Shown here piece after piece: positions 1 through 64,000 of a DNA stretch of 64,000 nt (positions are counted from its first letter, which is position 1; the number at the start of each line of letters is the position of its first letter). A program made the translations under genes and the position numbers. Location of the stretch: NCBI GenBank assembly GCA_002452735.1, contig DKFD01000011.1:1-64000 (forward strand). The letters run 5' to 3'. The DNA is from Patescibacteria group bacterium UBA6805 (GTDB taxonomy: Bacteria; Patescibacteriota; Minisyncoccia; Minisyncoccales; Minisyncoccaceae). Under the pieces are notes generated by a model. It searched no databases, was not told where the DNA came from, and saw only the letters and a list, made by a program, of their open reading frames with translations.

Positions 1-134
1 TGAAAGATTGTTTGGGGGTTTTCATCGCTCTTCTAATTTATGTTTATGTTTATGTAATTATACCCCCCTTTGGCAGGGGCGTCAAGAAATTACTCGTGAT
101 TTCGTTTGGTGTTCGTTGTGTATATTATATCAAT

Positions 135-1370
135 TTAAGATTTCAAATGCAAGAGTTCGTCCTTGACGATTCTCCTGTCATCCCAGGCCATTTTTTCTCC
201 ATGAGCCAGGCATATCCACGGCTCGCAGCCCTTGCCCGTGATTATGACCACGTCCCCTGCCTGAGCCAGGGACAAGGCTTTTCTTATCGCCTCTCTCCTG
301 TCAAAAATCTTCATGGCCTTGGGAGAGCCCGAAGAAACATCGTCAATAATCTTCAAAGGGTCTTCGTCGTAAGGGTCTTCGTTGGTGACAATGACCACGT
401 CTCCGTATTTGTCGGCAATACTTCCCAGAACCGGCCTCTTCCATTTATCTCTTCCTCCGCCGCAAGCTCCCAGAACGCAAATAAGCTTTCCGTTCTCCGG
501 CTTCAAGAACTTGTAAACTTTTTCCAAAGCAACCGGAGTAAAAGCATAATCCACGAAAATCCGGAAAGGAGAGGAAACAACCTCTTCCAATCTTCCCGGT
601 ATCTGCTCCACTTTTTTAACGGCTAATTGGCATGTTTCCAAATCAATTCCCTCGGACAACCCTAAAGCGATTCCGGCCAGAAGATTGTAAACATTGAATT
701 CGCATAAAAGCTTTGATTGAAACTCGATTCCCTTGACCTTGAACCTGGAGCCGGAAGAAGAAACAAAAACATCTTCGGCTCTGACGTCCGCCTGAAGATT
801 GTCGATTCCGTAGCCGATGATTCTTTTAGCTTTAAAAGAGTTGAAATAAACGGCGTGCTGGTCGTCCAGATTCAGAATATGGGTATCTTTAACGGCCTTG
901 AACAACTTTCCTTTTTCTTTCTTGTAATTCTCGAAACCGCCGTGCGCCTCGATGTGCTCGGGATTGAGATTGGTGAACAAAGCTGTCTTGAAATCAATAA
1001 ACCGGTGGCGGTGCTGTTTTATGCCTTCAGAGGTAACCTCGATTATGGCGTAATCGCATTTTTCCCTGACCGCTTTTCTCAAAAACCCCTGGATGATAAA
1101 CCGGCCCGGCATGGTCATCTTCAGCTTGTTTTCTTCGAGCCTGTCTCCTATCTTGAAAACAATCGAAGACAGGGCCGCCACTTTGTATCCCGCCTCTTCT
1201 AAAATTTTGCCCGATATGTTGACCACCGTGGACTTGCCGTTGGTTCCGGTAACGGCAATCACTTTGATTTTCTTGGAAGGAAATCCGTAAAAAAAAGCGC
1301 CCCAAAAAGAAATGGTTAAATGATAAAAACTGACGACAAAATCAGGAATGTATTTTCTGATTGACTTCAT
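135..1370 (-). CDS. murE: Mur ligase, most like UDP-N-acetylmuramoyl-L-alanyl-D-glutamate--diamino-acid ligase (MurE)
   Basis: 411-aa ORF; Mur-ligase P-loop 'VTGTNGKST', 'TNLNPEHIEAHGGFENY' and C-terminal 'VDYAFTP...GGGRDKWKRP' motifs typical of MurE; N-terminal domain unusually short. Confidence 0.65.
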   Translation of the reverse strand: MKSIRKYIPDFVVSFYHLTISFWGAFFYGFPSKKIKVIAVTGTNGKSTVVNISGKILEEAGYKVAALSSIVFKIGDRLEENKLKMTMPGRFIIQGFLRKAVREKCDYAIIEVTSEGIKQHRHRFIDFKTALFTNLNPEHIEAHGGFENYKKEKGKLFKAVKDTHILNLDDQHAVYFNSFKAKRIIGYGIDNLQADVRAEDVFVSSSGSRFKVKGIEFQSKLLCEFNVYNLLAGIALGLSEGIDLETCQLAVKKVEQIPGRLEEVVSSPFRIFVDYAFTPVALEKVYKFLKPENGKLICVLGACGGGRDKWKRPVLGSIADKYGDVVIVTNEDPYDEDPLKIIDDVSSGSPKAMKIFDRREAIRKALSLAQAGDVVIITGKGCEPWICLAHGEKMAWDDRRIVKDELLHLKS

Positions 1371-1921
1371 CTTCCTAAAAACTTTAAGGCCTGTTTTATT
1401 CTTTCTTCCACGTCTTCAACGTCTTTGGGAATCTTTAAAACGGCTGCGGTGATTTCTTCTTTGGAAAATCCCAAAGAAGAAAGAGCCTGATAAACTTCGT
1501 CTTTCTTTTTCGGCTTGTTGTTTTTCATTTCCTTGATTTGTCCCGAAATTTCTAAAAGAATTTTCTGAAGTTTCTTTTTCCCAACGCCCTTCACTTCCGG
1601 AGGCATTTCTCCTTTTTCCAAAATTTCCTTGAGTTTTTCCAAAGACCCGCAAACAACCAGACTCATCGCCGTTTTCGGCCCGATCCCGGGAACATGCTTC
1701 AGAGCCTTAAAAAGCTCCAATTCTTCGAAAGATAAAAATCCGTAGAGCTCCAGGCTTTTCTCGCCCACGAAAAGAAAAGTGTAGAAATCCCTTTCTTCTC
1801 CCACCTTAATCTTTTCCAGGGCCGGCGCGGACAAAAAAACATCAAAGCCCAAGCCCTGCCTTTCCACCATCGCTCTTTTTTCATCCTTGTAGATTATTCT
1901 CCCCGACAAAAAGCTTATCAT
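1367..1921 (-). CDS. ruvA: Holliday junction DNA helicase RuvA
   Basis: 184 aa; N-terminal OB-fold region, HhH motif 'LKHVPGIGPKTA', C-terminal RuvB-interaction domain; 4-bp overlap with upstream gene. Confidence 0.9.
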   Translation of the reverse strand: MISFLSGRIIYKDEKRAMVERQGLGFDVFLSAPALEKIKVGEERDFYTFLFVGEKSLELYGFLSFEELELFKALKHVPGIGPKTAMSLVVCGSLEKLKEILEKGEMPPEVKGVGKKKLQKILLEISGQIKEMKNNKPKKKDEVYQALSSLGFSKEEITAAVLKIPKDVEDVEERIKQALKFLGR

Positions 1922-1969
1922 ATCCTTGTTAACATATTATTACTTTAATAATGCAAAATCAACAACACA

Positions 1970-2941
1970 TTAAACCTCGCTGATTACATCAAAACCCTTA
2001 AAGCTGCCAGTTATTGCCAATCCCACTATCTTATTCTTGCAAATCTTTTTTTGCCTTATTTTCCTTGCCATTTCATTAAGGGTGGCTCCGGACCCGACAG
2101 CGTCGTCAATCAGAAGAATGTTTGAAAAAACAGCGCTTTCTTCCACGGCCATGGTTTTTTGAGCGTTTTCTATCCTGTCTTCTTTTTTGCTTAATGTTTT
2201 TTGCGGAACAATGATATCTGTTTTTATTTTTGATATTTTAATGATTCTGGTTTTCAGCTTCAGGTTTTTTTCGATTTCTTTCATCAGCTGAACTTCCCTC
2301 TTCACCGTCGGCGGAATAAAACCGACACCGTCGATATTGAATTTTTTAATCAGTTTTTCGATTTTCGGCTTTATCTCCGCAACCAACCCTTTAATCATTT
2401 TTTTGTTTTGGCTGGTTTTGGCGTAAAGCAAAAGCTGGCCGAGCCTGGTCTTCCCGAACCTCTCGATGCTGTAAAAATCCAAATAGAACACCTTGTCCAC
2501 GAAAACCTCCTTGAATGTTTTAAAAAACTTGTCCGTACCGTCGATATATCCGTCTTTCTTGTATTTATCGTACTTTTCTAAAGTTTTAACATATTCTTTG
2601 GCTGTTTTTTCTATCGGCAAATTGTTCTTTTTGCACCAATAAACAAAACCTTCTGATCCTTGTTTTTCTTCCCCGGCCGAGGTTATTATCAAAAACCTGT
2701 TTTCTATTATCGGAATTGCCTCTTCGGAAATCGAATACTTTTCTTCGGTTTCTTTTTTTTCTTTCAGAGAATAAAAAACCTTGGGGGGCCGTCCTTCTTT
2801 CTTTAAAATATCGCTCTCGACCAAAATCCTTAACTGTTTTCTTACCGCCCTGTCCGTTATCTCTAGATAGTCCGAAAGCTCTGCGCCAGAGGCCTGGCCT
2901 TTTTTCCTGACATATTCGATGATTTTTTCCGATGTTTTCAT
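1970..2941 (-). CDS. winged-helix (HTH) domain fused to ComF-like phosphoribosyltransferase domain
   Basis: 323 aa; N-terminal HTH-like segment 'ASGAELSDYLEITDRAVRKQLRIL'; C-terminal PRTase signature 'ILLIDDAVGSGATLNEMARKIR' as in ComFC/amidophosphoribosyltransferase-like proteins; no Zn-finger seen. Confidence 0.55.
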   Translation of the reverse strand: MKTSEKIIEYVRKKGQASGAELSDYLEITDRAVRKQLRILVESDILKKEGRPPKVFYSLKEKKETEEKYSISEEAIPIIENRFLIITSAGEEKQGSEGFVYWCKKNNLPIEKTAKEYVKTLEKYDKYKKDGYIDGTDKFFKTFKEVFVDKVFYLDFYSIERFGKTRLGQLLLYAKTSQNKKMIKGLVAEIKPKIEKLIKKFNIDGVGFIPPTVKREVQLMKEIEKNLKLKTRIIKISKIKTDIIVPQKTLSKKEDRIENAQKTMAVEESAVFSNILLIDDAVGSGATLNEMARKIRQKKICKNKIVGLAITGSFKGFDVISEV

Positions 2942-2944
2942 AAT

Positions 2945-2971
2945 GTTCCTAGTTCCTAGTATACTAGGAAC
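2945..2971. promoter_or_regulatory. perfect 20-bp palindrome GTTCCTAGTATACTAGGAAC preceded by a third GTTCCTAG half-site; candidate operator in the divergent HTH-ComF-like / rpsT promoter region
   Basis: read directly from the sequence at 2945-2971, immediately upstream of the start of the HTH-domain gene (2941, minus strand). Confidence 0.5.
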
Positions 2972-3039
2972 TTTCTATCCTGTCAACAATTCCCCCTAGG
3001 CCTTGCACAAATTCAAGAATTAATGTATATATTTATTAT

Positions 3040-3315
3040 ATGCCAATTAAAAAATCCGCCCAAAAACAGCTTCGTCAAAACCTCAAAAGAAAGCGCGGAA
3101 ACGATGCCAAAAAAAGAGAAACAAAAGGGCTTTTAAAGAAAGTTTCTGTTTTGATTGAGCAAGGGAAAAAACAGGAGGCGGAACAAATGCTTTCCAAGGT
3201 TTACAAAAGCATAGACAAAATGGCCAAAGCCGGGCTTTTAAAGAAAAACACCGCCAGCCGAAAAAAATCTGTTTTTGCCAAAAGGATAAACAAATCCTCA
3301 AATATCAAAAATTAA
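3040..3315 (+). CDS. rpsT: 30S ribosomal protein S20
   Basis: 91 aa, basic, 'MPIKKSAQKQLRQ...' N-terminus and 'KAGLLKKNTASRKKS' typical of bS20. Confidence 0.9.
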   Translation: MPIKKSAQKQLRQNLKRKRGNDAKKRETKGLLKKVSVLIEQGKKQEAEQMLSKVYKSIDKMAKAGLLKKNTASRKKSVFAKRINKSSNIKN

Positions 3316-4212
3316 AAGATCCAGGGCCACTTCGGGGCCTATCCTCCCTGTTTTTATATCCGCATCCAAATTAAGAATTTTTTGGTAGAGATTTTTCAGC
3401 TCCTCCAAAGAAAATTGCTTGGCCTGAGCCACCGACTGCCTGAAAACAAAGGGACGCATTTCCAATTGGCCGGCGGTCTTTTCTTTCGCATCTTTCACGC
3501 TGATAATATTCCTCAACTGGTAAGAAACCATGGAAAGGAGGTAGGGAACCGAATCCCCGTTCTCCAAATGGCGCTTTATCAGTCCGGCTGCTTTTTTCTT
3601 TTCTTTCTTGGCAATGGCGTCGATGGTGGCGAAAATGTTGGAATCAAAGACGGGAAAAACCAGGGACTCCACATCTTTCTCCCTCACTTCTTTGCCCTGA
3701 ACGTAGCTGACCAGCTTGTCTATTTCTTTTTTCATTCTCCACAAATCATTGCCGACGAATTCCGCTAATTTGTTCAGGGCCGCGTTGTCGATTTCCGTTC
3801 CGGCCGAACTGAACTCTTTTTTCGCCCAGCGCTTGGTCTGCTCCAGGGTTAAGGGCTCGAAATGCTCGGTTTTAGCCCTGTCTTTCAGAAAGTTGAAAAG
3901 TTTGTCTTTTAAAGAAACCTCCTCTTCGCAAAAAACAAGGATGTTTTGGGAATCGACAAAAACGCTTCCCCGCCCGATGAAATCTTCTTTGAATTTGGAA
4001 TTGGAAAAAGAATTAAGCAGAACGAAGAGCTTTTTTTCCTTGAACATGGAAATGCTCGAAAATTCATTTTTCAAATCTTCGAAATTGATTTCTTTCCCCT
4101 CCGAAACCTTAAAATTAAGACCGCTTTTGTGCTTCTTTTTGTATTCTTCGGCTATCTCTTTAAGCTTCTGCTTCAACCTGTATGTATCTTTTCCGTAAAG
4201 AAAAATTATCAT
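3298..4212 (-). CDS. holA: DNA polymerase III delta subunit
   Basis: ORF 3298-4290; likely start at internal Met 'MIIFLYGKDTYRLKQ' (4212), which gives an ATGA overlap with the fpg stop; delta-subunit-like N-terminus and length. Confidence 0.75.
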   Translation of the reverse strand: MIIFLYGKDTYRLKQKLKEIAEEYKKKHKSGLNFKVSEGKEINFEDLKNEFSSISMFKEKKLFVLLNSFSNSKFKEDFIGRGSVFVDSQNILVFCEEEVSLKDKLFNFLKDRAKTEHFEPLTLEQTKRWAKKEFSSAGTEIDNAALNKLAEFVGNDLWRMKKEIDKLVSYVQGKEVREKDVESLVFPVFDSNIFATIDAIAKKEKKKAAGLIKRHLENGDSVPYLLSMVSYQLRNIISVKDAKEKTAGQLEMRPFVFRQSVAQAKQFSLEELKNLYQKILNLDADIKTGRIGPEVALDLLIFDI

Positions 4213-5069
4213 TTCTGGCACGAAGGACAGAAGAAAGAGCTCCTGCCTCCCTGTTTTATTCTTTTTATCTTGCCCCCGCATTCGGGGCATTGTTCTCCTT
4301 CTTTTTGATAAACTTTGGCAAAATTCTGATAACGACCCTTTTGGCCAGAGATTGTCCTGAAGTCGGAGAAGCTGTCTCCCTGAAGCTTAATTGCTTTTTT
4401 CAGTATTTTTTTGATGGCAGAATATATTCTTTTCAGTTCTTCCTGCTTTATCTTTCCTGCATCCCTGAACGGACTGATTTTCGCTTCCCAGAGAATTTCG
4501 CTGGCATAAATGTTGCCGATGCCGACGATGAATCTCTGGTCCATCAAAATCTGCTTGATTTTTCCCTTTTTAGAAGAAAAAAGCTTCTTAAACTCTTCGA
4601 AAGCGATGGTTAAAGGTTCGGGACCGAAGCTTTTAAAATATTCTTCCAAGTCCTCTCCTTCCCACAACTCAATTTTAGCAAACTTTCTTAAATCGGACAA
4701 AGCCATGTCCAGGCCTCCGGACAAAAAGAAAATCACGCGCAGAAATCGGTTCGCAGGGTCAAGAGACAACGCTCCTTTTGTTTTTGAAGCCCATTCTTTT
4801 CCCTGCTTCTGCCATTTTCCCAAAAGCAGGTGCCCGGTTATCTTCTGGTGGATTAACAAAACACTGCTGTCCGATAAGTCAAAAAGAATGTTTTTTCCTC
4901 TCCGCCTGATTCCTTTGATTTTTTTTCCTTTAATTTTTTCCCTTAAACCCTCAAAAGAAATGTTTTTAAAAAGCGTCTTGGAATCGGTCCAGGCATCAAG
5001 AAAGGTCCTCCCCCGGACCCCCTCTTCCAAGCCCCTGATAATTGTTTCTACTTCCGGAAGTTCGGGCAT
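4209..5069 (-). CDS. mutM: formamidopyrimidine-DNA glycosylase (Fpg/MutM)
   Basis: 286 aa; N-terminal catalytic 'MPELPEVE', C-terminal zinc finger 'CPECGGKIKRIKQGGRSSFFCPSCQ'. Confidence 0.9.
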   Translation of the reverse strand: MPELPEVETIIRGLEEGVRGRTFLDAWTDSKTLFKNISFEGLREKIKGKKIKGIRRRGKNILFDLSDSSVLLIHQKITGHLLLGKWQKQGKEWASKTKGALSLDPANRFLRVIFFLSGGLDMALSDLRKFAKIELWEGEDLEEYFKSFGPEPLTIAFEEFKKLFSSKKGKIKQILMDQRFIVGIGNIYASEILWEAKISPFRDAGKIKQEELKRIYSAIKKILKKAIKLQGDSFSDFRTISGQKGRYQNFAKVYQKEGEQCPECGGKIKRIKQGGRSSFFCPSCQK

Positions 5070-5070
5070 T

Positions 5071-5439
5071 TTAACCTAAAACCATTTGCAATTTATTAAC
5101 AATCTCCTGGGGAGTAAAATGAGCCTTGACCAAAAAGTCCTTGGCGCCGAGCTTCAATCCCTTCTCGATGTCCTCGCTTTGTCCCAAGTTGGAAAGAATA
5201 ATTACTGGCACACTGCTGATGCTCGAATCTTCTTTATGTTTTTCCAAAACCTCGAAACCGTTAATCCCGGGCAATATCAAATCCAGCAAAATGATGTCCG
5301 GCTTTTCTTTTTTTATCTTTTCCAGCCCCTCTTCTCCGTCAACCGCCAAAATCGCGGTATACCCGACATTAGACAGTTTTTTTCCCAAAAGCTCTCTCAG
5401 AAATTTATCGTCTTCAATGATTAAAACTTTCTTGCTCAT
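5071..5439 (-). CDS. stand-alone response-regulator receiver domain (CheY-like)
   Basis: 122 aa; 'VLIIEDD', phospho-acceptor context 'IILLDLILPGINGFEV', conserved Lys 'DFLVKAH'; no output domain. Confidence 0.85.
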   Translation of the reverse strand: MSKKVLIIEDDKFLRELLGKKLSNVGYTAILAVDGEEGLEKIKKEKPDIILLDLILPGINGFEVLEKHKEDSSISSVPVIILSNLGQSEDIEKGLKLGAKDFLVKAHFTPQEIVNKLQMVLG

Positions 5440-5473
5440 GTTTTTCTATTTTACACCCAAATAAAAATATTGT

Positions 5474-6637
5474 CTACGAGCGGGAAGGGACGGAGAAATA
5501 AAAAGTTGAGCCCTTGCCCTCCTCCGACTCAAACCAAATCTTTCCTTCGTGCAGTTCAATGATGTTTTTGGTTGTATAAAGACCAAGGCCCGACCCTTCG
5601 GTTTCCATTTTAATTACATTGCTCCCCCTGAAGAATTTTGAAAAAATTCTGGATTGCTGGTCTTTGGGAATGCCCACTCCACTGTCGGTGATTTTAAAAA
5701 TCACTTCTTTGTCTTTCTTTTCCAGGGAAATCACCACCGCCCCTTTTTCAGGCGTGTACTTCAGGGAGTTTTCCAGAAGATTTTGGATGGCAATTATCAT
5801 TTTTTCCTTATCAATCATCACTAAGGGTAAAAGCTCTTTGGGTCTTTCCGTCTTTATTTTAATCTTTTTAATATCGGCTGTTTCCTTCGAATCACTGACA
5901 ACCTGGTCCACAATATCCTCTATCTGCATTAGCTCCGGCCTGTAAAGGAAGCGCCCCTCCTCGATTCTCGTCACGTTCAATAAATCATTAATCAACGCTA
6001 TCATTCTTTCATTGCTTTGATAGGTTTTTTCCAGAAGGTCTCTTTGCTCGCCGTTTATTTCCCCCACGTCCCCGTCCAAAATCATTCTCAATGTCCATTT
6101 AACCGCGGACAACGGTGTTCTCAGCTGATGAGCGGAAATGGAAACAAACTCCGTTTTCATCCTTTCCACCAGTTTATCCCTGGAAACGTCGTGAAGAATA
6201 ACCAAAGACCCCTTCTTTTCGCCGGACCTGAAATGAGAAACGGTAATCTCTAAAAACAATTCTTCGCCGAGGCGTATTTCTTTTCGAAAAATGCTTTTTA
6301 TCTCTTTGTTCTTTCTTTTTTTTAAAACTTCTGTCAATGGCTTGAGGTCTGCCTTTTCCAAAGAGAGCTTAAAAATGTCCTTTCCCAAAATCTCGTCTTC
6401 GGCTTGTTTTAAAAAACCCTCAACCAAAGGACTGATTATTTCTATTTTATTATCCTCGCTCAAAACCAAAAGTCCGTCGGTAAAATTTTGAATAACGGCC
6501 AGGGTTTTATTCTTTTCCTCAATGGCCTGCATTTTCGCCTCTTCCGTATCCTCTAAGATGTTCAAAAAAGCCATCCTGATTTTACGCAATTCTTCTTCTT
6601 TGTTTTCCAGCTCTCTTTCTTGGTTTGAGTGGCTCAT
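5474..6637 (-). CDS. sensor histidine kinase (coiled-coil + PAS-like + HisKA + HATPase_c)
   Basis: 387 aa; H-box 'ISAHQLRTPLSAVKW', G-boxes 'DSGVGIP' and 'GSGLGLYTTKNIIELHEG'; no transmembrane segment, so it is cytoplasmic. Confidence 0.85.
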   Translation of the reverse strand: MSHSNQERELENKEEELRKIRMAFLNILEDTEEAKMQAIEEKNKTLAVIQNFTDGLLVLSEDNKIEIISPLVEGFLKQAEDEILGKDIFKLSLEKADLKPLTEVLKKRKNKEIKSIFRKEIRLGEELFLEITVSHFRSGEKKGSLVILHDVSRDKLVERMKTEFVSISAHQLRTPLSAVKWTLRMILDGDVGEINGEQRDLLEKTYQSNERMIALINDLLNVTRIEEGRFLYRPELMQIEDIVDQVVSDSKETADIKKIKIKTERPKELLPLVMIDKEKMIIAIQNLLENSLKYTPEKGAVVISLEKKDKEVIFKITDSGVGIPKDQQSRIFSKFFRGSNVIKMETEGSGLGLYTTKNIIELHEGKIWFESEEGKGSTFYFSVPSRS

Positions 6638-6646
6638 AAATATATT

Positions 6647-7564
6647 TTACCACAATTTCAAATTTTCGCCAGACCTTTTTTCTTCCTCGTCCATGCCGGG
6701 TATCCGCTTAATCAGACTCTTGAAATCAAGCTCTTCCAAAGCGCTTTTCACCTGGCGAGGGTCGTATCCCCCCCACCGGTATTTATTCAAAGAAAGCTCC
6801 ATAGGAACATCTCTTTTGATTTTTGACAGTTCCTTGCTCAAAAAAGCCGCGGCCTTGTCCGCTAAAAGCCTGACTCTCGTTTTTTCTTCTATTTTCTTGC
6901 TTTCAATGTTCTTGTAAAGATTTTCAATGGTCTTAAAATCCTTAATCAACCGAAGGGCCGTTTTTTCTCCGACACCCTTGACCCCTGGAATATTGTCCGA
7001 CAAATCTCCTCTCAGGGCCTTGAAATCAATCAGCTCGTCTCCGCTCAATCCTTCGTATCTTTTTTGAACCAGATTCTTGTTGTAAATAATTGCTTCTTTG
7101 ACCCCCCTGCTCAGAAAATAGACGCTGGTGTTTTCGTCAACCAGCTGCAAGGTGTCCAGGTCCCCGGAAACGATGATGTTCTTTGCTTCGGCACGAGAAG
7201 AAGACAAGGTTCCGACAAGGTCGTCGCCTTCAAAGCCCGGCTTCTCGCAAACGGAAATATTGAAAACTTTCAAGACTTCCTTTAATTTGGGAATTTGGTC
7301 GTAAAATTCCTGTGGAGCTTTCTTTCTTTTGGCCTTATATTGGTCATAGGCCTTTTTTCTGAAAGTCGGCTCGCCCAAATCAAAACAAGCGGCCAGATAT
7401 TTGGGATTGAATTCTTTGGTTATTTTCAATAAGACCAGCAAAAAACCGTAAACCGCGTTCACCAGCTCCCCTTTTTTATTCTTCAGGGACGGCAGGGCGT
7501 GAAAAGCGCGGTGAATGACCGAGTTGGCGTCGACAATGACGAAGTTTTCTTTTTTTTCTTCCAT
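6647..7564 (-). CDS. 5'-3' exonuclease (FEN-like, stand-alone PolA N-terminal domain homolog)
   Basis: 305 aa; 'VIVDANSVIHRAFHALP', acidic metal-binding clusters, HhH2 region 'GVKGVGEKTALRLI'. Confidence 0.85.
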   Translation of the reverse strand: MEEKKENFVIVDANSVIHRAFHALPSLKNKKGELVNAVYGFLLVLLKITKEFNPKYLAACFDLGEPTFRKKAYDQYKAKRKKAPQEFYDQIPKLKEVLKVFNISVCEKPGFEGDDLVGTLSSSRAEAKNIIVSGDLDTLQLVDENTSVYFLSRGVKEAIIYNKNLVQKRYEGLSGDELIDFKALRGDLSDNIPGVKGVGEKTALRLIKDFKTIENLYKNIESKKIEEKTRVRLLADKAAAFLSKELSKIKRDVPMELSLNKYRWGGYDPRQVKSALEELDFKSLIKRIPGMDEEEKRSGENLKLW

Positions 7565-7566
7565 AA

Positions 7567-8001
7567 TCAGTCAATAATTATTTTTCTCTTGTCATTTTCA
7601 AGAATCTTGAATTTTAACTCGATAATTCTTTTGGGAAGAATCTTTCTGATTTTTTCCGGCCACTCAACGGCTATTATGTTTCCGGGGCTGGAAATAATTT
7701 CCCTGAAGCCCAGAATTTCCATTTCTTTAAAGCTTTCTATCCGATAACAGTCGAAATGATAGAAATTTTCGAAACAAGGGGACTTCAGCTTGAACCTGTT
7801 GAAAATAACGAAGGTCGGACTTAAAACCCTCTTCTTCACGCCAAGTCCTTTGGCAAAACCCTGAAGAAAGGTTGTTTTACCCGCTCCCAAGCCCCCCTTC
7901 AGGGCCAGAATCCTTCCCTTTTGGGGCGAAGACAAAATTTTCAAAGCCAGCTCTTCCCCGGCTCGCTTGGTCTCCGAAGAATTATAAGAAATGATTTCCA
8001 T
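7567..8001 (-). CDS. tsaE: tRNA threonylcarbamoyladenosine biosynthesis protein TsaE
   Basis: 144 aa; P-loop 'LKGGLGAGKTTFLQG', 'SPTFVI' motif. Confidence 0.8.
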   Translation of the reverse strand: MEIISYNSSETKRAGEELALKILSSPQKGRILALKGGLGAGKTTFLQGFAKGLGVKKRVLSPTFVIFNRFKLKSPCFENFYHFDCYRIESFKEMEILGFREIISSPGNIIAVEWPEKIRKILPKRIIELKFKILENDKRKIIID

Positions 8002-8082
8002 TATTCTGGATTATATCCAATTTAAAAAATAAAAACAATACTGATTGACTTTTCCCCTGAAATAAAGTAATTTGAAGAAAAT

Positions 8083-9171
8083 ATGGACGATTTCTCCAAA
8101 ATAAAAAACATCGTAGATAACGCCAAAAATATTGTCGTTGTGGCCGATAAAAACGCCGACCAGGACGCGACCGGAGCGGCCTTGGCCATGTTTTTCGCCT
8201 TAAAAGACAAAAAGAGCGTTTTTGTTCCCCGGGACAAAAACCCCAAAGAAATAGCCAGTCTTCTGACCGAAAGCTTTGAACGCAAAAAATTCGTAATTTC
8301 TTTTAAAAACGCGGTTTCCGAGATTTCTTACGAAAAGAAAAACGACGGCGTCGACCTTTATTTGACTCCCAAAAACATTGAAGACGCGACCCCGGAAAAT
8401 TTTTCCTGCAGAATAATTTCCGACAAAGAAAAAAACTTCCTCTCTTCCCCTTCTTTCTTTGATTTGGTGATAGCGTTTAACGTGGCCTCTTTTAAGGAGC
8501 TGGAAGAATCTTTCAATGAAAACATTGACTCCATTTATCAATGCGCCGTAATCAACATCAGCAACGACCCGAAAAACGAGCATTACGGAGAAGTCAATTT
8601 GATTGAAAAAGATGTTTCCCTTTCGGAAAAAACGGCCCTGCTTCTGGAAGCGACGCAGAAAAACATCAACGAAAAAACCGCGGGCTTTCTTTTGTGGGGA
8701 CTGACGTCTTCTCTTGATAAATTAAAAACCGGCCAGACCCTGCCCGTCATCAAAAGGCTGGTTCAAAAAGGAGGAGAGTTTTATTTCAGCCATACCGGAC
8801 CCGACACCAAAAGAAAACTTATTCTTCTGGAAAAAACCGTTAAAAACCTCAACTTTCTGGAAAAAGAAAACATTTATATTTCTTCGCTTTCCGAAGAAGA
8901 CCTTAAAAACAACGACTCCACTTCATCCGACCTGGGCTTTGTGGTTGAAAAAATGAAAAATCTGTTTTTTCTCCCTTCTTTCATGCTGCTTTGGGAAGGC
9001 AAATCCTCTCCCCTGACCGTCAAGGGCGTATTCTATTCCGACAAAGAAGAAGTCGTTGCCAAGGTTAAAAACGCTTATCAGGGTTCGTACAAAAACCGGG
9101 GAGGAATTTTTCTCACCCGAAAAGAAAATTTGGATTCGGCGAAAAAAGAAATAATCACTTTGTTAATTTAA
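8083..9171 (+). CDS. DHH-superfamily-like phosphoesterase (NrnA-like, degenerate motifs)
   Basis: 362 aa; N-terminal 'IVVVADKNADQDATGAALAM' resembles DHH motif I/II but no clear DHH triad was found; assignment tentative. Confidence 0.35.
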   Translation: MDDFSKIKNIVDNAKNIVVVADKNADQDATGAALAMFFALKDKKSVFVPRDKNPKEIASLLTESFERKKFVISFKNAVSEISYEKKNDGVDLYLTPKNIEDATPENFSCRIISDKEKNFLSSPSFFDLVIAFNVASFKELEESFNENIDSIYQCAVINISNDPKNEHYGEVNLIEKDVSLSEKTALLLEATQKNINEKTAGFLLWGLTSSLDKLKTGQTLPVIKRLVQKGGEFYFSHTGPDTKRKLILLEKTVKNLNFLEKENIYISSLSEEDLKNNDSTSSDLGFVVEKMKNLFFLPSFMLLWEGKSSPLTVKGVFYSDKEEVVAKVKNAYQGSYKNRGGIFLTRKENLDSAKKEIITLLI

Positions 9172-9174
9172 TTT

Positions 9175-10479
9175 ATGGAAAAAATAACGGGAAAAATCGA
9201 GCTGGACTTGGGGTTTCTTTTCCAAGCGGAAAGGAGTTTTAAAAACCTGACCAGTTTTTTTCAAGCCATAGAAGAAGCATCGGTCCAGGAAACGAGCGTC
9301 CTCTTAAAAACAATCATGGGCGGGGCCGTTTATCTAGACGCTTCTGACTTGCATCTGGAGGCGGAAGAAGACGGAGGGACCCTAAGGATGAGAATCGACG
9401 GTCTCCTGCAGAAAGTGTATTTTTTCAGCTCTCTTGGATATAAATCCCTCGTTTCCAGGATAAAACTTCTCTCCCAGATGAAATTGAATGTTGAAAAAAA
9501 ACCGCAGGACGGAAGGTTCACCGTTGTTCTGGAAAAGAACGAAAGTCAGGAAAAAATAGAAATCAGGGTTTCCACCCTTCCCTCCGAACACGGAGAAACG
9601 GTGGTGATGAGAGTGCTTAACCCAAAAAGCTTGATCAGCCTGGAAGAGCTGGGGCTAAGAAAAGACCTTTATCGGGTTTTTATCGAACAATCGCAGAAGC
9701 CCAACGGCATGATTATAGTTACCGGGCCCACCGGCTCCGGCAAGACAACCACCCTTTATGCCTTTTTAAAAAAAATAAAGAATCCGGAGATTAAAATCGT
9801 AACCATTGAAGACCCCATAGAGTATCACCTGGCAGGTATCTCCCAGACCCAGGTTGACCAAAAACGCGGTTATGATTTCGCTTCGGGACTGAAATCAATA
9901 GTTCGTCAGGACCCGGACGTGATACTGGTGGGCGAAGTCAGAGACCTGGAAACGGCCAGCATCGCTCTTCAGGCAGCCCTGACCGGACACCTGGTCTTCA
10001 GCACCCTTCATACCAATGATGCTGCCGGAACAATTGCCAGACTCCAAGCCCTGGGAGAAAAACCAGTCAACATCGCTCCGGCTCTAACCATGATTGTGGC
10101 TCAAAGACTGATAAGAAAAATCTGCCCCGAGTGCGCCGAGGCCAAAACAATCCCTGCGCAAACATATAAAGAAATGCAGGAGACCTTGAAAAATCTGCCC
10201 GAAGGGGTGGACGCTCTCAACCTTGACCCGAAAATGAAAATTCTTTTCCCCAGAGGATGCGATGCCTGCAACAATACCGGCTATAAAGGACGGGTGGGAA
10301 TTTTCGAGGCTTTTGTCGTTGACAGCGAAACCGAGGACTTCATCTTAACCTCTCCTTCTTCCTCGGCCATAGAAAAATTCGCCATCAACAAAGGAATGAC
10401 CACGATGAAACAGGACGGCTATATTAAAATTTTGAACAACGTAACGACGATGGAAGAAGTCAAAAAAGCCACGGGATAA
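9175..10479 (+). CDS. GspE/PilB-family secretion/pilus-assembly ATPase
   Basis: 434 aa; Walker A 'GPTGSGKTTT', Asp box, Walker B 'DPDVILVGEVRD', His box, C-terminal tetracysteine 'CPECAE...CDACNNTGYKGR'. Confidence 0.85.
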   Translation: MEKITGKIELDLGFLFQAERSFKNLTSFFQAIEEASVQETSVLLKTIMGGAVYLDASDLHLEAEEDGGTLRMRIDGLLQKVYFFSSLGYKSLVSRIKLLSQMKLNVEKKPQDGRFTVVLEKNESQEKIEIRVSTLPSEHGETVVMRVLNPKSLISLEELGLRKDLYRVFIEQSQKPNGMIIVTGPTGSGKTTTLYAFLKKIKNPEIKIVTIEDPIEYHLAGISQTQVDQKRGYDFASGLKSIVRQDPDVILVGEVRDLETASIALQAALTGHLVFSTLHTNDAAGTIARLQALGEKPVNIAPALTMIVAQRLIRKICPECAEAKTIPAQTYKEMQETLKNLPEGVDALNLDPKMKILFPRGCDACNNTGYKGRVGIFEAFVVDSETEDFILTSPSSSAIEKFAINKGMTTMKQDGYIKILNNVTTMEEVKKATG

Positions 10480-10672
10480 ATAAAAACTGCATTGACGAAC
10501 AATGCAGGAAATAATTCCTGAACTGGGGGCTAACTTTAGCATTCGGGCTGAAAGTCAAGAATTCCCCTGAGGAATAGTCCAGTATAAACCAAACAATCCG
10601 TTAACTACAGAAAATCCCTACCCCCAGTTCAAGAATCATTTTATGTTATTAGAATAACACACTTTTAAAAAA

Positions 10673-11674
10673 TTGTCAAGTGGTATGGACAATAACGAAG
10701 AAATAATCGAATCAACCTTGAGGCCCAAAAATTGGGGTGATTACATCGGCCAAGAAAGAATAAAAAAGCATTTGAAAGTAATGATCGGGGCGGCCAAAGA
10801 AAGAGGCGAGATGCCCGACCATATTCTTTTCTACGGACCGGCCGGACTGGGCAAAACAACCCTCGCCTACCTCGTCGCCCAGGAATCAAAAGCGAACATC
10901 AAGACCACTTCCGGACCCATAATCGAAAAATCCGGAGATCTGGTGGCCATTCTGACCAACTTAAACGAGGGCGATTTTCTTTTCATTGACGAATGCCACC
11001 GCATCAACCGGTTCGTGGAAGAATATCTTTATTCGGCCATGGAGGATTTCAAGCTTAACCTCATTTTGGGCCGGGGACCCATGGCCAGAAGCATTGACTT
11101 AAAGCTCCCTCGCTTTACTTTGATCGGAGCAACCACGAGAATCGACCTTCTTTCCGCTCCTTTAAGAAGCAGGTTCGGAGCAATCCTCCAGTTAAGCTTT
11201 TACGACCAGAAAGAGATTGAAGAAATCGTTAAAAAATCCGCCCAAATTCTAAACGCCAAAATAGACGAAGAAGCGGTCAAGGAAATCGCCCAGCGCTCCA
11301 GATTCACTCCCCGAACAGCCAATAAACTTTTAAAAAGGGTGAGGGATTTCGCCCAAATAGAGGGCCGGGGGGTCATAACTAAAGACCTGGCCGACAAGGC
11401 CTTGGACTTTTTGGAAATCGACGAGCTGGGGCTCGAACCCGGAGACAAAAGAATATTGGAAACCATAATCAAGAAGTTTGACGGAGGGCCGGCCGGACTG
11501 CAGGCCTTATCGGCCTCCACCTCGGAAGAAAAAAACACCATCTTGGAAATATATGAGCCATATCTAATCCAGCTGGGCCTGATCAGGAGAACCTCGAAAG
11601 GAAGAGTGGCCACTGAATCGGCCTACAAGCATTTGGGAATAAGATGCAAAAACAATCAAAAAAACTTGCTCTAA
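10673..11674 (+). CDS. ruvB: Holliday junction DNA helicase RuvB
   Basis: 333 aa; 'LRPKNWGDYIGQE', Walker A 'GPAGLGKTTLA', sensor motifs. Confidence 0.9.
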   Translation: MSSGMDNNEEIIESTLRPKNWGDYIGQERIKKHLKVMIGAAKERGEMPDHILFYGPAGLGKTTLAYLVAQESKANIKTTSGPIIEKSGDLVAILTNLNEGDFLFIDECHRINRFVEEYLYSAMEDFKLNLILGRGPMARSIDLKLPRFTLIGATTRIDLLSAPLRSRFGAILQLSFYDQKEIEEIVKKSAQILNAKIDEEAVKEIAQRSRFTPRTANKLLKRVRDFAQIEGRGVITKDLADKALDFLEIDELGLEPGDKRILETIIKKFDGGPAGLQALSASTSEEKNTILEIYEPYLIQLGLIRRTSKGRVATESAYKHLGIRCKNNQKNLL

Positions 11675-12270
11675 TCATTTTTCTCTTATTGATATTCCGA
11701 ACCGTTAAAGCGGAAACTGTTTTGATAAACGAAATCTGCTGGATGGGAAGCCAGGAATCAAGCTCCAACGAATGGATAGAATTGTACAACACAACCAATC
11801 AAAACATTATTGTCGATGACTGGGAAATCATTATTTCTGAAACAAAAACAATCAATCTTAAAGGAATTATTCCGGCCAACGGCTTTTATCTCTTGGGACG
11901 CAATAAAAACCAGGCAGAGCTGGACTTGATTCACAACAAAGCATTGAATAACAAGGGAGAGATTATAAAATTAATCGATTTCAACAACAATATTGTTGAT
12001 TCGATTGACTGCTCCCGGGGCTGGGACTACGGAAGCAATGAAACCAAAAAGACGATGGAAAGGTCTCTTGATTTGAAATCCTGGCAGACGAGCTTGAGCA
12101 CGGGAGGAACGCCCAAGCAAACCAACAGCTTAATAGAAAAAACCGTCAAACAAAAAATTCCTTTAAATGAAAAAGAAAACAGCGTTCCTGCTGTTTTTCT
12201 TTCCTTGGTGCTTTCTTTCGCTTCGGGCGGAATCTCTGTCTGGCTTAAGAAACTGTTAAATCGGTATTGA
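11644..12270 (+). CDS. secreted lamin-tail-domain (LTD) protein with C-terminal membrane anchor
   Basis: 208 aa; signal peptide, LTD signature 'LINEICWMGS...NEWIELYN', C-terminal hydrophobic segment. Confidence 0.55.
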   Translation: MQKQSKKLALIIFLLLIFRTVKAETVLINEICWMGSQESSSNEWIELYNTTNQNIIVDDWEIIISETKTINLKGIIPANGFYLLGRNKNQAELDLIHNKALNNKGEIIKLIDFNNNIVDSIDCSRGWDYGSNETKKTMERSLDLKSWQTSLSTGGTPKQTNSLIEKTVKQKIPLNEKENSVPAVFLSLVLSFASGGISVWLKKLLNRY

Positions 12271-12365
12271 GCCAGACCAAGAATTCTTGATTGAAGCTCC
12301 TCTTAACATTTTTATCCGTCAAATATATTGTTGCAACTTTGCTCTTTTTGGGGTATATATAAAGC

Positions 12366-13088
12366 ATGAGCGGACATTCTCATTGGCACTCCATAAGGTT
12401 TAAGAAAGGAGTGGCTGATGCCAAAAAAAGCAAAATATTCTCCAAGATAGCAAGAGAAATATCAATTGCGGCCAGGGAAGGGGGCGCTGATTTGACTTTT
12501 AATCCGAAGCTGAGAACCATTATTGATAAAGCCAAGTCGGTAAACATGACCTCGGACAGCATTGATAGGGCCATGAAGAAAGGCGCTGGCGAGCTGGGAG
12601 GACGCAGCTTTGAAGAATTCGTTTTCGAGGCCTACGGACCACAGGGCACGGCCTTAATAATTGAAGGAGCGACCGACAATAAAAACAGGGCCTTGGGAGA
12701 ATTAAAATTAATCTTAAATCAAAATGGAGGGAAAATGGTCGAGGAGGGAGCAATCAGGTGGATGTTCGATAAAAAGGGCGTGATATATATCAACAAAGAG
12801 AATCTTAAAGAGAAAGAAGATGCGGAGCTTTTGGCCATAGAATCGGGCGCGGAAAATTTTGAATGGCAGGATGACGGCCTTGTTGTTTACACCAAACCGG
12901 AAGAATTGGACAAAATAAAGAATTTTTTTGAAGAAAACAAGACAAAAACCGAGTCCAGCGCTCTGGAATGGGTGCCCAAAGAAAACGTGGAAGTAAGCGA
13001 AGAAACAAAAGAAAAAAACCGGAAGCTTTTTGACGCTTTGGACGACCACGACGATGTTCAAAACATATATTCTAATTTTAATCTATGA
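12366..13088 (+). CDS. yebC: YebC/PmpR-family transcriptional regulator
   Basis: 240 aa; 'MSGHSHWHSIRFKKG' N-terminus diagnostic of the YebC family. Confidence 0.9.
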   Translation: MSGHSHWHSIRFKKGVADAKKSKIFSKIAREISIAAREGGADLTFNPKLRTIIDKAKSVNMTSDSIDRAMKKGAGELGGRSFEEFVFEAYGPQGTALIIEGATDNKNRALGELKLILNQNGGKMVEEGAIRWMFDKKGVIYINKENLKEKEDAELLAIESGAENFEWQDDGLVVYTKPEELDKIKNFFEENKTKTESSALEWVPKENVEVSEETKEKNRKLFDALDDHDDVQNIYSNFNL

Positions 13089-13576
13089 TAATTTTGGGCA
13101 TTGACCCCGGAACAGCGACAACCGGATTCGGAGTAATCGAATCTCACCAAAAGAAACTGGTTTGTGTGGATTATGGTGTGATTAAAACTCCTTCTAATAT
13201 GGACATGGGAGAAAGACTGGTATTGCTAAACAAAGACTTGGGGAAAATCATCAAAGCCCATAACCCGAAAATGGCGGCCGTGGAGACCTTGTACTTTTTT
13301 AAAAACCTGAAAACCGCCATTCCCGTCAGCCAGGCCAGAGGAGTTGTTCTTCTCGCCTTCTCCAGCAAAAAAGTCCCGATAAAGGAATTCACTCCCCTTC
13401 AAGCCAAGACCGCCGTGACCGGTTACGGCCGGGCGAGCAAAGACCAGGTCCAGAAGATGATAAGGCACATTTTAAATCTGGACGAAATACCAAAACCGGA
13501 CGATGCCGCCGATGCTTTGGCCGTCGCCGTCTGCTGCGCCCAATACTTAGAAGGCTACAAAATTAAAATTTCTTGA
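13085..13576 (+). CDS. ruvC: crossover junction endodeoxyribonuclease RuvC
   Basis: 163 aa; 'IILGIDPGTATTGFGV', catalytic acidic residues; 4-bp overlap with yebC. Confidence 0.9.
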   Translation: MIILGIDPGTATTGFGVIESHQKKLVCVDYGVIKTPSNMDMGERLVLLNKDLGKIIKAHNPKMAAVETLYFFKNLKTAIPVSQARGVVLLAFSSKKVPIKEFTPLQAKTAVTGYGRASKDQVQKMIRHILNLDEIPKPDDAADALAVAVCCAQYLEGYKIKIS

Positions 13577-14774
13577 TTTTCCTGAAATTTCTCTTGCCTG
13601 ATTGAAGCACCATATTCTCAATGGTGATTATTTTTTTCCAATCTCTTTCCGTAATTGACTCTTTTCCTTTAATGATTTTTACTCCTCCTTGCTCAATAAT
13701 CCTTTTTGCTTCGGCTTTTGATTTGACCAATTTGGCTGAAACCAGCAAGTCCAAGATGCTCAGCTTCTTTTCTTTGATTTTTGTTTCTTTGATTTCCGAG
13801 GGCAATCCTTTTTCCTCAAAAATCTTTTCGAATTCTTTCTCCGCCTCTTGAGCTTCTTTTTTTGAATGAAAATTAGCGACTATCTCTCTGGCCAGTGTTT
13901 TCTTAACATCCTTGGGATTGACTGATTTCACGTTTAAAAAGTTCTTTATCTCCGCCAAAGGAACGCGAGTGCAGGATTCGAAATATCCGACGATCAATTC
14001 GTCCCTTAGGGACATTATCTTGCCGAACATATCCTTGGGGTTGTCCAAAATATTAATAACGTTGCCCCAGGAAGTCGACATCTTTCTCCCGTCCAGGCCG
14101 TAAATCATTTTCAAGGTCATAATGTCCTGCGGTTTCTGGCCGAATATTCTTTGAAGCTCCCGGCCCGCTTTCAAGTTGAAAAGTTGGTCGAATCCGCCCA
14201 CTTCCAAATCCGCCTTTATGGCCACGGAATCATAGCCTTGGAAAATCGGGTACAATAATTCGTGAAGGCCGATTTCTTTGCCGTTTTCCCATCTTTCTTT
14301 GAAGTTCCTTCTTTGAATCATTTGCTGGGCGGTAAAATTCATGCAAATCCCGACCAGGTCTTTTACTTTCAGCTTGCTCAGCCACTCGCTGTTGTAGCGC
14401 ACGTCTATTTTTTTCAAATCAAGAATTCTTCCGATCTGAGGAAGATAGTCTTTCATGTTTTCTTTTATCTCCTCCGGGCTTAAAGACCTTCTCATGGCCG
14501 TTTTGTCCGAAGCATCTCCGACCATGGCCGTAAAATCCCCGATAATCAAAGTGATTTTATGTCCCAGTTCCTGAAAATCCCTTAACTTCATCAATTGAGT
14601 GGCCCGCCCCAAATGAATTCTCGGCCCGGTGGGGTCGATTCCGAATTTGACGTTAAGCTTTTTGCCCGACAAAAGCTCTTGTTTTAAGTGTTTTTTGTCG
14701 ATTATATCTTCCGCCCCCCTGCTCAATATTTCTTCTATTTTTCCGGGGTTGATGTTGATTTTCATATTTATCAT
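13563..14774 (-). CDS. tyrS: tyrosine--tRNA ligase
   Basis: 403 aa; class I HIGH-like 'PRIHLGRA', KMSKS 'KMSTS', C-terminal S4-like domain. Confidence 0.85.
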   Translation of the reverse strand: MINMKININPGKIEEILSRGAEDIIDKKHLKQELLSGKKLNVKFGIDPTGPRIHLGRATQLMKLRDFQELGHKITLIIGDFTAMVGDASDKTAMRRSLSPEEIKENMKDYLPQIGRILDLKKIDVRYNSEWLSKLKVKDLVGICMNFTAQQMIQRRNFKERWENGKEIGLHELLYPIFQGYDSVAIKADLEVGGFDQLFNLKAGRELQRIFGQKPQDIMTLKMIYGLDGRKMSTSWGNVINILDNPKDMFGKIMSLRDELIVGYFESCTRVPLAEIKNFLNVKSVNPKDVKKTLAREIVANFHSKKEAQEAEKEFEKIFEEKGLPSEIKETKIKEKKLSILDLLVSAKLVKSKAEAKRIIEQGGVKIIKGKESITERDWKKIITIENMVLQSGKRNFRKIKKF

Positions 14775-14782
14775 TGTATAAT
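14754..14782 (+). promoter_or_regulatory. candidate sigma70 promoter (TTGATT-17-TGtTATAAT extended -10) for PBP1A gene
   Basis: sequence motif abutting the tyrS start codon, about 55 nt upstream of the 14839 ATG. Confidence 0.35.
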
Positions 14783-14838
14783 TTTACCGCTCCCCAGTCA
14801 AGCATTGCAAAAAACATAAAAAATGGTAGCATTGAAAC

Positions 14839-16725
14839 ATGAAAAACAAAACAAAAAAAACCCCCTCCTCTCCCATCGGGATAGCGTCCACGGTAATCGT
14901 TTTTTCCTTATTGGCCGGACTGGTTTTGTTTTTGTATTTCATTAAAGATCTGCCCCGGCCGGAAATTTTTACCGAAAGCGAAATAAGCCAGGTCACCAAA
15001 ATTTACGACCGAAAGGGTGAAATCGTTTTATCCAGTGTTTATGGAGAAGAAAAGAGGACTTATGTCCCCCTGTCCGATATTCCCGACCACCTGAAAAAAG
15101 CCGTAATCGCCACCGAAGACGCCAATTTTTACAATCATTGGGGGGTGGACATTGCCGGTGTTTTAAGGTCGGTCAGAAACAACTTCGTTTCCAGGGGCCT
15201 TTATCAGGGAGGATCAACCATTACCCAACAATTAATCCGCTCCACCTTTCTCACTTTGGAAAAATCAATTGAAAGAAAAGTTAAAGAACTGGTCCTTTCC
15301 GTCGAGCTGGACAGGCGATATTCAAAAGACCAAATTCTCGAGTGGTATTTCAATCAAGTTCCTTTCGGCATCAATATTTACGGAGCTCAGGAAGCTTCTT
15401 TGACTTACTTCCAAAAGCCGGTTAAAGAAGTTTCCCTGGCCGAGGCCGCCCTCATAGCCGCCATTATTCAGGCTCCCAGCTATTACTCTCCCTACGGAAG
15501 CCATCTTGATGATTTGCTGGCCAGAAAAGATTATGTCCTGGAAAGAATGGAAAAAGAAGGATTTATCTCCCAAGAAGAGAAAGGGACGGCTCAAAAAGAA
15601 GAATTAAAATTCAACAAGCTTCCCAAGACCCAGGCCGTTCATTTTGTTGAATTTGTAAAAAAACAACTGGAGGACATTTACGGCTCTGACTTTCTGGAGA
15701 TAAAAGGACTTAAAATATATACAACCCTTGACTGGGAATTACAACAGTTCGCGGAAACGACCCTGAAAGAACAGGTTAACATGAATAGGATTAATTTTAA
15801 CGCCTACAATTCCGCCCTCGTAGCCATTGACCCCAAAACCGGAGAAATATTGGCCATGATTGGTTCAGCAGACCCTTGGGCAGATTCGCTGCCCAAAGGA
15901 TGCGACCCGACGACGAATTGCAAATTCGTCCCGAGCTATAACGTGGCCGTCCAGGGAGAAAGGATGCCCGGTTCTTCTTTTAAGCCTTTTGTTTACGCTG
16001 AAGCATTCAGAAAAGGGTATGACGATTTGACCATAGTGGTTGACGAAATGACAAACTTCGGCACGCCCCAAGACCCGTACATTCCCCGTAATTATGACGG
16101 CCTCTTCCGCGGACCGGTGACCCTGAGAAGCGCTTTGGCCCAATCCTTGAATATCCCTTCGGTAAAAGTTTTAAGGGACCTGGCTGGCCCGGGAGACAGC
16201 ATCGCCTTGGCCAAAAAAATGGGCATCACCACCATAGACAGAGGATTAAGCTTTTACGGACTGTCATTGGTTTTAGGCGGCGGGAACGTTAAATTGCTGG
16301 ACATGGTCTCCGCCTACGGGGTTTTTGCCAACGGCGGCTACACAATAGAGCCGTCGCCGATTTTAAGAATAGAAGACAGCCGGGGAAACATAATTTACCA
16401 GAACAAAAAAACTCCGAGAAAGGTCCTGGAAAAAAATGTTTGCGATTTGATAACGGACATTCTTTCCGACAACGCCGCCCGGGCTCCGATTTTCGGATGG
16501 AATTCCAACCTAAGATTCGACAACCCTAAAGTAGCGGCAAAAACAGGAACCACCAACGACAATATCGACGGCTGGACAATAGGGTATACTTCTGACGTCT
16601 GCGTCGGGGTCTGGAGTGGAAACAACAACAATGCGCCCATGACCGGAGCAGTGGGCGAATCATCGGCCGGACCCATTTGGAGAAAAGTAATGGAAAAAAC
16701 TATTGAAATATATTCAAACAACTAA
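14839..16725 (+). CDS. mrcA: bifunctional class A penicillin-binding protein (transglycosylase/transpeptidase)
   Basis: 628 aa; N-terminal membrane anchor, GT51 motifs 'EDANFYNHWGVD' and 'GGSTITQQL', transpeptidase 'SSFKPF' (SxxK) and 'KTGTT'. Confidence 0.85.
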   Translation: MKNKTKKTPSSPIGIASTVIVFSLLAGLVLFLYFIKDLPRPEIFTESEISQVTKIYDRKGEIVLSSVYGEEKRTYVPLSDIPDHLKKAVIATEDANFYNHWGVDIAGVLRSVRNNFVSRGLYQGGSTITQQLIRSTFLTLEKSIERKVKELVLSVELDRRYSKDQILEWYFNQVPFGINIYGAQEASLTYFQKPVKEVSLAEAALIAAIIQAPSYYSPYGSHLDDLLARKDYVLERMEKEGFISQEEKGTAQKEELKFNKLPKTQAVHFVEFVKKQLEDIYGSDFLEIKGLKIYTTLDWELQQFAETTLKEQVNMNRINFNAYNSALVAIDPKTGEILAMIGSADPWADSLPKGCDPTTNCKFVPSYNVAVQGERMPGSSFKPFVYAEAFRKGYDDLTIVVDEMTNFGTPQDPYIPRNYDGLFRGPVTLRSALAQSLNIPSVKVLRDLAGPGDSIALAKKMGITTIDRGLSFYGLSLVLGGGNVKLLDMVSAYGVFANGGYTIEPSPILRIEDSRGNIIYQNKKTPRKVLEKNVCDLITDILSDNAARAPIFGWNSNLRFDNPKVAAKTGTTNDNIDGWTIGYTSDVCVGVWSGNNNNAPMTGAVGESSAGPIWRKVMEKTIEIYSNN

Positions 16726-17861
16726 AGCTTGATGGGCATTACCACGTATAAATAACTGGCGTCCCCTATCGGCCTTATCGCCGCCGGTCCGTCGTCGCCC
16801 TGGAATTCAAATAAGATTTCCGAGCTCTTAATGGTGGTCAGCCCGTCAATCAGGAATTTCCAGTTAAAAGACACCTTAAGAGAACTTCCTTCTATTTTGG
16901 CGGGAATATTCAAATTGGCCTCTCCGACGTCCGCATCTTGGCTGAAAATCTCCACCTCTTTTTCTTTGGCCGCTATCTTCAAAACCACCTCATTGGTTCT
17001 GCCGCCGAAGATACCGGCTGTTTTTATTTGCCTCAAAAATTCTTCCTTATTCACCGTAATCTTGGTTTTGCCTTCTCTGGGAATAATTTCCTGATAAGAA
17101 GGGTACTCGCCTTCAATTTGCCTGGAAATCAAATTTATTTCCGGATGATTGACTGTTGACAGAAAGGTTTCAAATAAAACTTGGGATTCGGAAAAATAAA
17201 TTCTCAGGGTTTTTTCTTCGTCGCTGACTATATTAATCAACTCCTTGGCCGCTCTCTGGGGAAGAATGAAACTGACCCTCTCTTTGAACATGTTTTTGTA
17301 TCCCTGTTTATTGGAAAAAGTTATCACCTTCTCTGACAACCTGAAGCTGTCCGTGGCCACCAGCCTGACTAGGTCTTTTTCAAACAAGAAATACACGCCC
17401 GATATTTCCGGTTTTATTTGGGACAAGCTAACCATGTCAACCACACTCATCAACCCGTCTTTTATTTTCCTTGCATCAATCTCGATGAAAACGTCTTTGG
17501 AAAAAGAGGGAATAATGGGAAACTCATCGGCGGTAAACCCCTTAATTTGGGTTTTGTAATTTTTCCCCTCCAGCACCAGGGTATTTCCCTTTTCTTTGAT
17601 ATTAACCTTTTCGTCGGACAAAGACCCTGTTATCTGACCCAAAAGCTTGGCTGGTATCGTAATTTTACCTTCTTTCTCGGTCTTGCACATTCCCCACCAC
17701 TGAACACCCAACTCAAGGTCGGTGGCCGATATTTTCAAAAAATTGGACAGAGCCTCTATTAAAACATTGTCCAGAATCGGCAGGGTTAAATTTTTACCCG
17801 TCACTCTTTCCGTGATACTTACCCCTTTTTTTAGTTCTTTGGTTAAAATTGTAAGGTTCAT
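16722..17861 (-). CDS. dnaN: DNA polymerase III beta subunit (sliding clamp)
   Basis: 379 aa; three-domain clamp layout, position directly downstream of dnaA. Confidence 0.9.
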   Translation of the reverse strand: MNLTILTKELKKGVSITERVTGKNLTLPILDNVLIEALSNFLKISATDLELGVQWWGMCKTEKEGKITIPAKLLGQITGSLSDEKVNIKEKGNTLVLEGKNYKTQIKGFTADEFPIIPSFSKDVFIEIDARKIKDGLMSVVDMVSLSQIKPEISGVYFLFEKDLVRLVATDSFRLSEKVITFSNKQGYKNMFKERVSFILPQRAAKELINIVSDEEKTLRIYFSESQVLFETFLSTVNHPEINLISRQIEGEYPSYQEIIPREGKTKITVNKEEFLRQIKTAGIFGGRTNEVVLKIAAKEKEVEIFSQDADVGEANLNIPAKIEGSSLKVSFNWKFLIDGLTTIKSSEILFEFQGDDGPAAIRPIGDASYLYVVMPIKL

Positions 17862-18083
17862 ATTATTATTAATTTATATTTTTATTTAAAACTTATTTAT
17901 TATTGATTTTGGTCTTTGGGTGGACAAATTCTTTTTCCCCAGTTTTTAAAATGAATTTTTGCATGATTTCCTCTGGAATAATTGTGGAGAAAAAGAGGGG
18001 TTTTTATGAAATAATTTTTGGTATTTTTTTCCGACAAATTTATTCGATGTTTTCCCCCCTTTGTTTCCCCGGCTTATTAACAA
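17862..18083. other. candidate oriC part 1: AT-rich unwinding element (17862-17915) plus DnaA-box-like sites (GGGTGGACAAA, TTGTGGAGAAA) in the dnaA-dnaN spacer
   Basis: seen in sequence; a bipartite origin around dnaA is the classical arrangement. Confidence 0.45.
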
Positions 18084-19445
18084 TTAATTACTATATACTC
18101 TTTGTAAAATCAGTTCTATTTCTTGGTGTGTTTTTTCGTCTTCTTCCGCCGTTTTTTCAATTAATTGGCAGGCGTGGATGACCGTGGTGTGGTCTTTTCC
18201 TCCGAATTTTCTCCCTATCTCGGAATAAGAAAGCTTCAATTCTTTTTTAAGGAGAAACATGGCAACTTGCCGGGGCCGGGAAAATTCCTTTTTTCTGGAA
18301 ACGAAAAACATGTTTCCGTTGGGGATGTCGTAAAACTCGGTGACGGACTGGATTATCTTCTTGGAATTGGTTATTTTTGAAGGAGAAACAATAATGGTTT
18401 TTAACAGCTTTTTCGCATCTTCCAGGCTCGGGCTTTTATTGTTGGCCTTTTTGAAGATTATTAAGCGGTTCAGGGCGCTTTCCAGTTCCCTGATGTTTCT
18501 TTGGATGTTGTTGGCCATAAAATCAAGAATGTCTTTCGGCAAATCAACGTTTTTCTCCTCAGCTTTTTGTTTTAAAATAGCCGCTCTTGTCTCAAAATCC
18601 GGAGAAGAAATATCGGCGATCATTCCTCCTTTAAACCGCGACTTCAGCCTTTCGGTGATGGCCGGAATAGTGCTGGGGTGCCTATCCGAAGACAAGATAA
18701 TTTGTTTGTTCTTTTGATATAAAGAATTAAAGGTGTGGAAGAATTCTTCCTGGGTTTTGTCTTTGCCAGCGATGAATTGGATGTCGTCTACGATTAAAAC
18801 GTCCAACTCCCTTAAATTTTTTTTTAATTCCTCGACGTTGTGGTTCTTAATTGAATTTATGATAATGGAAATCATTTTTTCGGCCGGAAGATATTTTACT
18901 CTTTTTTCGGGAGCATCTTCCTTTATCTTGTTGCCGACGGCCTGGACCAAATGGGTTTTGCCCAGTCCCACTCCCCCGTAAACGAATAAGGGGTTGTAAT
19001 TTTTGCCCGGCTCTTCCACCACGGCCATGGCCGCGGCGAAAGCCATTTCGTTAAAGGGCCCGACAATGAAGTTTTCAAAAACATAACGGGGGTTTAGGTT
19101 GGTTTCTTTGTTGACTTCCAATTCTTTAAAGCCCAACTGTTCGGTCAAAACATCCTCCTTGTTGACAGACTTCTTGCCGCCCATCGTCTTTTTCGTTTTC
19201 TTGGGGTCAACGACGAAGGAGATATTTTTAATGTTCTCGTCGGTGGAATGGAGTATTTTTAAAATGTCTTTTCCGTATTTTTGTTCCAGCCATTCCTTGG
19301 AAAAAGAATTGGAAACAGAGACAATAACGGTATCGTTTTCCAGAGACAATATTTTGGTGTTGGCAAACCAGGTGGCGAAATTAGCCGGAGAGATGTTTAG
19401 TTGTATTTGGGCCAGCACGGACTGCCAAAGGTTTTCTAAATCCAT
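18084..19445 (-). CDS. dnaA: chromosomal replication initiator DnaA
   Basis: 453 aa; AAA+ Walker A 'GGVGLGKTHL', C-terminal DNA-binding domain 'SYSEIGRKFGGKDHTTVIHA'. Confidence 0.95.
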   Translation of the reverse strand: MDLENLWQSVLAQIQLNISPANFATWFANTKILSLENDTVIVSVSNSFSKEWLEQKYGKDILKILHSTDENIKNISFVVDPKKTKKTMGGKKSVNKEDVLTEQLGFKELEVNKETNLNPRYVFENFIVGPFNEMAFAAAMAVVEEPGKNYNPLFVYGGVGLGKTHLVQAVGNKIKEDAPEKRVKYLPAEKMISIIINSIKNHNVEELKKNLRELDVLIVDDIQFIAGKDKTQEEFFHTFNSLYQKNKQIILSSDRHPSTIPAITERLKSRFKGGMIADISSPDFETRAAILKQKAEEKNVDLPKDILDFMANNIQRNIRELESALNRLIIFKKANNKSPSLEDAKKLLKTIIVSPSKITNSKKIIQSVTEFYDIPNGNMFFVSRKKEFSRPRQVAMFLLKKELKLSYSEIGRKFGGKDHTTVIHACQLIEKTAEEDEKTHQEIELILQRVYSN

Positions 19446-19639
19446 AATCGTATTTTTATTAATGCCTATTCATTATATTAGATAAAGTCAAGAAAGGCAA
19501 AGGTCCTTGAATAATAAGGGATTTTTCAGAGAGTGTGGAAAAAGGGTGGACAAAACGTTAATAAGGCGGAAATGTTTGTTTTGTTGACCATAAGGATTTT
19601 TTCTGTTATATTTAAAGCATTAAATTAAAGTTTTAAATT
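19446..19639. other. candidate oriC part 2 / divergent promoter region with DnaA-box-like TGTGGAAAA and a second GGGTGGACAAA copy
   Basis: motif GGGTGGACAAA occurs at about 17918 and about 19545, on either side of dnaA. Confidence 0.4.
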
Positions 19640-19777
19640 ATGAGAGTTACAACGTACAGGCCGAAAAAGAAGAAAAGAAAAAGAACGCACGGTTTTATTA
19701 AGCGTTCAAAGACTGTAAGCGGAAAGAAGGTTTTAAAAAGGAGAAGAGCCAAGAAAAGAGCAAAGCTTACGGTTTAA
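19640..19777 (+). CDS. rpmH: 50S ribosomal protein L34
   Basis: 45-aa ORF not in the ORF track: [45 protein letters not shown]; canonical rpmH-rnpA order. Confidence 0.85.
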
Positions 19778-19783
19778 TTTATA

Positions 19784-20122
19784 ATGCTGCCTAAAAAAAA
19801 CAGGCTGAGAAAAAAAAAGGATTTTGAAAGGGTTTTCAAAGAAGGAAAAAATGCCAGAGGGACTGTTCTTTATTTTAAAATCTTGGAAACCAAAGAGCCG
19901 TCGTCAAGGATAGGATTTATCGTCAGCAAGAAAATTTCCCCGAAGGCCACGGAAAGGAACAAAATAAGAAGAAGAATGAAAGAGTCTGTCAGGGCGGCGC
20001 TGGACATGTTAAAAAACAGCTGGGATATAATCATTATCGCTTCGCCGCAGATTAAAAAAAGCAGTTTTGAGGAAATCAGGCGAGATACAGAAAAAACTTT
20101 TAAAAATATAAACAATGTTTGA
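19784..20122 (+). CDS. rnpA: ribonuclease P protein component
   Basis: 112 aa, basic; 'RLRKKKDF', 'IGFIVSKKISPKATERNKIRRRMKE'. Confidence 0.85.
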   Translation: MLPKKNRLRKKKDFERVFKEGKNARGTVLYFKILETKEPSSRIGFIVSKKISPKATERNKIRRRMKESVRAALDMLKNSWDIIIIASPQIKKSSFEEIRRDTEKTFKNINNV

Positions 20123-20831
20123 GTTTTTTTCAACAACCTTCAATATTGTGCTTTATCGGCCCATACTGAATCTTTTAATTTGGCTTTACGGCGCCATCGG
20201 AAATTTCGGCTGGGCCATAATCGTTCTGACGTTGATCGTCAAGATTCTTTTGAATCCCTTAAACAAAAGGGCCCTGGAATCGCAAAAGACGATGATGAAA
20301 ATACAGCCCAAGATAAAAGAAATACAAAGCAAATTCAAAGACAAAGAGCAGCAGGGCAGGGAAATGTTGAAACTTTACCAGGAAACAAAGTTTAATCCGT
20401 TCTCCGGGATATTTCTTCTTTTTCTTCAGTTGCCCGTTCTTTGGGCGCTTTTCAGGGTTTTTCAAAGCGGGCTGGATTTTGAAAAGACAAACGGGATGCT
20501 TTATTCTTTTATTTCCCTGCCCCAGGCGATAAACCCATATTTTTTAACGATTAATCTGGCCGAGCCGAGCATTTTTTTGGCCGCGATTACAGCCGTTGCC
20601 CAGTACATACAGGTAAAAACAGCAGCGCCTCCCCGGGAGGAAGCCAAGGAAAAAAGCAAAGACCAGGCGGAGAGGATTTCCCAAATGGTTCAGAAGCAGA
20701 CGATGCTTTTTATTCCGGCTTTTACCTTTTTCGTTCTTTTTAATCTGCCGGCAGCCATTGCTCTTTATTGGTCGCTGACCACGGTTTTAAATATTATTCA
20801 GCAAAAGAAAATATTTGAAAAACATGAATGA
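20115..20831 (+). CDS. yidC: membrane protein insertase YidC (short form)
   Basis: 238 aa; 'GWAIIVLTLIVKILLNPL', multi-TM, position after rnpA. Confidence 0.85.
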   Translation: MFEFFSTTFNIVLYRPILNLLIWLYGAIGNFGWAIIVLTLIVKILLNPLNKRALESQKTMMKIQPKIKEIQSKFKDKEQQGREMLKLYQETKFNPFSGIFLLFLQLPVLWALFRVFQSGLDFEKTNGMLYSFISLPQAINPYFLTINLAEPSIFLAAITAVAQYIQVKTAAPPREEAKEKSKDQAERISQMVQKQTMLFIPAFTFFVLFNLPAAIALYWSLTTVLNIIQQKKIFEKHE

Positions 20832-21297
20832 AAAAGAATTATCAGAATCCATAGAGGAGATAGTCAAGGATTTTTTCCGCCGAGCCGGTTCAGAGGCGGA
20901 GATTAAAAAGATATCTCTGGAAGAATCGGACGGCCGGGAAGTTTTAATGTTGAATTTGAAAACCAAAGAAGCCAACATTTTCATCGGCAAACAAGGACTG
21001 GTTTTGTCCGACATCCAACTTCTTTTGCGAAAGATGATAAAGAAAAAAACAGACAAGGATTTTTTCTTGAATCTGGACATAGATGATTACAAAAGATATA
21101 AAGAAGATTATTTGAGAGAAATGGCTCAGGGCGCCGCTGATGAAGCAATCGGCCAAAAAGAAAAAAAAGAGCTGCCCTTGGCTTCTGCTTTTGACAGGAG
21201 GATAGTGCACCTGGAGCTTTCAAAAAGAAAAGACGTTAAAGTGGAAAGCGAGGGAGAGGGAGAGGAAAGAAAAATAATAATTACGCCTTTGGACTAA
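20815..21297 (+). CDS. Jag/KhpB-like RNA-binding protein (KH + R3H)
   Basis: 160 aa; C-terminal R3H-like 'FDRRIVHLEL'; canonical position after yidC. Confidence 0.65.
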   Translation: MKNMNEKELSESIEEIVKDFFRRAGSEAEIKKISLEESDGREVLMLNLKTKEANIFIGKQGLVLSDIQLLLRKMIKKKTDKDFFLNLDIDDYKRYKEDYLREMAQGAADEAIGQKEKKELPLASAFDRRIVHLELSKRKDVKVESEGEGEERKIIITPLD

Positions 21298-23075
21298 ACA
21301 ACTTCCTGGTTGTATTGCTTGGCTTCCCTTATTTTAATTACCTCTTCCGGAGAAGTGGTGATTATTTGGTCTTCAGTGTACGAGGCGACTACGCTGATGG
21401 CTACGTGTTTCTGGCCGGCGAAGAAAATGCCCTCGCCCACCGGGCTTTCCAGAAGAAGGTATTTTTCCTGGTCGGTTAAATTGAAAGTTTTCTGGACCAG
21501 GTCTATGGCTGCCGGGCTTTGCTTTAGAAGAAGCTGAAGAGAGGAGTTGGTGATAATGGGCTTGCCGTATTCGGAGCCGATAAAATCGGAAACGTCCTGG
21601 GTGATGGTGGTTACCCCCAGCCAGTACTTTCTTGCTCTTTTGCAGATGCCATACAAGAAAGATGCTCCGTCCGCTTCTTTCATCATCCACCATGCTTCGT
21701 CAACAACAAGAATTCTTTTCTTCATGCTGACCCTGATGGCGTTCCAGATGTAGCGCATAACAATAAACATGGCAATGGGTCTTAGCTCGTCTTCCATGTC
21801 TCTTATCCCGAAAACAGCCAGGGATTTGTTCATGGAAATATTGGATTGGTTGTTGAAGAAGGCCGAGAAAGTTCCCTTGGTGAACTTTCTCAGTCTTTCC
21901 ACCAGAGACTCTGCTCCCTGCATCGTGTCCAGAACAGATTCCAGGTCGGAAAGGGTGGGAATGTTTTCTTTCCATTTTTTGGGGTCGGAATACGGAGTAA
22001 TGTCTTTGGCGGCGTAGGTTTCCATAATCGCTCGGTCCATAATGGCGTCTTCTTCCGGCGTCAGTCCCCCGAGCATTATTCTGGTTAAGCCGACCAAGTT
22101 GATAATGTTGCTTCTCAATACGTCTTCCGGGGTTTCGTCTTCCCTCGGTTCCGGCAAGTCAAAAGGATTGATGTGGTTATCGGAGCTCAGGGATATTTTA
22201 AAAAAAGAACCATCCACGGCATCGGCCAGGGGCTTGTACTCGTTTTCCGGGTCGATGATTATACATTCGGCTCCCAACATCAAAGACCTTAATATTTCCA
22301 GCTTTACGGCATAGGATTTGCCCGAGCCGGATTTGGCGAAGATGACCATATTGGCGTTTTCCAAGCTGAAGCGGTCGAATAAAATCAGGGAGCTGTTGTG
22401 CTTGTTGACACCGAAGAGAATGCCTTCGTTGGAGCTTAAATCAAAAGAGATGAAAGGAAACAAGCTGGACAGGGGGCCGGTATTCAGTGTGCTATGGACT
22501 TGTAACAAATCCATTCCGTAGGGGAAGCAGGACAATAAGCCCTCTTTTTGCTGGAGCAGGGCTGGTTTTATATATATCAGTCTTGATTCCAGCATTGACC
22601 TTAAGGACGTTTCCACGGTCTCCAAATCTTTTTTATTGTCAGCGTAAATGGTGATATACAGTCCGAATTTGAACATTTTTTCCTGGGCGGTCTGGAGCTT
22701 GTCTCTTAAATCTTCGAGGTCCTGATAAGCGGTTTCCAAGGACGGGTCCCTGATCAGCCCCTTTTCCTGCCTTTCGATTATTTCCGACTGCACCTCGGTT
22801 ACGCTTTTTCTTAATTGCCTTAAAATGGTCCCGGTTTCAATGGGGTGGAAGAAGAAAGACAAATCAAAGGGTACGTCCATATTAATGATAGGAGACAGCC
22901 ATCCCATTGTCAGATAACGGGGATAAGAAAAAACAAAATAGGTTTTGGAGAATTTTTCTTCAATCCTTACGTAGTTCTGATCAACCTCAATGGCAGGCGA
23001 AGCAATAATGTCTTTGGCGCCGGTGACTTCTTTTTCAAAAAGTTTGCCGGGCTTTGGTTTGTTGAATAATGCCAT
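21294..23075 (-). CDS. VirB4/TrbE-family type IV secretion ATPase, C-terminal ATPase portion
   Basis: ORF 21294-23153; Walker A 'FAKSGSGKSYAVK', Walker B 'ILVVDEAWWMM'; probable start at internal Met 'MALFNKPKPGKL' (23075). Confidence 0.75.
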   Translation of the reverse strand: MALFNKPKPGKLFEKEVTGAKDIIASPAIEVDQNYVRIEEKFSKTYFVFSYPRYLTMGWLSPIINMDVPFDLSFFFHPIETGTILRQLRKSVTEVQSEIIERQEKGLIRDPSLETAYQDLEDLRDKLQTAQEKMFKFGLYITIYADNKKDLETVETSLRSMLESRLIYIKPALLQQKEGLLSCFPYGMDLLQVHSTLNTGPLSSLFPFISFDLSSNEGILFGVNKHNSSLILFDRFSLENANMVIFAKSGSGKSYAVKLEILRSLMLGAECIIIDPENEYKPLADAVDGSFFKISLSSDNHINPFDLPEPREDETPEDVLRSNIINLVGLTRIMLGGLTPEEDAIMDRAIMETYAAKDITPYSDPKKWKENIPTLSDLESVLDTMQGAESLVERLRKFTKGTFSAFFNNQSNISMNKSLAVFGIRDMEDELRPIAMFIVMRYIWNAIRVSMKKRILVVDEAWWMMKEADGASFLYGICKRARKYWLGVTTITQDVSDFIGSEYGKPIITNSSLQLLLKQSPAAIDLVQKTFNLTDQEKYLLLESPVGEGIFFAGQKHVAISVVASYTEDQIITTSPEEVIKIREAKQYNQEVV

Positions 23076-23080
23076 ATTGT

Positions 23081-23722
23081 TTATGTTATAATTTCCGGCG
23101 GCAGTTCGGGATAATATCCCAATTCGGCCTGCTTCGGATGGTGCAAGCTCCACAAAAGCTCAATTAATTCTTCCGTCCCCAGGGGCACTGATTTCAAGCC
23201 GCATCTTCTCAGTCCCAAAGAAATATATTCCATTCTTTGCCAGAGCTGGTATTTTCCGGTCTGGAAGCCCTGCTCGGTCAGAGTGGAGCGGGTGGTTTGT
23301 TTCTTTCCCTCTCCCCCACTGGTCAGGCTCGGGAGCTCAACCAAAGGATAGTAAGGGACGACGATATAGAAATTTTTATTCATGATTGACCCGCCGGCCA
23401 CCAACTCTTCAACGAACCGTCTGTAATCAGAGGTTTGGATTTTCAAGAGTTCGTTTTTTTGCTCGTCTTCCAGTTTTTTGATTTTTTCCACATAGCCGGT
23501 GATGTTCACTTTCCTTGAGCTCACGATTATCTGGCAGGAGAAGTCTAAAGAATTCAAGAAGTTTTGAAAATTGAAAATGATGGCGCCCTGCTCTTCTTCC
23601 GATTTCAAGGCGAAATTAATTGAGGAAATAAGAAGAATCCCTTTTAATGATTTGTCTTTCATGATCATCACTCCTTCGCGGATTTGCTCAACCGGTATAA
23701 ATTGTTGGGAAGATATGGCCAT
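23081..23722 (-). CDS. VirB4-family N-terminal domain as a separate ORF (split gene, frameshift or genuinely bipartite)
   Basis: 213 aa; 'GILLISSINFALKSEEEQ' region resembles the N-terminus of Gram-positive-type VirB4 proteins; ends 5 nt before the ATPase ORF in a different frame; the combined length of about 806 aa is normal for VirB4. Confidence 0.55.
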   Translation of the reverse strand: MAISSQQFIPVEQIREGVMIMKDKSLKGILLISSINFALKSEEEQGAIIFNFQNFLNSLDFSCQIIVSSRKVNITGYVEKIKKLEDEQKNELLKIQTSDYRRFVEELVAGGSIMNKNFYIVVPYYPLVELPSLTSGGEGKKQTTRSTLTEQGFQTGKYQLWQRMEYISLGLRRCGLKSVPLGTEELIELLWSLHHPKQAELGYYPELPPEIIT

Positions 23723-24141
23723 TATTTTTCAAAAAATATTTTTTTACTTAAGGATTCGATTTTTCCACTCGGCCTGAGACTAAGCTTTGTTTTCTCTTCT
23801 TTTTTCGGCTCAACGGATTTTTTGGACGTTCTGGTGGGGAGAAAAACCGGCGATGCCTTTCTGTCCCACCTATATATCTTACTGCCTACGGTGAAGTTGA
23901 AGAAATTCTTGGAGACAACGGCGATTCCCAGTCCCTCGACTTTCAAAAAGGCCAGAGCCAGAGAAGAGCCGAAAAGCGCGCCGCAAACCAAGATGTATAA
24001 AAAAAAGTTTGATTTCCCCAGGGAAAAATACAGAAAAAAGCACAGTCCCAGAGCCATGCCGATATACACGCTCTGTTTTAAAGTAAAGGGACCCAGAATT
24101 TTAGGATCGTGCTCTATGAATTGGGGAACTTGAAACTGCAT
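23722..24141 (-). CDS. PrgI-like (VirB3-like) small two-TM T4SS protein
   Basis: 139 aa; 'MQFQVPQFIEHDPKILGPFTLKQSVYIGMALGLCFFLYF' matches the PrgI-family start pattern (VPQ...f.gLTlrQ) followed by two TM helices; located directly upstream of VirB4. Confidence 0.5.
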   Translation of the reverse strand: MQFQVPQFIEHDPKILGPFTLKQSVYIGMALGLCFFLYFSLGKSNFFLYILVCGALFGSSLALAFLKVEGLGIAVVSKNFFNFTVGSKIYRWDRKASPVFLPTRTSKKSVEPKKEEKTKLSLRPSGKIESLSKKIFFEK

Positions 24142-24143
24142 AA

Positions 24144-24581
24144 TTAAAAGGTTTCTCTATAAGGATCTTTGGGAGAGTCGCCCGTCTCCTTCTTTTCCTT
24201 CTTTATTATATCATCTTTTTTGATTTTTGCATCTTCTTTCGGGATATTTCCTTCTTTTTCTTCATGAAGCTTGTCCAAAGAAACTCTTAAATACTTGAAA
24301 ATGGCCAGGTTTAGCTCTCTGGCTATCTTATTGGCAGTCTGTTCGTCAACGTTCAGTTCCAGTTCCAGAGTAATGGGGAATTCTTTCAGGGGCAAAAGAC
24401 CCATCAAAACTCTGCCCGTGTATTTGGCGGCGATGGATATCTTTTCTTCATCCAGTCCCATATCAGCGCATATTTTTTCAACCAGCTTGTTGTTTTTTTC
24501 GGAGAACACGGCTTCTTTCAAGTCTTCGGGCAGTTTTTCATATGTTTTCCAAAAGAATTCTTTGGTATATTCTTGTTCCAT
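24144..24581 (-). CDS. hypothetical protein
   Basis: ORF 24144-24659, likely start 'MEQEYTKEFF'; no recognisable motifs. Confidence 0.35.
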   Translation of the reverse strand: MEQEYTKEFFWKTYEKLPEDLKEAVFSEKNNKLVEKICADMGLDEEKISIAAKYTGRVLMGLLPLKEFPITLELELNVDEQTANKIARELNLAIFKYLRVSLDKLHEEKEGNIPKEDAKIKKDDIIKKEKKETGDSPKDPYRETF

Positions 24582-24708
24582 AAAATTACTATATTTTACC
24601 ACAAACAGCGGGGAGGTTTCAAGGCGTGGGGAGCGAGATGTTGACAAAAACCAGCACATTGTTTATTATTATATCAGTCCTTTGACAGGATGATACGGAG
24701 ACTTAACC

Positions 24709-25107
24709 ATGAGAAAGCAGAAAATCTGGATGGTCCTGGGTCTTGCTGTTGTCCTAATAGCAGCCCTGGTTGTGTGCGGATGTATGAACATGAGCGCCTC
24801 GTTCGCTCCCCCTGTTTCCCACTCCAATGAAGGGGTAATGTTTAAGGGGGTTGTTTCTTCAGTGACAATTTCTCCCCATAGCGCCCTGAACCGTATCCCA
24901 GCATATGTGGTGAGCGGTGGCGAGGCAGGCGGAACCGATTTTGCTATAGGGAACCTGGGAGATGCGAGGATCGTAATAAGAGACCCGCTTCTCATAGAGA
25001 AGATGGAAGATCTCAGGAAAAATCCAGGCCGCTATTGCGAAATAATGGCCGGACAAGTGACAGGAACCGAATATTGGGAAATAACCGATATTACGGTAAG
25101 TGCATAA
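24709..25107 (+). CDS. putative lipoprotein
   Basis: 132 aa; signal peptide with lipobox 'LVVCGC'; locally elevated GC. Confidence 0.45.
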   Translation: MRKQKIWMVLGLAVVLIAALVVCGCMNMSASFAPPVSHSNEGVMFKGVVSSVTISPHSALNRIPAYVVSGGEAGGTDFAIGNLGDARIVIRDPLLIEKMEDLRKNPGRYCEIMAGQVTGTEYWEITDITVSA

Positions 25108-25133
25108 CTTTATGTTTATGCACCTTTTTCTTT

Positions 25134-25162
25134 TACAAAAGATTGACAAAATAAGAGATTTA
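25134..25162 (+). promoter_or_regulatory. candidate sigma70 promoter TTGACA-17-TATCAT, followed by strong RBS AAAGGAGG before the 25238 ATG
   Basis: sequence motifs. Confidence 0.45.
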
Positions 25163-25237
25163 GTTTATCATTAAACAGCCTTTATTAAAGGCATTAATGT
25201 AACTTGAAAACCGAAAAAAAGAAAGGAGGAAAATTGT

Positions 25238-26614
25238 ATGAAGGATTTTGAGAAAACAGGAAAAACCGGAAAGAATGTTGAGCAAAAAGAAAACGAATTC
25301 GCCGTTTTTTCTAAGGGGATTATCGTTATTCTTGCCCCTATTTTAATTGCGTTTATGGCCTACGCGCTTGGACAGTGGAGTCCGTGGGCTTGGTTCTCTG
25401 TTATTTTTTCGTATATTTACATCCCATCTTATATCCTTGCTTTAGTGCTTGTTCCCCTTGTTCTTTATTTCTATTGGGCCAAACACAACGTCATAGGATA
25501 TTTCATTGAAGAAGGATACTGCATAATTTTCGCATGGAGCGGAGAAAATTTCGCCGGGGCAGACCTGCGATACGGCAAGGCGCGCTTTAATGAAAATTGG
25601 GACGTCGAGACGCCCGAAACTTCCGAAGAAAAAAAACCAATGTGGCAAAGAGGGAAAAAGATACGCATCGGAGGAATGGGTTTTTATCTCTGGCCTTTTA
25701 AAAGAATATACGAATATAATATGACTTGGGCCAAAAAGACGGAAAAGGGGGAAAGAGTTTCCAAAACCGAAAAACTTTCCCGCGTTCTTCTGAAGCCGTA
25801 CGTTTATTCTCTCGAGTATCAAAACATGGAAGATGCGGACAGAATGCCCATCAATATTGAGATAGCGGCTGAAATGCAAATAATAAACCCCATTAAAGCC
25901 CTATTCGGAGTGGAAAGATGGTATAGAGCCATCTTAAACATGACAGAGGGCGAGGTAAGGAAGTATATCGGGGAAAACCTTTATATAAAACTGATTAACC
26001 GTAAAAGTCAGGAAGAAGTGGGCGAAAAAATTAAGGAACAAATGAAAAACGTCTTGCAAGATTTTAATGCAGAGTATGGTGTCAATGTAAAGAGAATAAA
26101 AGTAATGCAAGTGGTTCCTTCAAGAAAAGAAGATGTTGAGGCAACTCTTAAAGCAATGCAGGCTGAAAGAGAAAGGGAGCGAGTAATAATCACAGCCCAG
26201 GCCGAAGCGGTTAAAATAGGGCAAGAACTTACGGGTGCCGTCATGCAGGCGCTGAGCTTGATGACCGGCATAAAAACAACCGAGCTCCAAGCGGAATTCA
26301 TCGCTGCTCCCGAGGCGTTTGAAAAAAAATACGGGGTAGCGTACAGGGAGGCCTATGACTTTGCGAAAAGAAGGATGGGCTTCGTCCAAAAAGGACGCAT
26401 TGAAATCATAACAGCCGATGGCTGCGACAAAGAAGGAAGTGCTTGTCCCAACAGCGGCGGCATAAATACGGACAAGTTGATAGAGGTTATAGCGGCGGTT
26501 GAGATGACGAAACAGGCGCTTTCCCAAAGGCCCGGGAGTCCTGCCCGGGAAGGAAGCGAAAAGAATCCTTTGTCTCTGGAAGAGAAAAAAAATAAGCTCG
26601 GACTAAAATATTAG
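25238..26614 (+). CDS. SPFH/band-7 (stomatin/prohibitin/HflK-like) membrane protein
   Basis: 458 aa; N-terminal TM helices, SPFH-like core 'VNVKRIKVMQVVPSRKEDVEATLKAMQAERERERVIITAQAEA'. Confidence 0.55.
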   Translation: MKDFEKTGKTGKNVEQKENEFAVFSKGIIVILAPILIAFMAYALGQWSPWAWFSVIFSYIYIPSYILALVLVPLVLYFYWAKHNVIGYFIEEGYCIIFAWSGENFAGADLRYGKARFNENWDVETPETSEEKKPMWQRGKKIRIGGMGFYLWPFKRIYEYNMTWAKKTEKGERVSKTEKLSRVLLKPYVYSLEYQNMEDADRMPINIEIAAEMQIINPIKALFGVERWYRAILNMTEGEVRKYIGENLYIKLINRKSQEEVGEKIKEQMKNVLQDFNAEYGVNVKRIKVMQVVPSRKEDVEATLKAMQAERERERVIITAQAEAVKIGQELTGAVMQALSLMTGIKTTELQAEFIAAPEAFEKKYGVAYREAYDFAKRRMGFVQKGRIEIITADGCDKEGSACPNSGGINTDKLIEVIAAVEMTKQALSQRPGSPAREGSEKNPLSLEEKKNKLGLKY

Positions 26615-26623
26615 TCCGATTTT

Positions 26624-27109
26624 TTATAACAATTCTTGGCTTATTCCCTCGGGAATTTTTCCTTTCTGCTCTAACGAAGAAGAATTTTCTTCCGCAGAAT
26701 AATCTTCATTGCCGTCTTCTTTCGTAAAGTCCCAAATTATCTCCTCGTTGTTTTTTATGGCTTGCGACACTTCCTCAATTATTTTTGGGTCTATATTTAA
26801 TTTTTCCAAAGCGGACTTTAAGATTTCGCCCAAATCATTAAAAGTTATTTCTTTATTGATTAGTTTTTCTATTATTTTTACAATCGCCACGGAGGCGGAT
26901 ACTTCTTCAATGGGCCTTTTAAGAGCAAGACACTCTTTAATCTTTTGGCTATGTAAAAATTTTGCCACCCTTCTTTCTTCCGGGCTTTCAGCCGATTGCA
27001 AGTTCTTCTCCAAAACAGGGTCATTCTCAACGAGGTCTTTTTCCAGGCCATGCCGAACAACAATGTTTTCTATAAAGTTTAATGTTTCTGTCGAGGGTTT
27101 TTTTCTCAT
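26624..27109 (-). CDS. hypothetical acidic protein
   Basis: 161 aa, no motifs; lies between the VirB6-like gene and the rest of the T4SS-like cluster. Confidence 0.35.
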   Translation of the reverse strand: MRKKPSTETLNFIENIVVRHGLEKDLVENDPVLEKNLQSAESPEERRVAKFLHSQKIKECLALKRPIEEVSASVAIVKIIEKLINKEITFNDLGEILKSALEKLNIDPKIIEEVSQAIKNNEEIIWDFTKEDGNEDYSAEENSSSLEQKGKIPEGISQELL

Positions 27110-27125
27110 ATTTGTTGATATAGAA

Positions 27126-29159
27126 TTAGGATATGGAGTTGGTAATAATGTCCAGTTTTTTGGTTATTTCTTTTTTCATGTTTTTTGCCTCTGTCGTCGT
27201 TAAATTATTAAGTTCTTGAATTTTAGCATTGGCCTGAGCCGTCCATATCTTATTGCTTTTTACGGCTTCTTTTTGTTCTTCGCTTAGGTTCTTGAAAAGA
27301 TTATAGATTTGCCTTTGGTTGAGGCCCGTTACATGCTTTTCAAAATCAAAACCGTCAAAAGTCGAGGGGTTTTGTAGCGCGTCTCTTTGCTGTTGCGTCC
27401 CGCGTTCATCAAAATATTTTCGGTCTTTTTCTGTTAGATTTGCCGCAACGAAAATATTCGTCAGAGAATCTGTCCTTATTTTTTCCTGTTTTTCTTTGGC
27501 ACTCATTTTTGACATAATGTCTGCCGTGGTTTGTTTTCCGTCCGTCAGCTTTTCAGCCTCTTGGGGAACAAACTTGGCAAACTCTTTTTTGCTAAACCCG
27601 TAGTTTCCGGCCGTCTTAATGTTTTTCGTTAAATAATCTATTTCTCCGTCATTAAGGTCTTTTTTCTCCATTAGTATTTGCAATGCCATGTGCTTTTTTA
27701 TGTTATCTTCTCTTGTCATGGGGGTAATGCCGCTAATTCTGCGCAATCCGTCGGTTGTTAAATTTTCCATCGGCTCTTTAAACTGTTTGAATTCTTTTTC
27801 TTCCATTCCTGCCGCAGTTCCCGGTTTTTCAAGGCCGATATCTTCTTTTCTCCTTGTTACCCATTGTTTTGCTCCTTCTGTTCGCTCCAGCGGAGATTTT
27901 ATCATCCCAGTCAAGCCGGCCGTGCTTGCAACCCTGCTTTTCTCGTCCACTTTGGCGGTCAGGGCTTCCTTAACACCGGTTTTTGTTCCGCCATACAGTC
28001 CCCCGCCCAAAACATAGGCGGCTCTTTTGGCCAGTCCATCGTCTTTAGTAAGAGCAGCCTGGGTTTTTGCTCCGGCATAGGCTCCGGTGGCGAATCCTGC
28101 TCCGGCAGCAGTCAGTCTTCCGAAGGCCTGCCTTCCATATCCGGTTGCCATTTCCGCTATTTGTCCGCCCGAAGAAACTGTTATGAAAAACCCGACAACA
28201 AGGAAGGCAAGGGGGACAATAAGACCAAGTAAACCACCAAGTCCAACAAGTCTTCCTCCTGGCTCTGAAACAAGCGGACTAATGGCCATCGTGGCCATTG
28301 TTTTATTTGACAGGTAGAGAGAGAAGCTGGCCGGAATACCGATAACCGTCCATTGAAGGAAATTGTTCCACCATTCATCCCAATAAGTGATGCTGGGAAA
28401 TATTTTTTGGAGATATTTTCCTTCGGGAAAAACCTTGCTGGCAAAGGCGATGGGAGAAACTATGACCAAAATCCACAATACAATGTGCCTGGCCAAGAAT
28501 ATGAAAGCGTAAAGGAAATATATGACAGTGGCGAATATGGCGAAAAGAAGGTAAGCGATAGGAAAAATGGGATCGTCAAAAGTAAAAGATTTGGACCGTA
28601 GTCCTTCGAGAATTATCTTTGCCATGTCGTAATTAATTCCACTGGTTAAAAATAAACCCATTAATTTGTTGGCAAAATCAATCATCACGCCGGCGATTAC
28701 CGGGGTGAAATTAATCAAAAGAGCTATGCCGACGAAATTAATCAATGCTTTTTTGGCTTTTGTTTCCTGAAAGCCGAGAATGATACTGATGGCAACGGCC
28801 ACCAAGCCGAAGACAAGAGCAACGTTGGCCAGGTTTCTTACCGTTTCCCATCCCATTTTGACGACGGGATTGTCTTGAATGGTGGTTCCCATGAAATCAG
28901 GACTGATAACCCAGGCCAACAAATCGTTGCCAACCTGCAATATTCCTTGGGCTATGCCAGAAAGCGTAAGGGTAAAGACAGCAAGAATCGCAGACCCTAT
29001 ATTAACAGAGTCTTCGTTTCCGCCAACAAATTGCGCTATCTTACTAATCATGGTGGCCCCGGCTATAATCTCAAACAGTTGAGCCCGGGCCAGAATAGGA
29101 GTAAGGATGAATAATAGAGAAAGGAAAATTATAAAAAATGTTTTGATTGAATGTTTCAT
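27126..29159 (-). CDS. VirB6/TrbL-like polytopic membrane protein with long K/E-rich C-terminal tail
   Basis: 677 aa; signal peptide, at least 6 predicted TM helices in the first 330 aa, Gly/Ala-rich linker, hydrophilic coiled-coil-like C-terminus; genomic association with VirB4. Confidence 0.5.
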   Translation of the reverse strand: MKHSIKTFFIIFLSLLFILTPILARAQLFEIIAGATMISKIAQFVGGNEDSVNIGSAILAVFTLTLSGIAQGILQVGNDLLAWVISPDFMGTTIQDNPVVKMGWETVRNLANVALVFGLVAVAISIILGFQETKAKKALINFVGIALLINFTPVIAGVMIDFANKLMGLFLTSGINYDMAKIILEGLRSKSFTFDDPIFPIAYLLFAIFATVIYFLYAFIFLARHIVLWILVIVSPIAFASKVFPEGKYLQKIFPSITYWDEWWNNFLQWTVIGIPASFSLYLSNKTMATMAISPLVSEPGGRLVGLGGLLGLIVPLAFLVVGFFITVSSGGQIAEMATGYGRQAFGRLTAAGAGFATGAYAGAKTQAALTKDDGLAKRAAYVLGGGLYGGTKTGVKEALTAKVDEKSRVASTAGLTGMIKSPLERTEGAKQWVTRRKEDIGLEKPGTAAGMEEKEFKQFKEPMENLTTDGLRRISGITPMTREDNIKKHMALQILMEKKDLNDGEIDYLTKNIKTAGNYGFSKKEFAKFVPQEAEKLTDGKQTTADIMSKMSAKEKQEKIRTDSLTNIFVAANLTEKDRKYFDERGTQQQRDALQNPSTFDGFDFEKHVTGLNQRQIYNLFKNLSEEQKEAVKSNKIWTAQANAKIQELNNLTTTEAKNMKKEITKKLDIITNSIS

Positions 29160-29229
29160 GGCTTGCCCTTATTGTTTTTTTTATGGTATAATTATTATAC
29201 CATTACTTTATTTTACGTTCAATATCCGC

Positions 29230-29529
29230 ATGTTAAATCTTAAATTCAGTCCGGAAACAGTGATTATGCTGACCTTCGCCGTTATCATAGACCTAATCGG
29301 GATAATCCTTATCTGTTTCGCCCTGGATGATTTCGGGGTTCTGGACATAGTGAGTGGCGTTATAATAGGTGGCTGGATGCTTTTCAGAAGGGGCCGGGTG
29401 GTGAATATCAAGACTCAAAAAAAGCAAATAGTGCGCTTCCTGGCGGGAATGGGGATAGAGATAACCCCCTATCTCGGCGCTCTTCCGGCCGTGACAGTCA
29501 TTACGCTTTTAACTTTAAGGGAAAAATAA
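29230..29529 (+). CDS. small 3-TM membrane protein, first gene of the pilin-fusion operon
   Basis: ORF 29107-29529; an internal start 'MLNLKFSPETVIMLTFAVII' avoids overlap with VirB6; candidate extended -10 TGGTATAAT at about 29187. Confidence 0.35.
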   Translation: MLNLKFSPETVIMLTFAVIIDLIGIILICFALDDFGVLDIVSGVIIGGWMLFRRGRVVNIKTQKKQIVRFLAGMGIEITPYLGALPAVTVITLLTLREK

Positions 29530-29530
29530 A

Positions 29531-32500
29531 ATGGACAAAAAGAAAATTATTTTTATTTTAATCCTTCTCGTTCTTCCTTTTTTTGTTATGGCTCAAGCCG
29601 GCCTGGAGAACGATTATCCGGCTATTGGCGGGACCCAACCCACGGACAGTTCTTCCCCGGCCGAATTCTTAAAATACATTTTCAACCTGGGAATTCTTTT
29701 CGGCGTCATTGCCGCTGTTTTCGTTTTGATTTCCCAGGGCGCGACCATGCTCATGGCCAAAGGAGAAATGGCCCTGGTCATTCTGGCTCAAGAAAAAATC
29801 AAAAGGGTTTTTGTCGGCCTCCTGATTCTTTTAGGCTCTTACATCATTTTAACAGCCATTAATCCCGATTTGAAGGTTATAAAATTCAGTCCCTTGGAAG
29901 TTTTTGAAAACATAATAAACAAGCCCGGAACCGAAGAAGAAACCTACCCTCTGTCGGAATTCGAGGAAATCCCCCTGGGCTCCATTCTGGAAAGCATTCT
30001 AGCCGCCAATTCTTCGGAAAGAATCTACAACGACAGAACCGAAGAGCTTTGCTACGCTTACGATGAAAACGGAGATACGATTGATAGAAATGACGACAAG
30101 AAGATAGACGAGAACGACCTGCTAAAAGGAATGGATATGTATTATTGCCTGTCGGAACTGAACAAAGCCATAATCAAGAAGATAAGAGATTTGAACGGAG
30201 GCAACTCTTTGTGTAACAGTCCCTCCAAAGGCGGGCCGATTGAAGAAATGAAAACTTTGATTGCCAGCGGCTGCAGCTGTCAGGCTTGTGATGTCTGGAA
30301 ACCAAATTATTATTGTCCGGGCTCCGAATGTTATCAGTGTATGACCTATGCCTGCGGGGAATGCAGTACTTGCTGTAAGGACCACTGCTCTTGTTGCGGC
30401 CGGGCTTATTACGCCCCGGATTTGGGTTGCCAACAGGTTAACGATAAATCAAGAGACCCTTGCGCGGCGGTCAGGGACGGCATAGATTGCGCCAGAAACG
30501 AAATCAAGCTGCGAGTTGACGGAAACGGATACGGCGTTCCAGGAGCGGCCGAGGATAAATGCGCTTTTACCAGATATTTCAACGAGAATGAATATAAGTT
30601 TTTAACAATCAGCGAGGGAAGGGAAAGGTTGGAATCGTTCAGAAACTATTTTCAGAACCATTTGACGGACTTGATAAAAGCGGAATCAATGATGAAATCT
30701 CCTTATGGGGAGAGAATATCGTTGGCCGAGTTTGAGGCCATTCGGTCCAAAGACCAATACAAAAAGACGGTGGCCAAAGAATTCCAAAACACCAACAGCG
30801 ATTATTCTTATAATCCGGTAAAATACTGTCGCGATTTCAATTGTACGGAATACAAAAACGGAGACGAAAAAAATCTTTGCGTGTCCGGAGGGAGAGTTGA
30901 TTTGACCCAGGAACTGATGGAAAAAGAAAAACTGATAGACCCCTTGTATGATAAGGAGCCCGAGATTTTTGACAAGAGAGTCTGCCAAGTAAATCAAATA
31001 CAAAACGGAAACGATACAGAGAGTTATTATTACGACGGCGACGGAGCGACCTTCTATTTCCAGGCGGGGTACAAGACAAAAAAAACAAGCAATCAAGAAA
31101 AATGCTCAATTGATTCCGCCATTGAGAAAGAAACCATCAAGAGCTTGATTCCTATTGGAGAAACGGTTGATGCTACGGAAAAATTCGCTGAAGACGTTTT
31201 GGTTTTAATAAATCAAATTATGTCGGAAACCCGGGAGACTATTGAGAAAGCAATTCAGTTAAGTGCCCTGCCAGAGAAGTGTGATTGTTCTCAGGGCTGC
31301 AGCAACAGATCTGACTGCAGATGTTCTACCAGCGAAGAAGGATGCACCAGCTGTTCTTGTGGTTCGTGTCTGGCCTGCGATGCCAGATCCCAAACGCTGT
31401 GCACTTGCTGTAAAGACTGCGAAGAGGTGGAGGTCGTTGATGAGAATATTCCCAGTCCTTGGGACGATATGACCAGTTTTGGCTATTGCCCGTCTTGCCC
31501 GTCCCTTTATTCGACCGGAGACGTGAACGAGTACTGGACCTATTGCCCTTGTAGCGGAATCCTGCTTTTTCCCAATATATCGCTTATTAACGACCCTAAA
31601 ACCCAGTTTTGTTATTTGGGAGAAGAGCTTGGTTCTTATTGTTCTTTAAGTTTTCAAGAAGAAAAATGCCAAACAGCATTTAGAAGATTGCCTTTAATGT
31701 GCATGCTTTCAAGAGTAAGCGCTCCCAGATTTGTAAATTATACCATAGAAAGCTGTCAAGCAGTCAGCCAGAACCCAACCGTGGCTCCCATTCTTTGCGG
31801 AAGCGGTTTGAATACTTATTACACTCAAAAAAACATTTTAACGTTAAAACCCAAGTCAGAAATAATCGTTGTTTGCGAAGGACAGCAGCCGGTTAATCAA
31901 GAAGCAATAAATAATTTAAACGTCCACTGCAGCACGAGTTGCAAGGGTGAACCGGGATGTCAAGGACGTCTTGATTGGATAAGCGCCGATGAATTTATCT
32001 TAACAAATTATTTCTGCAAAGGCCCCATGGCTCCGAAAGACCCCAAGGGCCTAATAGGGAGAGACAGTACGCCTTATAATAATTCCATGTCCATTTTTTT
32101 ACCCGGCGGCCATGAAATAGTCAGCATCGAGGCCATTCCTTTGACCACCGGCGCGAGGTCTGTCAAGTATTATCATCTCGGGGGTTGCTCCACGGAGTAT
32201 ACCGACGATGGACCGGTGGAGCATTGCACAGAAGCGGGCTACAACACCTATCATTTTTGGGACGGCGGTTATGCTTTGAAAATCAAGGTTGTCAATACGA
32301 TAAGAATAAAACGGGGAGAGATTGACAATCAGGCTTATTACGTCTGTCCCTATAATGACATAAAAGACAGGCAGTGCCGGATATTCAAATACAGCGACGA
32401 TGTAGAGCCGAATTATCCGGAAAACATTGATACGGATTACGACTGCCGGGATGAAAATTCTTCCGGCGCGGGATATCTTCAGAAGATAGAGCTTTTGAAC

Positions 32501-32902
32501 GACCGCCTGAACAATTTAATCCAAGGCAAAAACTTAAGGGAGGGCGATGTCAATCGCTGGACGATTCTGGAAAAGCTCTCTTTGACAAGAAAGAGGGCGG
32601 AATCCTGCGTCCGGGGCTATGGCTTTCCCCACAAAGAGGACTTGACCGAGCAAAGGATATTTTCCTGCCAGGAAGGGATTGATGCCACAATTTTGAATTC
32701 TTTGGTCGTTTTGCCCGACTTCCCCTACCCCCAAACCGGAAATTACTGGAATTGCTATCCTTTGAACAGCAGTTTTCTGACCAATGACCAGAAAGAATCT
32801 TGCTATATCAACAAAGATGCCGAGGGAACCGAAGCAGACCCGAAATGCCAAAGATTAATCAAGGGCATGATGGATAATTATTATTGCTGCCAGGGAGAAT
32901 AA
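29531..32902 (+). CDS. secreted VirB2/TrbC-like pilin domain fused to a very large Cys-rich ectodomain
   Basis: 1123 aa; signal peptide '...FFVMAQA', then two hydrophobic helices separated by a short 'AKGE' loop and ending 'ILTAINP' (T4SS-pilin-like); the remainder is dense with CxxC/CC clusters, e.g. 'CSCQACDVWKPNYYCPGSECYQCMTYACGECSTCCKDHCSCCG'. Confidence 0.6.
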   Translation: MDKKKIIFILILLVLPFFVMAQAGLENDYPAIGGTQPTDSSSPAEFLKYIFNLGILFGVIAAVFVLISQGATMLMAKGEMALVILAQEKIKRVFVGLLILLGSYIILTAINPDLKVIKFSPLEVFENIINKPGTEEETYPLSEFEEIPLGSILESILAANSSERIYNDRTEELCYAYDENGDTIDRNDDKKIDENDLLKGMDMYYCLSELNKAIIKKIRDLNGGNSLCNSPSKGGPIEEMKTLIASGCSCQACDVWKPNYYCPGSECYQCMTYACGECSTCCKDHCSCCGRAYYAPDLGCQQVNDKSRDPCAAVRDGIDCARNEIKLRVDGNGYGVPGAAEDKCAFTRYFNENEYKFLTISEGRERLESFRNYFQNHLTDLIKAESMMKSPYGERISLAEFEAIRSKDQYKKTVAKEFQNTNSDYSYNPVKYCRDFNCTEYKNGDEKNLCVSGGRVDLTQELMEKEKLIDPLYDKEPEIFDKRVCQVNQIQNGNDTESYYYDGDGATFYFQAGYKTKKTSNQEKCSIDSAIEKETIKSLIPIGETVDATEKFAEDVLVLINQIMSETRETIEKAIQLSALPEKCDCSQGCSNRSDCRCSTSEEGCTSCSCGSCLACDARSQTLCTCCKDCEEVEVVDENIPSPWDDMTSFGYCPSCPSLYSTGDVNEYWTYCPCSGILLFPNISLINDPKTQFCYLGEELGSYCSLSFQEEKCQTAFRRLPLMCMLSRVSAPRFVNYTIESCQAVSQNPTVAPILCGSGLNTYYTQKNILTLKPKSEIIVVCEGQQPVNQEAINNLNVHCSTSCKGEPGCQGRLDWISADEFILTNYFCKGPMAPKDPKGLIGRDSTPYNNSMSIFLPGGHEIVSIEAIPLTTGARSVKYYHLGGCSTEYTDDGPVEHCTEAGYNTYHFWDGGYALKIKVVNTIRIKRGEIDNQAYYVCPYNDIKDRQCRIFKYSDDVEPNYPENIDTDYDCRDENSSGAGYLQKIELLNDRLNNLIQGKNLREGDVNRWTILEKLSLTRKRAESCVRGYGFPHKEDLTEQRIFSCQEGIDATILNSLVVLPDFPYPQTGNYWNCYPLNSSFLTNDQKESCYINKDAEGTEADPKCQRLIKGMMDNYYCCQGE

Positions 32903-32921
32903 TAAATTAATTGAATCAAGC

Positions 32922-34247
32922 ATGAAGAAAAAAATATTATTTCTGTTCCTTCTGCTCTCTCTTGTTTTGGTTTCCAATGTTTATGCCTTGGAAGCGCAGT
33001 ATCCTGAAATTCTGGGTAAAACCATAACCGATGAAACCACGCCGGCTGGTTACGTGGTATATTTCTTCTATCTGGCCATGTCCTTGGGAAGCGTTCTGGT
33101 TTTCATAATCTTGGTCATGGCCGGAATTGATTTTATCACCGCAGGAGGAGAGCCGGCGAAAATAAGCGAAGGGAGAAAAAAGATAATCAGCGCCATTGTC
33201 GGCTTGATAGTTCTTTTCAGCTCTTTCCTGATTCTTAACAGTATCAATCCCGCCTTGCTGAAGATAGAGCTGGAAAAATTGGAATGTCCGGGAGGAATTT
33301 CAATCGTGAAGCAGAAAGCTGACGGGAAGAAAGTTGATGACTGCATAACCGGCAGCGTAAGCAACATCGAAGGAGACGTTATTGAGACAAAGGGATGGGT
33401 TTTTTCGGGTTGTCTCGTAAAAGAGGTCTATCTTTGCACTCAGCCGGGCTTCAAAGGAACCTGCACTAAAGTTTCTGACCCCAAAAGTCAGAATTTTACC
33501 TGCCAACCCAATTACCAGTTCACAAACGGTACCAGCTTAAGCGGAGTCAAATCAGTAAAATTCGTCTGGCGCTCACCCGGAGTATATTTGTACGACAACA
33601 TCAACTTTGAACCAAACGACCTCAGCAAAAGCCCGAAGCATCTCGGCAGCAACATTAAAAATATGAACGACGTCGGTTTTGACAATATGGCTCAATCATA
33701 CCAGTTAATTTTCCCGGAAACGGAAACAGCCGAAGAGATTCCGATATATTACGGTGCGGTTTTTTTTGACAGCTTCAATTATTCGGGCAAATGCAGTCTG
33801 GAAATAATGAACCAAAAGGACTTGGGAGTTCCCACTTCCATCGGAAGGAACACCTTGTCTTCGGCCATTGTTTTCACCCAAAAAGAGACCGATACCCTCA
33901 AGGATTTGGGCGACATTGTTTTGTACAATAACATAGATTGCGGACAAAGTACCAGCGAGGAAGTAAAGAAATGCTCCCTGAATATTTACAATTACATAAC
34001 AGTCGGAAAGATTAAAGACGATTGTCCCGAATTCGAGGACGGAGACTACGTGCTTTCTTTCAGCATCAACGGACCCGGAGGCATGATTTTAAAAGGAAGC
34101 CAGAACGCGCTTTGCGAATATTTTGATTCCAAGAGCATGGTTTCCGGCAGTTGTTATCCGAGCTTAAAAACCAAATCAACAATTTACGTCCAGGGGCCTG
34201 GAGGAACCAAGCCTGAGTCTTATATAATCTTCCCGGTGGACAATTAA
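32922..34247 (+). CDS. secreted VirB2/TrbC-like pilin domain fused to beta/gamma-crystallin-like repeats
   Basis: 441 aa; signal peptide, pilin-like helices '...VLVFIILVMAGIDFITAGGEPAKISEGRKKIISAIVGLIVLFSSFLILNSINP'; C-terminal repeats with Greek-key-like 'GVYLYDNINFEPND...SYQLIFPE' and 'AVFFDSFNYSGKCSLEI...LSSAIVF'. Confidence 0.6.
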   Translation: MKKKILFLFLLLSLVLVSNVYALEAQYPEILGKTITDETTPAGYVVYFFYLAMSLGSVLVFIILVMAGIDFITAGGEPAKISEGRKKIISAIVGLIVLFSSFLILNSINPALLKIELEKLECPGGISIVKQKADGKKVDDCITGSVSNIEGDVIETKGWVFSGCLVKEVYLCTQPGFKGTCTKVSDPKSQNFTCQPNYQFTNGTSLSGVKSVKFVWRSPGVYLYDNINFEPNDLSKSPKHLGSNIKNMNDVGFDNMAQSYQLIFPETETAEEIPIYYGAVFFDSFNYSGKCSLEIMNQKDLGVPTSIGRNTLSSAIVFTQKETDTLKDLGDIVLYNNIDCGQSTSEEVKKCSLNIYNYITVGKIKDDCPEFEDGDYVLSFSINGPGGMILKGSQNALCEYFDSKSMVSGSCYPSLKTKSTIYVQGPGGTKPESYIIFPVDN

Positions 34248-34252
34248 TAAAT

Positions 34253-35467
34253 ATGAAAAAACTATTTACAATAATTTTGGCCTTTTCCCCTGCCGTCGTT
34301 CTGGCCCAGTATCCGATTATCAGCGGAAGAGCCATAACCGACAAATCCACTTTTTCCGAATATGTTCTTTACTATTTCAGCTTGGCCCTGGTTGTCGGGA
34401 TTGTGGCCGCGGTTCTCGTCTTGATAACCGCCGGCATCAATTTTCTGATTTCCCGGGGGGATTTGTACAGAAGGAACAACGCCAAAAGAATGATAACCGG
34501 CGCTTTTGTCGGCTTGGTCGTTCTTTTCGGTTCTTTTGTAATTTTGAACGCATTAAATCCTTCATCTACGGGCTCGATTCTCGATCCGGAGCCGATTGTC
34601 GCTAACGGCATTTATCTAATCAAAGAAGACGGGGAAAAACTTTTAATCTACCAGAATATCGGCAACACCGAAAAGAATTTTAACGGCATAGAATGGATTT
34701 CCAGCCAGGAAGATTTACCGGCGATATACGTTTACGCCGATAAAGGCTTCAAGGGCGTGCCCGTTGAAATCAAGAACGGAGAATCTCTCCCCATTTCCCA
34801 GGGCTCTTCAATCGCCTTTTTATGGAAAACCGTCGGAGTTTATCTTTACGACAAGACGGATTACCAATTAAACGAAAAGAGCATTCCTTTGCCGGTCAAG
34901 TTCGACCAGCCGTCTCTGGGAAGCAGTTCTTTTGATAATATAGTGCAATCAATTAAGATAAATCAGCCCGAGGATGGTTCGGTTTTGGGCGTTGTTCTTT
35001 TTTCAGAGCCCGACTACAGGGGAACCTGCTCCTGGGTTTTGGGAGACATGCCAGATTTGAGTCAGACAAGGAGCGAAGAAAACAACCCGGCCTTGGGCAA
35101 CGGCATCCTTTCTTCTTTGATTGTTTTGAACACGGCTTCGGGCTCGCCTACGGCCACTTTTTACAATAGAGCCGATTGCCAGCATGTTGAACAAGACCCG
35201 AGAAGCAAGAAATGCAGCATCTCTGTGATAAATAAAACAGAAACCTTCAAGGAATCCTGCCCCGACTTTGAGGGAGATATTTTGTCTTTTGCCTTAAGCC
35301 AAGGGACAGCCGTACTTTTGAAAACGGAAAACGGCCAGTGCCAGTTTTTCAAAAGGCAAAAACCCCAAGAATGCGTCAGTTTGATTAAATACAGCTATAT
35401 TTACAGTCCCGACCCCGAAAAATCCCTTACGCCCTATTCTTTCACTATATTTTCTTTGGAGAAATAA
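34253..35467 (+). CDS. secreted VirB2/TrbC-like pilin domain fused to beta/gamma-crystallin-like repeats (paralogue of the preceding gene)
   Basis: 404 aa; same N-terminal architecture ('...VLITAGINFLISRGDLYRRNNAKRMITGAFVGLVVLFGSFVILNALNP'); 'GVYLYDKTDYQLNE...VQSIKINQPE', 'VVLFSEPDYRGTCSWVL...LSSLIVLN'. Confidence 0.6.
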   Translation: MKKLFTIILAFSPAVVLAQYPIISGRAITDKSTFSEYVLYYFSLALVVGIVAAVLVLITAGINFLISRGDLYRRNNAKRMITGAFVGLVVLFGSFVILNALNPSSTGSILDPEPIVANGIYLIKEDGEKLLIYQNIGNTEKNFNGIEWISSQEDLPAIYVYADKGFKGVPVEIKNGESLPISQGSSIAFLWKTVGVYLYDKTDYQLNEKSIPLPVKFDQPSLGSSSFDNIVQSIKINQPEDGSVLGVVLFSEPDYRGTCSWVLGDMPDLSQTRSEENNPALGNGILSSLIVLNTASGSPTATFYNRADCQHVEQDPRSKKCSISVINKTETFKESCPDFEGDILSFALSQGTAVLLKTENGQCQFFKRQKPQECVSLIKYSYIYSPDPEKSLTPYSFTIFSLEK

Positions 35468-36240
35468 AGAGAAAGCTTAATCCAGTCGTCAACGCTTAGT
35501 TCCTGTGCTCTTGCTTTTGAATTAAGCCCGTTCTTCTCGAGAGCATCTTCGATTCTTTCTTTTTTTATATTTAGACCGACAGAAAGGTTGTTAGCCAGTT
35601 GCTTGCGGGGATGGGAAAATCCGGTCCTGACCAAAGCGAAAAATAAATCGCTCCTCTTTCTTTTAATGGGAGTGATTCTAATGATTGCGCTGTCAACTTT
35701 GGGCTTGGGCCAAAAACAATTCTTGGAAACGAAAGCCGCTACCTCGGGCTTGGCATAGTAATTGACGGCAACAGCCAGAAGATTCATTCCTTTTGGTCGG
35801 GCACATATCCTTTGAGCCACCTCTTTCTGGATTAAAAGCACTATTTCCCTTGGCTTATTTTCCATTTCCAGAAATTTCCTTATCAGAAAAGAAGTCAAGT
35901 AATAAGGGATATTGGCCACTACTTTGTATTCTTTTTTCATTTCCGGAAAACACTTAAGAGCGTCTCCGGTCACGATCTCTACGTTTTTCATCCCTTCTTC
36001 TTTTAAAAGCGCCGCCAACCCCTCGTCTTTTTCAATAGTTATCACTTTTTTTGCTTTTTTTGCCAATTCCCTGGTCAATATTCCTGTCCCGGGCCCGATT
36101 TCCAAGACGATATCATTTTTGTCGACGCCAGCCGTCCTGACGATTTTCTTGACAATGTTTTCATCAATTAAAAAGTTCTGACCCAATGATTTTTTGGGCT
36201 TTATCCCCTGTGTTTTAATTGTGGAAAACGGGCTTGACAT
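35434..36240 (-). CDS. rsmA: 16S rRNA (adenine1518/1519-N6)-dimethyltransferase
   Basis: 268 aa; 'LGQNFL', SAM motif 'VLEIGPGTGILT', 'NIPY'. Confidence 0.9.
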   Translation of the reverse strand: MSSPFSTIKTQGIKPKKSLGQNFLIDENIVKKIVRTAGVDKNDIVLEIGPGTGILTRELAKKAKKVITIEKDEGLAALLKEEGMKNVEIVTGDALKCFPEMKKEYKVVANIPYYLTSFLIRKFLEMENKPREIVLLIQKEVAQRICARPKGMNLLAVAVNYYAKPEVAAFVSKNCFWPKPKVDSAIIRITPIKRKRSDLFFALVRTGFSHPRKQLANNLSVGLNIKKERIEDALEKNGLNSKARAQELSVDDWIKLSLYFSKENIVKE

Positions 36241-36364
36241 ATGTGCTGGAAGGTCTAAAATGTATTTAAACCGTTAAGGTTGTTTTTAAATAATTTTAAG
36301 GCTTATTCTTAACAGAACCACAATCTTAAATTGTCTGAAAAGCCATAAAAAGCTAGTTTTTTGC

Positions 36365-37336
36365 TTGGTTCTGTCTGCTGCCTTAACCGTCTTCTTTTCC
36401 GCCGACAAAGATTCAAACAAGGTGGTTGCCGCGAATCAAGCTAATCTTATCAACATTGAATCAAGTTTGCAACCAGTGACAAGTATTATTACAGGGGAGA
36501 ATAATGTTTTAATAGCCATTTACTCTCCTCTTTTTGTTTCTTCCCAGGCCTTGGGCTCTATATTTGAAGACGGAAAAGACAATTCTATTATTAAATATAC
36601 GGTGAAAAAAGGGGAAACCGTGAATCAAATAGCGGAAAAATTTGACATTTCCGTGGAAACCATACTTTTGGTCAACGAACTGGGTTCCACCAAAATAAGA
36701 GAGGGCGACGAACTGATGATTCTGCCCGTAGACGGGCTTCTTCACATGGTGGAAAGCGGAGAAACGATTGAAAAGATAGCCAAAAAATACAGCGTCCAAT
36801 CAGGAGAAATAATCGATTTCAACGGATTATCGGATAAAGGAGAGGTTTTTGTGGGGGATATTTTAATCGTTCCCGAAGGAAAAATGCCCAAATCGTCTCC
36901 GATGGCCAGCGCTCCCGTGGCTCAGGTTACTCTGCCCGACTCGTATTTCATTTCCCCTGCCACCGGCATAATCACTCAGGGGGCTCACTTTTCCCATATT
37001 GTCAATGGATACAGGCAGTATAATGCGGCAGATATCGCCAATGCTCTGGGAACGCCCATTGTGGCCGTGGCTGGCGGACAAATTCAGATCGTAAAGACGG
37101 TCTGGCCCTACGGCAATTATATAACAATTCTTCATCCCAATGGCGTGGTTACTTTGTACGGCCATTTGAATTCTTTTGCCAAAGACATCTATTCGGGAAA
37201 AAATGTTTCCCAGGGCGAGATTATCGGATACATGGGAAGCACCGGCTACTCCACCGGTTCCCATCTTCATTTTGAAGTCAGAGGAGCGGCTAATCCCCTT
37301 TTGAAGTACGGGGTGGGAACAAAAATCGTCTATTAA
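36365..37336 (+). CDS. LysM-domain M23 family metallopeptidase
   Basis: 323 aa; two LysM repeats ('YTVKKGETVNQIAEKF', 'HMVESGETIEKIAKKY'), M23 motifs 'HFSHIVNGY...AADIA' and 'GSTGYSTGSHLHFEV'; begins with TTG, no in-frame upstream ATG. Confidence 0.8.
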   Translation: MVLSAALTVFFSADKDSNKVVAANQANLINIESSLQPVTSIITGENNVLIAIYSPLFVSSQALGSIFEDGKDNSIIKYTVKKGETVNQIAEKFDISVETILLVNELGSTKIREGDELMILPVDGLLHMVESGETIEKIAKKYSVQSGEIIDFNGLSDKGEVFVGDILIVPEGKMPKSSPMASAPVAQVTLPDSYFISPATGIITQGAHFSHIVNGYRQYNAADIANALGTPIVAVAGGQIQIVKTVWPYGNYITILHPNGVVTLYGHLNSFAKDIYSGKNVSQGEIIGYMGSTGYSTGSHLHFEVRGAANPLLKYGVGTKIVY

Positions 37337-37344
37337 AAAACGCC

Positions 37345-37710
37345 CTAAGGGGCGATTTTTTTGTTGCATTCGTTGCAGGTTCTGGCTTCGGGAAAGATTT
37401 TTAACCTGTCCAGGAGTATTTCTTTATCGCAATTTTCGCACATGCCGTAAGTTCCCTTCTCCATTTTTTCCAAAGCCAAACCAATGTCTTTTAATTTCGT
37501 TTCTAGGGCGTATTCCACGGGCAGGAGATTTTCATATTCCTCCACCTCGTCGGCCTCTTCTTCCAGGCCTTCCCCGGGATTATTGGGGTAGCGTGTCTGC
37601 CAGTCGTTATCAGTGCTTTTCTGGGCGAACCTTTCCAGCTCTTTTTCTGTCTCTTTTTTACTTAACTCCAATTGATTTTTTAGTTTATCTAAGATATTTT
37701 TTTCCATCAT
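37345..37710 (-). CDS. DksA/TraR-family C4 zinc-finger protein
   Basis: 121 aa; coiled-coil N-terminus, 'CENCDKEI...CNECN' zinc finger. Confidence 0.65.
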   Translation of the reverse strand: MMEKNILDKLKNQLELSKKETEKELERFAQKSTDNDWQTRYPNNPGEGLEEEADEVEEYENLLPVEYALETKLKDIGLALEKMEKGTYGMCENCDKEILLDRLKIFPEARTCNECNKKIAP

Positions 37711-37784
37711 ATTATTAAAATCTGCAGATAATAATATAGCCGATTATTGTCAAAATCCCCAAAACGATTATTCTTATTGTTAGC

Positions 37785-39176
37785 TTAGAGATCAAGCTGG
37801 GTTTTTGGTTCATTGTTTTGCTCCGTTTTTATTTCTAATTTGTCCAAGTCGATGTTTGTCGCCTCTTCTTCCAGTTTGTCGATTTTTAAATCTATTTTAA
37901 AAATCTCATTTTTAATGTTTTTGGCCCTTGAAGATACCAGTTGATATTTTTCTCTGAATTCGGCTCTTTGTTTTTCTACTTTATTCAGGGCGTCTTCGGC
38001 CTCCCACCTTTCTTCCTCGGTTGCCCTTCTTTTGTTTTCCGCCTGTCTTCTTTCTTCTTCTATTTTTCTGATTTCCGTCGGATTTTCAATAACAACACTT
38101 CCTCTTTTTTCCGTAATTTTTATTTCTTCCTCGACGGATTTTTCCTTAAGCATTATGTCGGTGAGCTTTTTTTCCAGCCGGTCTTTTTCTTTGGTGTTTT
38201 CTATCATTTTTTCCTTAATTTCAAATCCCTCCTTGCCGATATTTTCCAGTTCGACAAACAGCCCTTGCCTTTTTTCTTTTAAAAGGATTTTTTCCCTGTC
38301 CCCTCTCAGCATTTCCAGTTCCAGGTTAAGTTGTTTTTCTTTGGACAGAACTTTTTCAAAGGTTAGAACGCATTCTTTGAGCTGCGATCTCAGCGATTTG
38401 ATTTCATCTTCTTTTTTGTTTCCCTCTGCTTCAATTACGTTTCTTTCGTCTTCAATCTTCCATCTTTCTTTTTCCATTTTCCTTTTTTCTTCGGGGTCCC
38501 TGGAAGAAGATTCTTTCATCTCTATGCTTTTTTTGATTTCCTCTATCCTCTTTTTTCTTTCAGTAATGAGTTCAAGTTTTTTCTTGGACCTTTCTACCTC
38601 TCTTTCAATCTCCTGCTTTCTTTCTTCAAAAGGCATTTTTTCTTCCAGAACCTTTCTTAGATTTTCTTCTATTTCAAAAGTAAGGTCTGTAATTTTTCTC
38701 AGCTTTTCTTCGGCATTTTCCTCAACCTCTCTTTCTTTGATGTTCTCCATGGAAATTTCTTCTTCGGGTCCTTCTTTTGCCTGGGGCGCTTCTTCGGCCG
38801 GCTCTTCTTTGACAACAAGAGGCTCTGGTTCTGTGACGGGCTCTTTTTCAACAACAGGCTCTTTTTCCATGACGGGAATTTCCGGAGGAGCAGGCAGAGG
38901 AATCTCTTCTTTTTCCTCCGGAGTCCCTATTTTTTCATTTTGCAACGCCAATTCTTCCGAAGAAAAGTATCCTTCAGTTTCTTTGGGAGGGGCGGGAGGA
39001 AGGATTTCTTCTGTGGACTCTATTTCGGCGGTTTCATATTCTCCTTCAATAAGGGTTTCGTCTAAAAATTTTTCCTGGGCCTCCTCTGTTTCTCCTTGTT
39101 CTGCTTTGGCTAAATCTTTCTTCATGGTTCGTATCTTGTCGCGATTTAGCCTGAAAACATTTTTTTCCTCAACCAT
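37785..39176 (-). CDS. hypothetical Glu/Lys-rich coiled-coil protein
   Basis: 463 aa; low complexity, heptad-like E/K repeats, Pro/Glu-rich central linker. Confidence 0.4.
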   Translation of the reverse strand: MVEEKNVFRLNRDKIRTMKKDLAKAEQGETEEAQEKFLDETLIEGEYETAEIESTEEILPPAPPKETEGYFSSEELALQNEKIGTPEEKEEIPLPAPPEIPVMEKEPVVEKEPVTEPEPLVVKEEPAEEAPQAKEGPEEEISMENIKEREVEENAEEKLRKITDLTFEIEENLRKVLEEKMPFEERKQEIEREVERSKKKLELITERKKRIEEIKKSIEMKESSSRDPEEKRKMEKERWKIEDERNVIEAEGNKKEDEIKSLRSQLKECVLTFEKVLSKEKQLNLELEMLRGDREKILLKEKRQGLFVELENIGKEGFEIKEKMIENTKEKDRLEKKLTDIMLKEKSVEEEIKITEKRGSVVIENPTEIRKIEEERRQAENKRRATEEERWEAEDALNKVEKQRAEFREKYQLVSSRAKNIKNEIFKIDLKIDKLEEEATNIDLDKLEIKTEQNNEPKTQLDL

Positions 39177-39185
39177 ATTGTGTGT

Positions 39186-41288
39186 TTATTTTCTTGCTTC
39201 TTTTAATGATAGATTAATTCTGCCCTGTTCGTCAATAGAGACGACTTTCACGGGAACAATATCCCCAATTTTCACCACGTCGCTTACCTTGTTTACCCTT
39301 TTTTCCGATAATTGAGAAATATGAACCAGGCCTTCCTGCCCCGGAAGCATTTCCACAAAGGCCCCGAAGTCAAGGATTCTTTTGACCTTGCCTTGGAAGG
39401 TTTCTCCCACCACGACTTCTCTGGTGATGTTGTTAATCCATTCCAGGGCTTTTTGGGCCGATTCTTCTTTTTCCGCGGTTACGAATATTTCGCCCGTTTC
39501 TTCAATGTCAATGGAAACGTTGCAAGCGTCGATTATTTCATTGATAATTTTTCCTCCCGGGCCGATGACCTCGCCGATTTTCTCGGGATTGATTTTGATA
39601 ATGAATATTCTCGGCGCATAAGAAGACAGTTGTTTCCTCGGTTCAGGGAGAACCGCCCTCATTTTTTCCAGGATTTCCAGTCTGGCTTTTTTTGATTGTT
39701 CCAGCGCCTCTTTTATTATCTTCCCCGTAATACCCCTGACCTTTACGTCCATTTGCAGGGCATTGATTCCGTCTTTTGTCCCGGCCACCTTTAAATCCAT
39801 GTCTCCGTAGTGGTCTTCCTGTCCCTGGACATCGGTAAGAATCTTGTATTTTTTTTCTTCCGTGTTTTTGTTTTTGTCCATTTCCATCATCATTCCCATG
39901 GCAATACCCGAAACAGGATTTTTAATGGGAACTCCTCCGTCCATCATGGCCAGACAAGCAGCGCAAGTTGAGGCCATCGAACTTGAACCATTTGAACACA
40001 AAACTTCGGAAACCAGCCTAATGGTATAGGGAAAGATTTGAGCATCGGGGATAACCTGCCTTAAGGCCTTTTCTGCCAGCATGCCGTGTCCGATTTCTCT
40101 TCTTCCCGGACCCCTCAGAGCGCCGATTTCTCCGACGCAGGAAGGAGGAAAGTTATAGTGGTGCATGAATCTTTTTTTCCCCTCGACTTCCATTTCTTCC
40201 ATTATTTTTTGCTCTCCCGGAGAACCCAAAGTCAGAAAAGAAAGAACCTTGGTTTGGCCTCGGCAGAATAATCCCGAGCCGTGGACTCTTTCAAAAAGTC
40301 CGGCCCGGCAGTTAATTTCCCTGATTTCGTTGAGGCCCCGGCCGTCAATTCTTAAATTGCGGTCAATGACCATCTGATGTATTGTTTTTTCTCCTTCTTG
40401 CTCCAAAAGATGAAGGCCGTGGCTTACCTTCTCCGCTTCCTCATATTTGTTTCTTAAGTGTTCTTTTAATTCTTCTCGGAAAGAATCAAAGTCTATGAGG
40501 GATTTTTCCATCTTCCCTTCGGCGAATTCTTTTATTTCCTTTTCCAGCTCCTCGTCCTCTTTTTTTTCTCCAAGTAATATTTTTTCTTTTCCCATTTTTT
40601 GGGCGATTTCTTCCCCGAAAATCAGCAGCTTTTCCTGAAGAGGCCTGGTTTTTTCAATGGCCTTGTTGATTTCTTCTTCTTGGGCTCCGTCAAATTCTCC
40701 CTCAATCATATTGACCAAAATTTCTTTTTTTGATTCTGAATAAAGAGCCGAAAAGAACAAATCAAAGCTTCCTGCCTCCCGTTCCTCTTTGGCGGGGAAG
40801 GCCACAAGTTCTCCGTTCTTTTTTCCCATTCTTAAGGGGGCAACCGGTCCGTTCCAGGGTATATCCGAGACGAGAAGAGCCAGAGAAGAGGCAAAAAGGC
40901 CTAAAACCGCCGGGTCATTTTCTTTGTCCCAGGAAATACAGGTGGCGATGATTTGAACTTCCCGCTTGAAATTATCCGGGAAAAGAGGCCTGATTGCCCT
41001 GTCAATCAGCCTGGAATTAAGAATGGCTTTTTCACTCGGCCTCGACTCTCTTTTTAAAAATCTTGAGCCCAGGATTTTGCCCACGGCGTAATATTTTTCC
41101 TCGTAAGTCACGGTTAAAGGAAAAAAATCGCTTCCCTCGATTTCTTTCTTGGCCATTACGGCCGTTGCCATTATTATCGTGTTGCCGAGCTTTATCCAAA
41201 CCGAACCATTGGCCCTTTCGGCCAGATCGTTTATCTCCACCTCCAAAGTTTTGCCGTCAACGTCTAATTTAAAGATTTCGGATTTCAT
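39186..41288 (-). CDS. pnp: polyribonucleotide nucleotidyltransferase (PNPase)
   Basis: 700 aa; two RNase PH domains, KH and C-terminal S1 domain 'GETFQGKVKRILDFGAFVEM'. Confidence 0.95.
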   Translation of the reverse strand: MKSEIFKLDVDGKTLEVEINDLAERANGSVWIKLGNTIIMATAVMAKKEIEGSDFFPLTVTYEEKYYAVGKILGSRFLKRESRPSEKAILNSRLIDRAIRPLFPDNFKREVQIIATCISWDKENDPAVLGLFASSLALLVSDIPWNGPVAPLRMGKKNGELVAFPAKEEREAGSFDLFFSALYSESKKEILVNMIEGEFDGAQEEEINKAIEKTRPLQEKLLIFGEEIAQKMGKEKILLGEKKEDEELEKEIKEFAEGKMEKSLIDFDSFREELKEHLRNKYEEAEKVSHGLHLLEQEGEKTIHQMVIDRNLRIDGRGLNEIREINCRAGLFERVHGSGLFCRGQTKVLSFLTLGSPGEQKIMEEMEVEGKKRFMHHYNFPPSCVGEIGALRGPGRREIGHGMLAEKALRQVIPDAQIFPYTIRLVSEVLCSNGSSSMASTCAACLAMMDGGVPIKNPVSGIAMGMMMEMDKNKNTEEKKYKILTDVQGQEDHYGDMDLKVAGTKDGINALQMDVKVRGITGKIIKEALEQSKKARLEILEKMRAVLPEPRKQLSSYAPRIFIIKINPEKIGEVIGPGGKIINEIIDACNVSIDIEETGEIFVTAEKEESAQKALEWINNITREVVVGETFQGKVKRILDFGAFVEMLPGQEGLVHISQLSEKRVNKVSDVVKIGDIVPVKVVSIDEQGRINLSLKEARK

Positions 41289-41551
41289 GATTTGAGTCCG
41301 ATTTTTTTAACCAGCTCTTTGTATTTTTTTTCGTTGGTTTTTTCCAAATACTTTAAAAGTTTTCTTCTTTTGGCCACCATTTTAAGCAGGCCTTTTTTGG
41401 AATGAAGGTCCTTTTTGTGCTTTTGCAAATGATTGAGAAGTTTTTCTATTTCTTCCGACAAAAGAGCGATCTGGACTTCGGCCGAGCCAGTGTCTTTTTC
41501 GTGCAATTTGAACTTGTTGATGACTTTTTCCTTTTCCGTTGTTGAAATCAT
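41285..41551 (-). CDS. rpsO: 30S ribosomal protein S15
   Basis: 88 aa; 'HEKDTGSAEVQIALLSEEI...LQKHKKDLHSKKGLL'. Confidence 0.9.
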   Translation of the reverse strand: MISTTEKEKVINKFKLHEKDTGSAEVQIALLSEEIEKLLNHLQKHKKDLHSKKGLLKMVAKRRKLLKYLEKTNEKKYKELVKKIGLKS

Positions 41552-41577
41552 ATTTTTATTATTTATCTTTTTCTTGT

Positions 41578-41650
41578 GCCCCGTGAAGGACTCGAACCTA
41601 CAACCTTGAAGTTAAGAGCTTCCTGCTCTGCCAATTGAGCTAACGGGGCT
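41578..41650 (-). tRNA. tRNA-Lys (anticodon CTT)
   Basis: manual fold: acceptor GCCCCGT/ACGGGGC, D-arm GCTC..GAGC, anticodon loop CTCTTAA, T-loop TTCGAGT; one G-A at 27-43 and one T-T in the T-stem; no encoded CCA. Confidence 0.65.
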
Positions 41651-42042
41651 TAAGGATTTTTCTGGAAGAAGTAAAGGGGCCATTCCATCTGTCCCTTGGT
41701 TATGAAAGTTACGAATTCGTAAACGATAATCCAGGCGGAATAAATCAACAATATGCCGACGACGCCGTAAGTCAATATTTTTCTTCCCTGCTCCACTTTG
41801 CCCGGGTCGCCGCCGGCCGTCATGATGGTAATTCCGCCCCAGGCGAAGAAAAGAACGGCTAAAGGAGGAACCAGGTTGAAAAGGATGAAATTAACAACAT
41901 TGTTGATTAAAACAAAAAAGTCGCTAAAGGTGCAAGAATTCTGTCCTTCTCCGCCGCAGGGAACGAGTCCTTGTCCCAGAACCGGCGTGGCGAAAAACAA
42001 AAAAAGAGCGAAGAAAAGCAGATATTGTTTGATTTTTGACAT
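41650..42042 (-). CDS. short stand-alone VirB2/TrbC-like (T4SS-type) pilin
   Basis: 130 aa; signal peptide, then '...LAVLFFAWGGITIMTAGGDPGKVEQGRKILTYGVVGILLIYSAWII', the same two-helix plus basic-loop architecture as the N-termini of the three fusion proteins; its stop codon touches the tRNA-Lys 5' end. Confidence 0.55.
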   Translation of the reverse strand: MSKIKQYLLFFALFLFFATPVLGQGLVPCGGEGQNSCTFSDFFVLINNVVNFILFNLVPPLAVLFFAWGGITIMTAGGDPGKVEQGRKILTYGVVGILLIYSAWIIVYEFVTFITKGQMEWPLYFFQKNP

Positions 42043-42084
42043 AAGCTTTTTTGAGTATAGCGGTTTTAAGTAAAAAAATCAAGG

Positions 42085-42156
42085 TGCCCCCGGCAAGATT
42101 CGAACTCGCACCACTGGTTCCGAAGACCAGTACTCTATCCATTGAGCTACGGGGGC
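42085..42156 (-). tRNA. tRNA-Arg (anticodon TCG)
   Basis: manual fold: acceptor GCCCCCG/CGGGGGC, anticodon stem CTGGT/ACCAG with loop CTTCGGA, T-loop TTCGAAT; CC but no full CCA encoded. Confidence 0.7.
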
Positions 42157-42158
42157 AT

Positions 42159-42836
42159 TTAATCTTTTTTAAAGAGCTTTTTCAGGGACTTGATTCTGAA
42201 GGGAGGAACAGTATCCTGGTCAAAGATGAGCCGGTTTTCCATCAACTCGTTTCTTTTGTCCGATTCCAAAACTTCCTTAATGGGGCTCATCCTTTTTAAG
42301 AAAATGGGAATAAGGGAAAGAAGAATGAGATAGCCGATGGGCTCAAAATTTAATCCGCCCTTGAAAGTGATGAAAATGCCGGTAACCAGAGAAAGAATGG
42401 TGCCGACCGAAGCGGTCCAGATAATGGCGAAGACAATGGTGGGAACCAATATGATGATCAGGGTGGCGGGAGAAAACACCAGCATGGCTCCCATCAGGGC
42501 GCCCAATCCCCGGCCCCCCTTGAATCCCAGAAAAAGAGACCAATTGTGACCGATGACTGACATGACGCCGCAGAAAATCTGAACGGAAACAGGCAGGCCG
42601 TATTCTTTGGCCAGAAAGACCGCCAGGAAACCTTTACCAATATCCAGGGCGGCTGTCAATATTCCCTGCCATAAACCCACGTTTTTGGCCACGTTTGAGC
42701 CCGAGCTTTTTTTCCAGCCCATTTCAAGAATGTTTTTGCCGGAAGTAACCCTGGTGATTATATAGGCGAAAGGAATGGAGCCCAGGACATAGGCCAGGGC
42801 CATAAAAGCAAGACAAACAAGATATTGGTTAATCAT
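42159..42836 (-). CDS. plsY: PlsY-family glycerol-3-phosphate acyltransferase (paralogue 1)
   Basis: 225 aa; 'AYVLGSIPFAYIITRV', 'SSGSNVAKNVG', multi-TM; the family G-S-G-N-x-G-A-T-N motif is degenerate here. Confidence 0.65.
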   Translation of the reverse strand: MINQYLVCLAFMALAYVLGSIPFAYIITRVTSGKNILEMGWKKSSGSNVAKNVGLWQGILTAALDIGKGFLAVFLAKEYGLPVSVQIFCGVMSVIGHNWSLFLGFKGGRGLGALMGAMLVFSPATLIIILVPTIVFAIIWTASVGTILSLVTGIFITFKGGLNFEPIGYLILLSLIPIFLKRMSPIKEVLESDKRNELMENRLIFDQDTVPPFRIKSLKKLFKKD

Positions 42837-43500
42837 TTAAGTATGTTTTATTTTTTATTTTTTTAATCTGTTCGGACAGGCGGTCTTTATGGGCTATTAA
42901 AATCAAAGGAGTAGCGGCCAAAGCGGGATAGAACAATAATATATTATATGTATAAAGCCAGAAAAGAGCAAATACTTCTCCGCTTAATCTTCCCGTGATT
43001 TGGTCGGAAACGGCGTATTTCAGGAATTTTTTATTCACCTTTCTCCCCATTAATACTTCAAACAGAATCATAAAACAGACAACCAGAACGAGCCAGCCGA
43101 GGAAAGCCTTCCAATCAAGATAAAGCAATATGCCCAGGAAGCTGGCCGCTCCCCGTCCTCCTTTGAGCTTAAGGAAAACGGAATAATTGTGTCCCAAGAC
43201 CGCGAAGAAAGCAGCCAGAGAAACGGCCAGGGGGCTGTTTCCGGCAGTCATGGTTTGGGCCAGATAAACGGAAAGGACTGCTTTGCCGGCATCCAAAAGA
43301 AAAACAAGAAGAAAAGACAATATTCCCGCTATTCCTCCTTTTTCTTTGCTGGCGATTCTTAAAGTATTCAGGGCTCCGATATTTTTCGAACCCGATTCCC
43401 TCGGGTCCTTTTTAAAGAGAAGTTTATTGATAATCAGGCCGAAAGGAATAGAGCCCAGGACATAGGAGATTAAAGCGATAAGAATATATTTTTCCAGCAT
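42829..43500 (-). CDS. plsY: PlsY-family glycerol-3-phosphate acyltransferase (paralogue 2)
   Basis: 223 aa; 'SYVLGSIPFGLIINKL', 'SGSKNIGALNTLR'. Confidence 0.75.
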   Translation of the reverse strand: MLEKYILIALISYVLGSIPFGLIINKLLFKKDPRESGSKNIGALNTLRIASKEKGGIAGILSFLLVFLLDAGKAVLSVYLAQTMTAGNSPLAVSLAAFFAVLGHNYSVFLKLKGGRGAASFLGILLYLDWKAFLGWLVLVVCFMILFEVLMGRKVNKKFLKYAVSDQITGRLSGEVFALFWLYTYNILLFYPALAATPLILIAHKDRLSEQIKKIKNKTYLND

Positions 43501-43518
43501 ATATTTTTATTTTTAAAA

Positions 43519-44388
43519 TTAATCTTGCAACAAGCAAACGAGTACGGTGCCCGGGCCGACATGGGCGCCGATGACGAAGCTGGTCATGTTGACGAATTCC
43601 ATTTTCGTTCCCGGGAATTTGTCTTCTATCATTTTTTCCAACCGTATCGCTTCGTTGATATTGTCGGCATGGCTTATGGCCGCGTAATATTTTCCGGGTA
43701 TTTTTTTAATCAGGGCCCCTATTTCTTTGAACAGGGCGCCGGCCGTGTCTTTGGCCTGCATTTTCAAGGTAAACGGCTTGACAACGCCGTCCTTGATGCC
43801 CAAAACCGGTCTCATGCCCAGGCCCTGCATCTTTTCCAGGACTCCGGCCACGGCGCCGCTGATTCTTCCTCCGGCCTCCAGCCATCTGGGGTCTTCAACC
43901 ATTCCGAAAAGATGAACCTTTGGAACAAGTTCTTCTAAAACCTTGAAAGCGTTTTCCGCGCTGCTTCCCCGTTCAATCAATTCCGCGGCCCTGATGGCCA
44001 AAAGTCCCTCGCCAATATCAACGTTCAGGCTGTCCAGAACGAAGATTTTCTTTTGCGCTTCTTCGTTGAGCATTTTTTTAGCCTGCATGGCGGAGTTGTA
44101 GGTTCCGGATATTTTTGAACTGACGGTGATGCAAATGATATCTTGGTTTTGGGACAGAAGCTCGTCATAGGCTTTTTTATAAACTCCGATTGCCGGCTGG
44201 GACGTTTTGGGGGTGGTTTTCAGTCCTTGTCTCTGGGCATTTCTCATTTTTTCATAGATGTTTTCTCCCGAGATGGCGTTTTCGCCGCTCCAGTCAATTA
44301 TAAAAGGAACCGTTTTTATTCCATATTTTTGGATTATTTCCTGAGGCAGCGGTGCGCTTTCCCCGGCAATTATTGTTGTGTTTTTCAT
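43519..44388 (-). CDS. DegV-family fatty-acid-binding protein (FakB-like)
   Basis: 289 aa; DegV fold hallmarks 'CITVSSKISGTYNSA', 'FVLDSLNVDIGEGL'. Confidence 0.8.
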   Translation of the reverse strand: MKNTTIIAGESAPLPQEIIQKYGIKTVPFIIDWSGENAISGENIYEKMRNAQRQGLKTTPKTSQPAIGVYKKAYDELLSQNQDIICITVSSKISGTYNSAMQAKKMLNEEAQKKIFVLDSLNVDIGEGLLAIRAAELIERGSSAENAFKVLEELVPKVHLFGMVEDPRWLEAGGRISGAVAGVLEKMQGLGMRPVLGIKDGVVKPFTLKMQAKDTAGALFKEIGALIKKIPGKYYAAISHADNINEAIRLEKMIEDKFPGTKMEFVNMTSFVIGAHVGPGTVLVCLLQD

Positions 44389-44403
44389 ATATAAAAATTA
44401 TTA

Positions 44404-45264
44404 TTAATGCCAGCCGAGAACCAAAGTTCCCGGGCCGAGATGTCCGCCCAGAGGAATGCAGACAGGGCTTAAAAAGGCCGTGTCCACGTTTATCCCCGAA
44501 AGCAACGCCTTCAGTTTATTGGCTTGTTCTTCGTTGTTGGCGTGGGTGATGCTGGCCGTTATTTTTTTGCCGGACTCCCTGACTTTTCTCGTGCTTTTTT
44601 CAAACTCTTCAAACAGGGCCTGGGACAGGTTTTTAATATTCATTTTTATCCCGACAATGGTCAGTTTTCCGTCTTTGAATCCAAATATGGGTTTGAGGTG
44701 CATTCTTTCCGCGCCCCTCTGAACAAAGCGGGGTATCCGTCCGCTGGCTTCAAGCCATTTGCCATCCTGATAAGCGCCCAGCAGCTTGAAGTTCTTTAAG
44801 TCGGCGTTTAATCTGTCCACTATTTCCTGCGCGTTCAATCCTTGTTTTATGTGCTTTATGGCCTCAAGGACGATAAGGCCTTCTCCTGCGCTGCCGTTAA
44901 GCGTATCCAAAACATGAACCCGGCTTCTCATTTCCGCACTTAAGAATTTCTGGGCCTGGGTGGCCGAATTATACGTTCCGGAAATCTTGGAAGAGATGGT
45001 AAAGCACAATAATTCTTTAAAGTGTTTCAGTTTTTCCTCGAAAACCCTGGCGAAATCGTTTATTGAGGGCTGGGAGGTTTTGACAAAACCGATTATCCCC
45101 TGTTTATCCGACTGCACCATTTTTTCATAAATGGTTCCCGGGAATTGCGCCAATTGCTGCAAGTCGATTTTGAACCGGACAAGGGAAATGTCGTTTTCTT
45201 TTATTATTTCTTCGGGCACATCGACTGCTTCGTCAGCGACAATGCCTATTTGTTTTTCTTCCAT
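44404..45264 (-). CDS. DegV-family fatty-acid-binding protein (FakB-like, second copy)
   Basis: 286 aa; 'CFTISSKISGTYNSA', 'HVLDTLNGSAGEGL'. Confidence 0.8.
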   Translation of the reverse strand: MEEKQIGIVADEAVDVPEEIIKENDISLVRFKIDLQQLAQFPGTIYEKMVQSDKQGIIGFVKTSQPSINDFARVFEEKLKHFKELLCFTISSKISGTYNSATQAQKFLSAEMRSRVHVLDTLNGSAGEGLIVLEAIKHIKQGLNAQEIVDRLNADLKNFKLLGAYQDGKWLEASGRIPRFVQRGAERMHLKPIFGFKDGKLTIVGIKMNIKNLSQALFEEFEKSTRKVRESGKKITASITHANNEEQANKLKALLSGINVDTAFLSPVCIPLGGHLGPGTLVLGWH

Positions 45265-45268
45265 TTTT

Positions 45269-47056
45269 TTATTTCACTATCCAGCCCGCAATCAAGCTTT
45301 CTGGGCAAGCATTGATGCTGGTCACCGGATCGGTGATGGTTACAAAAGAGATATCCGCTCTTTTGAATTTTTTAAGGCTGCTCTTGAGCTGTTCGGCCTG
45401 CTCCGGGTTGTCGCCGTGAGCGATAACAGCTCTGATTCTTTTTCCTCTTTTAATGTCTTTACTGGTGTGGCGGTCTATTTTTTTAAAGAGAATGTCGGCG
45501 AAATCCCTGGTCTTCACTTTTCCTCCGGGCGTCATTTTTCCGTCCTTCATCTGGGTTAAAAGAAACTCCTGGTTGTCTTTTTTTCTGAACCAGCGGCCGC
45601 TGAAAGAGTCTTTTTTCCACCAGCGGACGTTTTCCAAAACAGCGTAAACGTTGACCGTAGGCACGATGTTTTCCAGTCTTGATTTTATCTCCCCGAAGTC
45701 CCGGTGCTCTTTTATCAGTTCAATCGCTTCCAGGATTAACAGTGATTGTCCGGCGCTGATGTTTTTGGAATCAATCACCAAAACCTTCTCCCGTTCTTCC
45801 GGCAGCAGTAAGCCCTTTGCCTTAAGGGCGGAGCGGTAATTGTCCGAAAGCTTTGAGCTGGAAACGATGCATAAAACATGCTCGAAATCCCTTAATTGAT
45901 TTTTGTAGGCCTCAAGGAAAAAGTCGGGAGCAATCGATTCTATTTTTGGCTTTTGGGTCAGTCCCTGCTTCTTGGCTTCTTTGATTTTTTCGCAAATCGT
46001 GTTGCCGGCCAGGCTTTCCCCTCCGGGCCAACTGATTTTGAAGGGAACAACCTCAATGTTATAGTGATTGATTATTTTTGAAGTCAGGCCGGCTCTTTCA
46101 TCAACAACCAGGCCGATGGACACGCTCTCAATGGATTTTTCTCCAACAACCTCTCTGGCCATGTCTTGAATCTTAAGGTTTTCAATGTCCCCCAATTCTT
46201 TTACCGAGTCCCTTACTTCGTAAGGACTGTCAGTGTGAATGTGTATTTTGGTCCTGTCCCCTATCTGAATAATATCCAGACAGTCGCCCAAGTGTTTGAG
46301 CCTGTCTTTGATTTTTTTATCGGTCTCTTCAACGTTTTTTATCAAGGCCACCACCTCATAGCGGTTGGAGATTATTTGAATGAATCTTCTGGGCCTTGTT
46401 TTTTCTCTTTCCGAAGCGAATTCTTTGGGCGAAGAAAGGTCCCCCTGTTCTTTTAAAATGTCCAGATATGTTTCCAATATCATCAAAAAACCGAGGCCGC
46501 CCGCATCGACTACCCCGGCCTTTTTCAATAATTCCATTTTATTCGGGGTTTCTTTCAACGCTTCGTCGGCTTTTTCCAGGGATTTATAGAAGATTTTTAC
46601 AATGTCTTTTTCATTCTTTGATTCTTCCTCAAAAGTCAGGGCAAAGGCCTCAATAACATCCAAAATTGTTCCCTCCCTGGGATTCTGGATGGAATCTTTC
46701 GCTCTTTCCATGCCTTTGTTGAAAGCCGTGGCCATCTCTTCGGCGTTAACGGATTTTTCTTTGCCCAAAGCGGGGAAAAAACCGGCCAAGAAACCGGTAT
46801 AAATAATGCCGGCATTGCCCTGGGCGCCGGTCAAAGCTCCCTCCAAAACGCTGTTGGACAATTCTTCAATGGAGGAGAAATCTTTTTCTTCTATCTGTTC
46901 TTTAATGCCTTTGAGCGTGGCACTTAAGTTGTTGCCCGTGTCCTGGTCGGGCACGGGAAAAACGTTAATTTTGTTTATTTGTTCTTTGTCTCTCTCTATC
47001 CTTTCACAGGAAAAGAGTATCATTTTTTTCAGTTCGTTTTGGGTTACTTCTTGCAT
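45269..47056 (-). CDS. fakA: fatty acid kinase FakA-like (Dak2/DhaL N-domain + DegV-like C-domain)
   Basis: 595 aa; Dak2 motif 'PDQDTGNNLSATLKG', C-terminal DegV-like 'CIVSSSKLSDNYRSA'. Confidence 0.7.
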   Translation of the reverse strand: MQEVTQNELKKMILFSCERIERDKEQINKINVFPVPDQDTGNNLSATLKGIKEQIEEKDFSSIEELSNSVLEGALTGAQGNAGIIYTGFLAGFFPALGKEKSVNAEEMATAFNKGMERAKDSIQNPREGTILDVIEAFALTFEEESKNEKDIVKIFYKSLEKADEALKETPNKMELLKKAGVVDAGGLGFLMILETYLDILKEQGDLSSPKEFASEREKTRPRRFIQIISNRYEVVALIKNVEETDKKIKDRLKHLGDCLDIIQIGDRTKIHIHTDSPYEVRDSVKELGDIENLKIQDMAREVVGEKSIESVSIGLVVDERAGLTSKIINHYNIEVVPFKISWPGGESLAGNTICEKIKEAKKQGLTQKPKIESIAPDFFLEAYKNQLRDFEHVLCIVSSSKLSDNYRSALKAKGLLLPEEREKVLVIDSKNISAGQSLLILEAIELIKEHRDFGEIKSRLENIVPTVNVYAVLENVRWWKKDSFSGRWFRKKDNQEFLLTQMKDGKMTPGGKVKTRDFADILFKKIDRHTSKDIKRGKRIRAVIAHGDNPEQAEQLKSSLKKFKRADISFVTITDPVTSINACPESLIAGWIVK

Positions 47057-47096
47057 AAAGAAAAAAGAAATACGGGATATTTCTTTAATAACGTGT

Positions 47097-47747
47097 TTAT
47101 TTTATCTTTTTCTCCAAGCCGTCAAGGATTTTTTTGGCAAAATCTTTTCCTCCCAGACCGAAAGCCAGGCCAAAGACCAAGACAATGAAGGTCACGAATC
47201 CGATGAATATGGTCAAAATCAAATCAGGCACTATTTTTAACTGGTAAAGAATGGCCAGGCCGGCCAGAATCCAGGCCACTGAAGAAATAATGTCGCCCAA
47301 GATGCTCGAATATGCTATTTTCTCGTTTTCCAGACTGACCACCAGTATTTTTTTGGAAAAATCGGCTAAAAATACGGCAAAAATGAAGATGATTATGGCG
47401 ACAAAAATGTTGGGGAAATAATCAATGATTTTTTGGATAAAAGCGTTAAACTGCTCCAGTCCTATAATATCGAAAGAAATGGTCAGGAAAAGAAGCAGGA
47501 AGAATATGTTGACCAATTCGCTAAAGAATCCGGAAACGTTGATTTGGGCGTTGCGACGGGTGAAAAATTCTTCCCAACCCAATGATTTCAGCATCTGGTT
47601 CAGGCGGAATTTTTTTAAAAATTCATCTGCATATTCCTTAATTTTGTTTGCGACAAATACCCCGATAAAGAAAACTAAAAAAGCCCAAATCAGATTTGGC
47701 AGGTTAAGGATTACGTTTTCCATAAACACATTTAATATGTCCTGCAT
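47097..47747 (-). CDS. hypothetical polytopic membrane protein
   Basis: 216 aa; 4-5 TM helices, no catalytic motifs recognised. Confidence 0.35.
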   Translation of the reverse strand: MQDILNVFMENVILNLPNLIWAFLVFFIGVFVANKIKEYADEFLKKFRLNQMLKSLGWEEFFTRRNAQINVSGFFSELVNIFFLLLFLTISFDIIGLEQFNAFIQKIIDYFPNIFVAIIIFIFAVFLADFSKKILVVSLENEKIAYSSILGDIISSVAWILAGLAILYQLKIVPDLILTIFIGFVTFIVLVFGLAFGLGGKDFAKKILDGLEKKIK

Positions 47748-47782
47748 AATTTTATGCGTTATTCTTACGGATTCATTCTACC

Positions 47783-48343
47783 CTACCATTTGGCATTGTG
47801 CAAGCCCAAATTATACCCAATTCGGTTGAATAAAATATGAGTAAAAAATGTCAAGACAAAAAGCCAAAACCAGAACTTAATTTCAAGATGAAACAAGGGC
47901 TGAAGAATTATAAAGCTGCCTATCACATAGTTTGTCTGGTCAAAAGGAATGAATTTTGCACCGGACTTGAGTTTTAGTCGTCTTTTAATAAAAGCAAAGG
48001 ACAAATCACCAAAAACAATGCCAATTGATAGTAAAAATCCCAATATAAAGCCGTTTATTTGGTTATATGCATAAAAACCAATAGTTTCATAGTGCGTAAG
48101 GCCGAGAAAATTATGTACCCAGATGAATGCAGGCATTAACGAGGTGCAGACAATGATTTCAGAAATAACGCCTCGCCAGGTTTTATGGTCTCCAAGCACG
48201 GGATCGTTGTTCAATTTCGCTCCCCCGTCAACCGGACCTGCCAGTCCTTTAAGTATTTTTATTTTGTACGCCAAAGGTGGCGAAGCATTGGCAAAGTATG
48301 CCGGTCCAAAGAAAAACATGCAGGATAATAGATAATAAAACAT
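47783..48343 (-). CDS. CarS-like (DUF46) CDP-alcohol/CDP-archaeol synthase-family CTP-transferase
   Basis: 186 aa; 'GPVDGGAKLNNDPVLGDHKTWRG' matches the P-x-D-x-G...G-x-x-KTW-R-G signature of the CarS/DUF46 family; multi-TM. Confidence 0.5.
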   Translation of the reverse strand: MFYYLLSCMFFFGPAYFANASPPLAYKIKILKGLAGPVDGGAKLNNDPVLGDHKTWRGVISEIIVCTSLMPAFIWVHNFLGLTHYETIGFYAYNQINGFILGFLLSIGIVFGDLSFAFIKRRLKLKSGAKFIPFDQTNYVIGSFIILQPLFHLEIKFWFWLFVLTFFTHILFNRIGYNLGLHNAKW

Positions 48344-48347
48344 TGTT

Positions 48348-48947
48348 TTATTTTATTATTCTGGACTCAGTGCCCTGCCGCAGCCTTTTGATATTTTCTC
48401 TGTGCGTCCACCATATTAATAATATATAGACAAAAGCAAGAACAACATAAGCAGAAGATTTTGTTTCTATCCAGAACAATATGGGCAGAAACAAGGCAAT
48501 GATTAAATTGGTTAAACTCATTATTTTTATAACAAACAAGGAAAGAGCCCAAATAGTTAGGAATATCAAAGAGTAATTTAGTCCTAAAATCATGAAAATC
48601 GTGGCAGCCACGGTAGCCACGCCTTTTCCTCCCTTAAACTTGAGCCAAATCGGGAATATATGGCCAAGCACGGGAGAAATGGATACCAAGGCCATTTGCC
48701 AGTCCTGGGTTAGATAGTGGCCAGCCACATATATTGGTATAATGGCTTTAAGTATATCAAGAACACTGACCAGAGTCCCGTATTTGAAGCCAAGGGTTCT
48801 GCCAACGTTTGTTCCGCCAATATTGCCACTCCCCTGTTTTCTGATGTCGATTTTTTTAAGCTTGGCAATCAAATAGCCAAAAGGTATTGAGCCTGATAAA
48901 TATCCTATAATAACGAAGAAGATTAATAAAATTGTTTGATTTTCCAT
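48348..48947 (-). CDS. plsY: PlsY-family glycerol-3-phosphate acyltransferase (paralogue 3, most canonical)
   Basis: 199 aa; 'GYLSGSIPFGYLIAKL', 'GSGNIGGTNVGR'. Confidence 0.8.
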   Translation of the reverse strand: MENQTILLIFFVIIGYLSGSIPFGYLIAKLKKIDIRKQGSGNIGGTNVGRTLGFKYGTLVSVLDILKAIIPIYVAGHYLTQDWQMALVSISPVLGHIFPIWLKFKGGKGVATVAATIFMILGLNYSLIFLTIWALSLFVIKIMSLTNLIIALFLPILFWIETKSSAYVVLAFVYILLIWWTHRENIKRLRQGTESRIIK

Positions 48948-48971
48948 GTTTTTATGATTATTCTTATACTG

Positions 48972-49042
48972 TGGGCTTGATGAGAGTCGAACTCATATTG
49001 CTACTGTGTGAAAGTAGTATTCTGCCGCTGAATTACAAGCCC
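48972..49042 (-). tRNA. tRNA-Val (anticodon CAC)
   Basis: manual fold: acceptor GGGCTTG/CAAGCCC, D-stem ATTC/GAAT, anticodon stem CTACT/AGTAG with loop TTCACAC, T-stem ATGAG/CTCAT; no CCA. Confidence 0.7.
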
Positions 49043-49047
49043 AGGGT

Positions 49048-49061
49048 GTTTCACGTGAAAC
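49048..49061. promoter_or_regulatory. 14-bp perfect palindrome GTTTCACGTGAAAC 5 nt upstream of the tRNA-Val 5' end (copy 1)
   Basis: identical element with identical flanks (CCCAGG..TGTTTCACGTGAAACTTT) precedes tRNA-Ala at 49302-49315. Confidence 0.4.
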
Positions 49062-49146
49062 TTTTGTCGGGATGCTGGGAATTGAACCCAGATGACAGAC
49101 TCCCGAAGCCTGCATAATGCCGTTATATTACATCCCGAAATTATTT

Positions 49147-49222
49147 GGCCGGATTCGTGTCCGGATTCGTGTCCGCATTGGCCGGATTCGTGTCCGCATT
49201 CGGATTCCGGCCAATGCGGACA
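49147..49222. repeat. GC-rich composite repeat: three direct GGATTCGTGTCCG(CATT) units plus inverted repeat GTCCGCATTGGCCGG/CCGGCCAATGCGGAC in the tRNA-Ala/tRNA-Val spacer
   Basis: seen in sequence; strongly GC-shifted relative to its surroundings; can form a 15-bp stem. Confidence 0.6.
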
Positions 49223-49226
49223 TTTG

Positions 49227-49297
49227 TGGACCTGACGAGAATCGAACTCATATCTCTACTATGCGAAAGTAGTGTTCTGCCATTAAACTACAGGCCC
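49227..49297 (-). tRNA. tRNA-Ala (anticodon CGC)
   Basis: manual fold: acceptor GGGCCTG/CAGGTCC with G3:U70 alanine identity pair, anticodon stem CTACT/AGTAG with loop TTCGCAT, T-loop TTCGATT; no CCA. Confidence 0.7.
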
Positions 49298-49301
49298 AGG
49301 T

Positions 49302-49315
49302 GTTTCACGTGAAAC
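49302..49315. promoter_or_regulatory. 14-bp perfect palindrome GTTTCACGTGAAAC upstream of tRNA-Ala (copy 2)
   Basis: see copy 1; it lies between the cca stop (49317) and the tRNA. Confidence 0.4.
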
Positions 49316-49316
49316 T

Positions 49317-50807
49317 TTACGTAACCCAATACCTTTCTTTTGTCATTTGGTCTTGTTTTACCTCAATCTTGTCAATTTCCTTTTTTGCTTTATGGGTTAA
49401 TTTAATTAATTCCTCGTTGTTTAGTCTGCTTAATTCCAGCAGCTTTTCAGTCAAATACTTTTTCGTATTGTTCTTCGGGTCTTTTAGCACTTCTTCAAGC
49501 AGGATGTCAAGAAATTGGCCGATTTTGGGCCCAGGCTCTGTTTTCAGTATCTGCATAATGTCATTACCGTTGATTTTAAGCATTTTGACCGAAATCGGGT
49601 CCTTGGAAACCTTTTCAATCATGTATTTAAGGTGTCTAAGCTTGTATGGTTCTGCTTTTGGGCAGCCTGATCCAATTCTGTCTGCCATTCTCAATTGCAG
49701 CAAATCTTCCATGTTTTCAGTGCCGGCTTTTCTAATCAGCCTCCTAACAGAAGATTCTCCCACTTCATCAACATTATAGTAAAATAAATGGTATCTTACC
49801 AGGTTTACTATTTTATCAACGTCTTTTTTAGGGAATTTCAAGCGATTAAGCATTTTTTCAGCCATTTTTGCCCCAACTATTTCATGATTGTAAAAAGTGG
49901 CGTTTTCGCCTGCTCCTTTCTTGGTTGTTGGTTTTCCGACGTCATGAAGCAAGGCAGCCATTTTTATGTGGAAATTAAGGTCTTTTTTAGCCGTATAATT
50001 CAGGCATTCCAAATTGTGCTTGTAGCAATCATATATGTGGTGTTTGTTTTGTTTTACGCCGAATCCTTTTTCCAGTTCAGGCATAATATGGTTTAAAAGT
50101 CCTGTTTTCCTCAAAGTTTCAATGCCTTGAGCCGCGTTTTCGCTCATGATTATCTTTGTTAATTCATCCCTGATTCTTTCTTTTGACGATTTTTCCAACA
50201 AATGACTGTATTTGATTATGGCTTTTTCAGTATTTTCCTCTATTTTCCAGCCCTTTCCCAAAGTATTCTCAAAACGGACAGCCCTCATCATTCTAAGAAA
50301 GTCCTCTGAAAATCTTTCTTCTGGTTTTCCAACCGTTCTGATAATCCTGTTTTTAATGTCTGCCAGGCCGTTAAACAAATCGATTATCTCAAACTTGTCC
50401 TTGCTTATTGGACTGATGGCAATGGCATTAATGGTAAAATCCCTTCTCTTCAAGTCCTCCTCAATATGCTTGGACCAGACAACTTTGTCCGGGTGGCGAT
50501 AGTCGGAATAGGTTGATTCTGAGCGGTAAGTAGTTATCTCCACTATATTATTTTTGGGAAAAACGACGCCCACGGTGCCAAAGTCGTTTTCATAGAAGGT
50601 TTTAACGTTTTGTTCTTTGAAAACAGCCTGGGTTTGTTCGGGCCTGGCATCGGTGGCAATGTCCCAATCAGAGGGTTCTTTTCCCATGAACAAATCTCTG
50701 GTGCAGCCGCCGACAATGTAGGCCTCGAATCCTTTTTCCTTGATTTTTTTCAGGGCGAAAAGAGCGTATTTCGGGATGACGAATTTCAGCTTTTTTGTTT
50801 GTTTCAT
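49317..50807 (-). CDS. cca: CCA-adding tRNA nucleotidyltransferase with HD domain
   Basis: 496 aa; polymerase-beta-type head 'GGCTRDLFMG...DWDIAT', HD motif 'LLHDVGK'. Confidence 0.85.
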   Translation of the reverse strand: MKQTKKLKFVIPKYALFALKKIKEKGFEAYIVGGCTRDLFMGKEPSDWDIATDARPEQTQAVFKEQNVKTFYENDFGTVGVVFPKNNIVEITTYRSESTYSDYRHPDKVVWSKHIEEDLKRRDFTINAIAISPISKDKFEIIDLFNGLADIKNRIIRTVGKPEERFSEDFLRMMRAVRFENTLGKGWKIEENTEKAIIKYSHLLEKSSKERIRDELTKIIMSENAAQGIETLRKTGLLNHIMPELEKGFGVKQNKHHIYDCYKHNLECLNYTAKKDLNFHIKMAALLHDVGKPTTKKGAGENATFYNHEIVGAKMAEKMLNRLKFPKKDVDKIVNLVRYHLFYYNVDEVGESSVRRLIRKAGTENMEDLLQLRMADRIGSGCPKAEPYKLRHLKYMIEKVSKDPISVKMLKINGNDIMQILKTEPGPKIGQFLDILLEEVLKDPKNNTKKYLTEKLLELSRLNNEELIKLTHKAKKEIDKIEVKQDQMTKERYWVT

Positions 50808-50943
50808 TTTCTCCTGTATTTTATCTTAAAATCGCTCTCTTGACAACTCCTCTTATTGGGAATAGAATGAAAACACAAAGGTATGATTTCAAAAATGTCG
50901 GATTGATTCCGACTTTTTTATAACAATTTTAATAAAAAAATTT

Positions 50944-52161
50944 ATGGACATGCAAGGATTTTTATCAGCCATCAGCCAGTTGGCAGAGGAAAAAGGTCTT
51001 TCCCGGGAAAAGGTTTTTGAAACCGTGGAGCACGCGCTGGCTTCGGCCTACAAAAAAGAATACGGCAAAAGGGGACAGATTATCAAGGCAAAAATAAATC
51101 CCAAAACAGGGGAGACGGATTTTTGGAGGGAGAAAATAGTGGTTGACGACGCCACGGTCTACATTCCCGAAAATACGGAAAATGAAGAGGAGGAAGAGCT
51201 AGAAATCAAGCAAAGCTATCGTCCCATGGAAGACGAGCTGAATGTGGAAGAGGGCGTCGAAGAAGAAGGGGCGAGAAGGATTAAATACAATCCGGAAAGG
51301 CATGTTTTAATCGAGGAAATCAAGAAGACCAATCCCGAATTGGAGCCCGGACAGGAATTGATAATCCCCTTGGAGCAGAAAGAGGGATTCGGCAGGATTG
51401 CCGCTCAGACCGCCAAGCAGGTTGTTCTGCAGAAAATCAGGGAGGCGGAAAAAGAAACGATTCTGGCGGAATACAAATCAAAAGAAGGGGAGATTGTTTC
51501 AGGAATCGTTCAGAGAATCGAAGGCGTAAACGTTTATTTTGATATTGGCAAGAGTTTGGGAATATTGCCCAAGGAAGAACAAATCAGGGGCGAGTTTTAC
51601 AAGGAAGGACAGAGGCTGAAGCTCTATGTTTTAAAGGTTGATACCACGCCCAAGGGTCCGATTATCATTCTTTCCCGGGCTTATCCCAAATTAATATCCA
51701 AGCTTTTTGAATTGGAGGTTCCGGAAATCGGCTCTGGCCAGATAGAAATCAAATCAATTGCCAGAGAGCCGGGCTCAAGAACCAAAATAGCCGCTGTTTC
51801 TTTGGCCGAGGGCGTTGACCCTATCGGAGCCATGGTGGGGCAGAGGGGAGTGAGGGTGGCGGCGGTGATTTCCGAGTTGGGCGGTGAAAAAATCGATGTT
51901 ATTGAATATTCTGACGACCCGGTAAAATACATTACCAATTCATTGTCTCCAGCCAGAGTGATAGAAGTCAAGATAATGCCCAAGAATACAGCCCTGGTTA
52001 TTGTTCCGTCCGACCAATTGTCTTTGGCAATCGGCAAAGAAGGGCAGAATGTAAGATTGTCAGCCAAGCTGACCGGCTGGAAAATAGACGTTAAGAGCGA
52101 CGAACAGATAAAAGAAGATGACGAAGAGCTGAATATTGAGGAAGAAGATGATAAAGAATAA
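50944..52161 (+). CDS. nusA: transcription termination/antitermination factor NusA
   Basis: 405 aa; NusA N-domain, S1 and two KH domains; acidic insertion and acidic C-terminal tail. Confidence 0.9.
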   Translation: MDMQGFLSAISQLAEEKGLSREKVFETVEHALASAYKKEYGKRGQIIKAKINPKTGETDFWREKIVVDDATVYIPENTENEEEEELEIKQSYRPMEDELNVEEGVEEEGARRIKYNPERHVLIEEIKKTNPELEPGQELIIPLEQKEGFGRIAAQTAKQVVLQKIREAEKETILAEYKSKEGEIVSGIVQRIEGVNVYFDIGKSLGILPKEEQIRGEFYKEGQRLKLYVLKVDTTPKGPIIILSRAYPKLISKLFELEVPEIGSGQIEIKSIAREPGSRTKIAAVSLAEGVDPIGAMVGQRGVRVAAVISELGGEKIDVIEYSDDPVKYITNSLSPARVIEVKIMPKNTALVIVPSDQLSLAIGKEGQNVRLSAKLTGWKIDVKSDEQIKEDDEELNIEEEDDKE

Positions 52162-52168
52162 ACACAAC

Positions 52169-53377
52169 ATGAAAAGCGAGATAAAAGATATTTCTCCAAC
52201 AAGAAAAAGCATTGAAATAGAAATTCCTGCCGAAGAATTTGATTCTTTTTTCAACCAGGCCCTGAAAGAACTGATTAAAGAAATGGAATTGCCCGGGTTT
52301 AGGAAAGGCATGGTTCCGGAATCAATTGCCAGGGAAAAAATCAGCGAAAACCACGTTTTGTCCCATGCTTCTGAAATGGCCATCAAACAGGGCTGGACTG
52401 ATTTTCTCAAACAAACAGACTTGGAAGTCGTATCCCAGCCCATAATAAATATTCTCAAGATGGCCAAGGGAAATCCGTTTGTTTTTTCAGCCGAAACGGA
52501 TGTTTTAAAGGAAATCAAGCTGTCCGACATCGGGGCTATTGCCAAGAGTATTAAAAAAGAAGAAATAAGCGTGGAAGCAAAAGACATTGACGAAGCCATT
52601 CTCTGGCTCCAACAATCAAGAGCCAAGCTGGAAGACAAGGAAGGGGCGGCCGAGAAAGGGGATTTTGCGGAAATAACCCTGGACAATAAAAGCAAGGACG
52701 GATTTATTCTGGGCAAAGGACACCACATTAAAAACCTGGAAGAGAATTTGCTGGGAATGGAGAAAAACCAGGAAAAGGAGCTTGATTCAGAGGGAGGCAA
52801 GATTAAAGTAAGGCTGGATTCCTTGAAAAAAGTCCAATTGCCGGAAATTAACGACGAGTGGGCAAAGACCCTGGGCGACTTCAAAGATCTTGAGGATTTG
52901 CGCAAGAGCGCCGAGCAAGGAATAAGGCAGGAAAAAGATATTGCTTTAAGGCAAAAGAAAAGAATTGAGTTTTTGGAAAAGATTGGGGCCAAAACAAAGG
53001 TTGAAATACCGGAAACATTGATTAAAAAAGAGGTTGAAGGCATGATGGACAACCTTAAAGCCAGGGTAAGCAGGGAACTGGGCATTGGTTTTGAAGATTA
53101 TCTGGCCCAAGTAAAGAAAAACAAAGACCATATTGGCAAGGAATTTGAGAAAATGGCCGAAGAAAGGATAAGGAACTTCCTGATTATAAGGCAAATCATA
53201 AAAGATGAGAAAATAGAGGCTGCGGAAGAGGAAATAAACCAAAGAATCGAGGAAATGCTTAAGGATTATCCCGATTCCGAGCAAGCCGGCAAGGAAATTG
53301 ACTTAAATAAAATTAGACTATATATTGAAGACGAGATTAAAACCGAGAAAGCTTTTAATCTCTTCGGTCTTAATTAA
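52169..53377 (+). CDS. tig: trigger factor
   Basis: ORF 52136-53377; likely start 'MKSEIKDISPTRKSIEIEIP'; ribosome-binding 'GFRKGMVP' motif. Confidence 0.85.
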   Translation: MKSEIKDISPTRKSIEIEIPAEEFDSFFNQALKELIKEMELPGFRKGMVPESIAREKISENHVLSHASEMAIKQGWTDFLKQTDLEVVSQPIINILKMAKGNPFVFSAETDVLKEIKLSDIGAIAKSIKKEEISVEAKDIDEAILWLQQSRAKLEDKEGAAEKGDFAEITLDNKSKDGFILGKGHHIKNLEENLLGMEKNQEKELDSEGGKIKVRLDSLKKVQLPEINDEWAKTLGDFKDLEDLRKSAEQGIRQEKDIALRQKKRIEFLEKIGAKTKVEIPETLIKKEVEGMMDNLKARVSRELGIGFEDYLAQVKKNKDHIGKEFEKMAEERIRNFLIIRQIIKDEKIEAAEEEINQRIEEMLKDYPDSEQAGKEIDLNKIRLYIEDEIKTEKAFNLFGLN

Positions 53378-53391
53378 TAATTTAAAAAAAC

Positions 53392-53976
53392 ATGAACCTG
53401 ATACCAACGGTAATCGAGAAGTCGCAACACGGGGAAAGAGCTTACGACATTTATTCCAGGCTTTTAAAAGAGAGGATTATCCTTTTGGCCGGGGTTTTTG
53501 ACGACAACATAGCCAATTCCATAGTGGCTCAGCTCCTGTTTCTGTCTTCAAAAGACCCGAAAAAGGATATTCAGCTGTATATTAACAGCCCGGGAGGGTC
53601 GGTTACGGCCGGTTTGGCGATTTACGACACCATGCAGTACATAAAACCGGACGTTTCCACTGTTTCCATAGGCATGTCTGCTTCAATGGGCGCTCTGATA
53701 CTGGCTGCCGGAGCCAAAGGCAAGCGATATTCTTTGCCCAATTCCGAGATTTTACTCCACCAGGTGGCCGGAGGAGCAAGGGGGCAGGCAACGGAAATAG
53801 AGATTACGGCCAAGCAGATACTGAAAATCAAAGAAACTCTCAATAAAATACTGGCTAAGCATACCGGCCAGCCGTTATCCAAAATTTCCAAAGACACGGA
53901 TAGGGATTTTTATCTCACTGCCCAGGAAGCGAAGGAATACGGAATCATCGACGAGGTGTTCGGAGGGAAAAAATAG
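53392..53976 (+). CDS. clpP: ATP-dependent Clp protease proteolytic subunit
   Basis: 194 aa; catalytic Ser context '[11 protein letters not shown]', His 'LLHQVAGG', Asp 'DTDRDFYL'. Confidence 0.9.
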
Positions 53977-53995
53977 GGGACAGCCCCTGTTTTTT
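53976..53995 (+). terminator. rho-independent terminator after clpP (GGGG-ACAG-CCCC + TGTTTTTT)
   Basis: hairpin followed by a T-tract, read from the sequence. Confidence 0.6.
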
Positions 53996-53996
53996 C

Positions 53997-54026
53997 TTGA
54001 CAAGAAATTAGGCCATAGAGTATAAT
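53997..54026 (+). promoter_or_regulatory. sigma70-like promoter TTGACA-18-TATAAT driving the Kelch/FISUMP gene through an approximately 160-nt AT-rich leader
   Basis: consensus hexamers at 53997-54002 and 54021-54026. Confidence 0.55.
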
Positions 54027-54190
54027 GGATTAAAGTTAATCATAAAAGGTGAAGTGTTTATGAAAAAACTTTTTATTTGTAGGAATTTTTCCGATTGTTT
54101 AATTATAAATTTTTTAATTAATAAAAGATATTCTTTAGCATGTGCTAAAGAATTTTTAATAAATAAAAATATAATAAAAAAATAAATAAT

Positions 54191-57100
54191 ATGGAAAACA
54201 AAATTTTCAAAACAATATTTTTTCTTTCAATAATATCAATGATTTTTATTGGAGGAGATGTTTGGGCAGATACTTGTAATGTGTGGACGTCTAAAACTAG
54301 TATGTCTATTAGTAGGGGTCACATGGGTTCGGCAGTAGTTAACAATAAAATTTATGTAATAAGTGGTTATTTAGGCAACTATGTAAGAACAAACAAAGTT
54401 GAAGAATATGACCCAGCCACTAACACATGGACAACTAAGGCCGACATACCTACAGCTAGAGAAATGTTTGGGGCCGCAGCTGTAAACAATAAAATTTATG
54501 CAATTGGAGGAGGAACTCCAAACACAACAGGTATAGTTGAAGAATATGACCCAGCCACTAACACATGGACAACCAAGGCTAACATGCCTACAGATAGAGC
54601 TGATTTTGGTATTGCAACTGTAAATAATAAGATTTATGTAATTGGAGGGATAAGAAATGACGGTGGCGCTGGTAATAAAGTTGAAGAATATGACCCAGCC
54701 ACTAACACATGGACAACCAAGGCCAACATGCCTACTGCAAGAGTGTCTCTTACTGCCGCAGCTGTAAACAATAAAATTTATGCAATTGGAGGGATAAGTG
54801 ATGGTGGCTACACAGATCTAAAAATAGTTGAAGAATATGACCCAGCCACTAACACATGGACAACTAAGGCTAACATGCCTACTGCAAGGAGTTATCTTAG
54901 TTCAAACTCACCAGCTATCAATGGTAAAATTTATGTCATTGGAGGGACTTCTGGAGGATCTTCTACAAACAAAGTTGAAGAATATGACCCAGCCACTAAC
55001 ACATGGACAACTAAGGCTAATATGATTACAGGTAGAGTTGGTCTTGTTACGGATGCAGTAAACAATAAAATTTATGCGATAGGTGGTTATGATAATAGTT
55101 CTTATGTATCAATTAATGAAGAATATGCTCCTTGTAACAACGGTTCTTGTGGAACAGCTAACGGTCACGGGTACTATTCAACATCATATATTGATACTTC
55201 TTCTGAAAGATGTTATGCAGGAACATTTGGCGGTTCGTTTGTCGACAATGGTTCTTCTTGGGGCTGGAGTTGTATAGGAACTGATGGTGGGACAACAGCA
55301 TCTTGTAGTGCCAATAAAGTTTTGGCAGGAAACTCAAACGGTCAGACACTGAAAAATCCACCGATAAACAACCTCTGCATGTATGGAGAACCGACGACAC
55401 CGATACTGACTGAAGATGTTTGGTATTGGTTTTGTAGAGATAATCCTGGAGTAGACGCAGTCGGTTACACATATAAAACCGCTTGTGGCTATTCTGACGG
55501 AGGAAGCTCATCTTATCCTCCCGAGACAGATCTTTGCAAGCATGGAGAACCCTCTTCAGTGATAACGGGCGAAACATATACATGGACCTGTACTGGGAAT
55601 GATTCCCTTTCGGTTAGTTGTTCTACAGACATTAATAGTAAATGCGGAACAGCTGATAGACATGGATACTCGGCGACTTCATACATAGATCTTAGTGAAG
55701 AAAGATGTCAGTCAGGATCAGCATTCGGCGGTGTATTTATCGACAGCGGTTCTTTTTGGAATTGGACCTGTGGCGTTAGTTCTTCGTCTTGGACGATAAA
55801 TGCATCTATGCCGGTTAGCGGTGAAGATATTAGGCCTCACACGGCGGTTATCAATGGAAAAATTTATATCATCAAAACATCGGCCCCTAGTGTTCATGAA
55901 TATAATCCAAGTACTAATACTTGGGTAGCAAAGGCCAGCATGCCCACTGCGAGAGAGGATCTTTCTAAGGCGTCTAAGGCGATAGTTATTAATAACAAAA
56001 TATATGTATTAGGAGGAAGGATTTTAGGTGTTAATTTAAAAAACAATGAAATGTATGATCCGGCTACTAATACTTGGACGATAAAAGCGCAAATGCCCAC
56101 AACTGCTTATGAATCGGGCATAGTAGCTGTTAATGGAAAAATATATCTAATCGGTATGAATGGTGCTTCTAGAACAGTCTATGAATATAATCCAAATACC
56201 GACACATGGACAAACAAAGGATCAGCCATTCCCAACGAAAGGACTGCTAATACTGGAGGGATGACAGCGGTTGTCGATGGCAAAATTTATGTCATTGGAG
56301 GTAATTCTACGGGTTCTACTGACGAATACGATCTAGTCACTAACACCTGGACGACCAAAGCCAATATGGTTTTTCCGATACAAGATGGAGTAGTAGCGGT
56401 CGTCGATAAAAAAATATATATTCTGGGGGGCAGAGATATGGACTGGATACCCAAAATGTGGAACCAACAATACGATCCGACCACTAACACATGGAATAGT
56501 TTAGCTAATGTCCCTTATAATACATCCAATGTGGTCCCCGGATTGGCTGTTCTCGACAACAAAATATATCTGATGGGACTTAGTGGTAGTTCTACTACAA
56601 GAAATTTTTATGAATTCAATCCAATCACTAATATTTGGTATTATAAAACACCAATGAACTTCGAAAAAGAACGTTTTGGGGTAGCGGTCGTCGACAATGT
56701 AATTTATACCATCGGGGGATGGAATCGCAACGAAAACGAATCATACGGGTTTTCGAGTACCTGCTTTGCCAACAAGGTTGCGACTGGAAATGCTGACGGT
56801 CAAATACTGAAAAACGAGCCTTTAGTCGATCTTTGCGAATACGGAGAAACAACAACACCGATCCTGGCTGACGATGTTTGGAATTGGACCTGTACCAATA
56901 ATCCCGGAGTGGACGCATTCGGCCTTGCTTATAAAACAACTTGTGGTTCTTCCCATGGAGGATTTTCTTCAGAGCCACCAACTGATTTATGTAAACACGG
57001 AACGCCTTCTGAGGTTATAGATAATCCTTTAACCTATGATTGGACCTGTATGGGAGATGATTCATTGGCAGTTACTTGTCAGGCTCCAAAAGAGTTTTCT

Positions 57101-58597
57101 TGCGGTAATAATTTTATAGATTCTCGTGATAGTCAAACATATTCTACTGTTCAAATAGGAGACCAATGCTGGATGAAAGAGAATTTAAATTATACAACAG
57201 GAAATAGTTGGTGTTATGATGATAATCCTGCTAATTGTGATATTTACGGAAGATTATACAATGCAAGCACCGCTCAAACTGCTTGTCCTTCGGGGTGGTA
57301 TTTGCCAAGCGACGCCGAGTTTGGTGTTTTATTTAGTTTTGCTAGTCAGAGCATGAATAAGCTTCGAGCTTCCCCTCCTGCTTGGGACGGACAAGACAGT
57401 TATGGATTTAATGTACTTCCCTCTGGAGGGCGAGTTAGTGGCGCATACGAGCATCTTGGTTCGATGAGTGGTTTTTGGGATTCTGGTACGGTATTAGGAT
57501 ATCATATTGTCAAGCAGTTTTTTTCAGGCATGGATGTGGCGATTGCATACGCAGGAGAACCTTACGAGCCCAATGGTTATGCGGTTCGATGCCTTAAAGG
57601 TCCTGTTGATGGCGCTTGCGGTGCCAGCCAGGGCGGACTTTCGTCCACTCCTCCCGAGGCAGGTCTTTGCAGCGCCGGCAATCCTTCTTTTGTGACAACC
57701 AATGCCACGACATATACCTGGACCTGTAACAGTCCCGGAGGCGGGAGCGATGCTAATTGTTCGTCCAATAGGATATCATTCAACAATCCTTATGACATTA
57801 ACAGCGATGAATCGTGCTGGTTCTGCGAATATTACTATGACACGGGTGGAATCCTGAGAGAAGGAAAACTAAACAACGGCATAGCGGATTTGGAATTTAA
57901 GTTTACCACCAACGCTTCCGATTACAACTCTTATAAATTTGCCATAGGTACAATTAATGACGTGAGCCAGGCAATGCAAACCGACGGATGGCTTTCCGTT
58001 TCTTCTTCTGAAACATTATTCAGCGGAGCAAAAGTAAGAAGGTCGGGAGCAGACCAGAAAGAGGGGAGCAACGGTTTCTTGCTTACTTATACCAAGACAT
58101 ACTATTGGTGGGTGAAATTAAGGAAGCCGGACTTGACGGAAACAGAATGGATGGCGGGAGGAACATTAATCACTCCCGAGAAAGCGTTCCCGATAGTAAG
58201 GATAGCGGCCGACAAGGCAATCGTGACCGTGGGAACGAACATTCAGTATTGTGCCAACGCAGAGGGTGATTGCGCCCCGGTCTGCTGGACCGGAACGGGT
58301 GCCCCAGTGGTTGACCCTGATAATTATAACTGGCATTGCAGTGTTTGCTTTAATTCAAGCAATCAGCCCGTGGCTTGTACTAGCGGAAACGCATCTTTCT
58401 CATGGGTTTTGCCTACGGACAGCGGTGCCTACATGAATTCAACAACCGAACTAAGCGCCAATCCGGTATTCAGATTCAACCAGGTAATCCAGACATTTAA
58501 ACCGGGATTGGCCATAACAGGGTCCGAGTGCGCCGCCGAGGGAGAAACAGGAACAAAGGCGCCGTTGCCCAAATGGAGGGAGGTTTCACCGTTTTAA
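54191..58597 (+). CDS. giant secreted Kelch beta-propeller / FISUMP-domain protein
   Basis: 1468 aa; signal peptide; five near-identical Kelch blades 'NKIYxIGG...VEEYDPATNTWTTKANMPTAR' followed by a second, diverged propeller; two copies of an approximately 105-aa Cys module ('CxANKV..G..G..LKN.P...LC.YGE.TTPIL..DVW.W.C..NPGVDA.G..YKT.CG.S.GG.SS.PP.DLCKHG.PS.V.....Y.WTC.G.DSL.V.C'); a Fibrobacter-succinogenes-paralogous (FISUMP, TIGR02145-like) domain 'DSRDSQTYSTVQIGDQCWMKENLNY...CYDDNPANCDIYGRLYN...CPSGWYLPSD'. Confidence 0.7.
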   Translation: MENKIFKTIFFLSIISMIFIGGDVWADTCNVWTSKTSMSISRGHMGSAVVNNKIYVISGYLGNYVRTNKVEEYDPATNTWTTKADIPTAREMFGAAAVNNKIYAIGGGTPNTTGIVEEYDPATNTWTTKANMPTDRADFGIATVNNKIYVIGGIRNDGGAGNKVEEYDPATNTWTTKANMPTARVSLTAAAVNNKIYAIGGISDGGYTDLKIVEEYDPATNTWTTKANMPTARSYLSSNSPAINGKIYVIGGTSGGSSTNKVEEYDPATNTWTTKANMITGRVGLVTDAVNNKIYAIGGYDNSSYVSINEEYAPCNNGSCGTANGHGYYSTSYIDTSSERCYAGTFGGSFVDNGSSWGWSCIGTDGGTTASCSANKVLAGNSNGQTLKNPPINNLCMYGEPTTPILTEDVWYWFCRDNPGVDAVGYTYKTACGYSDGGSSSYPPETDLCKHGEPSSVITGETYTWTCTGNDSLSVSCSTDINSKCGTADRHGYSATSYIDLSEERCQSGSAFGGVFIDSGSFWNWTCGVSSSSWTINASMPVSGEDIRPHTAVINGKIYIIKTSAPSVHEYNPSTNTWVAKASMPTAREDLSKASKAIVINNKIYVLGGRILGVNLKNNEMYDPATNTWTIKAQMPTTAYESGIVAVNGKIYLIGMNGASRTVYEYNPNTDTWTNKGSAIPNERTANTGGMTAVVDGKIYVIGGNSTGSTDEYDLVTNTWTTKANMVFPIQDGVVAVVDKKIYILGGRDMDWIPKMWNQQYDPTTNTWNSLANVPYNTSNVVPGLAVLDNKIYLMGLSGSSTTRNFYEFNPITNIWYYKTPMNFEKERFGVAVVDNVIYTIGGWNRNENESYGFSSTCFANKVATGNADGQILKNEPLVDLCEYGETTTPILADDVWNWTCTNNPGVDAFGLAYKTTCGSSHGGFSSEPPTDLCKHGTPSEVIDNPLTYDWTCMGDDSLAVTCQAPKEFSCGNNFIDSRDSQTYSTVQIGDQCWMKENLNYTTGNSWCYDDNPANCDIYGRLYNASTAQTACPSGWYLPSDAEFGVLFSFASQSMNKLRASPPAWDGQDSYGFNVLPSGGRVSGAYEHLGSMSGFWDSGTVLGYHIVKQFFSGMDVAIAYAGEPYEPNGYAVRCLKGPVDGACGASQGGLSSTPPEAGLCSAGNPSFVTTNATTYTWTCNSPGGGSDANCSSNRISFNNPYDINSDESCWFCEYYYDTGGILREGKLNNGIADLEFKFTTNASDYNSYKFAIGTINDVSQAMQTDGWLSVSSSETLFSGAKVRRSGADQKEGSNGFLLTYTKTYYWWVKLRKPDLTETEWMAGGTLITPEKAFPIVRIAADKAIVTVGTNIQYCANAEGDCAPVCWTGTGAPVVDPDNYNWHCSVCFNSSNQPVACTSGNASFSWVLPTDSGAYMNSTTELSANPVFRFNQVIQTFKPGLAITGSECAAEGETGTKAPLPKWREVSPF
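54390..55120 (+). repeat. about five tandem DNA-level repeats (period about 145 bp) sharing a near-identical 50-60-nt core GTTGAAGAATATGACCCAGCCACTAACACATGGACAAC(T/C)AAGGC inside the Kelch gene
   Basis: cores at about 54399, 54536, 54683, 54827 and 54976. Confidence 0.8.
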
Positions 58598-58734
58598 TAA
58601 AACAGAGCGATAGGCTTTATGCTTAATCTGCCGGCTCTTCTGTTTGCACGGGGAGCAGGAAGGGGCGACACAGGAACCAATGCCTGGTCGCCCCCCTCAA
58701 ATGGAAAGAATGGCGTCATGGTTAAAGAAATTTT

Positions 58735-58764
58735 AAAACCCCTTGTCTTTACAGGGGTTTTTTG
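58735..58764 (+). terminator. rho-independent terminator after the Kelch/FISUMP gene (AAAACCCCT-tgtctttac-AGGGGTTTTTT)
   Basis: 7-9-bp stem plus T-tract. Confidence 0.6.
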
Positions 58765-58904
58765 ATATAATGAAATCGTAGATTATTAGATTAATTTGAA
58801 TCTTTGGTAACAATTTAAGATTTAACTCAATGAAGTCAAGAAGATTATCTTAAAGAATGACAAAAGCATAGGTATTTTTATGTGCCAAATTTTCAACTAC
58901 ATGT

Positions 58905-60437
58905 ATGATGGAAACCTTAACACCCTTTGCCATGGTTACGATTGCTGTGGCCACTGGAGCCGTAATCGGCTATTATGTCCGCCAATCGATTGCCAGGAAA
59001 CGGGCGGGAACAATAGAAGCAGAGCTTCAAAAAAAGATAATTCAAACCAAGCAAGCGGCTGAAGAAATCGTTTCCAAGGCCAAAGAAAGAGCAGAGACCT
59101 TGGAGAAAAAAACATACGCTGACCTGGAAGAAAGACAAAAAGTATTAGTCAGGGCGGAAAACCGCATTTTGAAAAAAGAAGAAGACTTTGAGAACAAGGA
59201 AAAAGAAATTGTTGTCAAAGAGAAAGAGGTTTTTTCAAAAGTGGAGAAGCTGAAAGAAATCAAAAAAGACCTGGACGTTCTGAAGGAAGAGACCCTGAAG
59301 AATCTGGAAAAGATATCGGGACTGAGCAAAGACCAGGCCAAAGAAGAACTCTTGGCCAAAGCAGAAAGAGAATATCAGGCGGAGATTCTGGACAGGATAA
59401 GAAAAATGGAAGAGAGGGGAACAGAGCAATACGAAAGAAAAGCCAAGGAGATTTTAAGCAACGCCATCCAATCATACGCCTTGTCTCAGGCCCAGGAGCT
59501 TACCACCTCCTCGGTTGACATTCCTTCGGACGAGATAAAAGGAAGGATTATCGGGAAAGAGGGAAGGAATATCAGGGCCTTTGAAAAGGCGACCGGCGTG
59601 GAATTGATTGTTGACGAAACTCCGGGAGTGGTTATTCTTTCAAGTTTTAACCCCATAAGAAGAGAAATCGCCAAGATTGCCCTGGAAAGGCTTTTGAGAG
59701 ACGGGAGAATCCAGCCGGCCAGGGTGGAGCAGGAAATTGAAAAAGCGGAAGAGGAGGTGAACAAAAAGACGAAAGAGGCGGGCGAGGCAGCGGTTTACGA
59801 AGCAGGGGTTCTGGATTTGCCGGAGAAGCTGACGCAGATTCTGGGAAGATTGCAATATAGAACAAGTTACGGCCAGAATGTATTGAATCATTCGATAGAA
59901 GTGTCGCTCTTGGCTGGCGTCATCGCCTCGGAACTGGGCCTTGATGTGCCGTTGTGCAGGAAAGCCGGGCTTCTTCACGATATAGGGAAAGCCCTTGACT
60001 ATAAGGCAGAAGGGTCGCATACTGATATCGGAGGCAAGATTTTGGAGAAATTTGACATAGACCCGAGAATAATCATAGCCATCAAATCCCACCACGAAGA
60101 ATATCCTTATGAAAGCGTAGAAGCGAGGATTATCCAGGCCGCTGACCAGGTATCGGGTGCAAGGCCCGGAGCCAGGAAGGATTCGCTGGAGAATTACTTG
60201 AAGAGATTGGGAGACCTGGAAGATATTGCTTTGTCCTTCCCGGGAGTGGAAAAGGCTTATGCCATTCAGGGCGGGAGGGAAATCAGGATTTTTGTTAAGC
60301 CCGGAGACATTGATGATTTGACGGCTCACAAGCTGGCCAGGGACATTGCCAAAAAAATTCAGGAAGAGCTGAGATATCCGGGAGAAATCAAAGTCAATTT
60401 GATACGCGAAATGAGAGTGGTTGAATATGCGAAATAA
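58905..60437 (+). CDS. rny: ribonuclease Y
   Basis: 510 aa; N-terminal membrane anchor, coiled-coil, KH domain 'GRIIGKEGRNIRAFE', HD domain 'LLHDIGKA'. Confidence 0.9.
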   Translation: MMETLTPFAMVTIAVATGAVIGYYVRQSIARKRAGTIEAELQKKIIQTKQAAEEIVSKAKERAETLEKKTYADLEERQKVLVRAENRILKKEEDFENKEKEIVVKEKEVFSKVEKLKEIKKDLDVLKEETLKNLEKISGLSKDQAKEELLAKAEREYQAEILDRIRKMEERGTEQYERKAKEILSNAIQSYALSQAQELTTSSVDIPSDEIKGRIIGKEGRNIRAFEKATGVELIVDETPGVVILSSFNPIRREIAKIALERLLRDGRIQPARVEQEIEKAEEEVNKKTKEAGEAAVYEAGVLDLPEKLTQILGRLQYRTSYGQNVLNHSIEVSLLAGVIASELGLDVPLCRKAGLLHDIGKALDYKAEGSHTDIGGKILEKFDIDPRIIIAIKSHHEEYPYESVEARIIQAADQVSGARPGARKDSLENYLKRLGDLEDIALSFPGVEKAYAIQGGREIRIFVKPGDIDDLTAHKLARDIAKKIQEELRYPGEIKVNLIREMRVVEYAK

Positions 60438-60526
60438 TAAAATAAAAGGTCGATGCAAATTCTAACAGGTTTGATTTTGGAAATTAATCAGACAATTGAT
60501 TTTCAAGCCCCAAACCTTAAACAAAA

Positions 60527-60799
60527 ATGACAAAAGAAGATATCGTCGAAGCAATCGTTAAAAAGACAGCGATGTCCAAGAAAGACGCGGTTGAAGCTTT
60601 GAATACCATTATTGAAGAAATCACCAAGGTTCTTTCCAAAGGAGGTCAAGTCGTTTTGACAGGCTTTGGAACGTTTAGAGTGGGAGCCAGGGCAGCGAGA
60701 GAGGGAAGAAATCCCAAGACAGGAGAAAAGATTAAGATTCCGGCAATGAAGAGCCCTAAGTTTAAAGCAGGAAAAGCTTTAAAGGACGCTGTAAGATAG
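60527..60799 (+). CDS. hup: DNA-binding protein HU
   Basis: 90 aa; 'GFGTFRVGARAAREGRNPKTGEKIKIPA' arm motif. Confidence 0.9.
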   Translation: MTKEDIVEAIVKKTAMSKKDAVEALNTIIEEITKVLSKGGQVVLTGFGTFRVGARAAREGRNPKTGEKIKIPAMKSPKFKAGKALKDAVR

Positions 60800-60811
60800 T
60801 TTCAAAATAAA

Positions 60812-60842
60812 GAATCGCCCGTTAATGCGGGCGATTTTCTTT
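60812..60842. terminator. bidirectional rho-independent terminator (AATCGCCCG-ttaatg-CGGGCGATT flanked by T-rich runs on both strands) between hup and the convergent tRNA-Ala
   Basis: 9-bp perfect stem. Confidence 0.6.
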
Positions 60843-60843
60843 A

Positions 60844-60917
60844 TGGTGGACCCGCGGGGAATTGAACCCCGGACTCGTCGATGCCATCGACGTGTGTTAC
60901 CTCTATACTACGGGCCC
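60844..60917 (-). tRNA. tRNA-Ala (anticodon GGC) with encoded CCA
   Basis: manual fold: acceptor GGGCCCG/CGGGTCC with G3:U70, anticodon stem CGTCG/CGACG with loop ATGGCAT, T-stem CGGGG/CCCCG with loop TTCAATT, 3' ACCA. Confidence 0.75.
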
Positions 60918-60991
60918 GTTCTTTTATTATATGGTTTTTAAATAAAAAAACAAGCTTGCTATTTGGTTAAAATTGATATATTGTATATATA

Positions 60992-61729
60992 ATGGTGGGA
61001 AAAGAGGATTTGCATGAAAAGGCAGTAGCTTTAAGAAACAGAGGTTTTACATATGGCGAAATACTGGAAAAGATTAATTTCAAAGTCAGCAACAGCACTA
61101 TCTCTTGCTGGTGTTCTGGAATAGAGCTTACGCCGTCCCAGAAAGACAGAATTAAAGAGAAGCAAAGAAATTTTAAGCTTATCAAGCACCTAATAAGCAA
61201 GTCCATTAAGGATGAAGAAGGGGCAAGGGCTTGGGCGAAGGAAAAAGCTGAGTTAATCGCGAGTAATAATCTTAAAAATTTGATACTATCCGGAACAATG
61301 CTTTATTGGGCAGAAGGGTATGGTTCAACAGGAAAAAGTGCCGGATTCACAAACACAGACCCCCAAATGATAAAGATAATGATGAAGTTTTTCAGGGAGG
61401 TGTTGGGAGTAGAGGATAGAAAAATCAAAATAATGGTAAGAATTGATAAAAGAAACGATATTGGAAGAGCTGTAAATTATTGGTCAAAAATTGTTAAATT
61501 GCCATTATCCAATTTTCATAAAACGGAAATTTTAGAAACTAAAAACAATAAATATCCGAATGGCATATGCAGGATTACGGTTTATGATGTTTCTGTAAGA
61601 AGAAAGATTGACAATCTTCTTAAATTAATAAAAGATAAGTGGGCCCCTGTAGCTCAGAGGATAGAGCAGCACACTCCTAAGGTGAAGGCCGTAGGTTCGA
61701 TTCCTACCGGGGGCACAATTAAAATATGA
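60992..61729 (+). CDS. hypothetical protein with N-terminal HTH-like segment and a LAGLIDADG-like 'LYWAEGYGS' motif; the reading frame runs through the downstream tRNA
   Basis: 245-aa ORF; its last roughly 29 codons are the translation of the tRNA-Arg(CCT) gene, so the true 3' end is uncertain. Confidence 0.3.
   Translation: MVGKEDLHEKAVALRNRGFTYGEILEKINFKVSNSTISCWCSGIELTPSQKDRIKEKQRNFKLIKHLISKSIKDEEGARAWAKEKAELIASNNLKNLILSGTMLYWAEGYGSTGKSAGFTNTDPQMIKIMMKFFREVLGVEDRKIKIMVRIDKRNDIGRAVNYWSKIVKLPLSNFHKTEILETKNNKYPNGICRITVYDVSVRRKIDNLLKLIKDKWAPVAQRIEQHTPKVKAVGSIPTGGTIKI
61643..61715 (+). tRNA. tRNA-Arg (anticodon CCT) with a weakened anticodon stem
   Basis: acceptor GCCCCTG/CGGGGGC, canonical D-arm GTAGCTCAGAGGATAGAGCA and T-arm GTAGGTTCGATTCCTAC, loop CTCCTAA; the stem GCACA/GGTGA has only 3 Watson-Crick pairs; no CCA. 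Confidence 0.55.
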
Positions 61730-62748
61730 AAAAATCACCCATTGTTTCCATCGCCAAAAAGGTCTGCCCGGCCGTGATAACCATCGTGGCCTCGAGAGAT
61801 TTGCCGGAGATAGAAGAATTCTACTTCCTTCCTTTCAGGGGGGAGAAGATTGCTTTTCCCAAGAAATTGAAGGAGAACCAGAAGACCAAGATAGGGGGAG
61901 GGTCTGGTTTTATCGTTTCCAAAGACGGATATGTCCTTACCTGTAATCACGTAGTTGAGGACAAAGAGGCTGATTTTACCGTCATCGTCGACCCTGACCA
62001 CAAATATCAGGCCAAGGTTCTGGACAAAGACCCTTTGATTGATATGGCCATATTGAAAATACAAGGGAATAATTTTTCTTGCTTGAATCTGGGAGATTCA
62101 GACAAGCTGGAGCTGGGAGAATCGGTAATGGCCGTGGGCAATCCTTTGGGAGAGTTTGAAGACACCCTTTCCTTTGGAATCGTTTCCGGCCTGAGCAGGA
62201 AAATCAATGCTTCCAGCGGCTTCGGCTCCAACGTCACCCCCTTAAGAGGCTTGATTCAGACCGATGCGGCCATTAACCCCGGCAATTCAGGAGGTCCCTT
62301 GGTGGACATGAAGGGAGAAGTGGTGGGTATAAACACAGCCATGATTATGGGAGCGGAAAACATCGGCTTTGCCCTGCCCATCAACTATATCAAAGAAGAC
62401 TTGAAAGAAGTTAAGAAAAAAGGAAAAATCAAAAGACCTTATCTCGGAGTTAAATATATAATCTTAAACAAAGAAATATCCAAGACGAACAAGATGGGGG
62501 TTGATTACGGAGCGCTGATTGTCAGGGAAATGTTCGGTGAATCGGCCGTGGCCAAAGATTCAAGCGCCGACCTGGCCGGGCTCAAAGAATACGACATTAT
62601 TTTGGAAATAAACAAGGGAAAAATCACTCAGGACAATTCTTTGGCCGACGCAGTGGCCAAGTACAAGACAGGAGATAGGATTGTTCTCAAGGTTTTAAGA
62701 GAAGGAAAAGAAATCCAGCTGGAAACAGAGCTCAAGGAGAGGAAATAA
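61726..62748 (+). CDS. htrA: HtrA/DegP-family serine protease with PDZ domain
   Basis: 340 aa; catalytic His 'TCNHVV', Asp 'DMAILKI', Ser 'GNSGGPLVD'; C-terminal PDZ. Confidence 0.85.
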   Translation: MKKSPIVSIAKKVCPAVITIVASRDLPEIEEFYFLPFRGEKIAFPKKLKENQKTKIGGGSGFIVSKDGYVLTCNHVVEDKEADFTVIVDPDHKYQAKVLDKDPLIDMAILKIQGNNFSCLNLGDSDKLELGESVMAVGNPLGEFEDTLSFGIVSGLSRKINASSGFGSNVTPLRGLIQTDAAINPGNSGGPLVDMKGEVVGINTAMIMGAENIGFALPINYIKEDLKEVKKKGKIKRPYLGVKYIILNKEISKTNKMGVDYGALIVREMFGESAVAKDSSADLAGLKEYDIILEINKGKITQDNSLADAVAKYKTGDRIVLKVLREGKEIQLETELKERK

Positions 62749-62767
62749 AAAAGGGCTTAGAAAAAAT

Positions 62768-63226
62768 CTAAACCCCGTTTTCGGATATTATCTCCCTTAT
62801 TCTTTGAAGGATGGTTTCTGTAGCCACCCGGTCATTGAAATCAAGTCGCTCGTGAATTTCAATCAGCTGGGAAAGCGTCTCAGCGGTTTTGGCCATCATC
62901 TGGAGGCAGGTGCTTTTCAAGCGCCAGTCTCCGCTAAAACCGCCTAAGTTTATTTGTTCGTAAAGTTCGCTCCACCAGTTCCAGTCTTTTTCAAGACCGG
63001 ACAGCGTCTGACAAACGAGGTCTCTCTCCGTCAGATTTTGCTTAGCCAGAACTTTTTGATAAATATCTGCCCATTGCCTGGGTGATAATTTCGACAGCGA
63101 ATCTCTGGCCCCTGGTGCAGGGAGCATTACCATAACGGCTATGCTTAAGTTGAATTTTGCGGTCAGTTGGTTAAAAATCCTTGCGGCCTGCTCAGAAGTT
63201 AAGTTTTTAAGGTCCATCACAACCAC
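62768..63226 (-). CDS. hypothetical protein
   Basis: 152 aa; no motifs recognised. Confidence 0.35.
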   Translation of the reverse strand: MVVMDLKNLTSEQAARIFNQLTAKFNLSIAVMVMLPAPGARDSLSKLSPRQWADIYQKVLAKQNLTERDLVCQTLSGLEKDWNWWSELYEQINLGGFSGDWRLKSTCLQMMAKTAETLSQLIEIHERLDFNDRVATETILQRIREIISENGV

Positions 63227-63403
63227 CTCTTTGTGGTCGACTGAAGTGTATTACAAAAGAAGATTCTTGTAAACAAGGCCGATTTTCCGGGAACCGTTTT
63301 GATGTGGTCTTTATGTGACATATTATGTTTCAATTTTAAGTCTTTCAGAATCTTTGTCAAATAAATATTTGTAAATTATTTTAAAATTTGTTAATGTTGG
63401 CTA

Positions 63404-64000
63404 ATGAAAGATATGAAAGATAATGAATTCACATTTTGGCGATTTTTTAAAAAGCTTAAAGAAGTTTATAGGCCCTTTTTGGGCGCGATCGTTGCTATTT
63501 TCCTGTTGATGTTTTTGCAGGAAGCTCTGGCCTTGGTATCCCCGTACATTTACGGAAAGATAGTTGATGGCATCTTGCAGGGCCGGGCAATGGTCGAGGT
63601 GATAAAGCTTTGTTTCCTTTCTTTGGCCCTTCTTCTTTTTAACGACATGGTAGTCAATTATATCAGAGAAACGATTGAGGTCCAGAAATTCGAGTTTGAT
63701 GTTCCTCGGAAAGTAGCCGAGAGAACCTTGAGCGGGGTTTTTGAATTTTCCATCGGCCAGCACGAAAACCAGAATTCGGGAATCAAGAAAAGCATCATTG
63801 ACAGGGGGCAAAACGCCTTGATTGAGCTGGCGAACATTTTGCTTTACCAGATTTTTCCCGCTTTCCTGCAAATCGGCGTTACGGTCGTGGCTCTGTTCGT
63901 CGTATCTCCTCCTCTGGGCGCGGTTATTTTAATCGGCGCTTCGGCTTTTCTCGTCGTCAGCTTCTATGCCAACTACGTCCTGAGAGACGACTTGAAAAAA
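63404..64000 (+). CDS. ABC exporter (transmembrane domain, MsbA-like), 5' partial: runs off the window
   Basis: open frame from the ATG at 63404 to the window end (199 codons): 'MKDMKDNEFTFWRFFKKLKEVYRPFLGAIVAIFLLMFLQEALALVSPYIYGKIVDGIL...'; typical ABC type-I exporter TM1-TM3 pattern; this frame is not listed in the ORF track because it has no stop inside the window. Confidence 0.65.
   Translation, partial: MKDMKDNEFTFWRFFKKLKEVYRPFLGAIVAIFLLMFLQEALALVSPYIYGKIVDGILQGRAMVEVIKLCFLSLALLLFNDMVVNYIRETIEVQKFEFDVPRKVAERTLSGVFEFSIGQHENQNSGIKKSIIDRGQNALIELANILLYQIFPAFLQIGVTVVALFVVSPPLGAVILIGASAFLVVSFYANYVLRDDLKK

Follow-up and report, generated by a model that had tools for sequence, protein, structure and literature searches.

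In the Firmicute pathway known from Staphylococcus aureus and Streptococcus, the fatty acid kinase FakA, which consists of a Dak2 domain, a middle domain, and a C-terminal domain resembling DegV, acts with the separate proteins FakB1 and FakB2, which carry a T/S/R/H tetrad; the acyl-phosphate product is consumed by PlsY, and PlsX and PlsC belong to the same route. The C-terminal domain of FakA lacks the T, R, and H of the tetrad (PMC9136124). The fatty-acid-auxotrophic Lactobacillus johnsonii N6.2 is reported to rely on Fak and to have multiple copies of both PlsY and FakB; its PlsY copies are annotated as ordinary, and PlsX, ACP, and PlsC are present (PMC11625735). The structural and mutational reference for the acyltransferase is Aquifex aeolicus PlsY (aaPlsY; PDB 5XJ5-5XJ9), in which motif 2 and His92 contact the acyl-phosphate, motifs 1 and 3 contact glycerol-3-phosphate (G3P), and a T41A substitution leaves 4.75% of the activity (PMC5700162). 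For Patescibacteria, a 2024 review listed no known lipid uptake mechanism, and Nealsonbacteria with PlsY and PlsC and without PlsX or ACP have been described (Probst 2020).

The window analyzed here, a 64,000-nucleotide stretch of contig DKFD01000011.1 from Patescibacteria group bacterium UBA6805, contained an eight-gene block flanked by two tRNA genes on the same strand. In the direction of transcription, the features were as follows:

48971..49042, minus strand: tRNA-Val(CAC), upstream edge of the operon (ARAGORN, Rfam)
48348..48947, minus strand: PlsY-C, predicted canonical acyl-phosphate:glycerol-3-phosphate acyltransferase, 199 aa, operon gene 1 (PF02660, TIGR00023)
47783..48343, minus strand: CarS-like putative CTP-dependent lipid cytidylyltransferase, 186 aa (PF01864)
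47097..47747, minus strand: multi-pass membrane protein, 216 aa, with two MscS-type "conserved TM helix" repeats (PF05552)
45269..47056, minus strand: FakA-type putative kinase, 595 aa, Dak2 + FakA-like_M + DegV (Pfam)
44404..45264, minus strand: DegV1, predicted FakB-type fatty-acid-binding protein, 286 aa (PF02645, TIGR00762)
43519..44388, minus strand: DegV2, predicted FakB-type fatty-acid-binding protein, 289 aa (PF02645)
42829..43500, minus strand: PlsY-like B, divergent PlsY paralogue, 223 aa (PF02660)
42159..42836, minus strand: PlsY-like A, divergent PlsY paralogue coupled to Fak, 225 aa (PF02660)
42083..42156, minus strand: tRNA-Arg(TCG), downstream edge of the operon (ARAGORN, Rfam)

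The initial annotation had placed eight genes at 42159-48947, and all of the ORFs were found exactly there, on the minus strand. Its identification of a FakA-type protein, two FakB/DegV proteins, three PlsY-family proteins, a CarS-like protein, and a membrane protein agreed with the profile matches, and all eight ORFs scored above the Pfam gathering thresholds. Its gene list was right in content but followed the plus strand, whereas transcription runs in the opposite direction, with PlsY-C first. The intergenic gaps within the block ranged from -8 to 40 bp, with the PlsY-like A and B genes overlapping by 8 bp. Thus, in contrast to the Firmicute route, all of the Fak parts and the acyltransferases are clustered in one operon, which includes three PlsY-family genes; no plsX or plsC was found within the island.

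Among 76 species-representative genomes recovered with a family-A probe, 24 Paceibacteria genomes carried the eight genes in identical order, and a further 12 loci contained truncated parts of this order. The full order persisted down to 49% identity of A, and its repetition in 24 genomes indicates that the arrangement did not arise by chance. These genomes included those of the cultured archaeal parasites Minisyncoccus archaeiphilus, in which FASII is incomplete and PlsC and a few fab-like genes are present, and "Ca. Microsyncoccus archaeolyticus." In 10 of the 76 genomes, A, FakA, and a FakB of the functional type formed a single polypeptide, encoded at a shared genomic position with the CCA-adding enzyme gene on one side and nusA on the other; the architecture was present in at least 118 protein clusters, and no description of it was found in the papers searched. 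This fusion, which occurs in sister lineages of the island and sets them apart from the Firmicute system, is strong evidence that A would consume the acyl-phosphate made by Fak. No fusion of B was seen.

The fatty acid kinase components scored below the NCBIfam equivalog cutoffs for FakA and FakB1. Residues 2 to 302 of the FakA-type protein aligned with Streptococcus suis FakA (7W7H); for the C-terminal portion, only FakB/DegV chains gave alignments. The NVFPVPDxDTG (Mg/ATP) and HxH motifs were kept. The zinc-finger Cys, which is important in the S. aureus and S. suis enzymes, was missing from the island protein and from 48 of 48 Paceibacteria FakA sequences. The Dak2-DegV combination had been described at first as a fusion, but it is not an unusual one: the domain order is that of ordinary FakA proteins, and only the C-terminal domain is less reduced, being a full-length DegV, still matched by PF02645, whose tetrad reads I-E-S-x-N instead of T-S-S-R-H. 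This domain has lost the fatty-acid-binding residues and is likely a FakB-docking domain. The free DegV proteins, in contrast, were intact FakB-type proteins. DegV1 scored 151 bits against PF02645 and 169.7 bits against TIGR00762, and its family retained equivalents of T62, S95, and R173 in 38/38 sequences and of H270 in 37/38. DegV2 (PF02645, 184 bits) matched S. aureus FakB1 structures over its full length at about 90 bits and had the motifs TSQP, SSKISGTY, GGRIS, and GAHVGPG; in its family, T62, S95, and R173 were conserved in 42/42 sequences and H270 in 38/42. The dihydroxyacetone kinase DhaK/DhaL likewise combines a DhaL-type Dak2 nucleotide domain with a substrate carrier of the EDD fold, but the island partners are of the DegV fatty-acid-binder type, a FakA middle domain is added, and the DhaL models matched weakly (30 to 39 bits).

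PlsY-C scored 171.9 bits against PF02660 and 178.8 bits against TIGR00023, passing the equivalog cutoff of 137.2, and shared 41% identity with aaPlsY (5XJ5). All of the functional residues, S35, N37, T41, R45, H92, K104, H177, and N180, were retained. The proposed route from fatty acid kinase through acyl-phosphate to lysophosphatidate is therefore supported, as far as motifs can indicate, by the FakB tetrad, the Mg/ATP motif of FakA, and a canonical PlsY.

The CarS-like protein (PF01864, 90.9 bits; NF003114, 108.8 bits, below the cutoff of 148) is a putative CDP-diacylglycerol synthase in the same CTP-transferase superfamily as bacterial CdsA, and its orthologue in locus L082 adjoins a CDP-alcohol phosphatidyltransferase gene. 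It is similar in size to Aeropyrum pernix CarS (PDB 5GUF; 186 versus 182 residues) and shares the C-terminal GDxxxSFxKRR...DQ region; it differs at the second acidic residue, where DQLD becomes DQTN, in scoring below the CarS equivalog cutoff, and in being bacterial and encoded within an acyl-lipid operon. Presumably it acts on phosphatidate and not on archaetidic acid. The membrane protein (PF05552, 49.3 bits, two MscS repeats), a putative Msc-like protein, lay between the CarS-like and FakA genes in nearly all loci with both and was absent from loci L062 and L082.

The other two PlsY-family proteins were divergent, and both were confirmed as family members by profile searches: B scored 118 bits and A scored 106 bits against PF02660, with TIGR00023 scores of 96 and 101 bits, respectively, under the equivalog cutoff. 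B matched 5XJ5 (E = 5.8e-11), and an AF2 model of A (pLDDT 84, pTM 0.81) matched PlsY structures only (TM 0.69 to 0.79), sharing the seven-helix fold of aaPlsY. In a neighbor-joining tree of the kind that the initial annotation had called for, A and B formed separate deep clades with 28 to 34% mutual identity, and family B was monophyletic in 50/50 bootstraps. Relative to aaPlsY, A was changed at S35W, N37K, G39S, T41S, R45K, K104R, H177R, and N180P and had an additional conserved 35-residue cytosolic tail; B was changed at G36K, T41L, K104R, N180R, R183E/D, and L184Q and had an insertion after motif 1. The T41L change in B resembles the strongly impaired T41A mutant of aaPlsY. The motifs had been described as degenerate; they proved instead to be alternative motifs, invariant in 58 A sequences (W35, K/R36, K37, S39, S41, K45, H92, R104, R177, and P180, with the tail motif ENRLxFDQD) and in 37 B sequences (S35, K36, N37, L41, R45, H92, R104, H177, R180, and Q184). 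By these patterns, A and B are two conserved families rather than decayed copies. Both kept His92 and the glycine-rich phosphate-hole loop (GG[R]G), so by alignment the acyl-phosphate site is kept and the G3P pocket formed by motifs 1 and 3 is altered, which fits the earlier suspicion of a changed substrate.

The best explanation, and in our judgment a probable one, is that the operon builds phospholipid from scavenged free fatty acids independently of ACP, with acyl-phosphate as the donor; this function at the level of the operon is very likely. That A and B act on a different, lipid acceptor is put forward only tentatively, and their candidate acceptors may be G3P or a lysolipid. The strongest alternative, although we consider it unlikely, is that A and B are simply isozymes of the usual G3P acyltransferase: each of the three PlsY proteins would produce lysophosphatidate, with its own preferred acyl chain or its own FakB partner, while a PlsC encoded elsewhere would use acyl-CoA or acyl-ACP for the second acylation. 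The count of three PlsY copies was correct, but the initial view of it as unusual has to be tempered, since multiple copies are known in other scavengers: L. johnsonii has several plsY, plsC, and fakB genes, for which chain-specific roles have been proposed (PMC11625735). The island itself has three DegV domains alongside its three PlsY genes, and basic residues for a phosphate clamp are kept in A (K36, K37, K45, and R104) and B (R45, R104, and R180). Furthermore, PlsC is encoded in M. archaeiphilus and lies close to A in nine further loci, so replacement of PlsC is not required, and no second PlsY gene was found within 8 to 10 kb of the triple-fusion loci, so A may be the sole PlsY at these sites, which would make it a G3P acyltransferase. 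Residue rules derived from aaPlsY may also not hold strictly in the phylum, since even "canonical-like" PlsY proteins adjoining A in loci L058, L059, L075, and L076 carry Leu in place of His177. However, chain selectivity in aaPlsY is set by the hydrophobic groove and not by the G3P clamp (PMC5700162), yet the invariant changes affect the clamp and the 2-OH binder, and aaPlsY mutants equivalent to S35W, H177R, and N180P (A) and N180R and T41L (B) lose >90% of their activity. Two of the three island PlsY proteins differ from the L. johnsonii copies in having a remodeled acceptor site, and three redundant enzymes maintained in genomes of ~0.65 Mb across deep divergence would not be parsimonious.

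It is improbable that A, and perhaps B, is noncatalytic, serving as a membrane anchor or as a binding module for acyl-phosphate or fatty acids that keeps the Fak kinase at the membrane and hands fatty acids from the bilayer to FakB or acyl-phosphate to PlsY-C. In the A-FakA-FakB fusion, A would fix the kinase to the membrane, where FakB must swap fatty acids (PMC10146087), and A retains the acyl-phosphate site while losing acceptor-site residues. However, A has an invariant Lys in place of Asn37, the proposed oxyanion stabilizer of aaPlsY; the invariant polar or charged residues W35, K37, S39, S41, and R177 line the former pocket, and the cytosolic tail is conserved. This constraint exceeds the needs of a passive anchor, and B was never seen fused. 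Use of host archaeal lipids, with the CarS-like enzyme activating archaetidic acid from methanogens and the divergent PlsY proteins acting on glycerol-1-phosphate (G1P)-type or ether lysolipids, would suit the CarS rather than CdsA type of the cytidylyltransferase and the close relatives with the same cluster that parasitize methanogens (L007 and L048), but it is very improbable: the cluster and family A also occur in groundwater and soil Paceibacteria, "Ca. Nealsonbacteria" grew on Escherichia coli lysate, from which the authors concluded that archaeal lipids are not needed (bioRxiv 10.1101/2022.04.20.488981), ordinary PlsY already takes both G1P and G3P (PMC13400652), the CPR lipids measured to date are acylglycerols (Probst 2020), and the ligands of DegV/FakB proteins are fatty acids, not isoprenoids.

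In the favored scheme of ACP-independent phospholipid synthesis, the two free FakB proteins would each take up a fatty acid, and the FakA-type kinase would dock FakB through its degenerate DegV domain and phosphorylate the carboxylate with ATP. PlsY-C would then move the acyl group to G3P, yielding lysophosphatidate, and the CarS-like enzyme would later turn phosphatidate into a CDP-activated lipid for head-group attachment. PlsY-like A and B would be further acyl-phosphate-dependent acyltransferases, with A, fused to the kinase in sister lineages, as the partner most tightly coupled to it. Their remodeled pocket may take an acceptor that is phosphorylated and embedded in the membrane: lysophosphatidate, acylated at sn-2, or else a lysophospholipid obtained by scavenging. 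Both acylations could thereby use acyl-phosphate. The operon thus gives a testable answer to how Patescibacteria, which are ultra-small parasitic bacteria, may make membranes without fatty acid synthesis.

Eight open reading frames (ORFs), all on the minus strand and separated by intergenic gaps of -8 to 40 bp, fill positions 42159-48947 of the window, and genes for tRNA-Val (48971-49042) and tRNA-Arg (42083-42156) flank the island on the same strand. The initial annotation had placed PlsY, FakA, DegV and CarS-like genes here, and its gene list and coordinates were borne out by the ORF calls and by the Pfam and NCBIfam assignments. The genes are, in order:

48348-48947, minus strand: PlsY-C, the canonical copy, 199 aa (PF02660, 171.9 bits; TIGR00023, 178.8 bits)
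next, minus strand: CarS-like protein, 186 aa (PF01864, 90.9 bits; cut-off, 22)
next, minus strand: membrane protein (Msc-like), 216 aa, with two MscS "conserved TM helix" repeats
45269-47056, minus strand: FakA-type protein, 595 aa, with Dak2, FakA-like_M and DegV domains
next, minus strand: two free DegV proteins, 286 aa and 289 aa (TIGR00762, 169.7 and 207.2 bits; cut-off, 99.7)
42829-43500, minus strand: PlsY-like B, 223 aa (PF02660, 118.4 bits; TIGR00023, 96.0 bits)
42159-42836, minus strand: PlsY-like A, 225 aa (PF02660, 106.5 bits; TIGR00023, 100.9 bits)

When 41500-49400 was scanned for promoters and terminators, no signal rose above shuffled controls, and the tRNAs were the sole matches in the Rfam scan. 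The operon is very probably a route that would carry exogenous fatty acids through acyl-phosphate to phospholipid without acyl carrier protein (ACP). The Fak system would phosphorylate free fatty acids, and its product would be passed directly to PlsY-family enzymes.

All three PlsY proteins exceeded the PF02660 gathering cut-off (24.1 bits); PlsY-C passed the TIGR00023 equivalog cut-off (137.2 bits), and A and B fell short of it. On these profile scores, PlsY-C is classed as a member of PlsY and A and B as family relatives only. The seven-helix PlsY fold was checked with a model for A and by sequence comparison for B and C. The AlphaFold (AF2) model of A (pLDDT, 84; pTM, 0.81) matched only the PlsY structures 5XJ5-5XJ8, with TM scores of 0.69-0.79 and a probability of 1.0.

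In the Aquifex aeolicus enzyme (aaPlsY), the acyl-phosphate is held by His92 and the backbone of residues 104-107 (motif 2), Thr41 contacts its carbonyl, the phosphate of glycerol-3-phosphate (G3P) is clamped by S35, R45, K104, and N180, and the G3P 2-OH is bound by S142 and H177; the K104R mutant has 25% of its activity left (Li et al., PMC5700162). A total of 31 C, 37 B, and 58 A sequences were aligned to this reference. His92 was present in 28, 37, and 57 of these, respectively, and G102 and G103 of the G102-G103-K104-G105 phosphate-hole loop were invariant across the three families. The C family kept all aaPlsY acyl-phosphate and G3P residues, including the S35/R45/K104/N180 clamp and H177. 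At position 104, every A and B sequence had Arg. Family B kept S35, N37, R45, H92, and H177, and its own invariant residues were K36, L41, R104, R180, and Q184. Family A kept H92 and the GG-x-G loop, had invariant W35, K37, S39, S41, R104, R177, and P180 and mostly Lys at position 45, and carried a conserved cytosolic tail, ENRLxFDQDxxPPxRxK. The clamp and 2-OH binder thus read S35, R45, R104, R180, and H177 in B and W35, K45, R104, P180, and R177 in A; since the S35/R45/K104/N180 and H177 set is incomplete in both, neither was classed as a G3P acyltransferase.

The three paralogues were 28-34% identical pairwise. In the phylogeny that the initial annotation had proposed as a check, A, B, and C separated, each forming a clade in 50 of 50 neighbor-joining bootstraps, and the Aquifex enzyme joined C. 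The invariant residues, the clades, and the model of A together indicate that A and B are real PlsY-fold proteins under strong constraint, with a conserved donor site and a remodelled acceptor site. Decaying pseudogenes and unrelated membrane proteins were rejected as explanations, since both genes are intact, pass PF02660, and belong to conserved families with invariant residues of their own, and A has the PlsY fold. The signature motifs of the first two PlsY copies had been called degenerate; the motif changes are real, but they do not reflect decay.

Other PlsY variants were seen among the loci found in other Paceibacteria genomes with a family-A probe (L numbers). A near-canonical PlsY with Leu in place of His177 and the signature SKSTTRHIKLNR occurred at L058:9364-9963 and in L059, L075, and L076, and a fourth PlsY type, adjoining FakA and with the signature SKNGMRHCKQHP, occurred at L045:5467-6102 and in L046, L049, L077, L050, and L079. 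In addition, among 1.84 billion representatives, many metagenome PlsY-like proteins had R104/R177 in place of K104/H177, and these evidently form a large uncharacterised radiation. The Leu177 C-like copies and this radiation imply that residue rules derived from aaPlsY may be looser than assumed.

Residues 2-302 of the 595-aa protein aligned with streptococcal FakA (7W7H, Streptococcus suis) and with the N-domain of Staphylococcus aureus FakA, and for its C-terminal 280 residues FakB/DegV chains were the sole alignment partners. Its Dak2 N-domain contained the Mg/ATP motif NVFPVPDQDTGN, and the Mg/ATP ligands N32, D38, and D40 (S. aureus numbering) were invariant in 48 of 48 Paceibacteria FakA homologues. 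The middle domain (PF21645, 53.7 bits) had the HxH pair, also invariant in the 48; the zinc-finger or catalytic Cys of GYCTE was gone in all 48 (the window protein and 47 homologues) through a two-residue deletion (RY--EVV), leaving the Cys-His-His set, the zinc finger or "triad," without its Cys. This residue corresponds to C240 of S. aureus and C244 of S. suis, and its importance, like the roles of the Mg/ATP ligands and the HxH pair, has been described (PMC9136124, PMC10848957). The FakA models NF038248 (158 bits; cut-off, 975) and TIGR03599 (262 bits; cut-off, 396) were matched below their cut-offs and only over their N-terminal halves.

The S. aureus FakB1 residues T62, S95, R173, and H270 were mapped onto the three DegV domains. 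Both free DegV proteins carried all four and passed the DegV-domain thresholds (PF02645, TIGR00762); in their families T62, S95, and R173 were invariant (38/38 and 42/42), and H270 was found in 37 of 38 and 38 of 42 members. The fused DegV domain was full length (108 bits); its tetrad reads I-E-S-x-N, without T62, R173, and H270, residues that FakA-fused DegV domains retain only in triple-fusion lineages, in which A, FakA, and FakB form one polypeptide, and in a few others. This mapping points to a FakA in which the C-domain survives as a less reduced, presumably non-binding FakB relic (FakA_C), accompanied by two functional-looking FakB proteins, and the degenerate domain is consistent with a role in FakB docking. 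The Dak2-DegV gene had been described as a FakA-like fusion; its FakA type stands, and the architecture is the normal one of FakA, not a new fusion. A self-sufficient FakA-FakB fusion was rejected for want of T62, R173, and H270 in its DegV domain.

Homologues of A numbered in the hundreds, all from Paceibacteria, Parcubacteria, Minisyncoccales, or Nealsonbacteria, and the family is small and sharply bounded, with only 20 50%-identity cluster representatives reaching an E value of ≤1e-30 among 1.84 billion proteins. With the family-A profile, 76 loci were recovered from species-representative genomes, and their ORFs were called and classified against the eight window proteins. All eight genes were present in unchanged order in 24 genomes, and 12 further loci had partial stretches of that order. 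Nine loci had PlsC genes followed by A a few kilobases downstream, and in four the CarS-like, Msc-like, and FakA genes were followed by the fourth PlsY type, A lying about 4 kb beyond. Two cultured parasites of archaea, Ca. Microsyncoccus archaeolyticus (L007) and Minisyncoccus archaeiphilus (L048, complete genome), have the full cluster, which was also found on a 656-kb contig, where A was 62% identical. The slot from the CCA-adding enzyme gene to nusA is conserved across Paceibacteria (window, 49317-52161 and 39186-42042; L082-L085), with a T4SS pilin gene, rpsO, and pnp on its far side, and contains either the eight-gene operon or a compact DegV gene plus triple fusion.

In 10 of the 76 genomes (10 loci), A was the N-terminal domain of a protein of about 860 aa that continues with Dak2, FakA_M, and DegV. 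This triple fusion is exemplified by L034:10010-12592 and was also found in L035, L047, L053-L056, L061, L065, L072, and L082-L085. Its DegV domain retained the full T-S-S-R-H set, a free DegV gene often preceded it, and it occupied the same slot as the window operon, near the S15 and PNPase genes. The four-domain architecture was shared by 118 of the 120 best-matching protein clusters, a minimum for its spread, at 53-91% identity; these are annotated in databases just as "glycerol-3-phosphate acyltransferase" or "hypothetical"; no mention of a PlsY-FakA-FakB fusion was found in the literature searched. No second PlsY lay within 8-10 kb of the triple fusions, and A may be the sole PlsY in these genomes. 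Read as a Rosetta stone, the fusion argues more strongly than any other observation that the acyl-phosphate from Fak is what A uses.

The CarS-like protein scored 108.8 bits against NF003114, under the cut-off of 148, and aligned weakly but co-linearly with Aeropyrum pernix CarS (5GUF; E = 1.2e-4). One triple fusion was preceded by a CDP-alcohol phosphatidyltransferase gene and a CarS-like gene (L082). This neighbourhood and the PlsY/Fak operon context point to an acyl-lipid substrate rather than archaetidic acid, and L082 supports the prediction that the protein makes a CDP-activated lipid.

For A and B, we favour, at somewhat short of an even chance, an acyl transfer in which acyl-phosphate is the donor and the acceptor is phosphorylated and embedded in the membrane, being either lysophosphatidate or a scavenged lysolipid. 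Such a lipid acceptor would fit the conserved donor site with its altered G3P clamp, the interfacial Trp35 of A, and the lysolipid enrichment reported for CPR cells. A fuller scheme is offered tentatively: acyl-phosphate would be the sole acyl donor for phosphatidate, to the exclusion of ACP and CoA thioesters, PlsY-C acylating G3P and A and/or B being the first acyl-phosphate-dependent lysophosphatidate or lysophospholipid acyltransferases, and in many lineages A would be fed by direct channelling inside PlsY-FakA-FakB. That A and B are instead chain- or FakB-specific isozymes of G3P acyltransferase, a kind of role proposed for Lactobacillus johnsonii, is less likely. A non-catalytic tether role is highly improbable, and archaeal-lipid salvage, judged unlikely as the reason for the CarS-like gene, is scarcely credible.

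No fab, plsX, plsC, acpP, cdsA, or pgsA gene was found by Pfam among the 57 window ORFs, a scan outside which smaller or unannotated ORFs (e.g., acpP) fall, and this says little because the window is about one-tenth of the genome. A Paceibacteria PlsC query had no match from the window's own lineage among the 120 matches listed. PlsC cannot be regarded as dispensable throughout: plsC (MNSC_05960) of M. archaeiphilus lies within a partial fab cluster, and this gene and the PlsC genes near A in nine loci weaken the proposal that A or B is an obligatory PlsC replacement. In L058-type loci, two PlsC genes lie directly upstream of the PlsY-C variant and A, alongside FabA-FabK-like genes and acetyl-CoA carboxylase subunits. 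The block at L058:1543-10651 comprises a FabA-like protein fused to a FabK-like (NMO) one, a second FabK-like protein, two PlsC (PF01553), biotin carboxylase, BCCP, a biotin ligase-like protein, carboxyltransferase, the PlsY-C variant, and A, and ends at nusA; similar blocks were seen in L039, L043, L044, L059, L063, L075, and L076. The block, in which no ACP or ketosynthase was seen, resembles an incomplete set for fatty-acid synthesis or elongation.

Elsewhere, the window has the usual gene content of Patescibacteria, including T4SS-type pilins, a VirB4/TraG-like ATPase, dnaA/dnaN, nusA, PNPase, and ClpP. The scattered T4SS-like set (21294-24141, 32922-35467, and 41650-42042) consists of a VirB4/TraG-type ATPase (619 aa), a PrgI-like protein, and three T4SS_pilin proteins, two of them 404-441 aa. 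At 16722-20114, dnaN and dnaA on the minus strand are followed by about 670 bp without genes (19446-20114) and then yidC; the cumulative GC skew dips to a local minimum at about 16-18 kb, and this region is a probable replication origin. A 1,468-aa protein (54191-58597), which has a Fib_succ_major domain and 10 or more Kelch repeats, is a predicted surface protein, of a size unusual for so small a genome. A 245-aa ORF (60992-61729) without a Pfam match overlaps tRNA-Arg(CCT) (61643-61716) at its 3' end on the same strand and is either shorter than listed or not a gene. Four further ORFs, at 27126-29159 (677 aa), 29531-32902 (1,123 aa), 37785-39176 (463 aa), and 8083-9171 (362 aa), had no Pfam match at E ≤ 0.001.

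The Firmicute Fak-PlsY pathway follows the same logic, and every island component comes from a known family. In contrast to that pathway, the Paceibacteria have the parts gathered in a single operon; two additional PlsY families are conserved, with their acceptor pocket altered; FakA lacks the Cys and has a full DegV domain at its C terminus; the cytidylyltransferase is of the CarS rather than the CdsA type; and the PlsY-FakA-FakB fusion is widespread. The searchable literature yielded no account of a Fak system in Patescibacteria or Parcubacteria; when DegV, FakB, or fatty acid kinase was paired with either group, the sole match was a heliorhodopsin neighbourhood study. Probst et al. (2020) reported PlsY and PlsC in Nealsonbacteria, without PlsX or ACP, and queried the acyl-phosphate source, a 2024 review stated that no mechanism of lipid uptake had been identified in Patescibacteria, the description of M. 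archaeiphilus noted that fatty-acid acquisition "remains unclear," and reviews still count lipid acquisition in this group as unknown.

The membrane-lipid supply of Patescibacteria (CPR) is thus an acknowledged open question, to which the conserved Fak-PlsY operon gives a concrete, testable answer, at least for Paceibacteria. Experiments are possible because M. archaeiphilus, which is growable only in co-culture with its archaeal host, carries the same cluster. Whether the PlsY fold can take acceptors besides G3P is a question for which the remodelled PlsY families and the natural fusion of PlsY, FakA, and FakB are ready material.

Follow-up and report, generated by a model that had tools for sequence, protein, structure and literature searches.

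In textbooks, CarS and CdsA serve as markers of the 'lipid divide' between archaea and bacteria, and the dolichol/phytol kinases form another branch of the same superfamily. The CarS of A. fulgidus was reportedly characterised by Jain et al. in 2014. CarS and CdsA have been described as discriminating between two lipid types: archaeal CarS has a strong preference for DGGGP as against phosphatidic acid (PA), and an E. coli cdsA mutant is not complemented by AfCarS (PMC9385802). In the CdsA of T. maritima (TmCdsA), D219 and D249 are ligands of Mg2+ and D249 also approaches a K+ ion; 98.2% of the activity is lost in the mutant D249A and activity is nearly abolished in S223C, while eukaryotic CDS enzymes carry Gly in place of the ligand D219 and are still active (PMC4083444).

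The stretch of Paceibacteria DNA analysed here, 64 kb long and called the window below, contains a predicted CarS-like gene (47783..48343, minus strand, the end coordinate counting the stop codon) which starts with ATG and encodes, in 186 codons, a five-helix membrane CTP-transferase. In one public entry with the identical sequence (P0001), the gene call starts later, at M9, and yields a protein of 178 aa; we preferred the 186-aa model because the residues that precede M9 are conserved in 40 homologues. The original prediction had recognised in this protein the signature of the DUF46/CarS family rather than that of CdsA, on the strength of a motif, PVDGGAKLNNDPVLGDHKTWRG, that is indeed present and corresponds to residues 37-58. 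Profile searches bore this assignment out. Pfam PF01864 (CarS-like, formerly DUF46; gathering cutoff 22 bits) matched the full length of the protein with 90.9 bits (E=1.3e-25; residues 4-186, profile positions 4-175 of 175), against 30.7 bits, over residues 53-133 only, for the CdsA family PF01148. The other hallmarks of CdsA, namely a full-length PF01148 match with N-terminal, dimerisation and catalytic C-terminal domains, the P-G-H-G-G loop and the D-R-x-D signature, were not found in the protein. The NCBIfam CarS equivalog model NF003114 (EC 2.7.7.67) was matched by all 40 aligned members of the clade, with no match to any other lipid enzyme model, and gave the window protein 108.8 bits, where its curated cutoff would require 148.

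Structural comparisons pointed in the same direction. The sole match in a sequence search of the PDB was the A. pernix CarS (ApCarS, 5GUF), with an E value of 1e-4 for the single protein and of 6e-11 for a 40-sequence profile. An AlphaFold2 model built from the alignment (mean pLDDT 91.8, pTM 0.88) has five long helices, the five-transmembrane-helix fold of ApCarS, and the best Foldseek match was 5GUF (TM 0.68/0.79), well ahead of T. maritima CdsA in second place (E 1.3, TM 0.39). From the Pfam, NCBIfam, PDB, AlphaFold2 and Foldseek results together, we therefore assign the protein to the membrane CTP-transferase superfamily, as a member with the CarS fold and not as a CdsA.

The motif quoted in the original prediction belongs to an N-terminal cytoplasmic loop (P37-G58, PVDGG...LGDHKTWRG; 48170..48235, minus strand) in which none of the 186 clade sequences varies at D39, G51, K54 or G58, residues that are near-invariant in the family at large as well. 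The catalytic motif spans G112-N138 (GDLSFAFIKRRLKLKSGAKFIPFDQTN; 47930..48010, minus strand), with a register set by hhalign and motif spacing. Aligned with E. coli CdsA, HKTWRG corresponds to GKTWQG and GDLSFAFIKRR to GDLTESMFKRE; in TmCdsA numbering, D113 is equivalent to D219, A117 to S223, K120 to K226, D135 to D246 and N138 to D249, the metal ligands of ApCarS being deduced here from TmCdsA and from conservation, at positions that rest on this motif register. The loop after the KR motif, IPFDQTN as against IPGHGGILDRID in E. coli CdsA, is five residues shorter, like that of ApCarS.

The 186 clade sequences are 44-100% identical overall and D39, K54, G58, D113, K120, R121, D135 and Q136 are invariant in all of them. 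The family motifs GD-x3-S-x2-KR and D-Q-x-D are nevertheless incomplete, with D113, K120, R121, D135 and Q136 in place, Ala instead of Ser and Asn instead of the second Asp. Position 117 is Ala in 182 of the 186 Paceibacteria-clade sequences versus Ser in 145 of 149 representatives of the rest of the family, and position 138 is Asn in 183/186 versus Asp in 135/149. A few clade members depart from this pattern (L058, L075 and L076 keep S/D, and L056 has S/N). Outside the clade, the nearest relative, P0121, is S/N and the more distant P0124 is A/N; ApCarS-like sequences, from a search seeded with ApCarS, also have Ala at 117 and retain DQLD. Since basal orthologues keep S/D and L056 combines S with N, the change from D to N took place inside a single orthologous lineage.

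Because two residues needed for TmCdsA activity are replaced, at the very sites where D249A and S223C are so damaging, the protein might be regarded as a catalytically impaired relic, or as a non-enzymatic membrane partner such as a scaffold for PlsY or for the Msc-like protein encoded next to it. We find this very improbable. The other active-site residues are extremely conserved despite the wide range of overall identity, and the fixation of N138 in nearly the whole clade is what one would expect of a site that works and is under selection. Moreover, Asn is able to ligate Mg2+ as a matter of general chemistry, the Ala at 117 has its counterpart in ApCarS-like sequences, and the eukaryotic CDS enzymes work with Gly at the D219 position. 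We take A117/N138 to be the mark of a metal site that was remodelled in a single orthologous lineage and then fixed by selection, and not of a decaying one; the properties most likely affected would be the affinity for the metal or the dependence on K+. A change of function driven by A117/N138 was also considered and given little weight, the basal orthologues being S/D and the ApCarS-like sequences having Ala as well.

In the window, the CarS-like gene comes second in a tightly packed cluster of eight co-directional genes that has tRNA genes at its borders, three of them upstream (48972..49297, minus strand; Rfam RF00005) and a further one downstream (42085-42156; RF00005). As the original prediction had it, the gene is set among Fak and PlsY genes. 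Directly upstream lies plsY (48348..48947, minus strand; PF02660 171.9 bits; TIGR00023 178.8 versus a cutoff of 137.2), which encodes an acyl-phosphate:glycerol-3-phosphate acyltransferase and whose stop codon is separated by 4 nt from the CarS-like start. Downstream follow a 216-aa membrane protein with MscS-type TM-helix repeats (47097..47747, minus strand; PF05552), which in the PDB has no more than a weak similarity to the MscS TM region; a fusion of FakA (Dak2 and FakA middle domain) with a DegV/FakB-type fatty-acid-binding domain (45269..47056, minus strand; PF02734, PF21645, PF02645; TIGR00762 121 versus a cutoff of 99.7); and two DegV/FakB-family fatty-acid-binding proteins (44404..45264, minus strand, PF02645 151 bits, TIGR00762 169.7 bits; and 43519..44388, minus strand, PF02645 184 bits, TIGR00762 207 bits). 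Two divergent PlsY paralogues with an 8-nt overlap close the cluster (42829..43500, minus strand, PF02660 118 bits, TIGR00023 96; and 42159..42836, minus strand, PF02660 106 bits, TIGR00023 100.9), both below the TIGR00023 cutoff of 137.2. The GC content of the cluster (0.37-0.47) matches that of the remaining window, and a scan for promoters and terminators inside the cluster gave nothing beyond shuffled expectation. Neither a canonical cdsA, which the original prediction had proposed to look for in the genome and which we searched for in the 64-kb window, nor any PlsC-like gene was found in the window.

This gene content bears on the most literal reading of the family assignment, in which the protein would be a true CDP-archaeol synthase activating DGGGP or archaetidic acid, either self-made or derived from archaeal hosts, so that the cells would have archaeal-type or mixed membranes. 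Archaeal CarS is, in fact, the closest characterised family and fold, 'CDP-archaeol synthase' is the name given in public annotation, and homologues of GGGPS and DGGGPS have been reported in one Parcubacteria genome (preprint 10.1101/448035). However, the NF003114 score falls short of the equivalog cutoff, and the gene is packed tightly and co-directionally with plsY, fakA and degV, that is, with genes for handling fatty acids and glycerol-3-phosphate. The window comes from a member of the Paceibacteria and not from an archaeon, and Pfam searches of its 64 kb revealed no genes for GGGPS, UbiA-type/DGGGPS or G1P dehydrogenase, the enzymes of the archaeal ether-lipid pathway. The original prediction had considered archaeal-type lipid enzymes in CPR bacteria worthy of note; the term 'archaeal-type' applies to the fold and the family but not to the lipid, given a neighbourhood devoid of signs of isoprenoid ether lipids and a score of 108.8 against the cutoff of 148.

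We compared the surroundings of the gene in 77 related Paceibacteria loci (±10 kb each), with neighbour identities confirmed by Pfam. The most tightly linked neighbour was the Msc-like gene, immediately downstream (+1) in 59/77 loci; FakA occupied position +2 in 54/77 and PlsY position -1, immediately upstream, in 38/77. At least one of Fak, PlsY and DegV was found within five genes of the CarS-like gene in 61 of the 77 loci. A PHP-family phosphatase was located at -1 in 20/77 loci and a PF01066 CDP-alcohol phosphatidyltransferase (CAPT) was encoded nearby in 16/77. The more divergent members show a second arrangement, in which CAPT (16 loci) and the PHP phosphatase (22 loci) are divergently transcribed from the CarS-like gene, accompanied by a HAD hydrolase, a thiolase and, in some cases, UppS. 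No GGGPS/UbiA/G1PDH-type genes were apparent among the recurrent neighbour clusters of the 77 loci, as judged by reading the sequences by eye, which again disagrees with synthesis of CDP-archaeol. In other CPR lineages, the neighbour of the homologue is a CAPT, a PHP phosphatase, a DAG kinase, PlsC or UppS. The linkage with CAPT thus extends beyond Paceibacteria: a Saccharibacteria-type homologue lies between a gene of the diacylglycerol kinase family and a CAPT gene, the former neighbour being a further argument against an archaeol substrate; in Dojkabacteria, CAPT is found three genes upstream; another bacterial homologue has the order CAPT-methyltransferase-CarS-like; and one CPR homologue is flanked by CAPT on both sides (CAPT-CarS-like-CAPT).

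When 1.31 Mb of Paceibacteria DNA was searched with E. coli CdsA as query, the CarS-like ORFs were the only matches; as controls, E. coli PgsA and PlsC queries retrieved homologues from the same DNA in 16 loci and in 4/80 loci, respectively. The acyl-glycerol-3-phosphate lipid context typical of CdsA (PlsY/PlsC, a PgsA-type CAPT and UppS) is present, with plsY in the window and CAPT, PlsC and UppS in related loci. The conserved PlsY/Fak synteny and the CAPT linkage in relatives lend weight to the suggestion, made in the original prediction, that the gene provides the CDP-activation step of this lipid island. For the CarS-like gene, the data show the family, the fold, the conservation of catalytic residues and the linkage to other genes.

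A thiolase gene is found near the CarS-like gene in 15 loci and UppS is at most five genes away in 7 loci, being directly downstream in two of them (L038 and L042); these genes leave room for an isoprenoid-linked substrate. They can be cited in favour of CDP-archaeol synthesis and, in the case of UppS, also of a CTP-dependent enzyme working on some other lipid, either lyso-phosphatidic acid, to give CDP-monoacylglycerol, or a polyprenyl substrate, as kinase or activator. The latter is rather unlikely in our opinion, despite several observations that agree with it. PlsC-like genes are present in only 4/80 loci and absent from the window and PlsY occurs in up to three copies, so that lyso-PA could be an available substrate, and the altered metal site (A117/N138) could mean a changed chemistry or substrate. 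However, all remaining residues of the cytidylyltransferase core are invariant, orthologues with the canonical S/D pair exist within the clade, and linkage with CAPT is predicted for a producer of CDP-lipids and not for a kinase. Since adjacency of uppS and cdsA is normal in bacteria, as in the reference case of E. coli, the UppS linkage fits a CdsA-like role equally well.

All close homologues come from Paceibacteria/Parcubacteria metagenome-assembled genomes and many of them are named 'CDP-archaeol synthase' by NCBI and JGI. In a scan that took one genome for each GTDB species, at least 551 species encoded a relative with the peptide patterns of the clade. The carriers include the cultivated archaeal parasite Minisyncoccus archaeiphilus (L024; complete genome NZ_AP038758.1), Ca. 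Microsyncoccus archaeolyticus (L007) and Nealsonbacteria (L051 and L077; complete genome e.g. CP179887.1), lineages that are parasites of methanogenic archaea; OZ246399.1 is another complete Paceibacteria genome with the gene. In a library of clusters at 50% identity, a single representative stands for all of the Paceibacteria clade and its next relatives are at most 39% identical; the same library yielded 1246 clusters at E<1e-3 and 412 at E<1e-10. A profile search with distant representatives retrieved named matches from Saccharibacteria, Dojkabacteria and Microsaccharimonas and, therefore, PF01864 proteins are widespread in CPR bacteria.

In a neighbour-joining tree, the Paceibacteria sequences and P0121 formed a clade in 87/100 bootstrap replicates, and ApCarS grouped with P0212, a sequence that we used as archaeal anchor as its neighbours are ribosomal and RNA-polymerase genes of archaea. 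An archaeal anchor was part of the clade parental to the Paceibacteria group in 0/100 replicates, in a tree with few such anchors (a search with an ApCarS fragment gave mostly truncated proteins) and without resolution at its deeper nodes. A recent transfer from archaea is unsupported, with no archaeal anchor in the parent clade and a GC content that matches the surroundings.

It is because several carriers parasitize methanogens that a true CDP-archaeol synthase looks attractive, although the gene context lends it no support. The absence of the archaeal anchor from the parent clade and the breadth of the distribution, with at least 551 carrier species and archaeal hosts documented for few lineages, also count against it, and we regard it as improbable. 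The same holds for the wider notion that Paceibacteria activate isoprenoid ether lipids of their archaeal hosts, alone or together with acyl lipids, and thereby build mixed membranes that would bridge the 'lipid divide': we see little likelihood in it. A likelier generalisation is that the whole CPR superphylum may lack CdsA and have a CarS-type enzyme making CDP-diacylglycerol; if so, the split between CarS and CdsA would not track the boundary between archaea and bacteria.

We propose instead that the cluster serves a pathway of fatty-acid salvage. DegV/FakB proteins would bind fatty acids derived from the host, FakA would phosphorylate the bound fatty acids to acyl-phosphate, and PlsY would use this to acylate glycerol-3-phosphate. 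For the second acylation, PlsC or, possibly, the divergent PlsY paralogues might be responsible. The CarS-like enzyme would then transfer CMP from CTP to phosphatidate, yielding a liponucleotide of the CDP-diacylglycerol type, from which a CDP-alcohol phosphatidyltransferase and then a phosphatase could produce the final phospholipid head group. It is from this proposed pathway that the role of the gene as a functional stand-in for CdsA follows: the protein is probably a five-helix CTP:lipid-phosphate cytidylyltransferase that acts on acyl phosphatidate and not on DGGGP. We infer both this substrate and its product, and the protein would be the sole enzyme of its kind in the genome. The main counter-argument to the acyl-PA reading is biochemical and comes from the preference of archaeal CarS; given that preference for DGGGP and the failure of AfCarS to complement, a shift in specificity must be assumed for acyl PA to be the substrate. 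The Asn and Ala at the positions of D249 and S223 of TmCdsA count against this reading as well.

The presence of the gene family in Paceibacteria is not in itself new, since the NCBI and JGI databases already name it, applying 'CDP-archaeol synthase' in hundreds of Paceibacteria MAGs; in this respect, the sighting of an archaeal-type gene is less of a novelty than the original prediction supposed. A full-text literature search for CarS/cdsA in Patescibacteria, CPR or Parcubacteria found no paper discussing CarS-type genes in CPR. Coleman et al. 2019 did not treat CarS, and neither the papers on Minisyncoccus nor a preprint on Southlakia genetics mention the CDP-activation step. What the searched literature does not seem to address is that acyl-lipid operons throughout a bacterial radiation contain a CarS-type and not a CdsA-type enzyme, that the name 'CDP-archaeol synthase' is probably wrong for it, and that the Paceibacteria clade has Asn in place of a metal-ligand Asp.

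The arrangement in the window, where a CarS-fold enzyme is part of a bacterial operon for fatty-acid salvage, is found again in at least 551 Paceibacteria species, and the label 'CDP-archaeol synthase' is probably wrong for this enzyme. If CDP-diacylglycerol is what these enzymes make, many bacterial annotations of this name are misleading, an 'archaeal' branch of the enzyme family does the CDP-activation in a major bacterial radiation, and the clade offers, with its Asp-to-Asn swap, a natural experiment on lipid specificity and metal use. The gene would also supply a step in the pathway by which organisms reliant on host lipids build their membranes. As Minisyncoccus archaeiphilus is in cultivation, the proposed role is testable; for specialists in lipid evolution, it would be a moderate surprise.

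Compared with known systems, the protein is closest to archaeal CarS (EC 2.7.7.67; PF01864; 5GUF), with which it shares the Pfam family over its full length, a similar size (~180 aa), an equally long loop of 15 residues, without the PGHGG insert, from the KRR to the DQxD motif, and the core residues D39, K54-T55, G58, D113, K120, R121, D135 and Q136. It differs in its bacterial host, in a score under the NCBIfam equivalog cutoff, in the Asn that replaces the second Asp of DQxD and the Ala that replaces the Ser of GDxxxS, in the location of its gene in an operon for acyl lipids made from fatty acids and glycerol-3-phosphate and not among ether-lipid genes, and in its predicted substrate, which would be acyl phosphatidate instead of DGGGP. 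With CdsA (EC 2.7.7.41; PF01148; T. maritima 4Q2E/4Q2G), it has in common the superfamily, the predicted reaction, in which CMP passes from CTP onto a lipid phosphate, the motifs KTW-x-G and GD-x3-(S)-x2-KR, and the pathway neighbours of an ordinary bacterial cdsA (PlsY, PlsC, a PgsA-type CAPT and UppS). Nevertheless, it is ~100 residues shorter (E. coli CdsA has 285 aa and the TmCdsA chain ~262 aa), has five helices, is devoid of the N-terminal and dimerisation domains and of the PGHGG loop, and matches the Pfam model only partially, with 30.7 bits. Finally, the other CPR proteins of PF01864 (Saccharibacteria, Dojkabacteria, Microsaccharimonas), annotated as 'CDP-archaeol synthase' or 'hypothetical protein', are at most 39% identical to the window protein, have invariant canonical Ser and Asp (44-sequence alignment) and do not show the PlsY / Msc-like / FakA arrangement, but they are of the same family and size, are likewise encoded by bacteria, and share the linkage with CAPT.

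The neighbour with the tightest linkage to the CarS-like gene is one coding for an Msc-like membrane protein of 216 aa (47097-47747, minus strand; PF05552). In 59 of the 77 Paceibacteria loci, it comes directly 3' of the CarS-like gene, a tighter linkage than that of PlsY or FakA in the same loci, and its product could act as a physical partner or as a conduit for lipids or fatty acids. The protein contains two of the 'conserved TM helix' stretches of MscS type, and the MscS cytoplasmic domain is absent from it.

FakA (45269-47056, minus strand) has as its C-terminal half a genuine domain of the fatty-acid-binding DegV/FakB type, which scores 121 bits with TIGR00762 (cutoff 99.7), so that the gene appears to encode a kinase/binding-protein fusion; two more, stand-alone, DegV genes follow it. 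The same cluster contains three PlsY paralogues, all on the minus strand (42159-42836, 42829-43500, and 48348-48947), of which only the last passes the PlsY equivalog cutoff of 137.2, with a score of 178.8, the remaining two reaching 101 and 96, respectively. No PlsC was found in the window, and of 80 related loci just 4 contained PlsC-like genes. More speculatively, the divergent PlsY copies might carry out the second acylation with acyl-phosphate.

Elsewhere in the window, dnaN (16722-17861) and dnaA (18084-19445), both on the minus strand, adjoin each other and, therefore, the chromosomal replication origin region is probably included. Type IV secretion system (T4SS)-like components are encoded at 21294-24141 (minus), 32922-35467 (plus), and 41650-42042 (minus), the set comprising a TraG/VirB4-like ATPase, a PrgI-like protein, and several T4SS-pilin-domain proteins. 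Together with a PilB-like T2SSE ATPase (9175-10479), they may be machinery by which the episymbiont interacts with its host. A 1468-aa protein (54191-58597, plus strand) that combines a Fibrobacter 'Fib_succ_major' domain with ~10 Kelch repeats is probably a large surface protein.

In islands of a second type, thiolase-like (PF22691), DUF359-like, and Zn-ribbon/DUF362 genes recur 3' of FakA, in locus L055 (12963-15698) and 14 other loci. Ten loci also contain an SDR, whose resemblance to FabG was judged by eye. The organisms concerned are not known to synthesise fatty acids.

Outside Paceibacteria, a Saccharibacteria-type CarS-like gene sits between a DAG-kinase-family gene (PF00781) and a CDP-alcohol phosphatidyltransferase (CAPT) gene (L089 7096-9169), and another homologue is flanked by a CAPT gene on each side (L086 7435-9151); both arrangements look like compact CDP-lipid modules of other CPR or bacterial lineages. 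Among more divergent Paceibacteria, L055 and ~15 similar loci (including L043, L049, L051, L059, and L066) encode a CAPT (PF01066) and a PHP-family phosphatase transcribed divergently from the CarS-like gene (L055 8586-9985). By analogy, this looks like a head-group transferase/phosphatase pair, similar to PGP or PIP synthase and its phosphatase.

Follow-up and report, generated by a model that had tools for sequence, protein, structure and literature searches.

The gene at 54191-58597 of the window, by which we mean the whole 64-kb stretch of DNA analysed, reads best as an inter-lineage recombinant at a fixed cargo slot, a reading to which we give a probability of about 0.65. A lower-GC relative most likely supplied its front three-quarters through recombination, because the leader, the signal peptide and the first Kelch propeller compare best with a low-GC clade, and the flanks and the C-terminal domain look native. 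The conserved C-terminal part would anchor or sort the protein, and the variable modules would bind the host surface. The organism is a Paceibacteria-type patescibacterium related to archaeal parasites of the family Minisyncoccaceae. Since the front of the gene is most likely imported, and the same slot is differently filled in relatives, we consider this a candidate host-recognition gene, with a putative binding function.

The transcription unit

The original prediction described an insulated gene, with a consensus promoter of its own, an extremely AT-rich leader of about 160 nt, and strong terminators on both sides. The promoter, a full consensus match, and the flanking terminators do make the gene transcriptionally self-contained, and the leader has about 15% GC over 158-164 nt (15.9% for the 164 nt of 54027-54190). 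Both terminators are present, but the downstream one starts 142 nt past the stop codon and not directly behind the gene. Table 1 lists all features.

Table 1. Features of the locus, in window coordinates.
Feature	Coordinates	Strand	Basis or remark
clpP intrinsic terminator, GC stem + T-run	53975..53995	+	sequence AGGGGACAGCCCCT, then T-run
Sigma-70-type promoter TTGACA-N18-TATAAT	53997..54026	+	12/12 consensus matches
41-nt leader block AAAGTTAATCATAAAAGGTGARGTGTTTATGAAAAAACTTT	54032..54072	+	invariant but for one A/G position
Upstream 41-codon ORF within leader	54060..54185	+	ORF comparison across loci
Leader hairpin, stem CTTTAGC/GCTAAAG, 4-nt variable loop, then U-run	54130..54159	+	conserved across loci
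Gene, secreted modular protein, 1468 aa	54191..58597	+	ORF call (ATG start), profile matches
Signal peptide, aa 1-26, MENKIFKTIFFLSIISMIFIGGDVWA/DT	54191..54268	+	read directly from sequence
Kelch beta-propeller 1, aa 27-305, six blades	54269..55105	+	profile search; GC3 ~0.24
Cysteine-module block 1, aa 306-535, units A-B-C-A'	55106..55795	+	self-comparison, AF2
Kelch beta-propeller 2, aa 536-865	55796..56785	+	profile search; intermediate codon usage
Cysteine-module block 2, aa 866-974, units B-C	56786..57112	+	61% identity to aa 380-486
FISUMP (Fib_succ_major) domain, aa 975-1136	57113..57598	+	TIGR02145, PF09603
Last cysteine unit, aa 1137-1193	57599..57769	+	contains compositional change point
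C-terminal domain, aa 1194-1468	57770..58594	+	conserved in relatives; host-like codons
Deleted second paralog relic	58598..58735	+	compared with relatives' gene 2
Terminator CCCTTGTCTTTACAGGGG + T6	58740..58763	+	overlaps rny promoter
rny promoter TTGTCT-17-TATAAT	58743..58771	+	shares sequence with the terminator

Upstream, the unit is bounded by the clpP terminator. Its stem differs in relatives with the pairing kept, AGGAC/GTCCT in L004 and CAGGAT/ATCCTG in L005, each followed by a T-run. The downstream terminator and rny promoter are kept in L002, L003 and L007, where they stand behind a second gene (gene 2) or a fused gene. Both hexamers of the gene's own promoter are invariant in all 8 distinct loci. 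The 41-nt leader block varies only at its single A/G position in seven of the eight lineages and has one further substitution in the eighth (L007), and it is kept even between lineages whose clpP identity is only 75-79%. It is the probable 5′ recombination junction.

Two other elements of the leader are less constrained or less certain. The upstream ORF has 28-41 aa, its frame and stop position vary among loci, and conservation is limited to the first four codons, which sit in the invariant block; it is probably not a conserved peptide. The hairpin stem is near-invariant (one U-A to U-G wobble, in L005) around loops of ATGT, TTCG, ATGC, ATAC or CGTG. It looks like a putative terminator or attenuator, but since no compensatory changes occur in the stem among the compared loci, the structure is not proven.

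Architecture of the protein

The product is a Sec-exported, modular, adhesin-like protein. On inspection by eye the N-terminus lacks a lipobox and shows a signal-peptidase-I-type site; the protein is thus not a lipoprotein. The modules named beforehand are all recovered by profile search and self-comparison. The two Kelch propellers match Kelch_1 at E = 1e-114, with 11 stretches in two blocks. The near-identical repeats noted there reduce to an exact 35-nt string present five times, in five blades of propeller 1; over the blades, the first 54 nt average 93% identity, and the remainder about 49%. The twice-repeated cysteine module of some 105 aa is a 107-aa block (aa 380-486 vs. aa 866-972, 61% identity, E = 1.7e-47). 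Both copies are pairs of a unit of about 50 aa, of which the protein has seven; units A-B-C are modeled by AF2 at pLDDT 95, and searches of Pfam, NCBIfam and the PDB returned no relatives of the module. The FISUMP domain scores 133 bits with TIGR02145 (cutoff 41.65, aa 975-1136) and 63.6 with PF09603 (cutoff 33.9).

A conserved C-terminal domain of 275 aa, behind the last cysteine unit, had been missed. It is predicted to form two beta-sandwiches, and has eight invariant Cys in a 283-residue aligned segment (aa 1186-1468). This domain of about 280 aa matched no model in Pfam or NCBIfam, known sorting domains included. At E ≤ 1e-3 the family takes in 625 of 1.84 billion cluster representatives. 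Among the best 150 of these matches, most align to within a few residues of the C-terminus, and 131 end in P-x-W-x-E plus 0-6 residues. The tail here is PLPKWREVSPF (58562-58594).

A compositional step of reversed polarity

The gene had been called a compositional mosaic, with low-GC N-terminal propellers and a C-terminal third much richer in GC. The mosaic is real, well beyond chance, but the polarity is reversed. At codon 1140 (nt 57611) GC3 steps from 0.308 to 0.527. The log-likelihood ratio of this change point is 25.9, where 1000 permutations reach at most 9.0, and the point falls together with a domain boundary and with the position from which the DNA is homologous to that of close relatives. 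Along the gene, GC3 runs at 0.19-0.42 to codon ~1100, and then at 0.47-0.57. The host genome has GC3 0.51 ± 0.066 (about 0.07), with a minimum of 0.32; thus the last 330 codons (0.53), including the GC-rich stretch 58240-58330 (56% GC), match the host, and the first 1140 (0.31) are anomalous. What is atypical is the N-terminal 78% of the gene and not its C-terminal end, and the import would be the low-GC N-terminal 3.4 kb.

A log-likelihood ratio of synonymous codons under a host model vs. a low-GC-clade model resolves this by module. Host genes score +0.39 ± 0.10 and low-clade genes -0.31 ± 0.06. The signal peptide and Kelch1 both score -0.28; Cys1, Cys2 and FISUMP about -0.11; Kelch2 +0.07; Cys3 +0.30; and the C-terminal domain +0.27.

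The same slot in relatives

Synteny of the clpP-rny slot holds across eight distinct lineages (the relatives being L002-L007 and L013), and the sampled slots include that of the cultured Methanospirillum parasite Ca. Microsyncoccus archaeolyticus PMX.50. In every sampled relative the slot holds one or two genes on one common plan: all have the promoter, the 41-nt leader block, a signal peptide and the C-terminal domain of about 280 aa, which closes with P-x-W-x-E, the second x being K or R as a rule. The cargo between these conserved ends has a different architecture in each genome sampled, drawing on Kelch or BNR propellers, FISUMP, PKD, LamG/DUF2341 and small disulfide-rich units, which we predict to be exchangeable ligand-binding modules.

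Uniform codon usage along the gene, and orthologues with the same architecture, were the two findings named in advance as speaking against a chimera. Neither was found, since codon usage is non-uniform and the positional orthologues do not share the architecture. The notion of a horizontally assembled chimera gains from the incongruence between the flanks and the leader and signal peptide, but not in the form of a one-off fusion of unrelated genes; judging by the loci compared, the chimera is a cargo replacement between conserved ends, and no two of the eight sampled lineages have the same cargo.

The incongruence is as follows. Compared with L002 and L003, identity is 83-87% in the flanks up to 54276, 75% over positions 57599-58600 and 87% from 58698 onward; the middle of the gene has only module-level matches of 64-70%. 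Over its last 420 nt, clpP shares 90-92% identity with the high-GC clade and 75-79% with the low-GC clade. For the variable leader, in contrast with these flanks, the values are 50-53% with the high-GC clade and 74-77% with three of the four low-GC lineages (64% with L006). The first 84 nt of the gene are 80-81% identical to L004 and L005, and 65-74% to the close relatives L002, L003 and L007, so that the signal peptide is of the low-GC-clade type. The C-terminal domain is 74% identical in amino acids to high-clade alleles and 51% to low-clade alleles, and its synonymous identity (0.59-0.64) is close to that of the flanks (0.67-0.77), which points to a domain native to the lineage.

Import or vertical descent

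We propose that a lower-GC lineage of the same family donated about 3.5 kb, from ~54070 (inside the invariant leader block) to ~57600 (the boundary of FISUMP and the last cysteine unit), through homologous recombination at the conserved ends; the native remainder would be the last cysteine unit, the C-terminal domain and both flanks. The last cysteine unit would be the 3′ junction, because the change point and the start of DNA homology fall there.

One alternative is that the whole gene is native and descends vertically with region-specific codon bias. Low N-terminal GC3 would then come from relaxed or different codon selection, AT-biased repeat turnover or selection on the mRNA, and the low-clade-like leader would be ancestral and lost by the other high-GC lineages. 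Close relatives' alleles do have GC3 of 0.24-0.51 in their variable parts vs. 0.55-0.57 in their C-terminal domains, below their housekeeping genes too, and a codon property of the whole family could thus account for part of the pattern. Moreover, the identity of the variable leader to the low-GC clade is not above that of clpP. But the codon score of the signal peptide and Kelch1 falls within the low-clade range and far below all 45 host genes tested (the lowest has +0.15), and the GC3 step is abrupt, right at the domain boundary. Quartets of housekeeping genes give the least support to a basal position of this lineage in the high-GC clade: that grouping has 57 and 47 sites, and the two alternatives have 69/62 and 93/54. 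With one outgroup, the support for a non-basal position is modest (69:62:57). Since the lineage is not basal by these quartets, ancestral retention would need two independent, identical leader replacements, and the low-clade leader is better taken as derived. We find vertical descent unlikely.

A donor of the imported modules was not found among 5.8 billion clusters, where the best protein identity is 46-64%; this too favors vertical descent. Kelch propeller 2 has relatives of 48-51% identity at best, and the best relatives of the FISUMP domain are low-GC-clade proteins at 46-55%. With no donor sampled, the donor clade of the proposed import is inferred from composition, leader and signal-peptide type only. 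The imported part also has GC3 of 0.24-0.42, above the ~0.15 of the sampled low-GC lineages, which calls for a donor of intermediate GC, partial amelioration, or more than one event. Kelch2 is especially intermediate in composition.

Could the gene be an assembly artifact, two strains or species joined at the conserved leader and C-terminal domain? Both junctions do lie in sequence conserved between lineages, where assemblers can switch templates. However, the NCBI, JGI and ENA collections record the 1468-aa protein (at least 99.6% amino acid identity) on five contigs, 31-117 kb long, and neither "parent" of the middle segment occurs in any sampled lineage. We regard an artifact as very improbable.

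Pneumococcal pspA and pspC and the neisserial surface antigens are mosaic genes produced by homologous recombination at conserved ends. The gene described here resembles them in its conserved 5′ and 3′ ends, its divergent center, and the phylogenetic incongruence of interior and flanks. It differs in that the exchanged unit includes a non-coding leader, the variation is between species-level lineages and not within a population, and the exchanging lineages are ~10% apart in genomic GC (GC3 0.5 vs. 0.15), hence the strong codon-usage scar.

Possible functions

Proteins built of cargo and a conserved C-terminal domain include type IX secretion CTD cargo in Bacteroidota and LPXTG sortase substrates in Gram-positives. 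The family shares with them an N-terminal Sec signal, diverse cargo, a conserved C-terminal beta-sandwich and a short, strictly C-terminal motif, the pattern expected of a sorting or anchoring signal, and we infer a putative C-terminal anchoring role. Unlike those systems, it has no LPXTG, C-terminal transmembrane helix or charged tail; its motif is its own, and its organisms are Patescibacteria, for which the literature searched holds no description of a cargo and C-terminal-domain sorting system. The domain and tail would retain the protein at the cell surface or steer its sorting. At the N-terminal side, the variable modules would project outward and bind host-surface glycans or proteins, and cargo exchange between lineages would shift binding specificity. 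A host- or glycan-interaction role, as originally suggested, is plausible from the domain content and the parasitic lifestyle of the relatives (PMC10936435, PMC12281837).

The propellers recall bacterial Kelch surface proteins (Kelch_1-6, NanM-like): there are two six-blade propellers with strong Pfam support, secreted and joined to other extracellular modules as in many matches from Elusimicrobia, Clostridia and Planctomycetes. They differ in being interchangeable cargo, and in the exact 35-nt core of propeller 1. The protein could instead be a secreted enzyme, with NanM-like sialic-acid mutarotase or galactose-oxidase-like propellers helped by carbohydrate-binding modules. PF24996 (NANM) does match at 83.5 bits (cutoff 45), as do the Kelch_3 and Kelch_4 "galactose oxidase, central domain" models, and several homologues carry the JGI label N-acetylneuraminic acid mutarotase. 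Yet the NANM match sits beneath much stronger generic Kelch matches, and TIGR03548 (cyclically permuted mutarotase), the sole mutarotase equivalog-type model matched, stays far below its cutoff (91.5 vs. 243.2 bits). Positional orthologues have BNR propellers, PKD, LamG or unknown modules in place of the propellers, and such swapping fits interchangeable binding scaffolds better than a conserved enzyme, which we judge quite unlikely.

FISUMP-type domains are viewed as surface-exposed ligand-binding scaffolds, and one class of target proteins of diversity-generating retroelements has Fib_succ_major motifs in its variable regions (PMC5758913). As in the FISUMP proteins of Fibrobacter and Bacteroidota (and in related C-lectin-like variable proteins of the DUF1566 type, among them Legionella LdtA), the domain here is extracellular and contains cysteines; here, however, it sits mid-protein in a long multidomain chain that is not a lipoprotein, in a patescibacterial host. 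That this C-type-lectin-like domain is hypermutated via a nearby reverse transcriptase and template repeat is hardly credible: the 64-kb window contains no second copy of FISUMP-coding DNA, the allele is nearly invariant across the five contigs, and what differences there are (N/D, P/S and I/T) are few and lie scattered, without adenine-specific clusters in FISUMP.

A relic behind the stop codon

By comparison with relatives' gene 2, the spacer behind the stop codon is what is left of a second paralog after a deletion. It retains the intergenic junction and gene 2's start codon (ATG 58619), to which the last ~115 nt of that gene are joined as a frameshifted remnant. The second tandem paralog would have been lost by internal deletion later than the import. 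A spurious 48-aa gene has been called at this relic in L001.

Domain architecture of the protein

The gene lies downstream of nusA, tig and clpP, and upstream of rny and hup. The original prediction proposed that its product carries two Kelch propellers, a ~105-aa cysteine module present twice, and a FISUMP domain, with near-identical repeats in the propellers, and all of these are recovered. Taking a propeller as six or seven tandem motifs of ~45-50 aa that exceed the Pfam gathering threshold, Kelch_1 matches with E = 1e-114 and 373.9 bits (cutoff 20.1) in 11 stretches, which form two blocks at aa ~30-305 and ~540-865. TIGR02145 identifies the FISUMP domain at aa 975-1136 with 133 bits (cutoff 41.65), covering profile positions 2-175 of 176, and PF09603 matches the same region with 63.6 bits vs. 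a cutoff of 33.9. The two copies of the cysteine module (aa 380-486 and 866-972) are 61% identical with E = 1.7e-47. As for the repeats, an exact 35-nt string, GAAGAATATGACCCAGCCACTAACACATGGACAAC, occurs in five blades of the first propeller without any synonymous difference, and outside of it those blades are only ~49% identical. This pattern suggests either short-tract gene conversion or a very recent amplification of blades followed by diversification; the propellers of the related loci L002, L003 and L007 have the same pattern, more weakly.

Each copy of the cysteine module is itself a pair of a ~50-aa unit, and there are seven such units in all. The A-B-C triple of units (~165 aa) occurs 27 times in 16 proteins of the family, at 40-67% identity. 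The module has no relative in Pfam, NCBIfam or the PDB sequences, and no significant fold match; PDB sequence searches with the FISUMP domain and with the C-terminal domain gave no matches either. AlphaFold2 predicts the triple as three small beta units (pLDDT 95, pTM 0.81), and because the units are small, this prediction is weak evidence for a new fold.

What the original prediction missed is a separate conserved domain in the last 275 aa, to which we return below. The protein starts with a Sec-type signal peptide, read straight from the sequence, and the rest of its content consists of extracellular-type modules; reading the protein by eye, we saw no transmembrane or lipoprotein anchor.

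Table. Coordinates of the features in the window.
Feature	Position	Strand	Remarks
dnaA	18084-19445	minus	
VirB4/TraG-like ATPase	21294-23153	minus	
Polytopic membrane protein	27126-29159	minus	677 aa
Cysteine-rich secreted protein	29531-32902		1123 aa, no Pfam match
Protein with N-terminus similar to that of the 1123-aa protein	32922-34247		441 aa
clpP terminator	53975-53995		promoter directly after
Promoter	53997-54026		TTGACA-N18-TATAAT, sigma-70, 12/12
Invariant leader block	54032-54072		41 nt
Leader hairpin	54130-54159		CTTTAGC-N4-GCTAAAG then U-run, conserved, 30-50 nt upstream of main ATG
Gene under study	54191-58597	plus	1468 aa
Blades with exact 35-nt string	54401-55011		propeller 1
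Spacer	58598-58739		49% GC
Downstream terminator	58740-58763		overlaps rny promoter; 142 nt past stop codon
tRNA-Ala	60844-60917	minus	
Uncalled ORF	60992-61729		245 aa, no Pfam match
tRNA-Arg	61643-61716	plus	

The clpP-rny locus in related genomes

A search of 5.8 billion protein clusters finds no full-length orthologue beyond three near-identical sequences (at least 99.6% identity). These three lie on five contigs recorded in the NCBI, JGI and ENA collections, which makes an assembly chimera very unlikely. Inside the window, a paralog search found no second member of the family.

Eight distinct related loci were recovered, by exact look-up of proteins and by scanning twice for patterns of the leader sequence. 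The gene is preceded by clpP in all eight, and followed by rny in all four that reach far enough (the window's own public-record locus L001, L002, L003 and L007). With clpP and rny on either side, and the conserved promoter and 41-nt leader block in front of it, the gene under study is thus one positional allele of a common slot. By composition and housekeeping similarity the loci form two clades, one of high GC (clpP GC3 0.56-0.64) and one of low GC (GC3 about 0.15-0.25). One of the low-GC loci, L005, belongs to Ca. Microsyncoccus archaeolyticus PMX.50, a Methanospirillum parasite with 31% GC (PMC10936435). Conserved across loci are the promoter, the 41-nt leader block, the leader hairpin with its U-run, the signal peptide and the C-terminal domain.

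Table. Module architectures, between signal peptide and C-terminal domain, at the clpP-rny loci. Gene 1 and gene 2 are tandem paralogs.
Locus	Clade	Modules	Length and remarks
Window	high GC	Kelch, Cys block, Kelch, Cys block, FISUMP, Cys unit	1468 aa
L002 gene 1	high GC	Kelch, many Cys units, Kelch, Cys	1612 aa
L002 gene 2	high GC	FISUMP, Gly-rich, DUF2341 ×3, LamG	2574 aa
L003 gene 1	high GC	Kelch, PKD, Cys	1124 aa
L003 gene 2	high GC	N-terminal Kelch propeller; recorded Pfam: Kelch, Gly_rich_2, Laminin_G_3, DUF2341	2544 aa
L007	high GC	Kelch, Kelch	1320 aa, single gene
L004 gene 1	low GC	PKD, Cys, Kelch, Cys, FISUMP	1699 aa; additional BNR gene
L005 (PMX.50)	low GC	Cys unit, then BNR-type propeller	partial, 610 aa
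L006	low GC	Cys units and domains without Pfam match	1394 aa
L013	low GC		partial, N-terminal 222 aa; start resembles that of the protein P0055 (848 aa, Cys units only)

Compositional mosaic and recombination between lineages

The gene had been described as a compositional mosaic with a C-terminal third much richer in GC than its N-terminal propellers. The baseline GC3, from 271 windows of 100 codons in the 46 other genes of the window, is 0.511 ± 0.066 with a minimum of 0.32. Along the gene, GC3 stays at 0.19-0.42 until about codon 1100 and then at 0.47-0.57. A single change point at codon 1140 (nt 57611) takes it from 0.308 to 0.527, with a log-likelihood ratio of 25.9 when the maximum among 1000 permutations is 9.0. 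The mosaic is therefore real, but its polarity is reversed: the C-terminal part is ordinary for the genome, and it is the N-terminal 78% that is the outlier.

The same can be asked of synonymous codons, by scoring each segment with the log-likelihood ratio of a model of the host (here the genome that carries the gene) versus a model of the low-GC clade. Host genes score +0.39 ± 0.10 (minimum +0.15), and low-clade genes -0.31 ± 0.06. The signal peptide and the first propeller both score -0.28, the two cysteine blocks and the FISUMP domain about -0.11, the second propeller +0.07, the last cysteine unit +0.30 and the C-terminal domain +0.27. The variable parts of the relatives' alleles are likewise mildly low in GC3.

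Comparison with L002 and L003 gives 83-87% DNA identity for the flanks (to 54276, and from 58698 on), 75% for 57599-58600, and in the interior of the gene module-level matches only, at 64-70%. Over the last 420 nt of clpP, identity is 90-92% with the high-GC clade and 75-79% with the low-GC clade. For the variable part of the leader the figures are 50-53% with the high-GC clade and 74-77% with the low-GC loci L004, L005 and L013. The start of the gene (its first 84 nt) is also nearer to L004 and L005, at 80-81%, than to the high-GC clade, at 65-74%. Since clpP matches one clade and the variable leader the other, the switch of lineage falls inside the invariant block, which offers perfect homology for recombination. 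At the other end, the C-terminal domain is 74% identical in protein sequence to the high-clade alleles and 51% to the low-clade alleles, and it appears to be native to the lineage; its synonymous-codon identity to the high-clade alleles, 0.59-0.64, comes close to the 0.67-0.77 of the flanking housekeeping genes.

Alternatively, the low-clade type of leader could be an ancestral state that the window's lineage has simply retained. Over nusA, tig and clpP together (3036 nt), this lineage is nearest to L007 (0.880; L002 0.861). Retention would have it as basal, but fewer informative sites support the grouping that makes it so, (L002, L007), than either alternative: with L004 as outgroup there are 57, against 69 and 62, and with L013 there are 47, against 93 and 54. 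As the basal position is the least supported, the L002-type leader would be ancestral to the high-GC clade and the window's leader derived, and retention is unlikely.

The allele is most likely an inter-lineage recombinant, which would explain the mosaic, at a locus whose cargo differs in each of the eight sampled lineages. None of these lineages is the donor: the interior modules reach no more than 46-64% identity with known sequences. The interior GC3 of 0.24-0.42 exceeds that of the sampled low-GC lineages, which suggests a donor of intermediate GC, amelioration, or several events. Mosaic surface-protein genes are already a known kind of thing. What is new here is the patescibacterial setting, the clear cross-GC codon scar and the conserved leader, together with two protein families, the C-terminal domain with its tail (no Pfam or NCBIfam match) and the cysteine module (no Pfam, NCBIfam or PDB match).

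The leader

The gene was predicted to be insulated by a promoter of its own, an AT-rich leader and terminators on both sides, and this description stands. The leader measures 164 nt from the -10 element to the ATG, with 15.9% GC. The 41-nt block, where the transcript seems to start, varies only at a single A/G position among seven of the eight lineages and has one extra substitution in L007, whereas clpP is only ~75% identical between the clades. The stem of the leader hairpin, a candidate structure, is constant across loci except for one wobble change. These conserved elements could be an attenuator or a protein-binding site.

Rfam at the gathering threshold reports only 7 tRNAs in the whole window, and in E-value mode the leader has a single miRNA match (E = 0.93), which is meaningless, so neither the leader nor the spacer downstream of the gene belongs to a known RNA family. 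A leader peptide with translational coupling is largely rejected, given that the length, frame and stop position of the upstream ORF vary between loci. The absence of a Shine-Dalgarno motif before the main ATG is uninformative, because among the 47 genes in the window only 8 carry such a motif in the 20 nt before the start codon, the upstream regions being AT-rich. Genes of this genome seem as a rule to initiate without a Shine-Dalgarno sequence.

A deleted second paralog

The spacer that follows the stop codon carries similarity to gene 2 of the relatives. Over its first 25 nt it looks like the gene 1-gene 2 junction together with the start of gene 2 (ATAGGCTTTATGC in the window, ACAGGCTTATGC in L002 and L003), whose start codon is retained as the ATG at 58619. 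Positions 58621-58710 are collinear with the end of gene 2 (last ~100-115 nt) in L002 and L003, which encodes ...NITGSDCGEEQEEGEG...RPPLPKWKE. This alignment has frameshifting indels; under permissive scoring it reaches z ≈ 5, a score attained by 1 in 1000 shuffles, and under strict scoring z = 2-3, which is not significant. From 58698 or 58728 on, there is 87% homology to the sequence downstream of gene 2. Junction, remnant and downstream homology together imply that an ancestral tandem paralog was lost by an internal deletion of ~7.5 kb, and that 58598-58765 is its relic. The 48-aa gene publicly recorded in the spacer is spurious, an artefact of the surviving start codon. A small RNA as the reason for the GC-rich spacer is rejected: there is no Rfam match, and there is the similarity to gene 2 remnants instead.

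In L007 (10868-11080), the single gene combines a gene-1-like C-terminal domain with the last residues of gene 2 type (…EVAP*) and the sequence downstream of gene 2. This suggests that L007 lost gene 2 independently of the window, by recombination between paralogous C-terminal domains.

The C-terminal domain family

The isolated 275-aa domain matches nothing in Pfam or NCBIfam, even at E <= 10. A word-index search with it finds only 8 short proteins, versus 625 proteins at E <= 1e-3 (53 at E <= 1e-30) when 1.84 billion cluster representatives are searched exhaustively with a profile; against that profile, aa 1187-1467 of the window protein give E = 3e-114. The named members are Paceibacteria. 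Eight cysteines are invariant in the alignment that defines the family (C27, C169, C176, C180, C198, C201, C211, C262), and over 15 diverse members, with a mean column identity of 43%, the invariant positions are eight Cys, several Trp, and P, W and E in the tail. Among the best 150 of the 625, the match mostly stops within a few residues of the C-terminus, and 131 of those 150 end in P-x-W-x-E plus 0-6 residues (mostly 3-4), as the window protein does with PLPKWREVSPF. Distant members carry different N-terminal cargo, for example GWAWSENIGWISF repeats.

A short invariant motif confined to the C-terminus, carried by a flexible tail that follows a conserved module and common to very different cargos, is the pattern one would expect of a sorting or anchoring signal. 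The likeness to type IX secretion CTDs and to sortase signals is one of analogy and not of membership: the known sorting domains and signals in NCBIfam and Pfam (type IX secretion CTD, PEP-CTERM and similar) do not match the C-terminal region, and the protein ends in ...APLPKWREVSPF, lacking both LPXTG and a hydrophobic stretch beyond the motif. In five distant members (P0195, P0215, P0221, P0237 and P0259) P-x-W-x-E is not terminal, and is followed by a 15-20-aa amphipathic or hydrophobic-looking segment such as KWREVSPISWLRNFLANLSSIF, which hints at a tail located at the membrane or cell surface.

Possible function

The Kelch and FISUMP modules would act as ligand-binding scaffolds, and the C-terminal domain would keep the protein at the cell surface; an exchange of cargo may change host specificity. 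Fib_succ_major has been grouped with DUF1566-type motifs in the variable regions of one target class of diversity-generating retroelements, and those regions belong to the C-type-lectin class, whose members bind ligands, are diversified and are exposed at the surface (PMC5758913). That the gene is itself such a target is not supported: a target comes with a template repeat ~90% identical to the variable region and a reverse transcriptase nearby, and the window has no second copy of 57101-57650, nor did we notice a reverse transcriptase among the window ORFs examined. An enzymatic, NanM-like role is unlikely because TIGR03548 (cyclically permuted mutarotase) reaches 91.5 bits vs. a cutoff of 243.2; PF24996 matches with 83.5 bits, under stronger generic Kelch matches.

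The relatives live as obligate parasites, attaching to particular structures on methanogen filaments (PMC10936435, PMC12281837). In the Methanospirillum parasites, specific recognition of the host's plug structures is believed to play a part in attachment, and pili are so far the only component implicated (PMC12281837); neither paper mentions this protein family or Kelch domains. The clpP-rny slot is a fixed, easily located locus, present also in the enrichment-culture organism PMX.50. It always codes for a secreted protein whose lectin-like or propeller cargo is interchangeable within a conserved frame, and at least one lineage has apparently received its cargo from another. These properties make it a concrete candidate for host specificity.

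Our joint reading, to which we give about one chance in four, is that the clpP-rny slot is an exchangeable host-recognition cassette of Paceibacteria that parasitise archaea and bacteria, in which an exchange of cargo between the invariant leader and the conserved C-terminal domain would direct the parasite to new structures on the surface of hosts. With its strictly terminal P-x-W-x-E, the ~280-aa C-terminal domain would be an undescribed, phylum-specific anchoring or sorting signal, and the leader, block and terminator-like hairpin together, a dedicated regulator of the cassette. If this functional reading is wrong, what remains is a well-documented case of inter-lineage mosaic evolution in a surface-protein gene, a known phenomenon. 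The analysis also defines three sequence families without a match among the Pfam and NCBIfam models, namely the leader element, the triple cysteine module, and the C-terminal domain together with its tail motif.

Other features of the window

The region 21294-34247 looks like a type IV secretion or conjugation-type cluster. Between tRNA-Ala and tRNA-Arg, and running through the latter, there is an ORF of low GC3 (0.38), uncalled in the public record, that may be the remnant of a mobile or homing-endonuclease-like gene.
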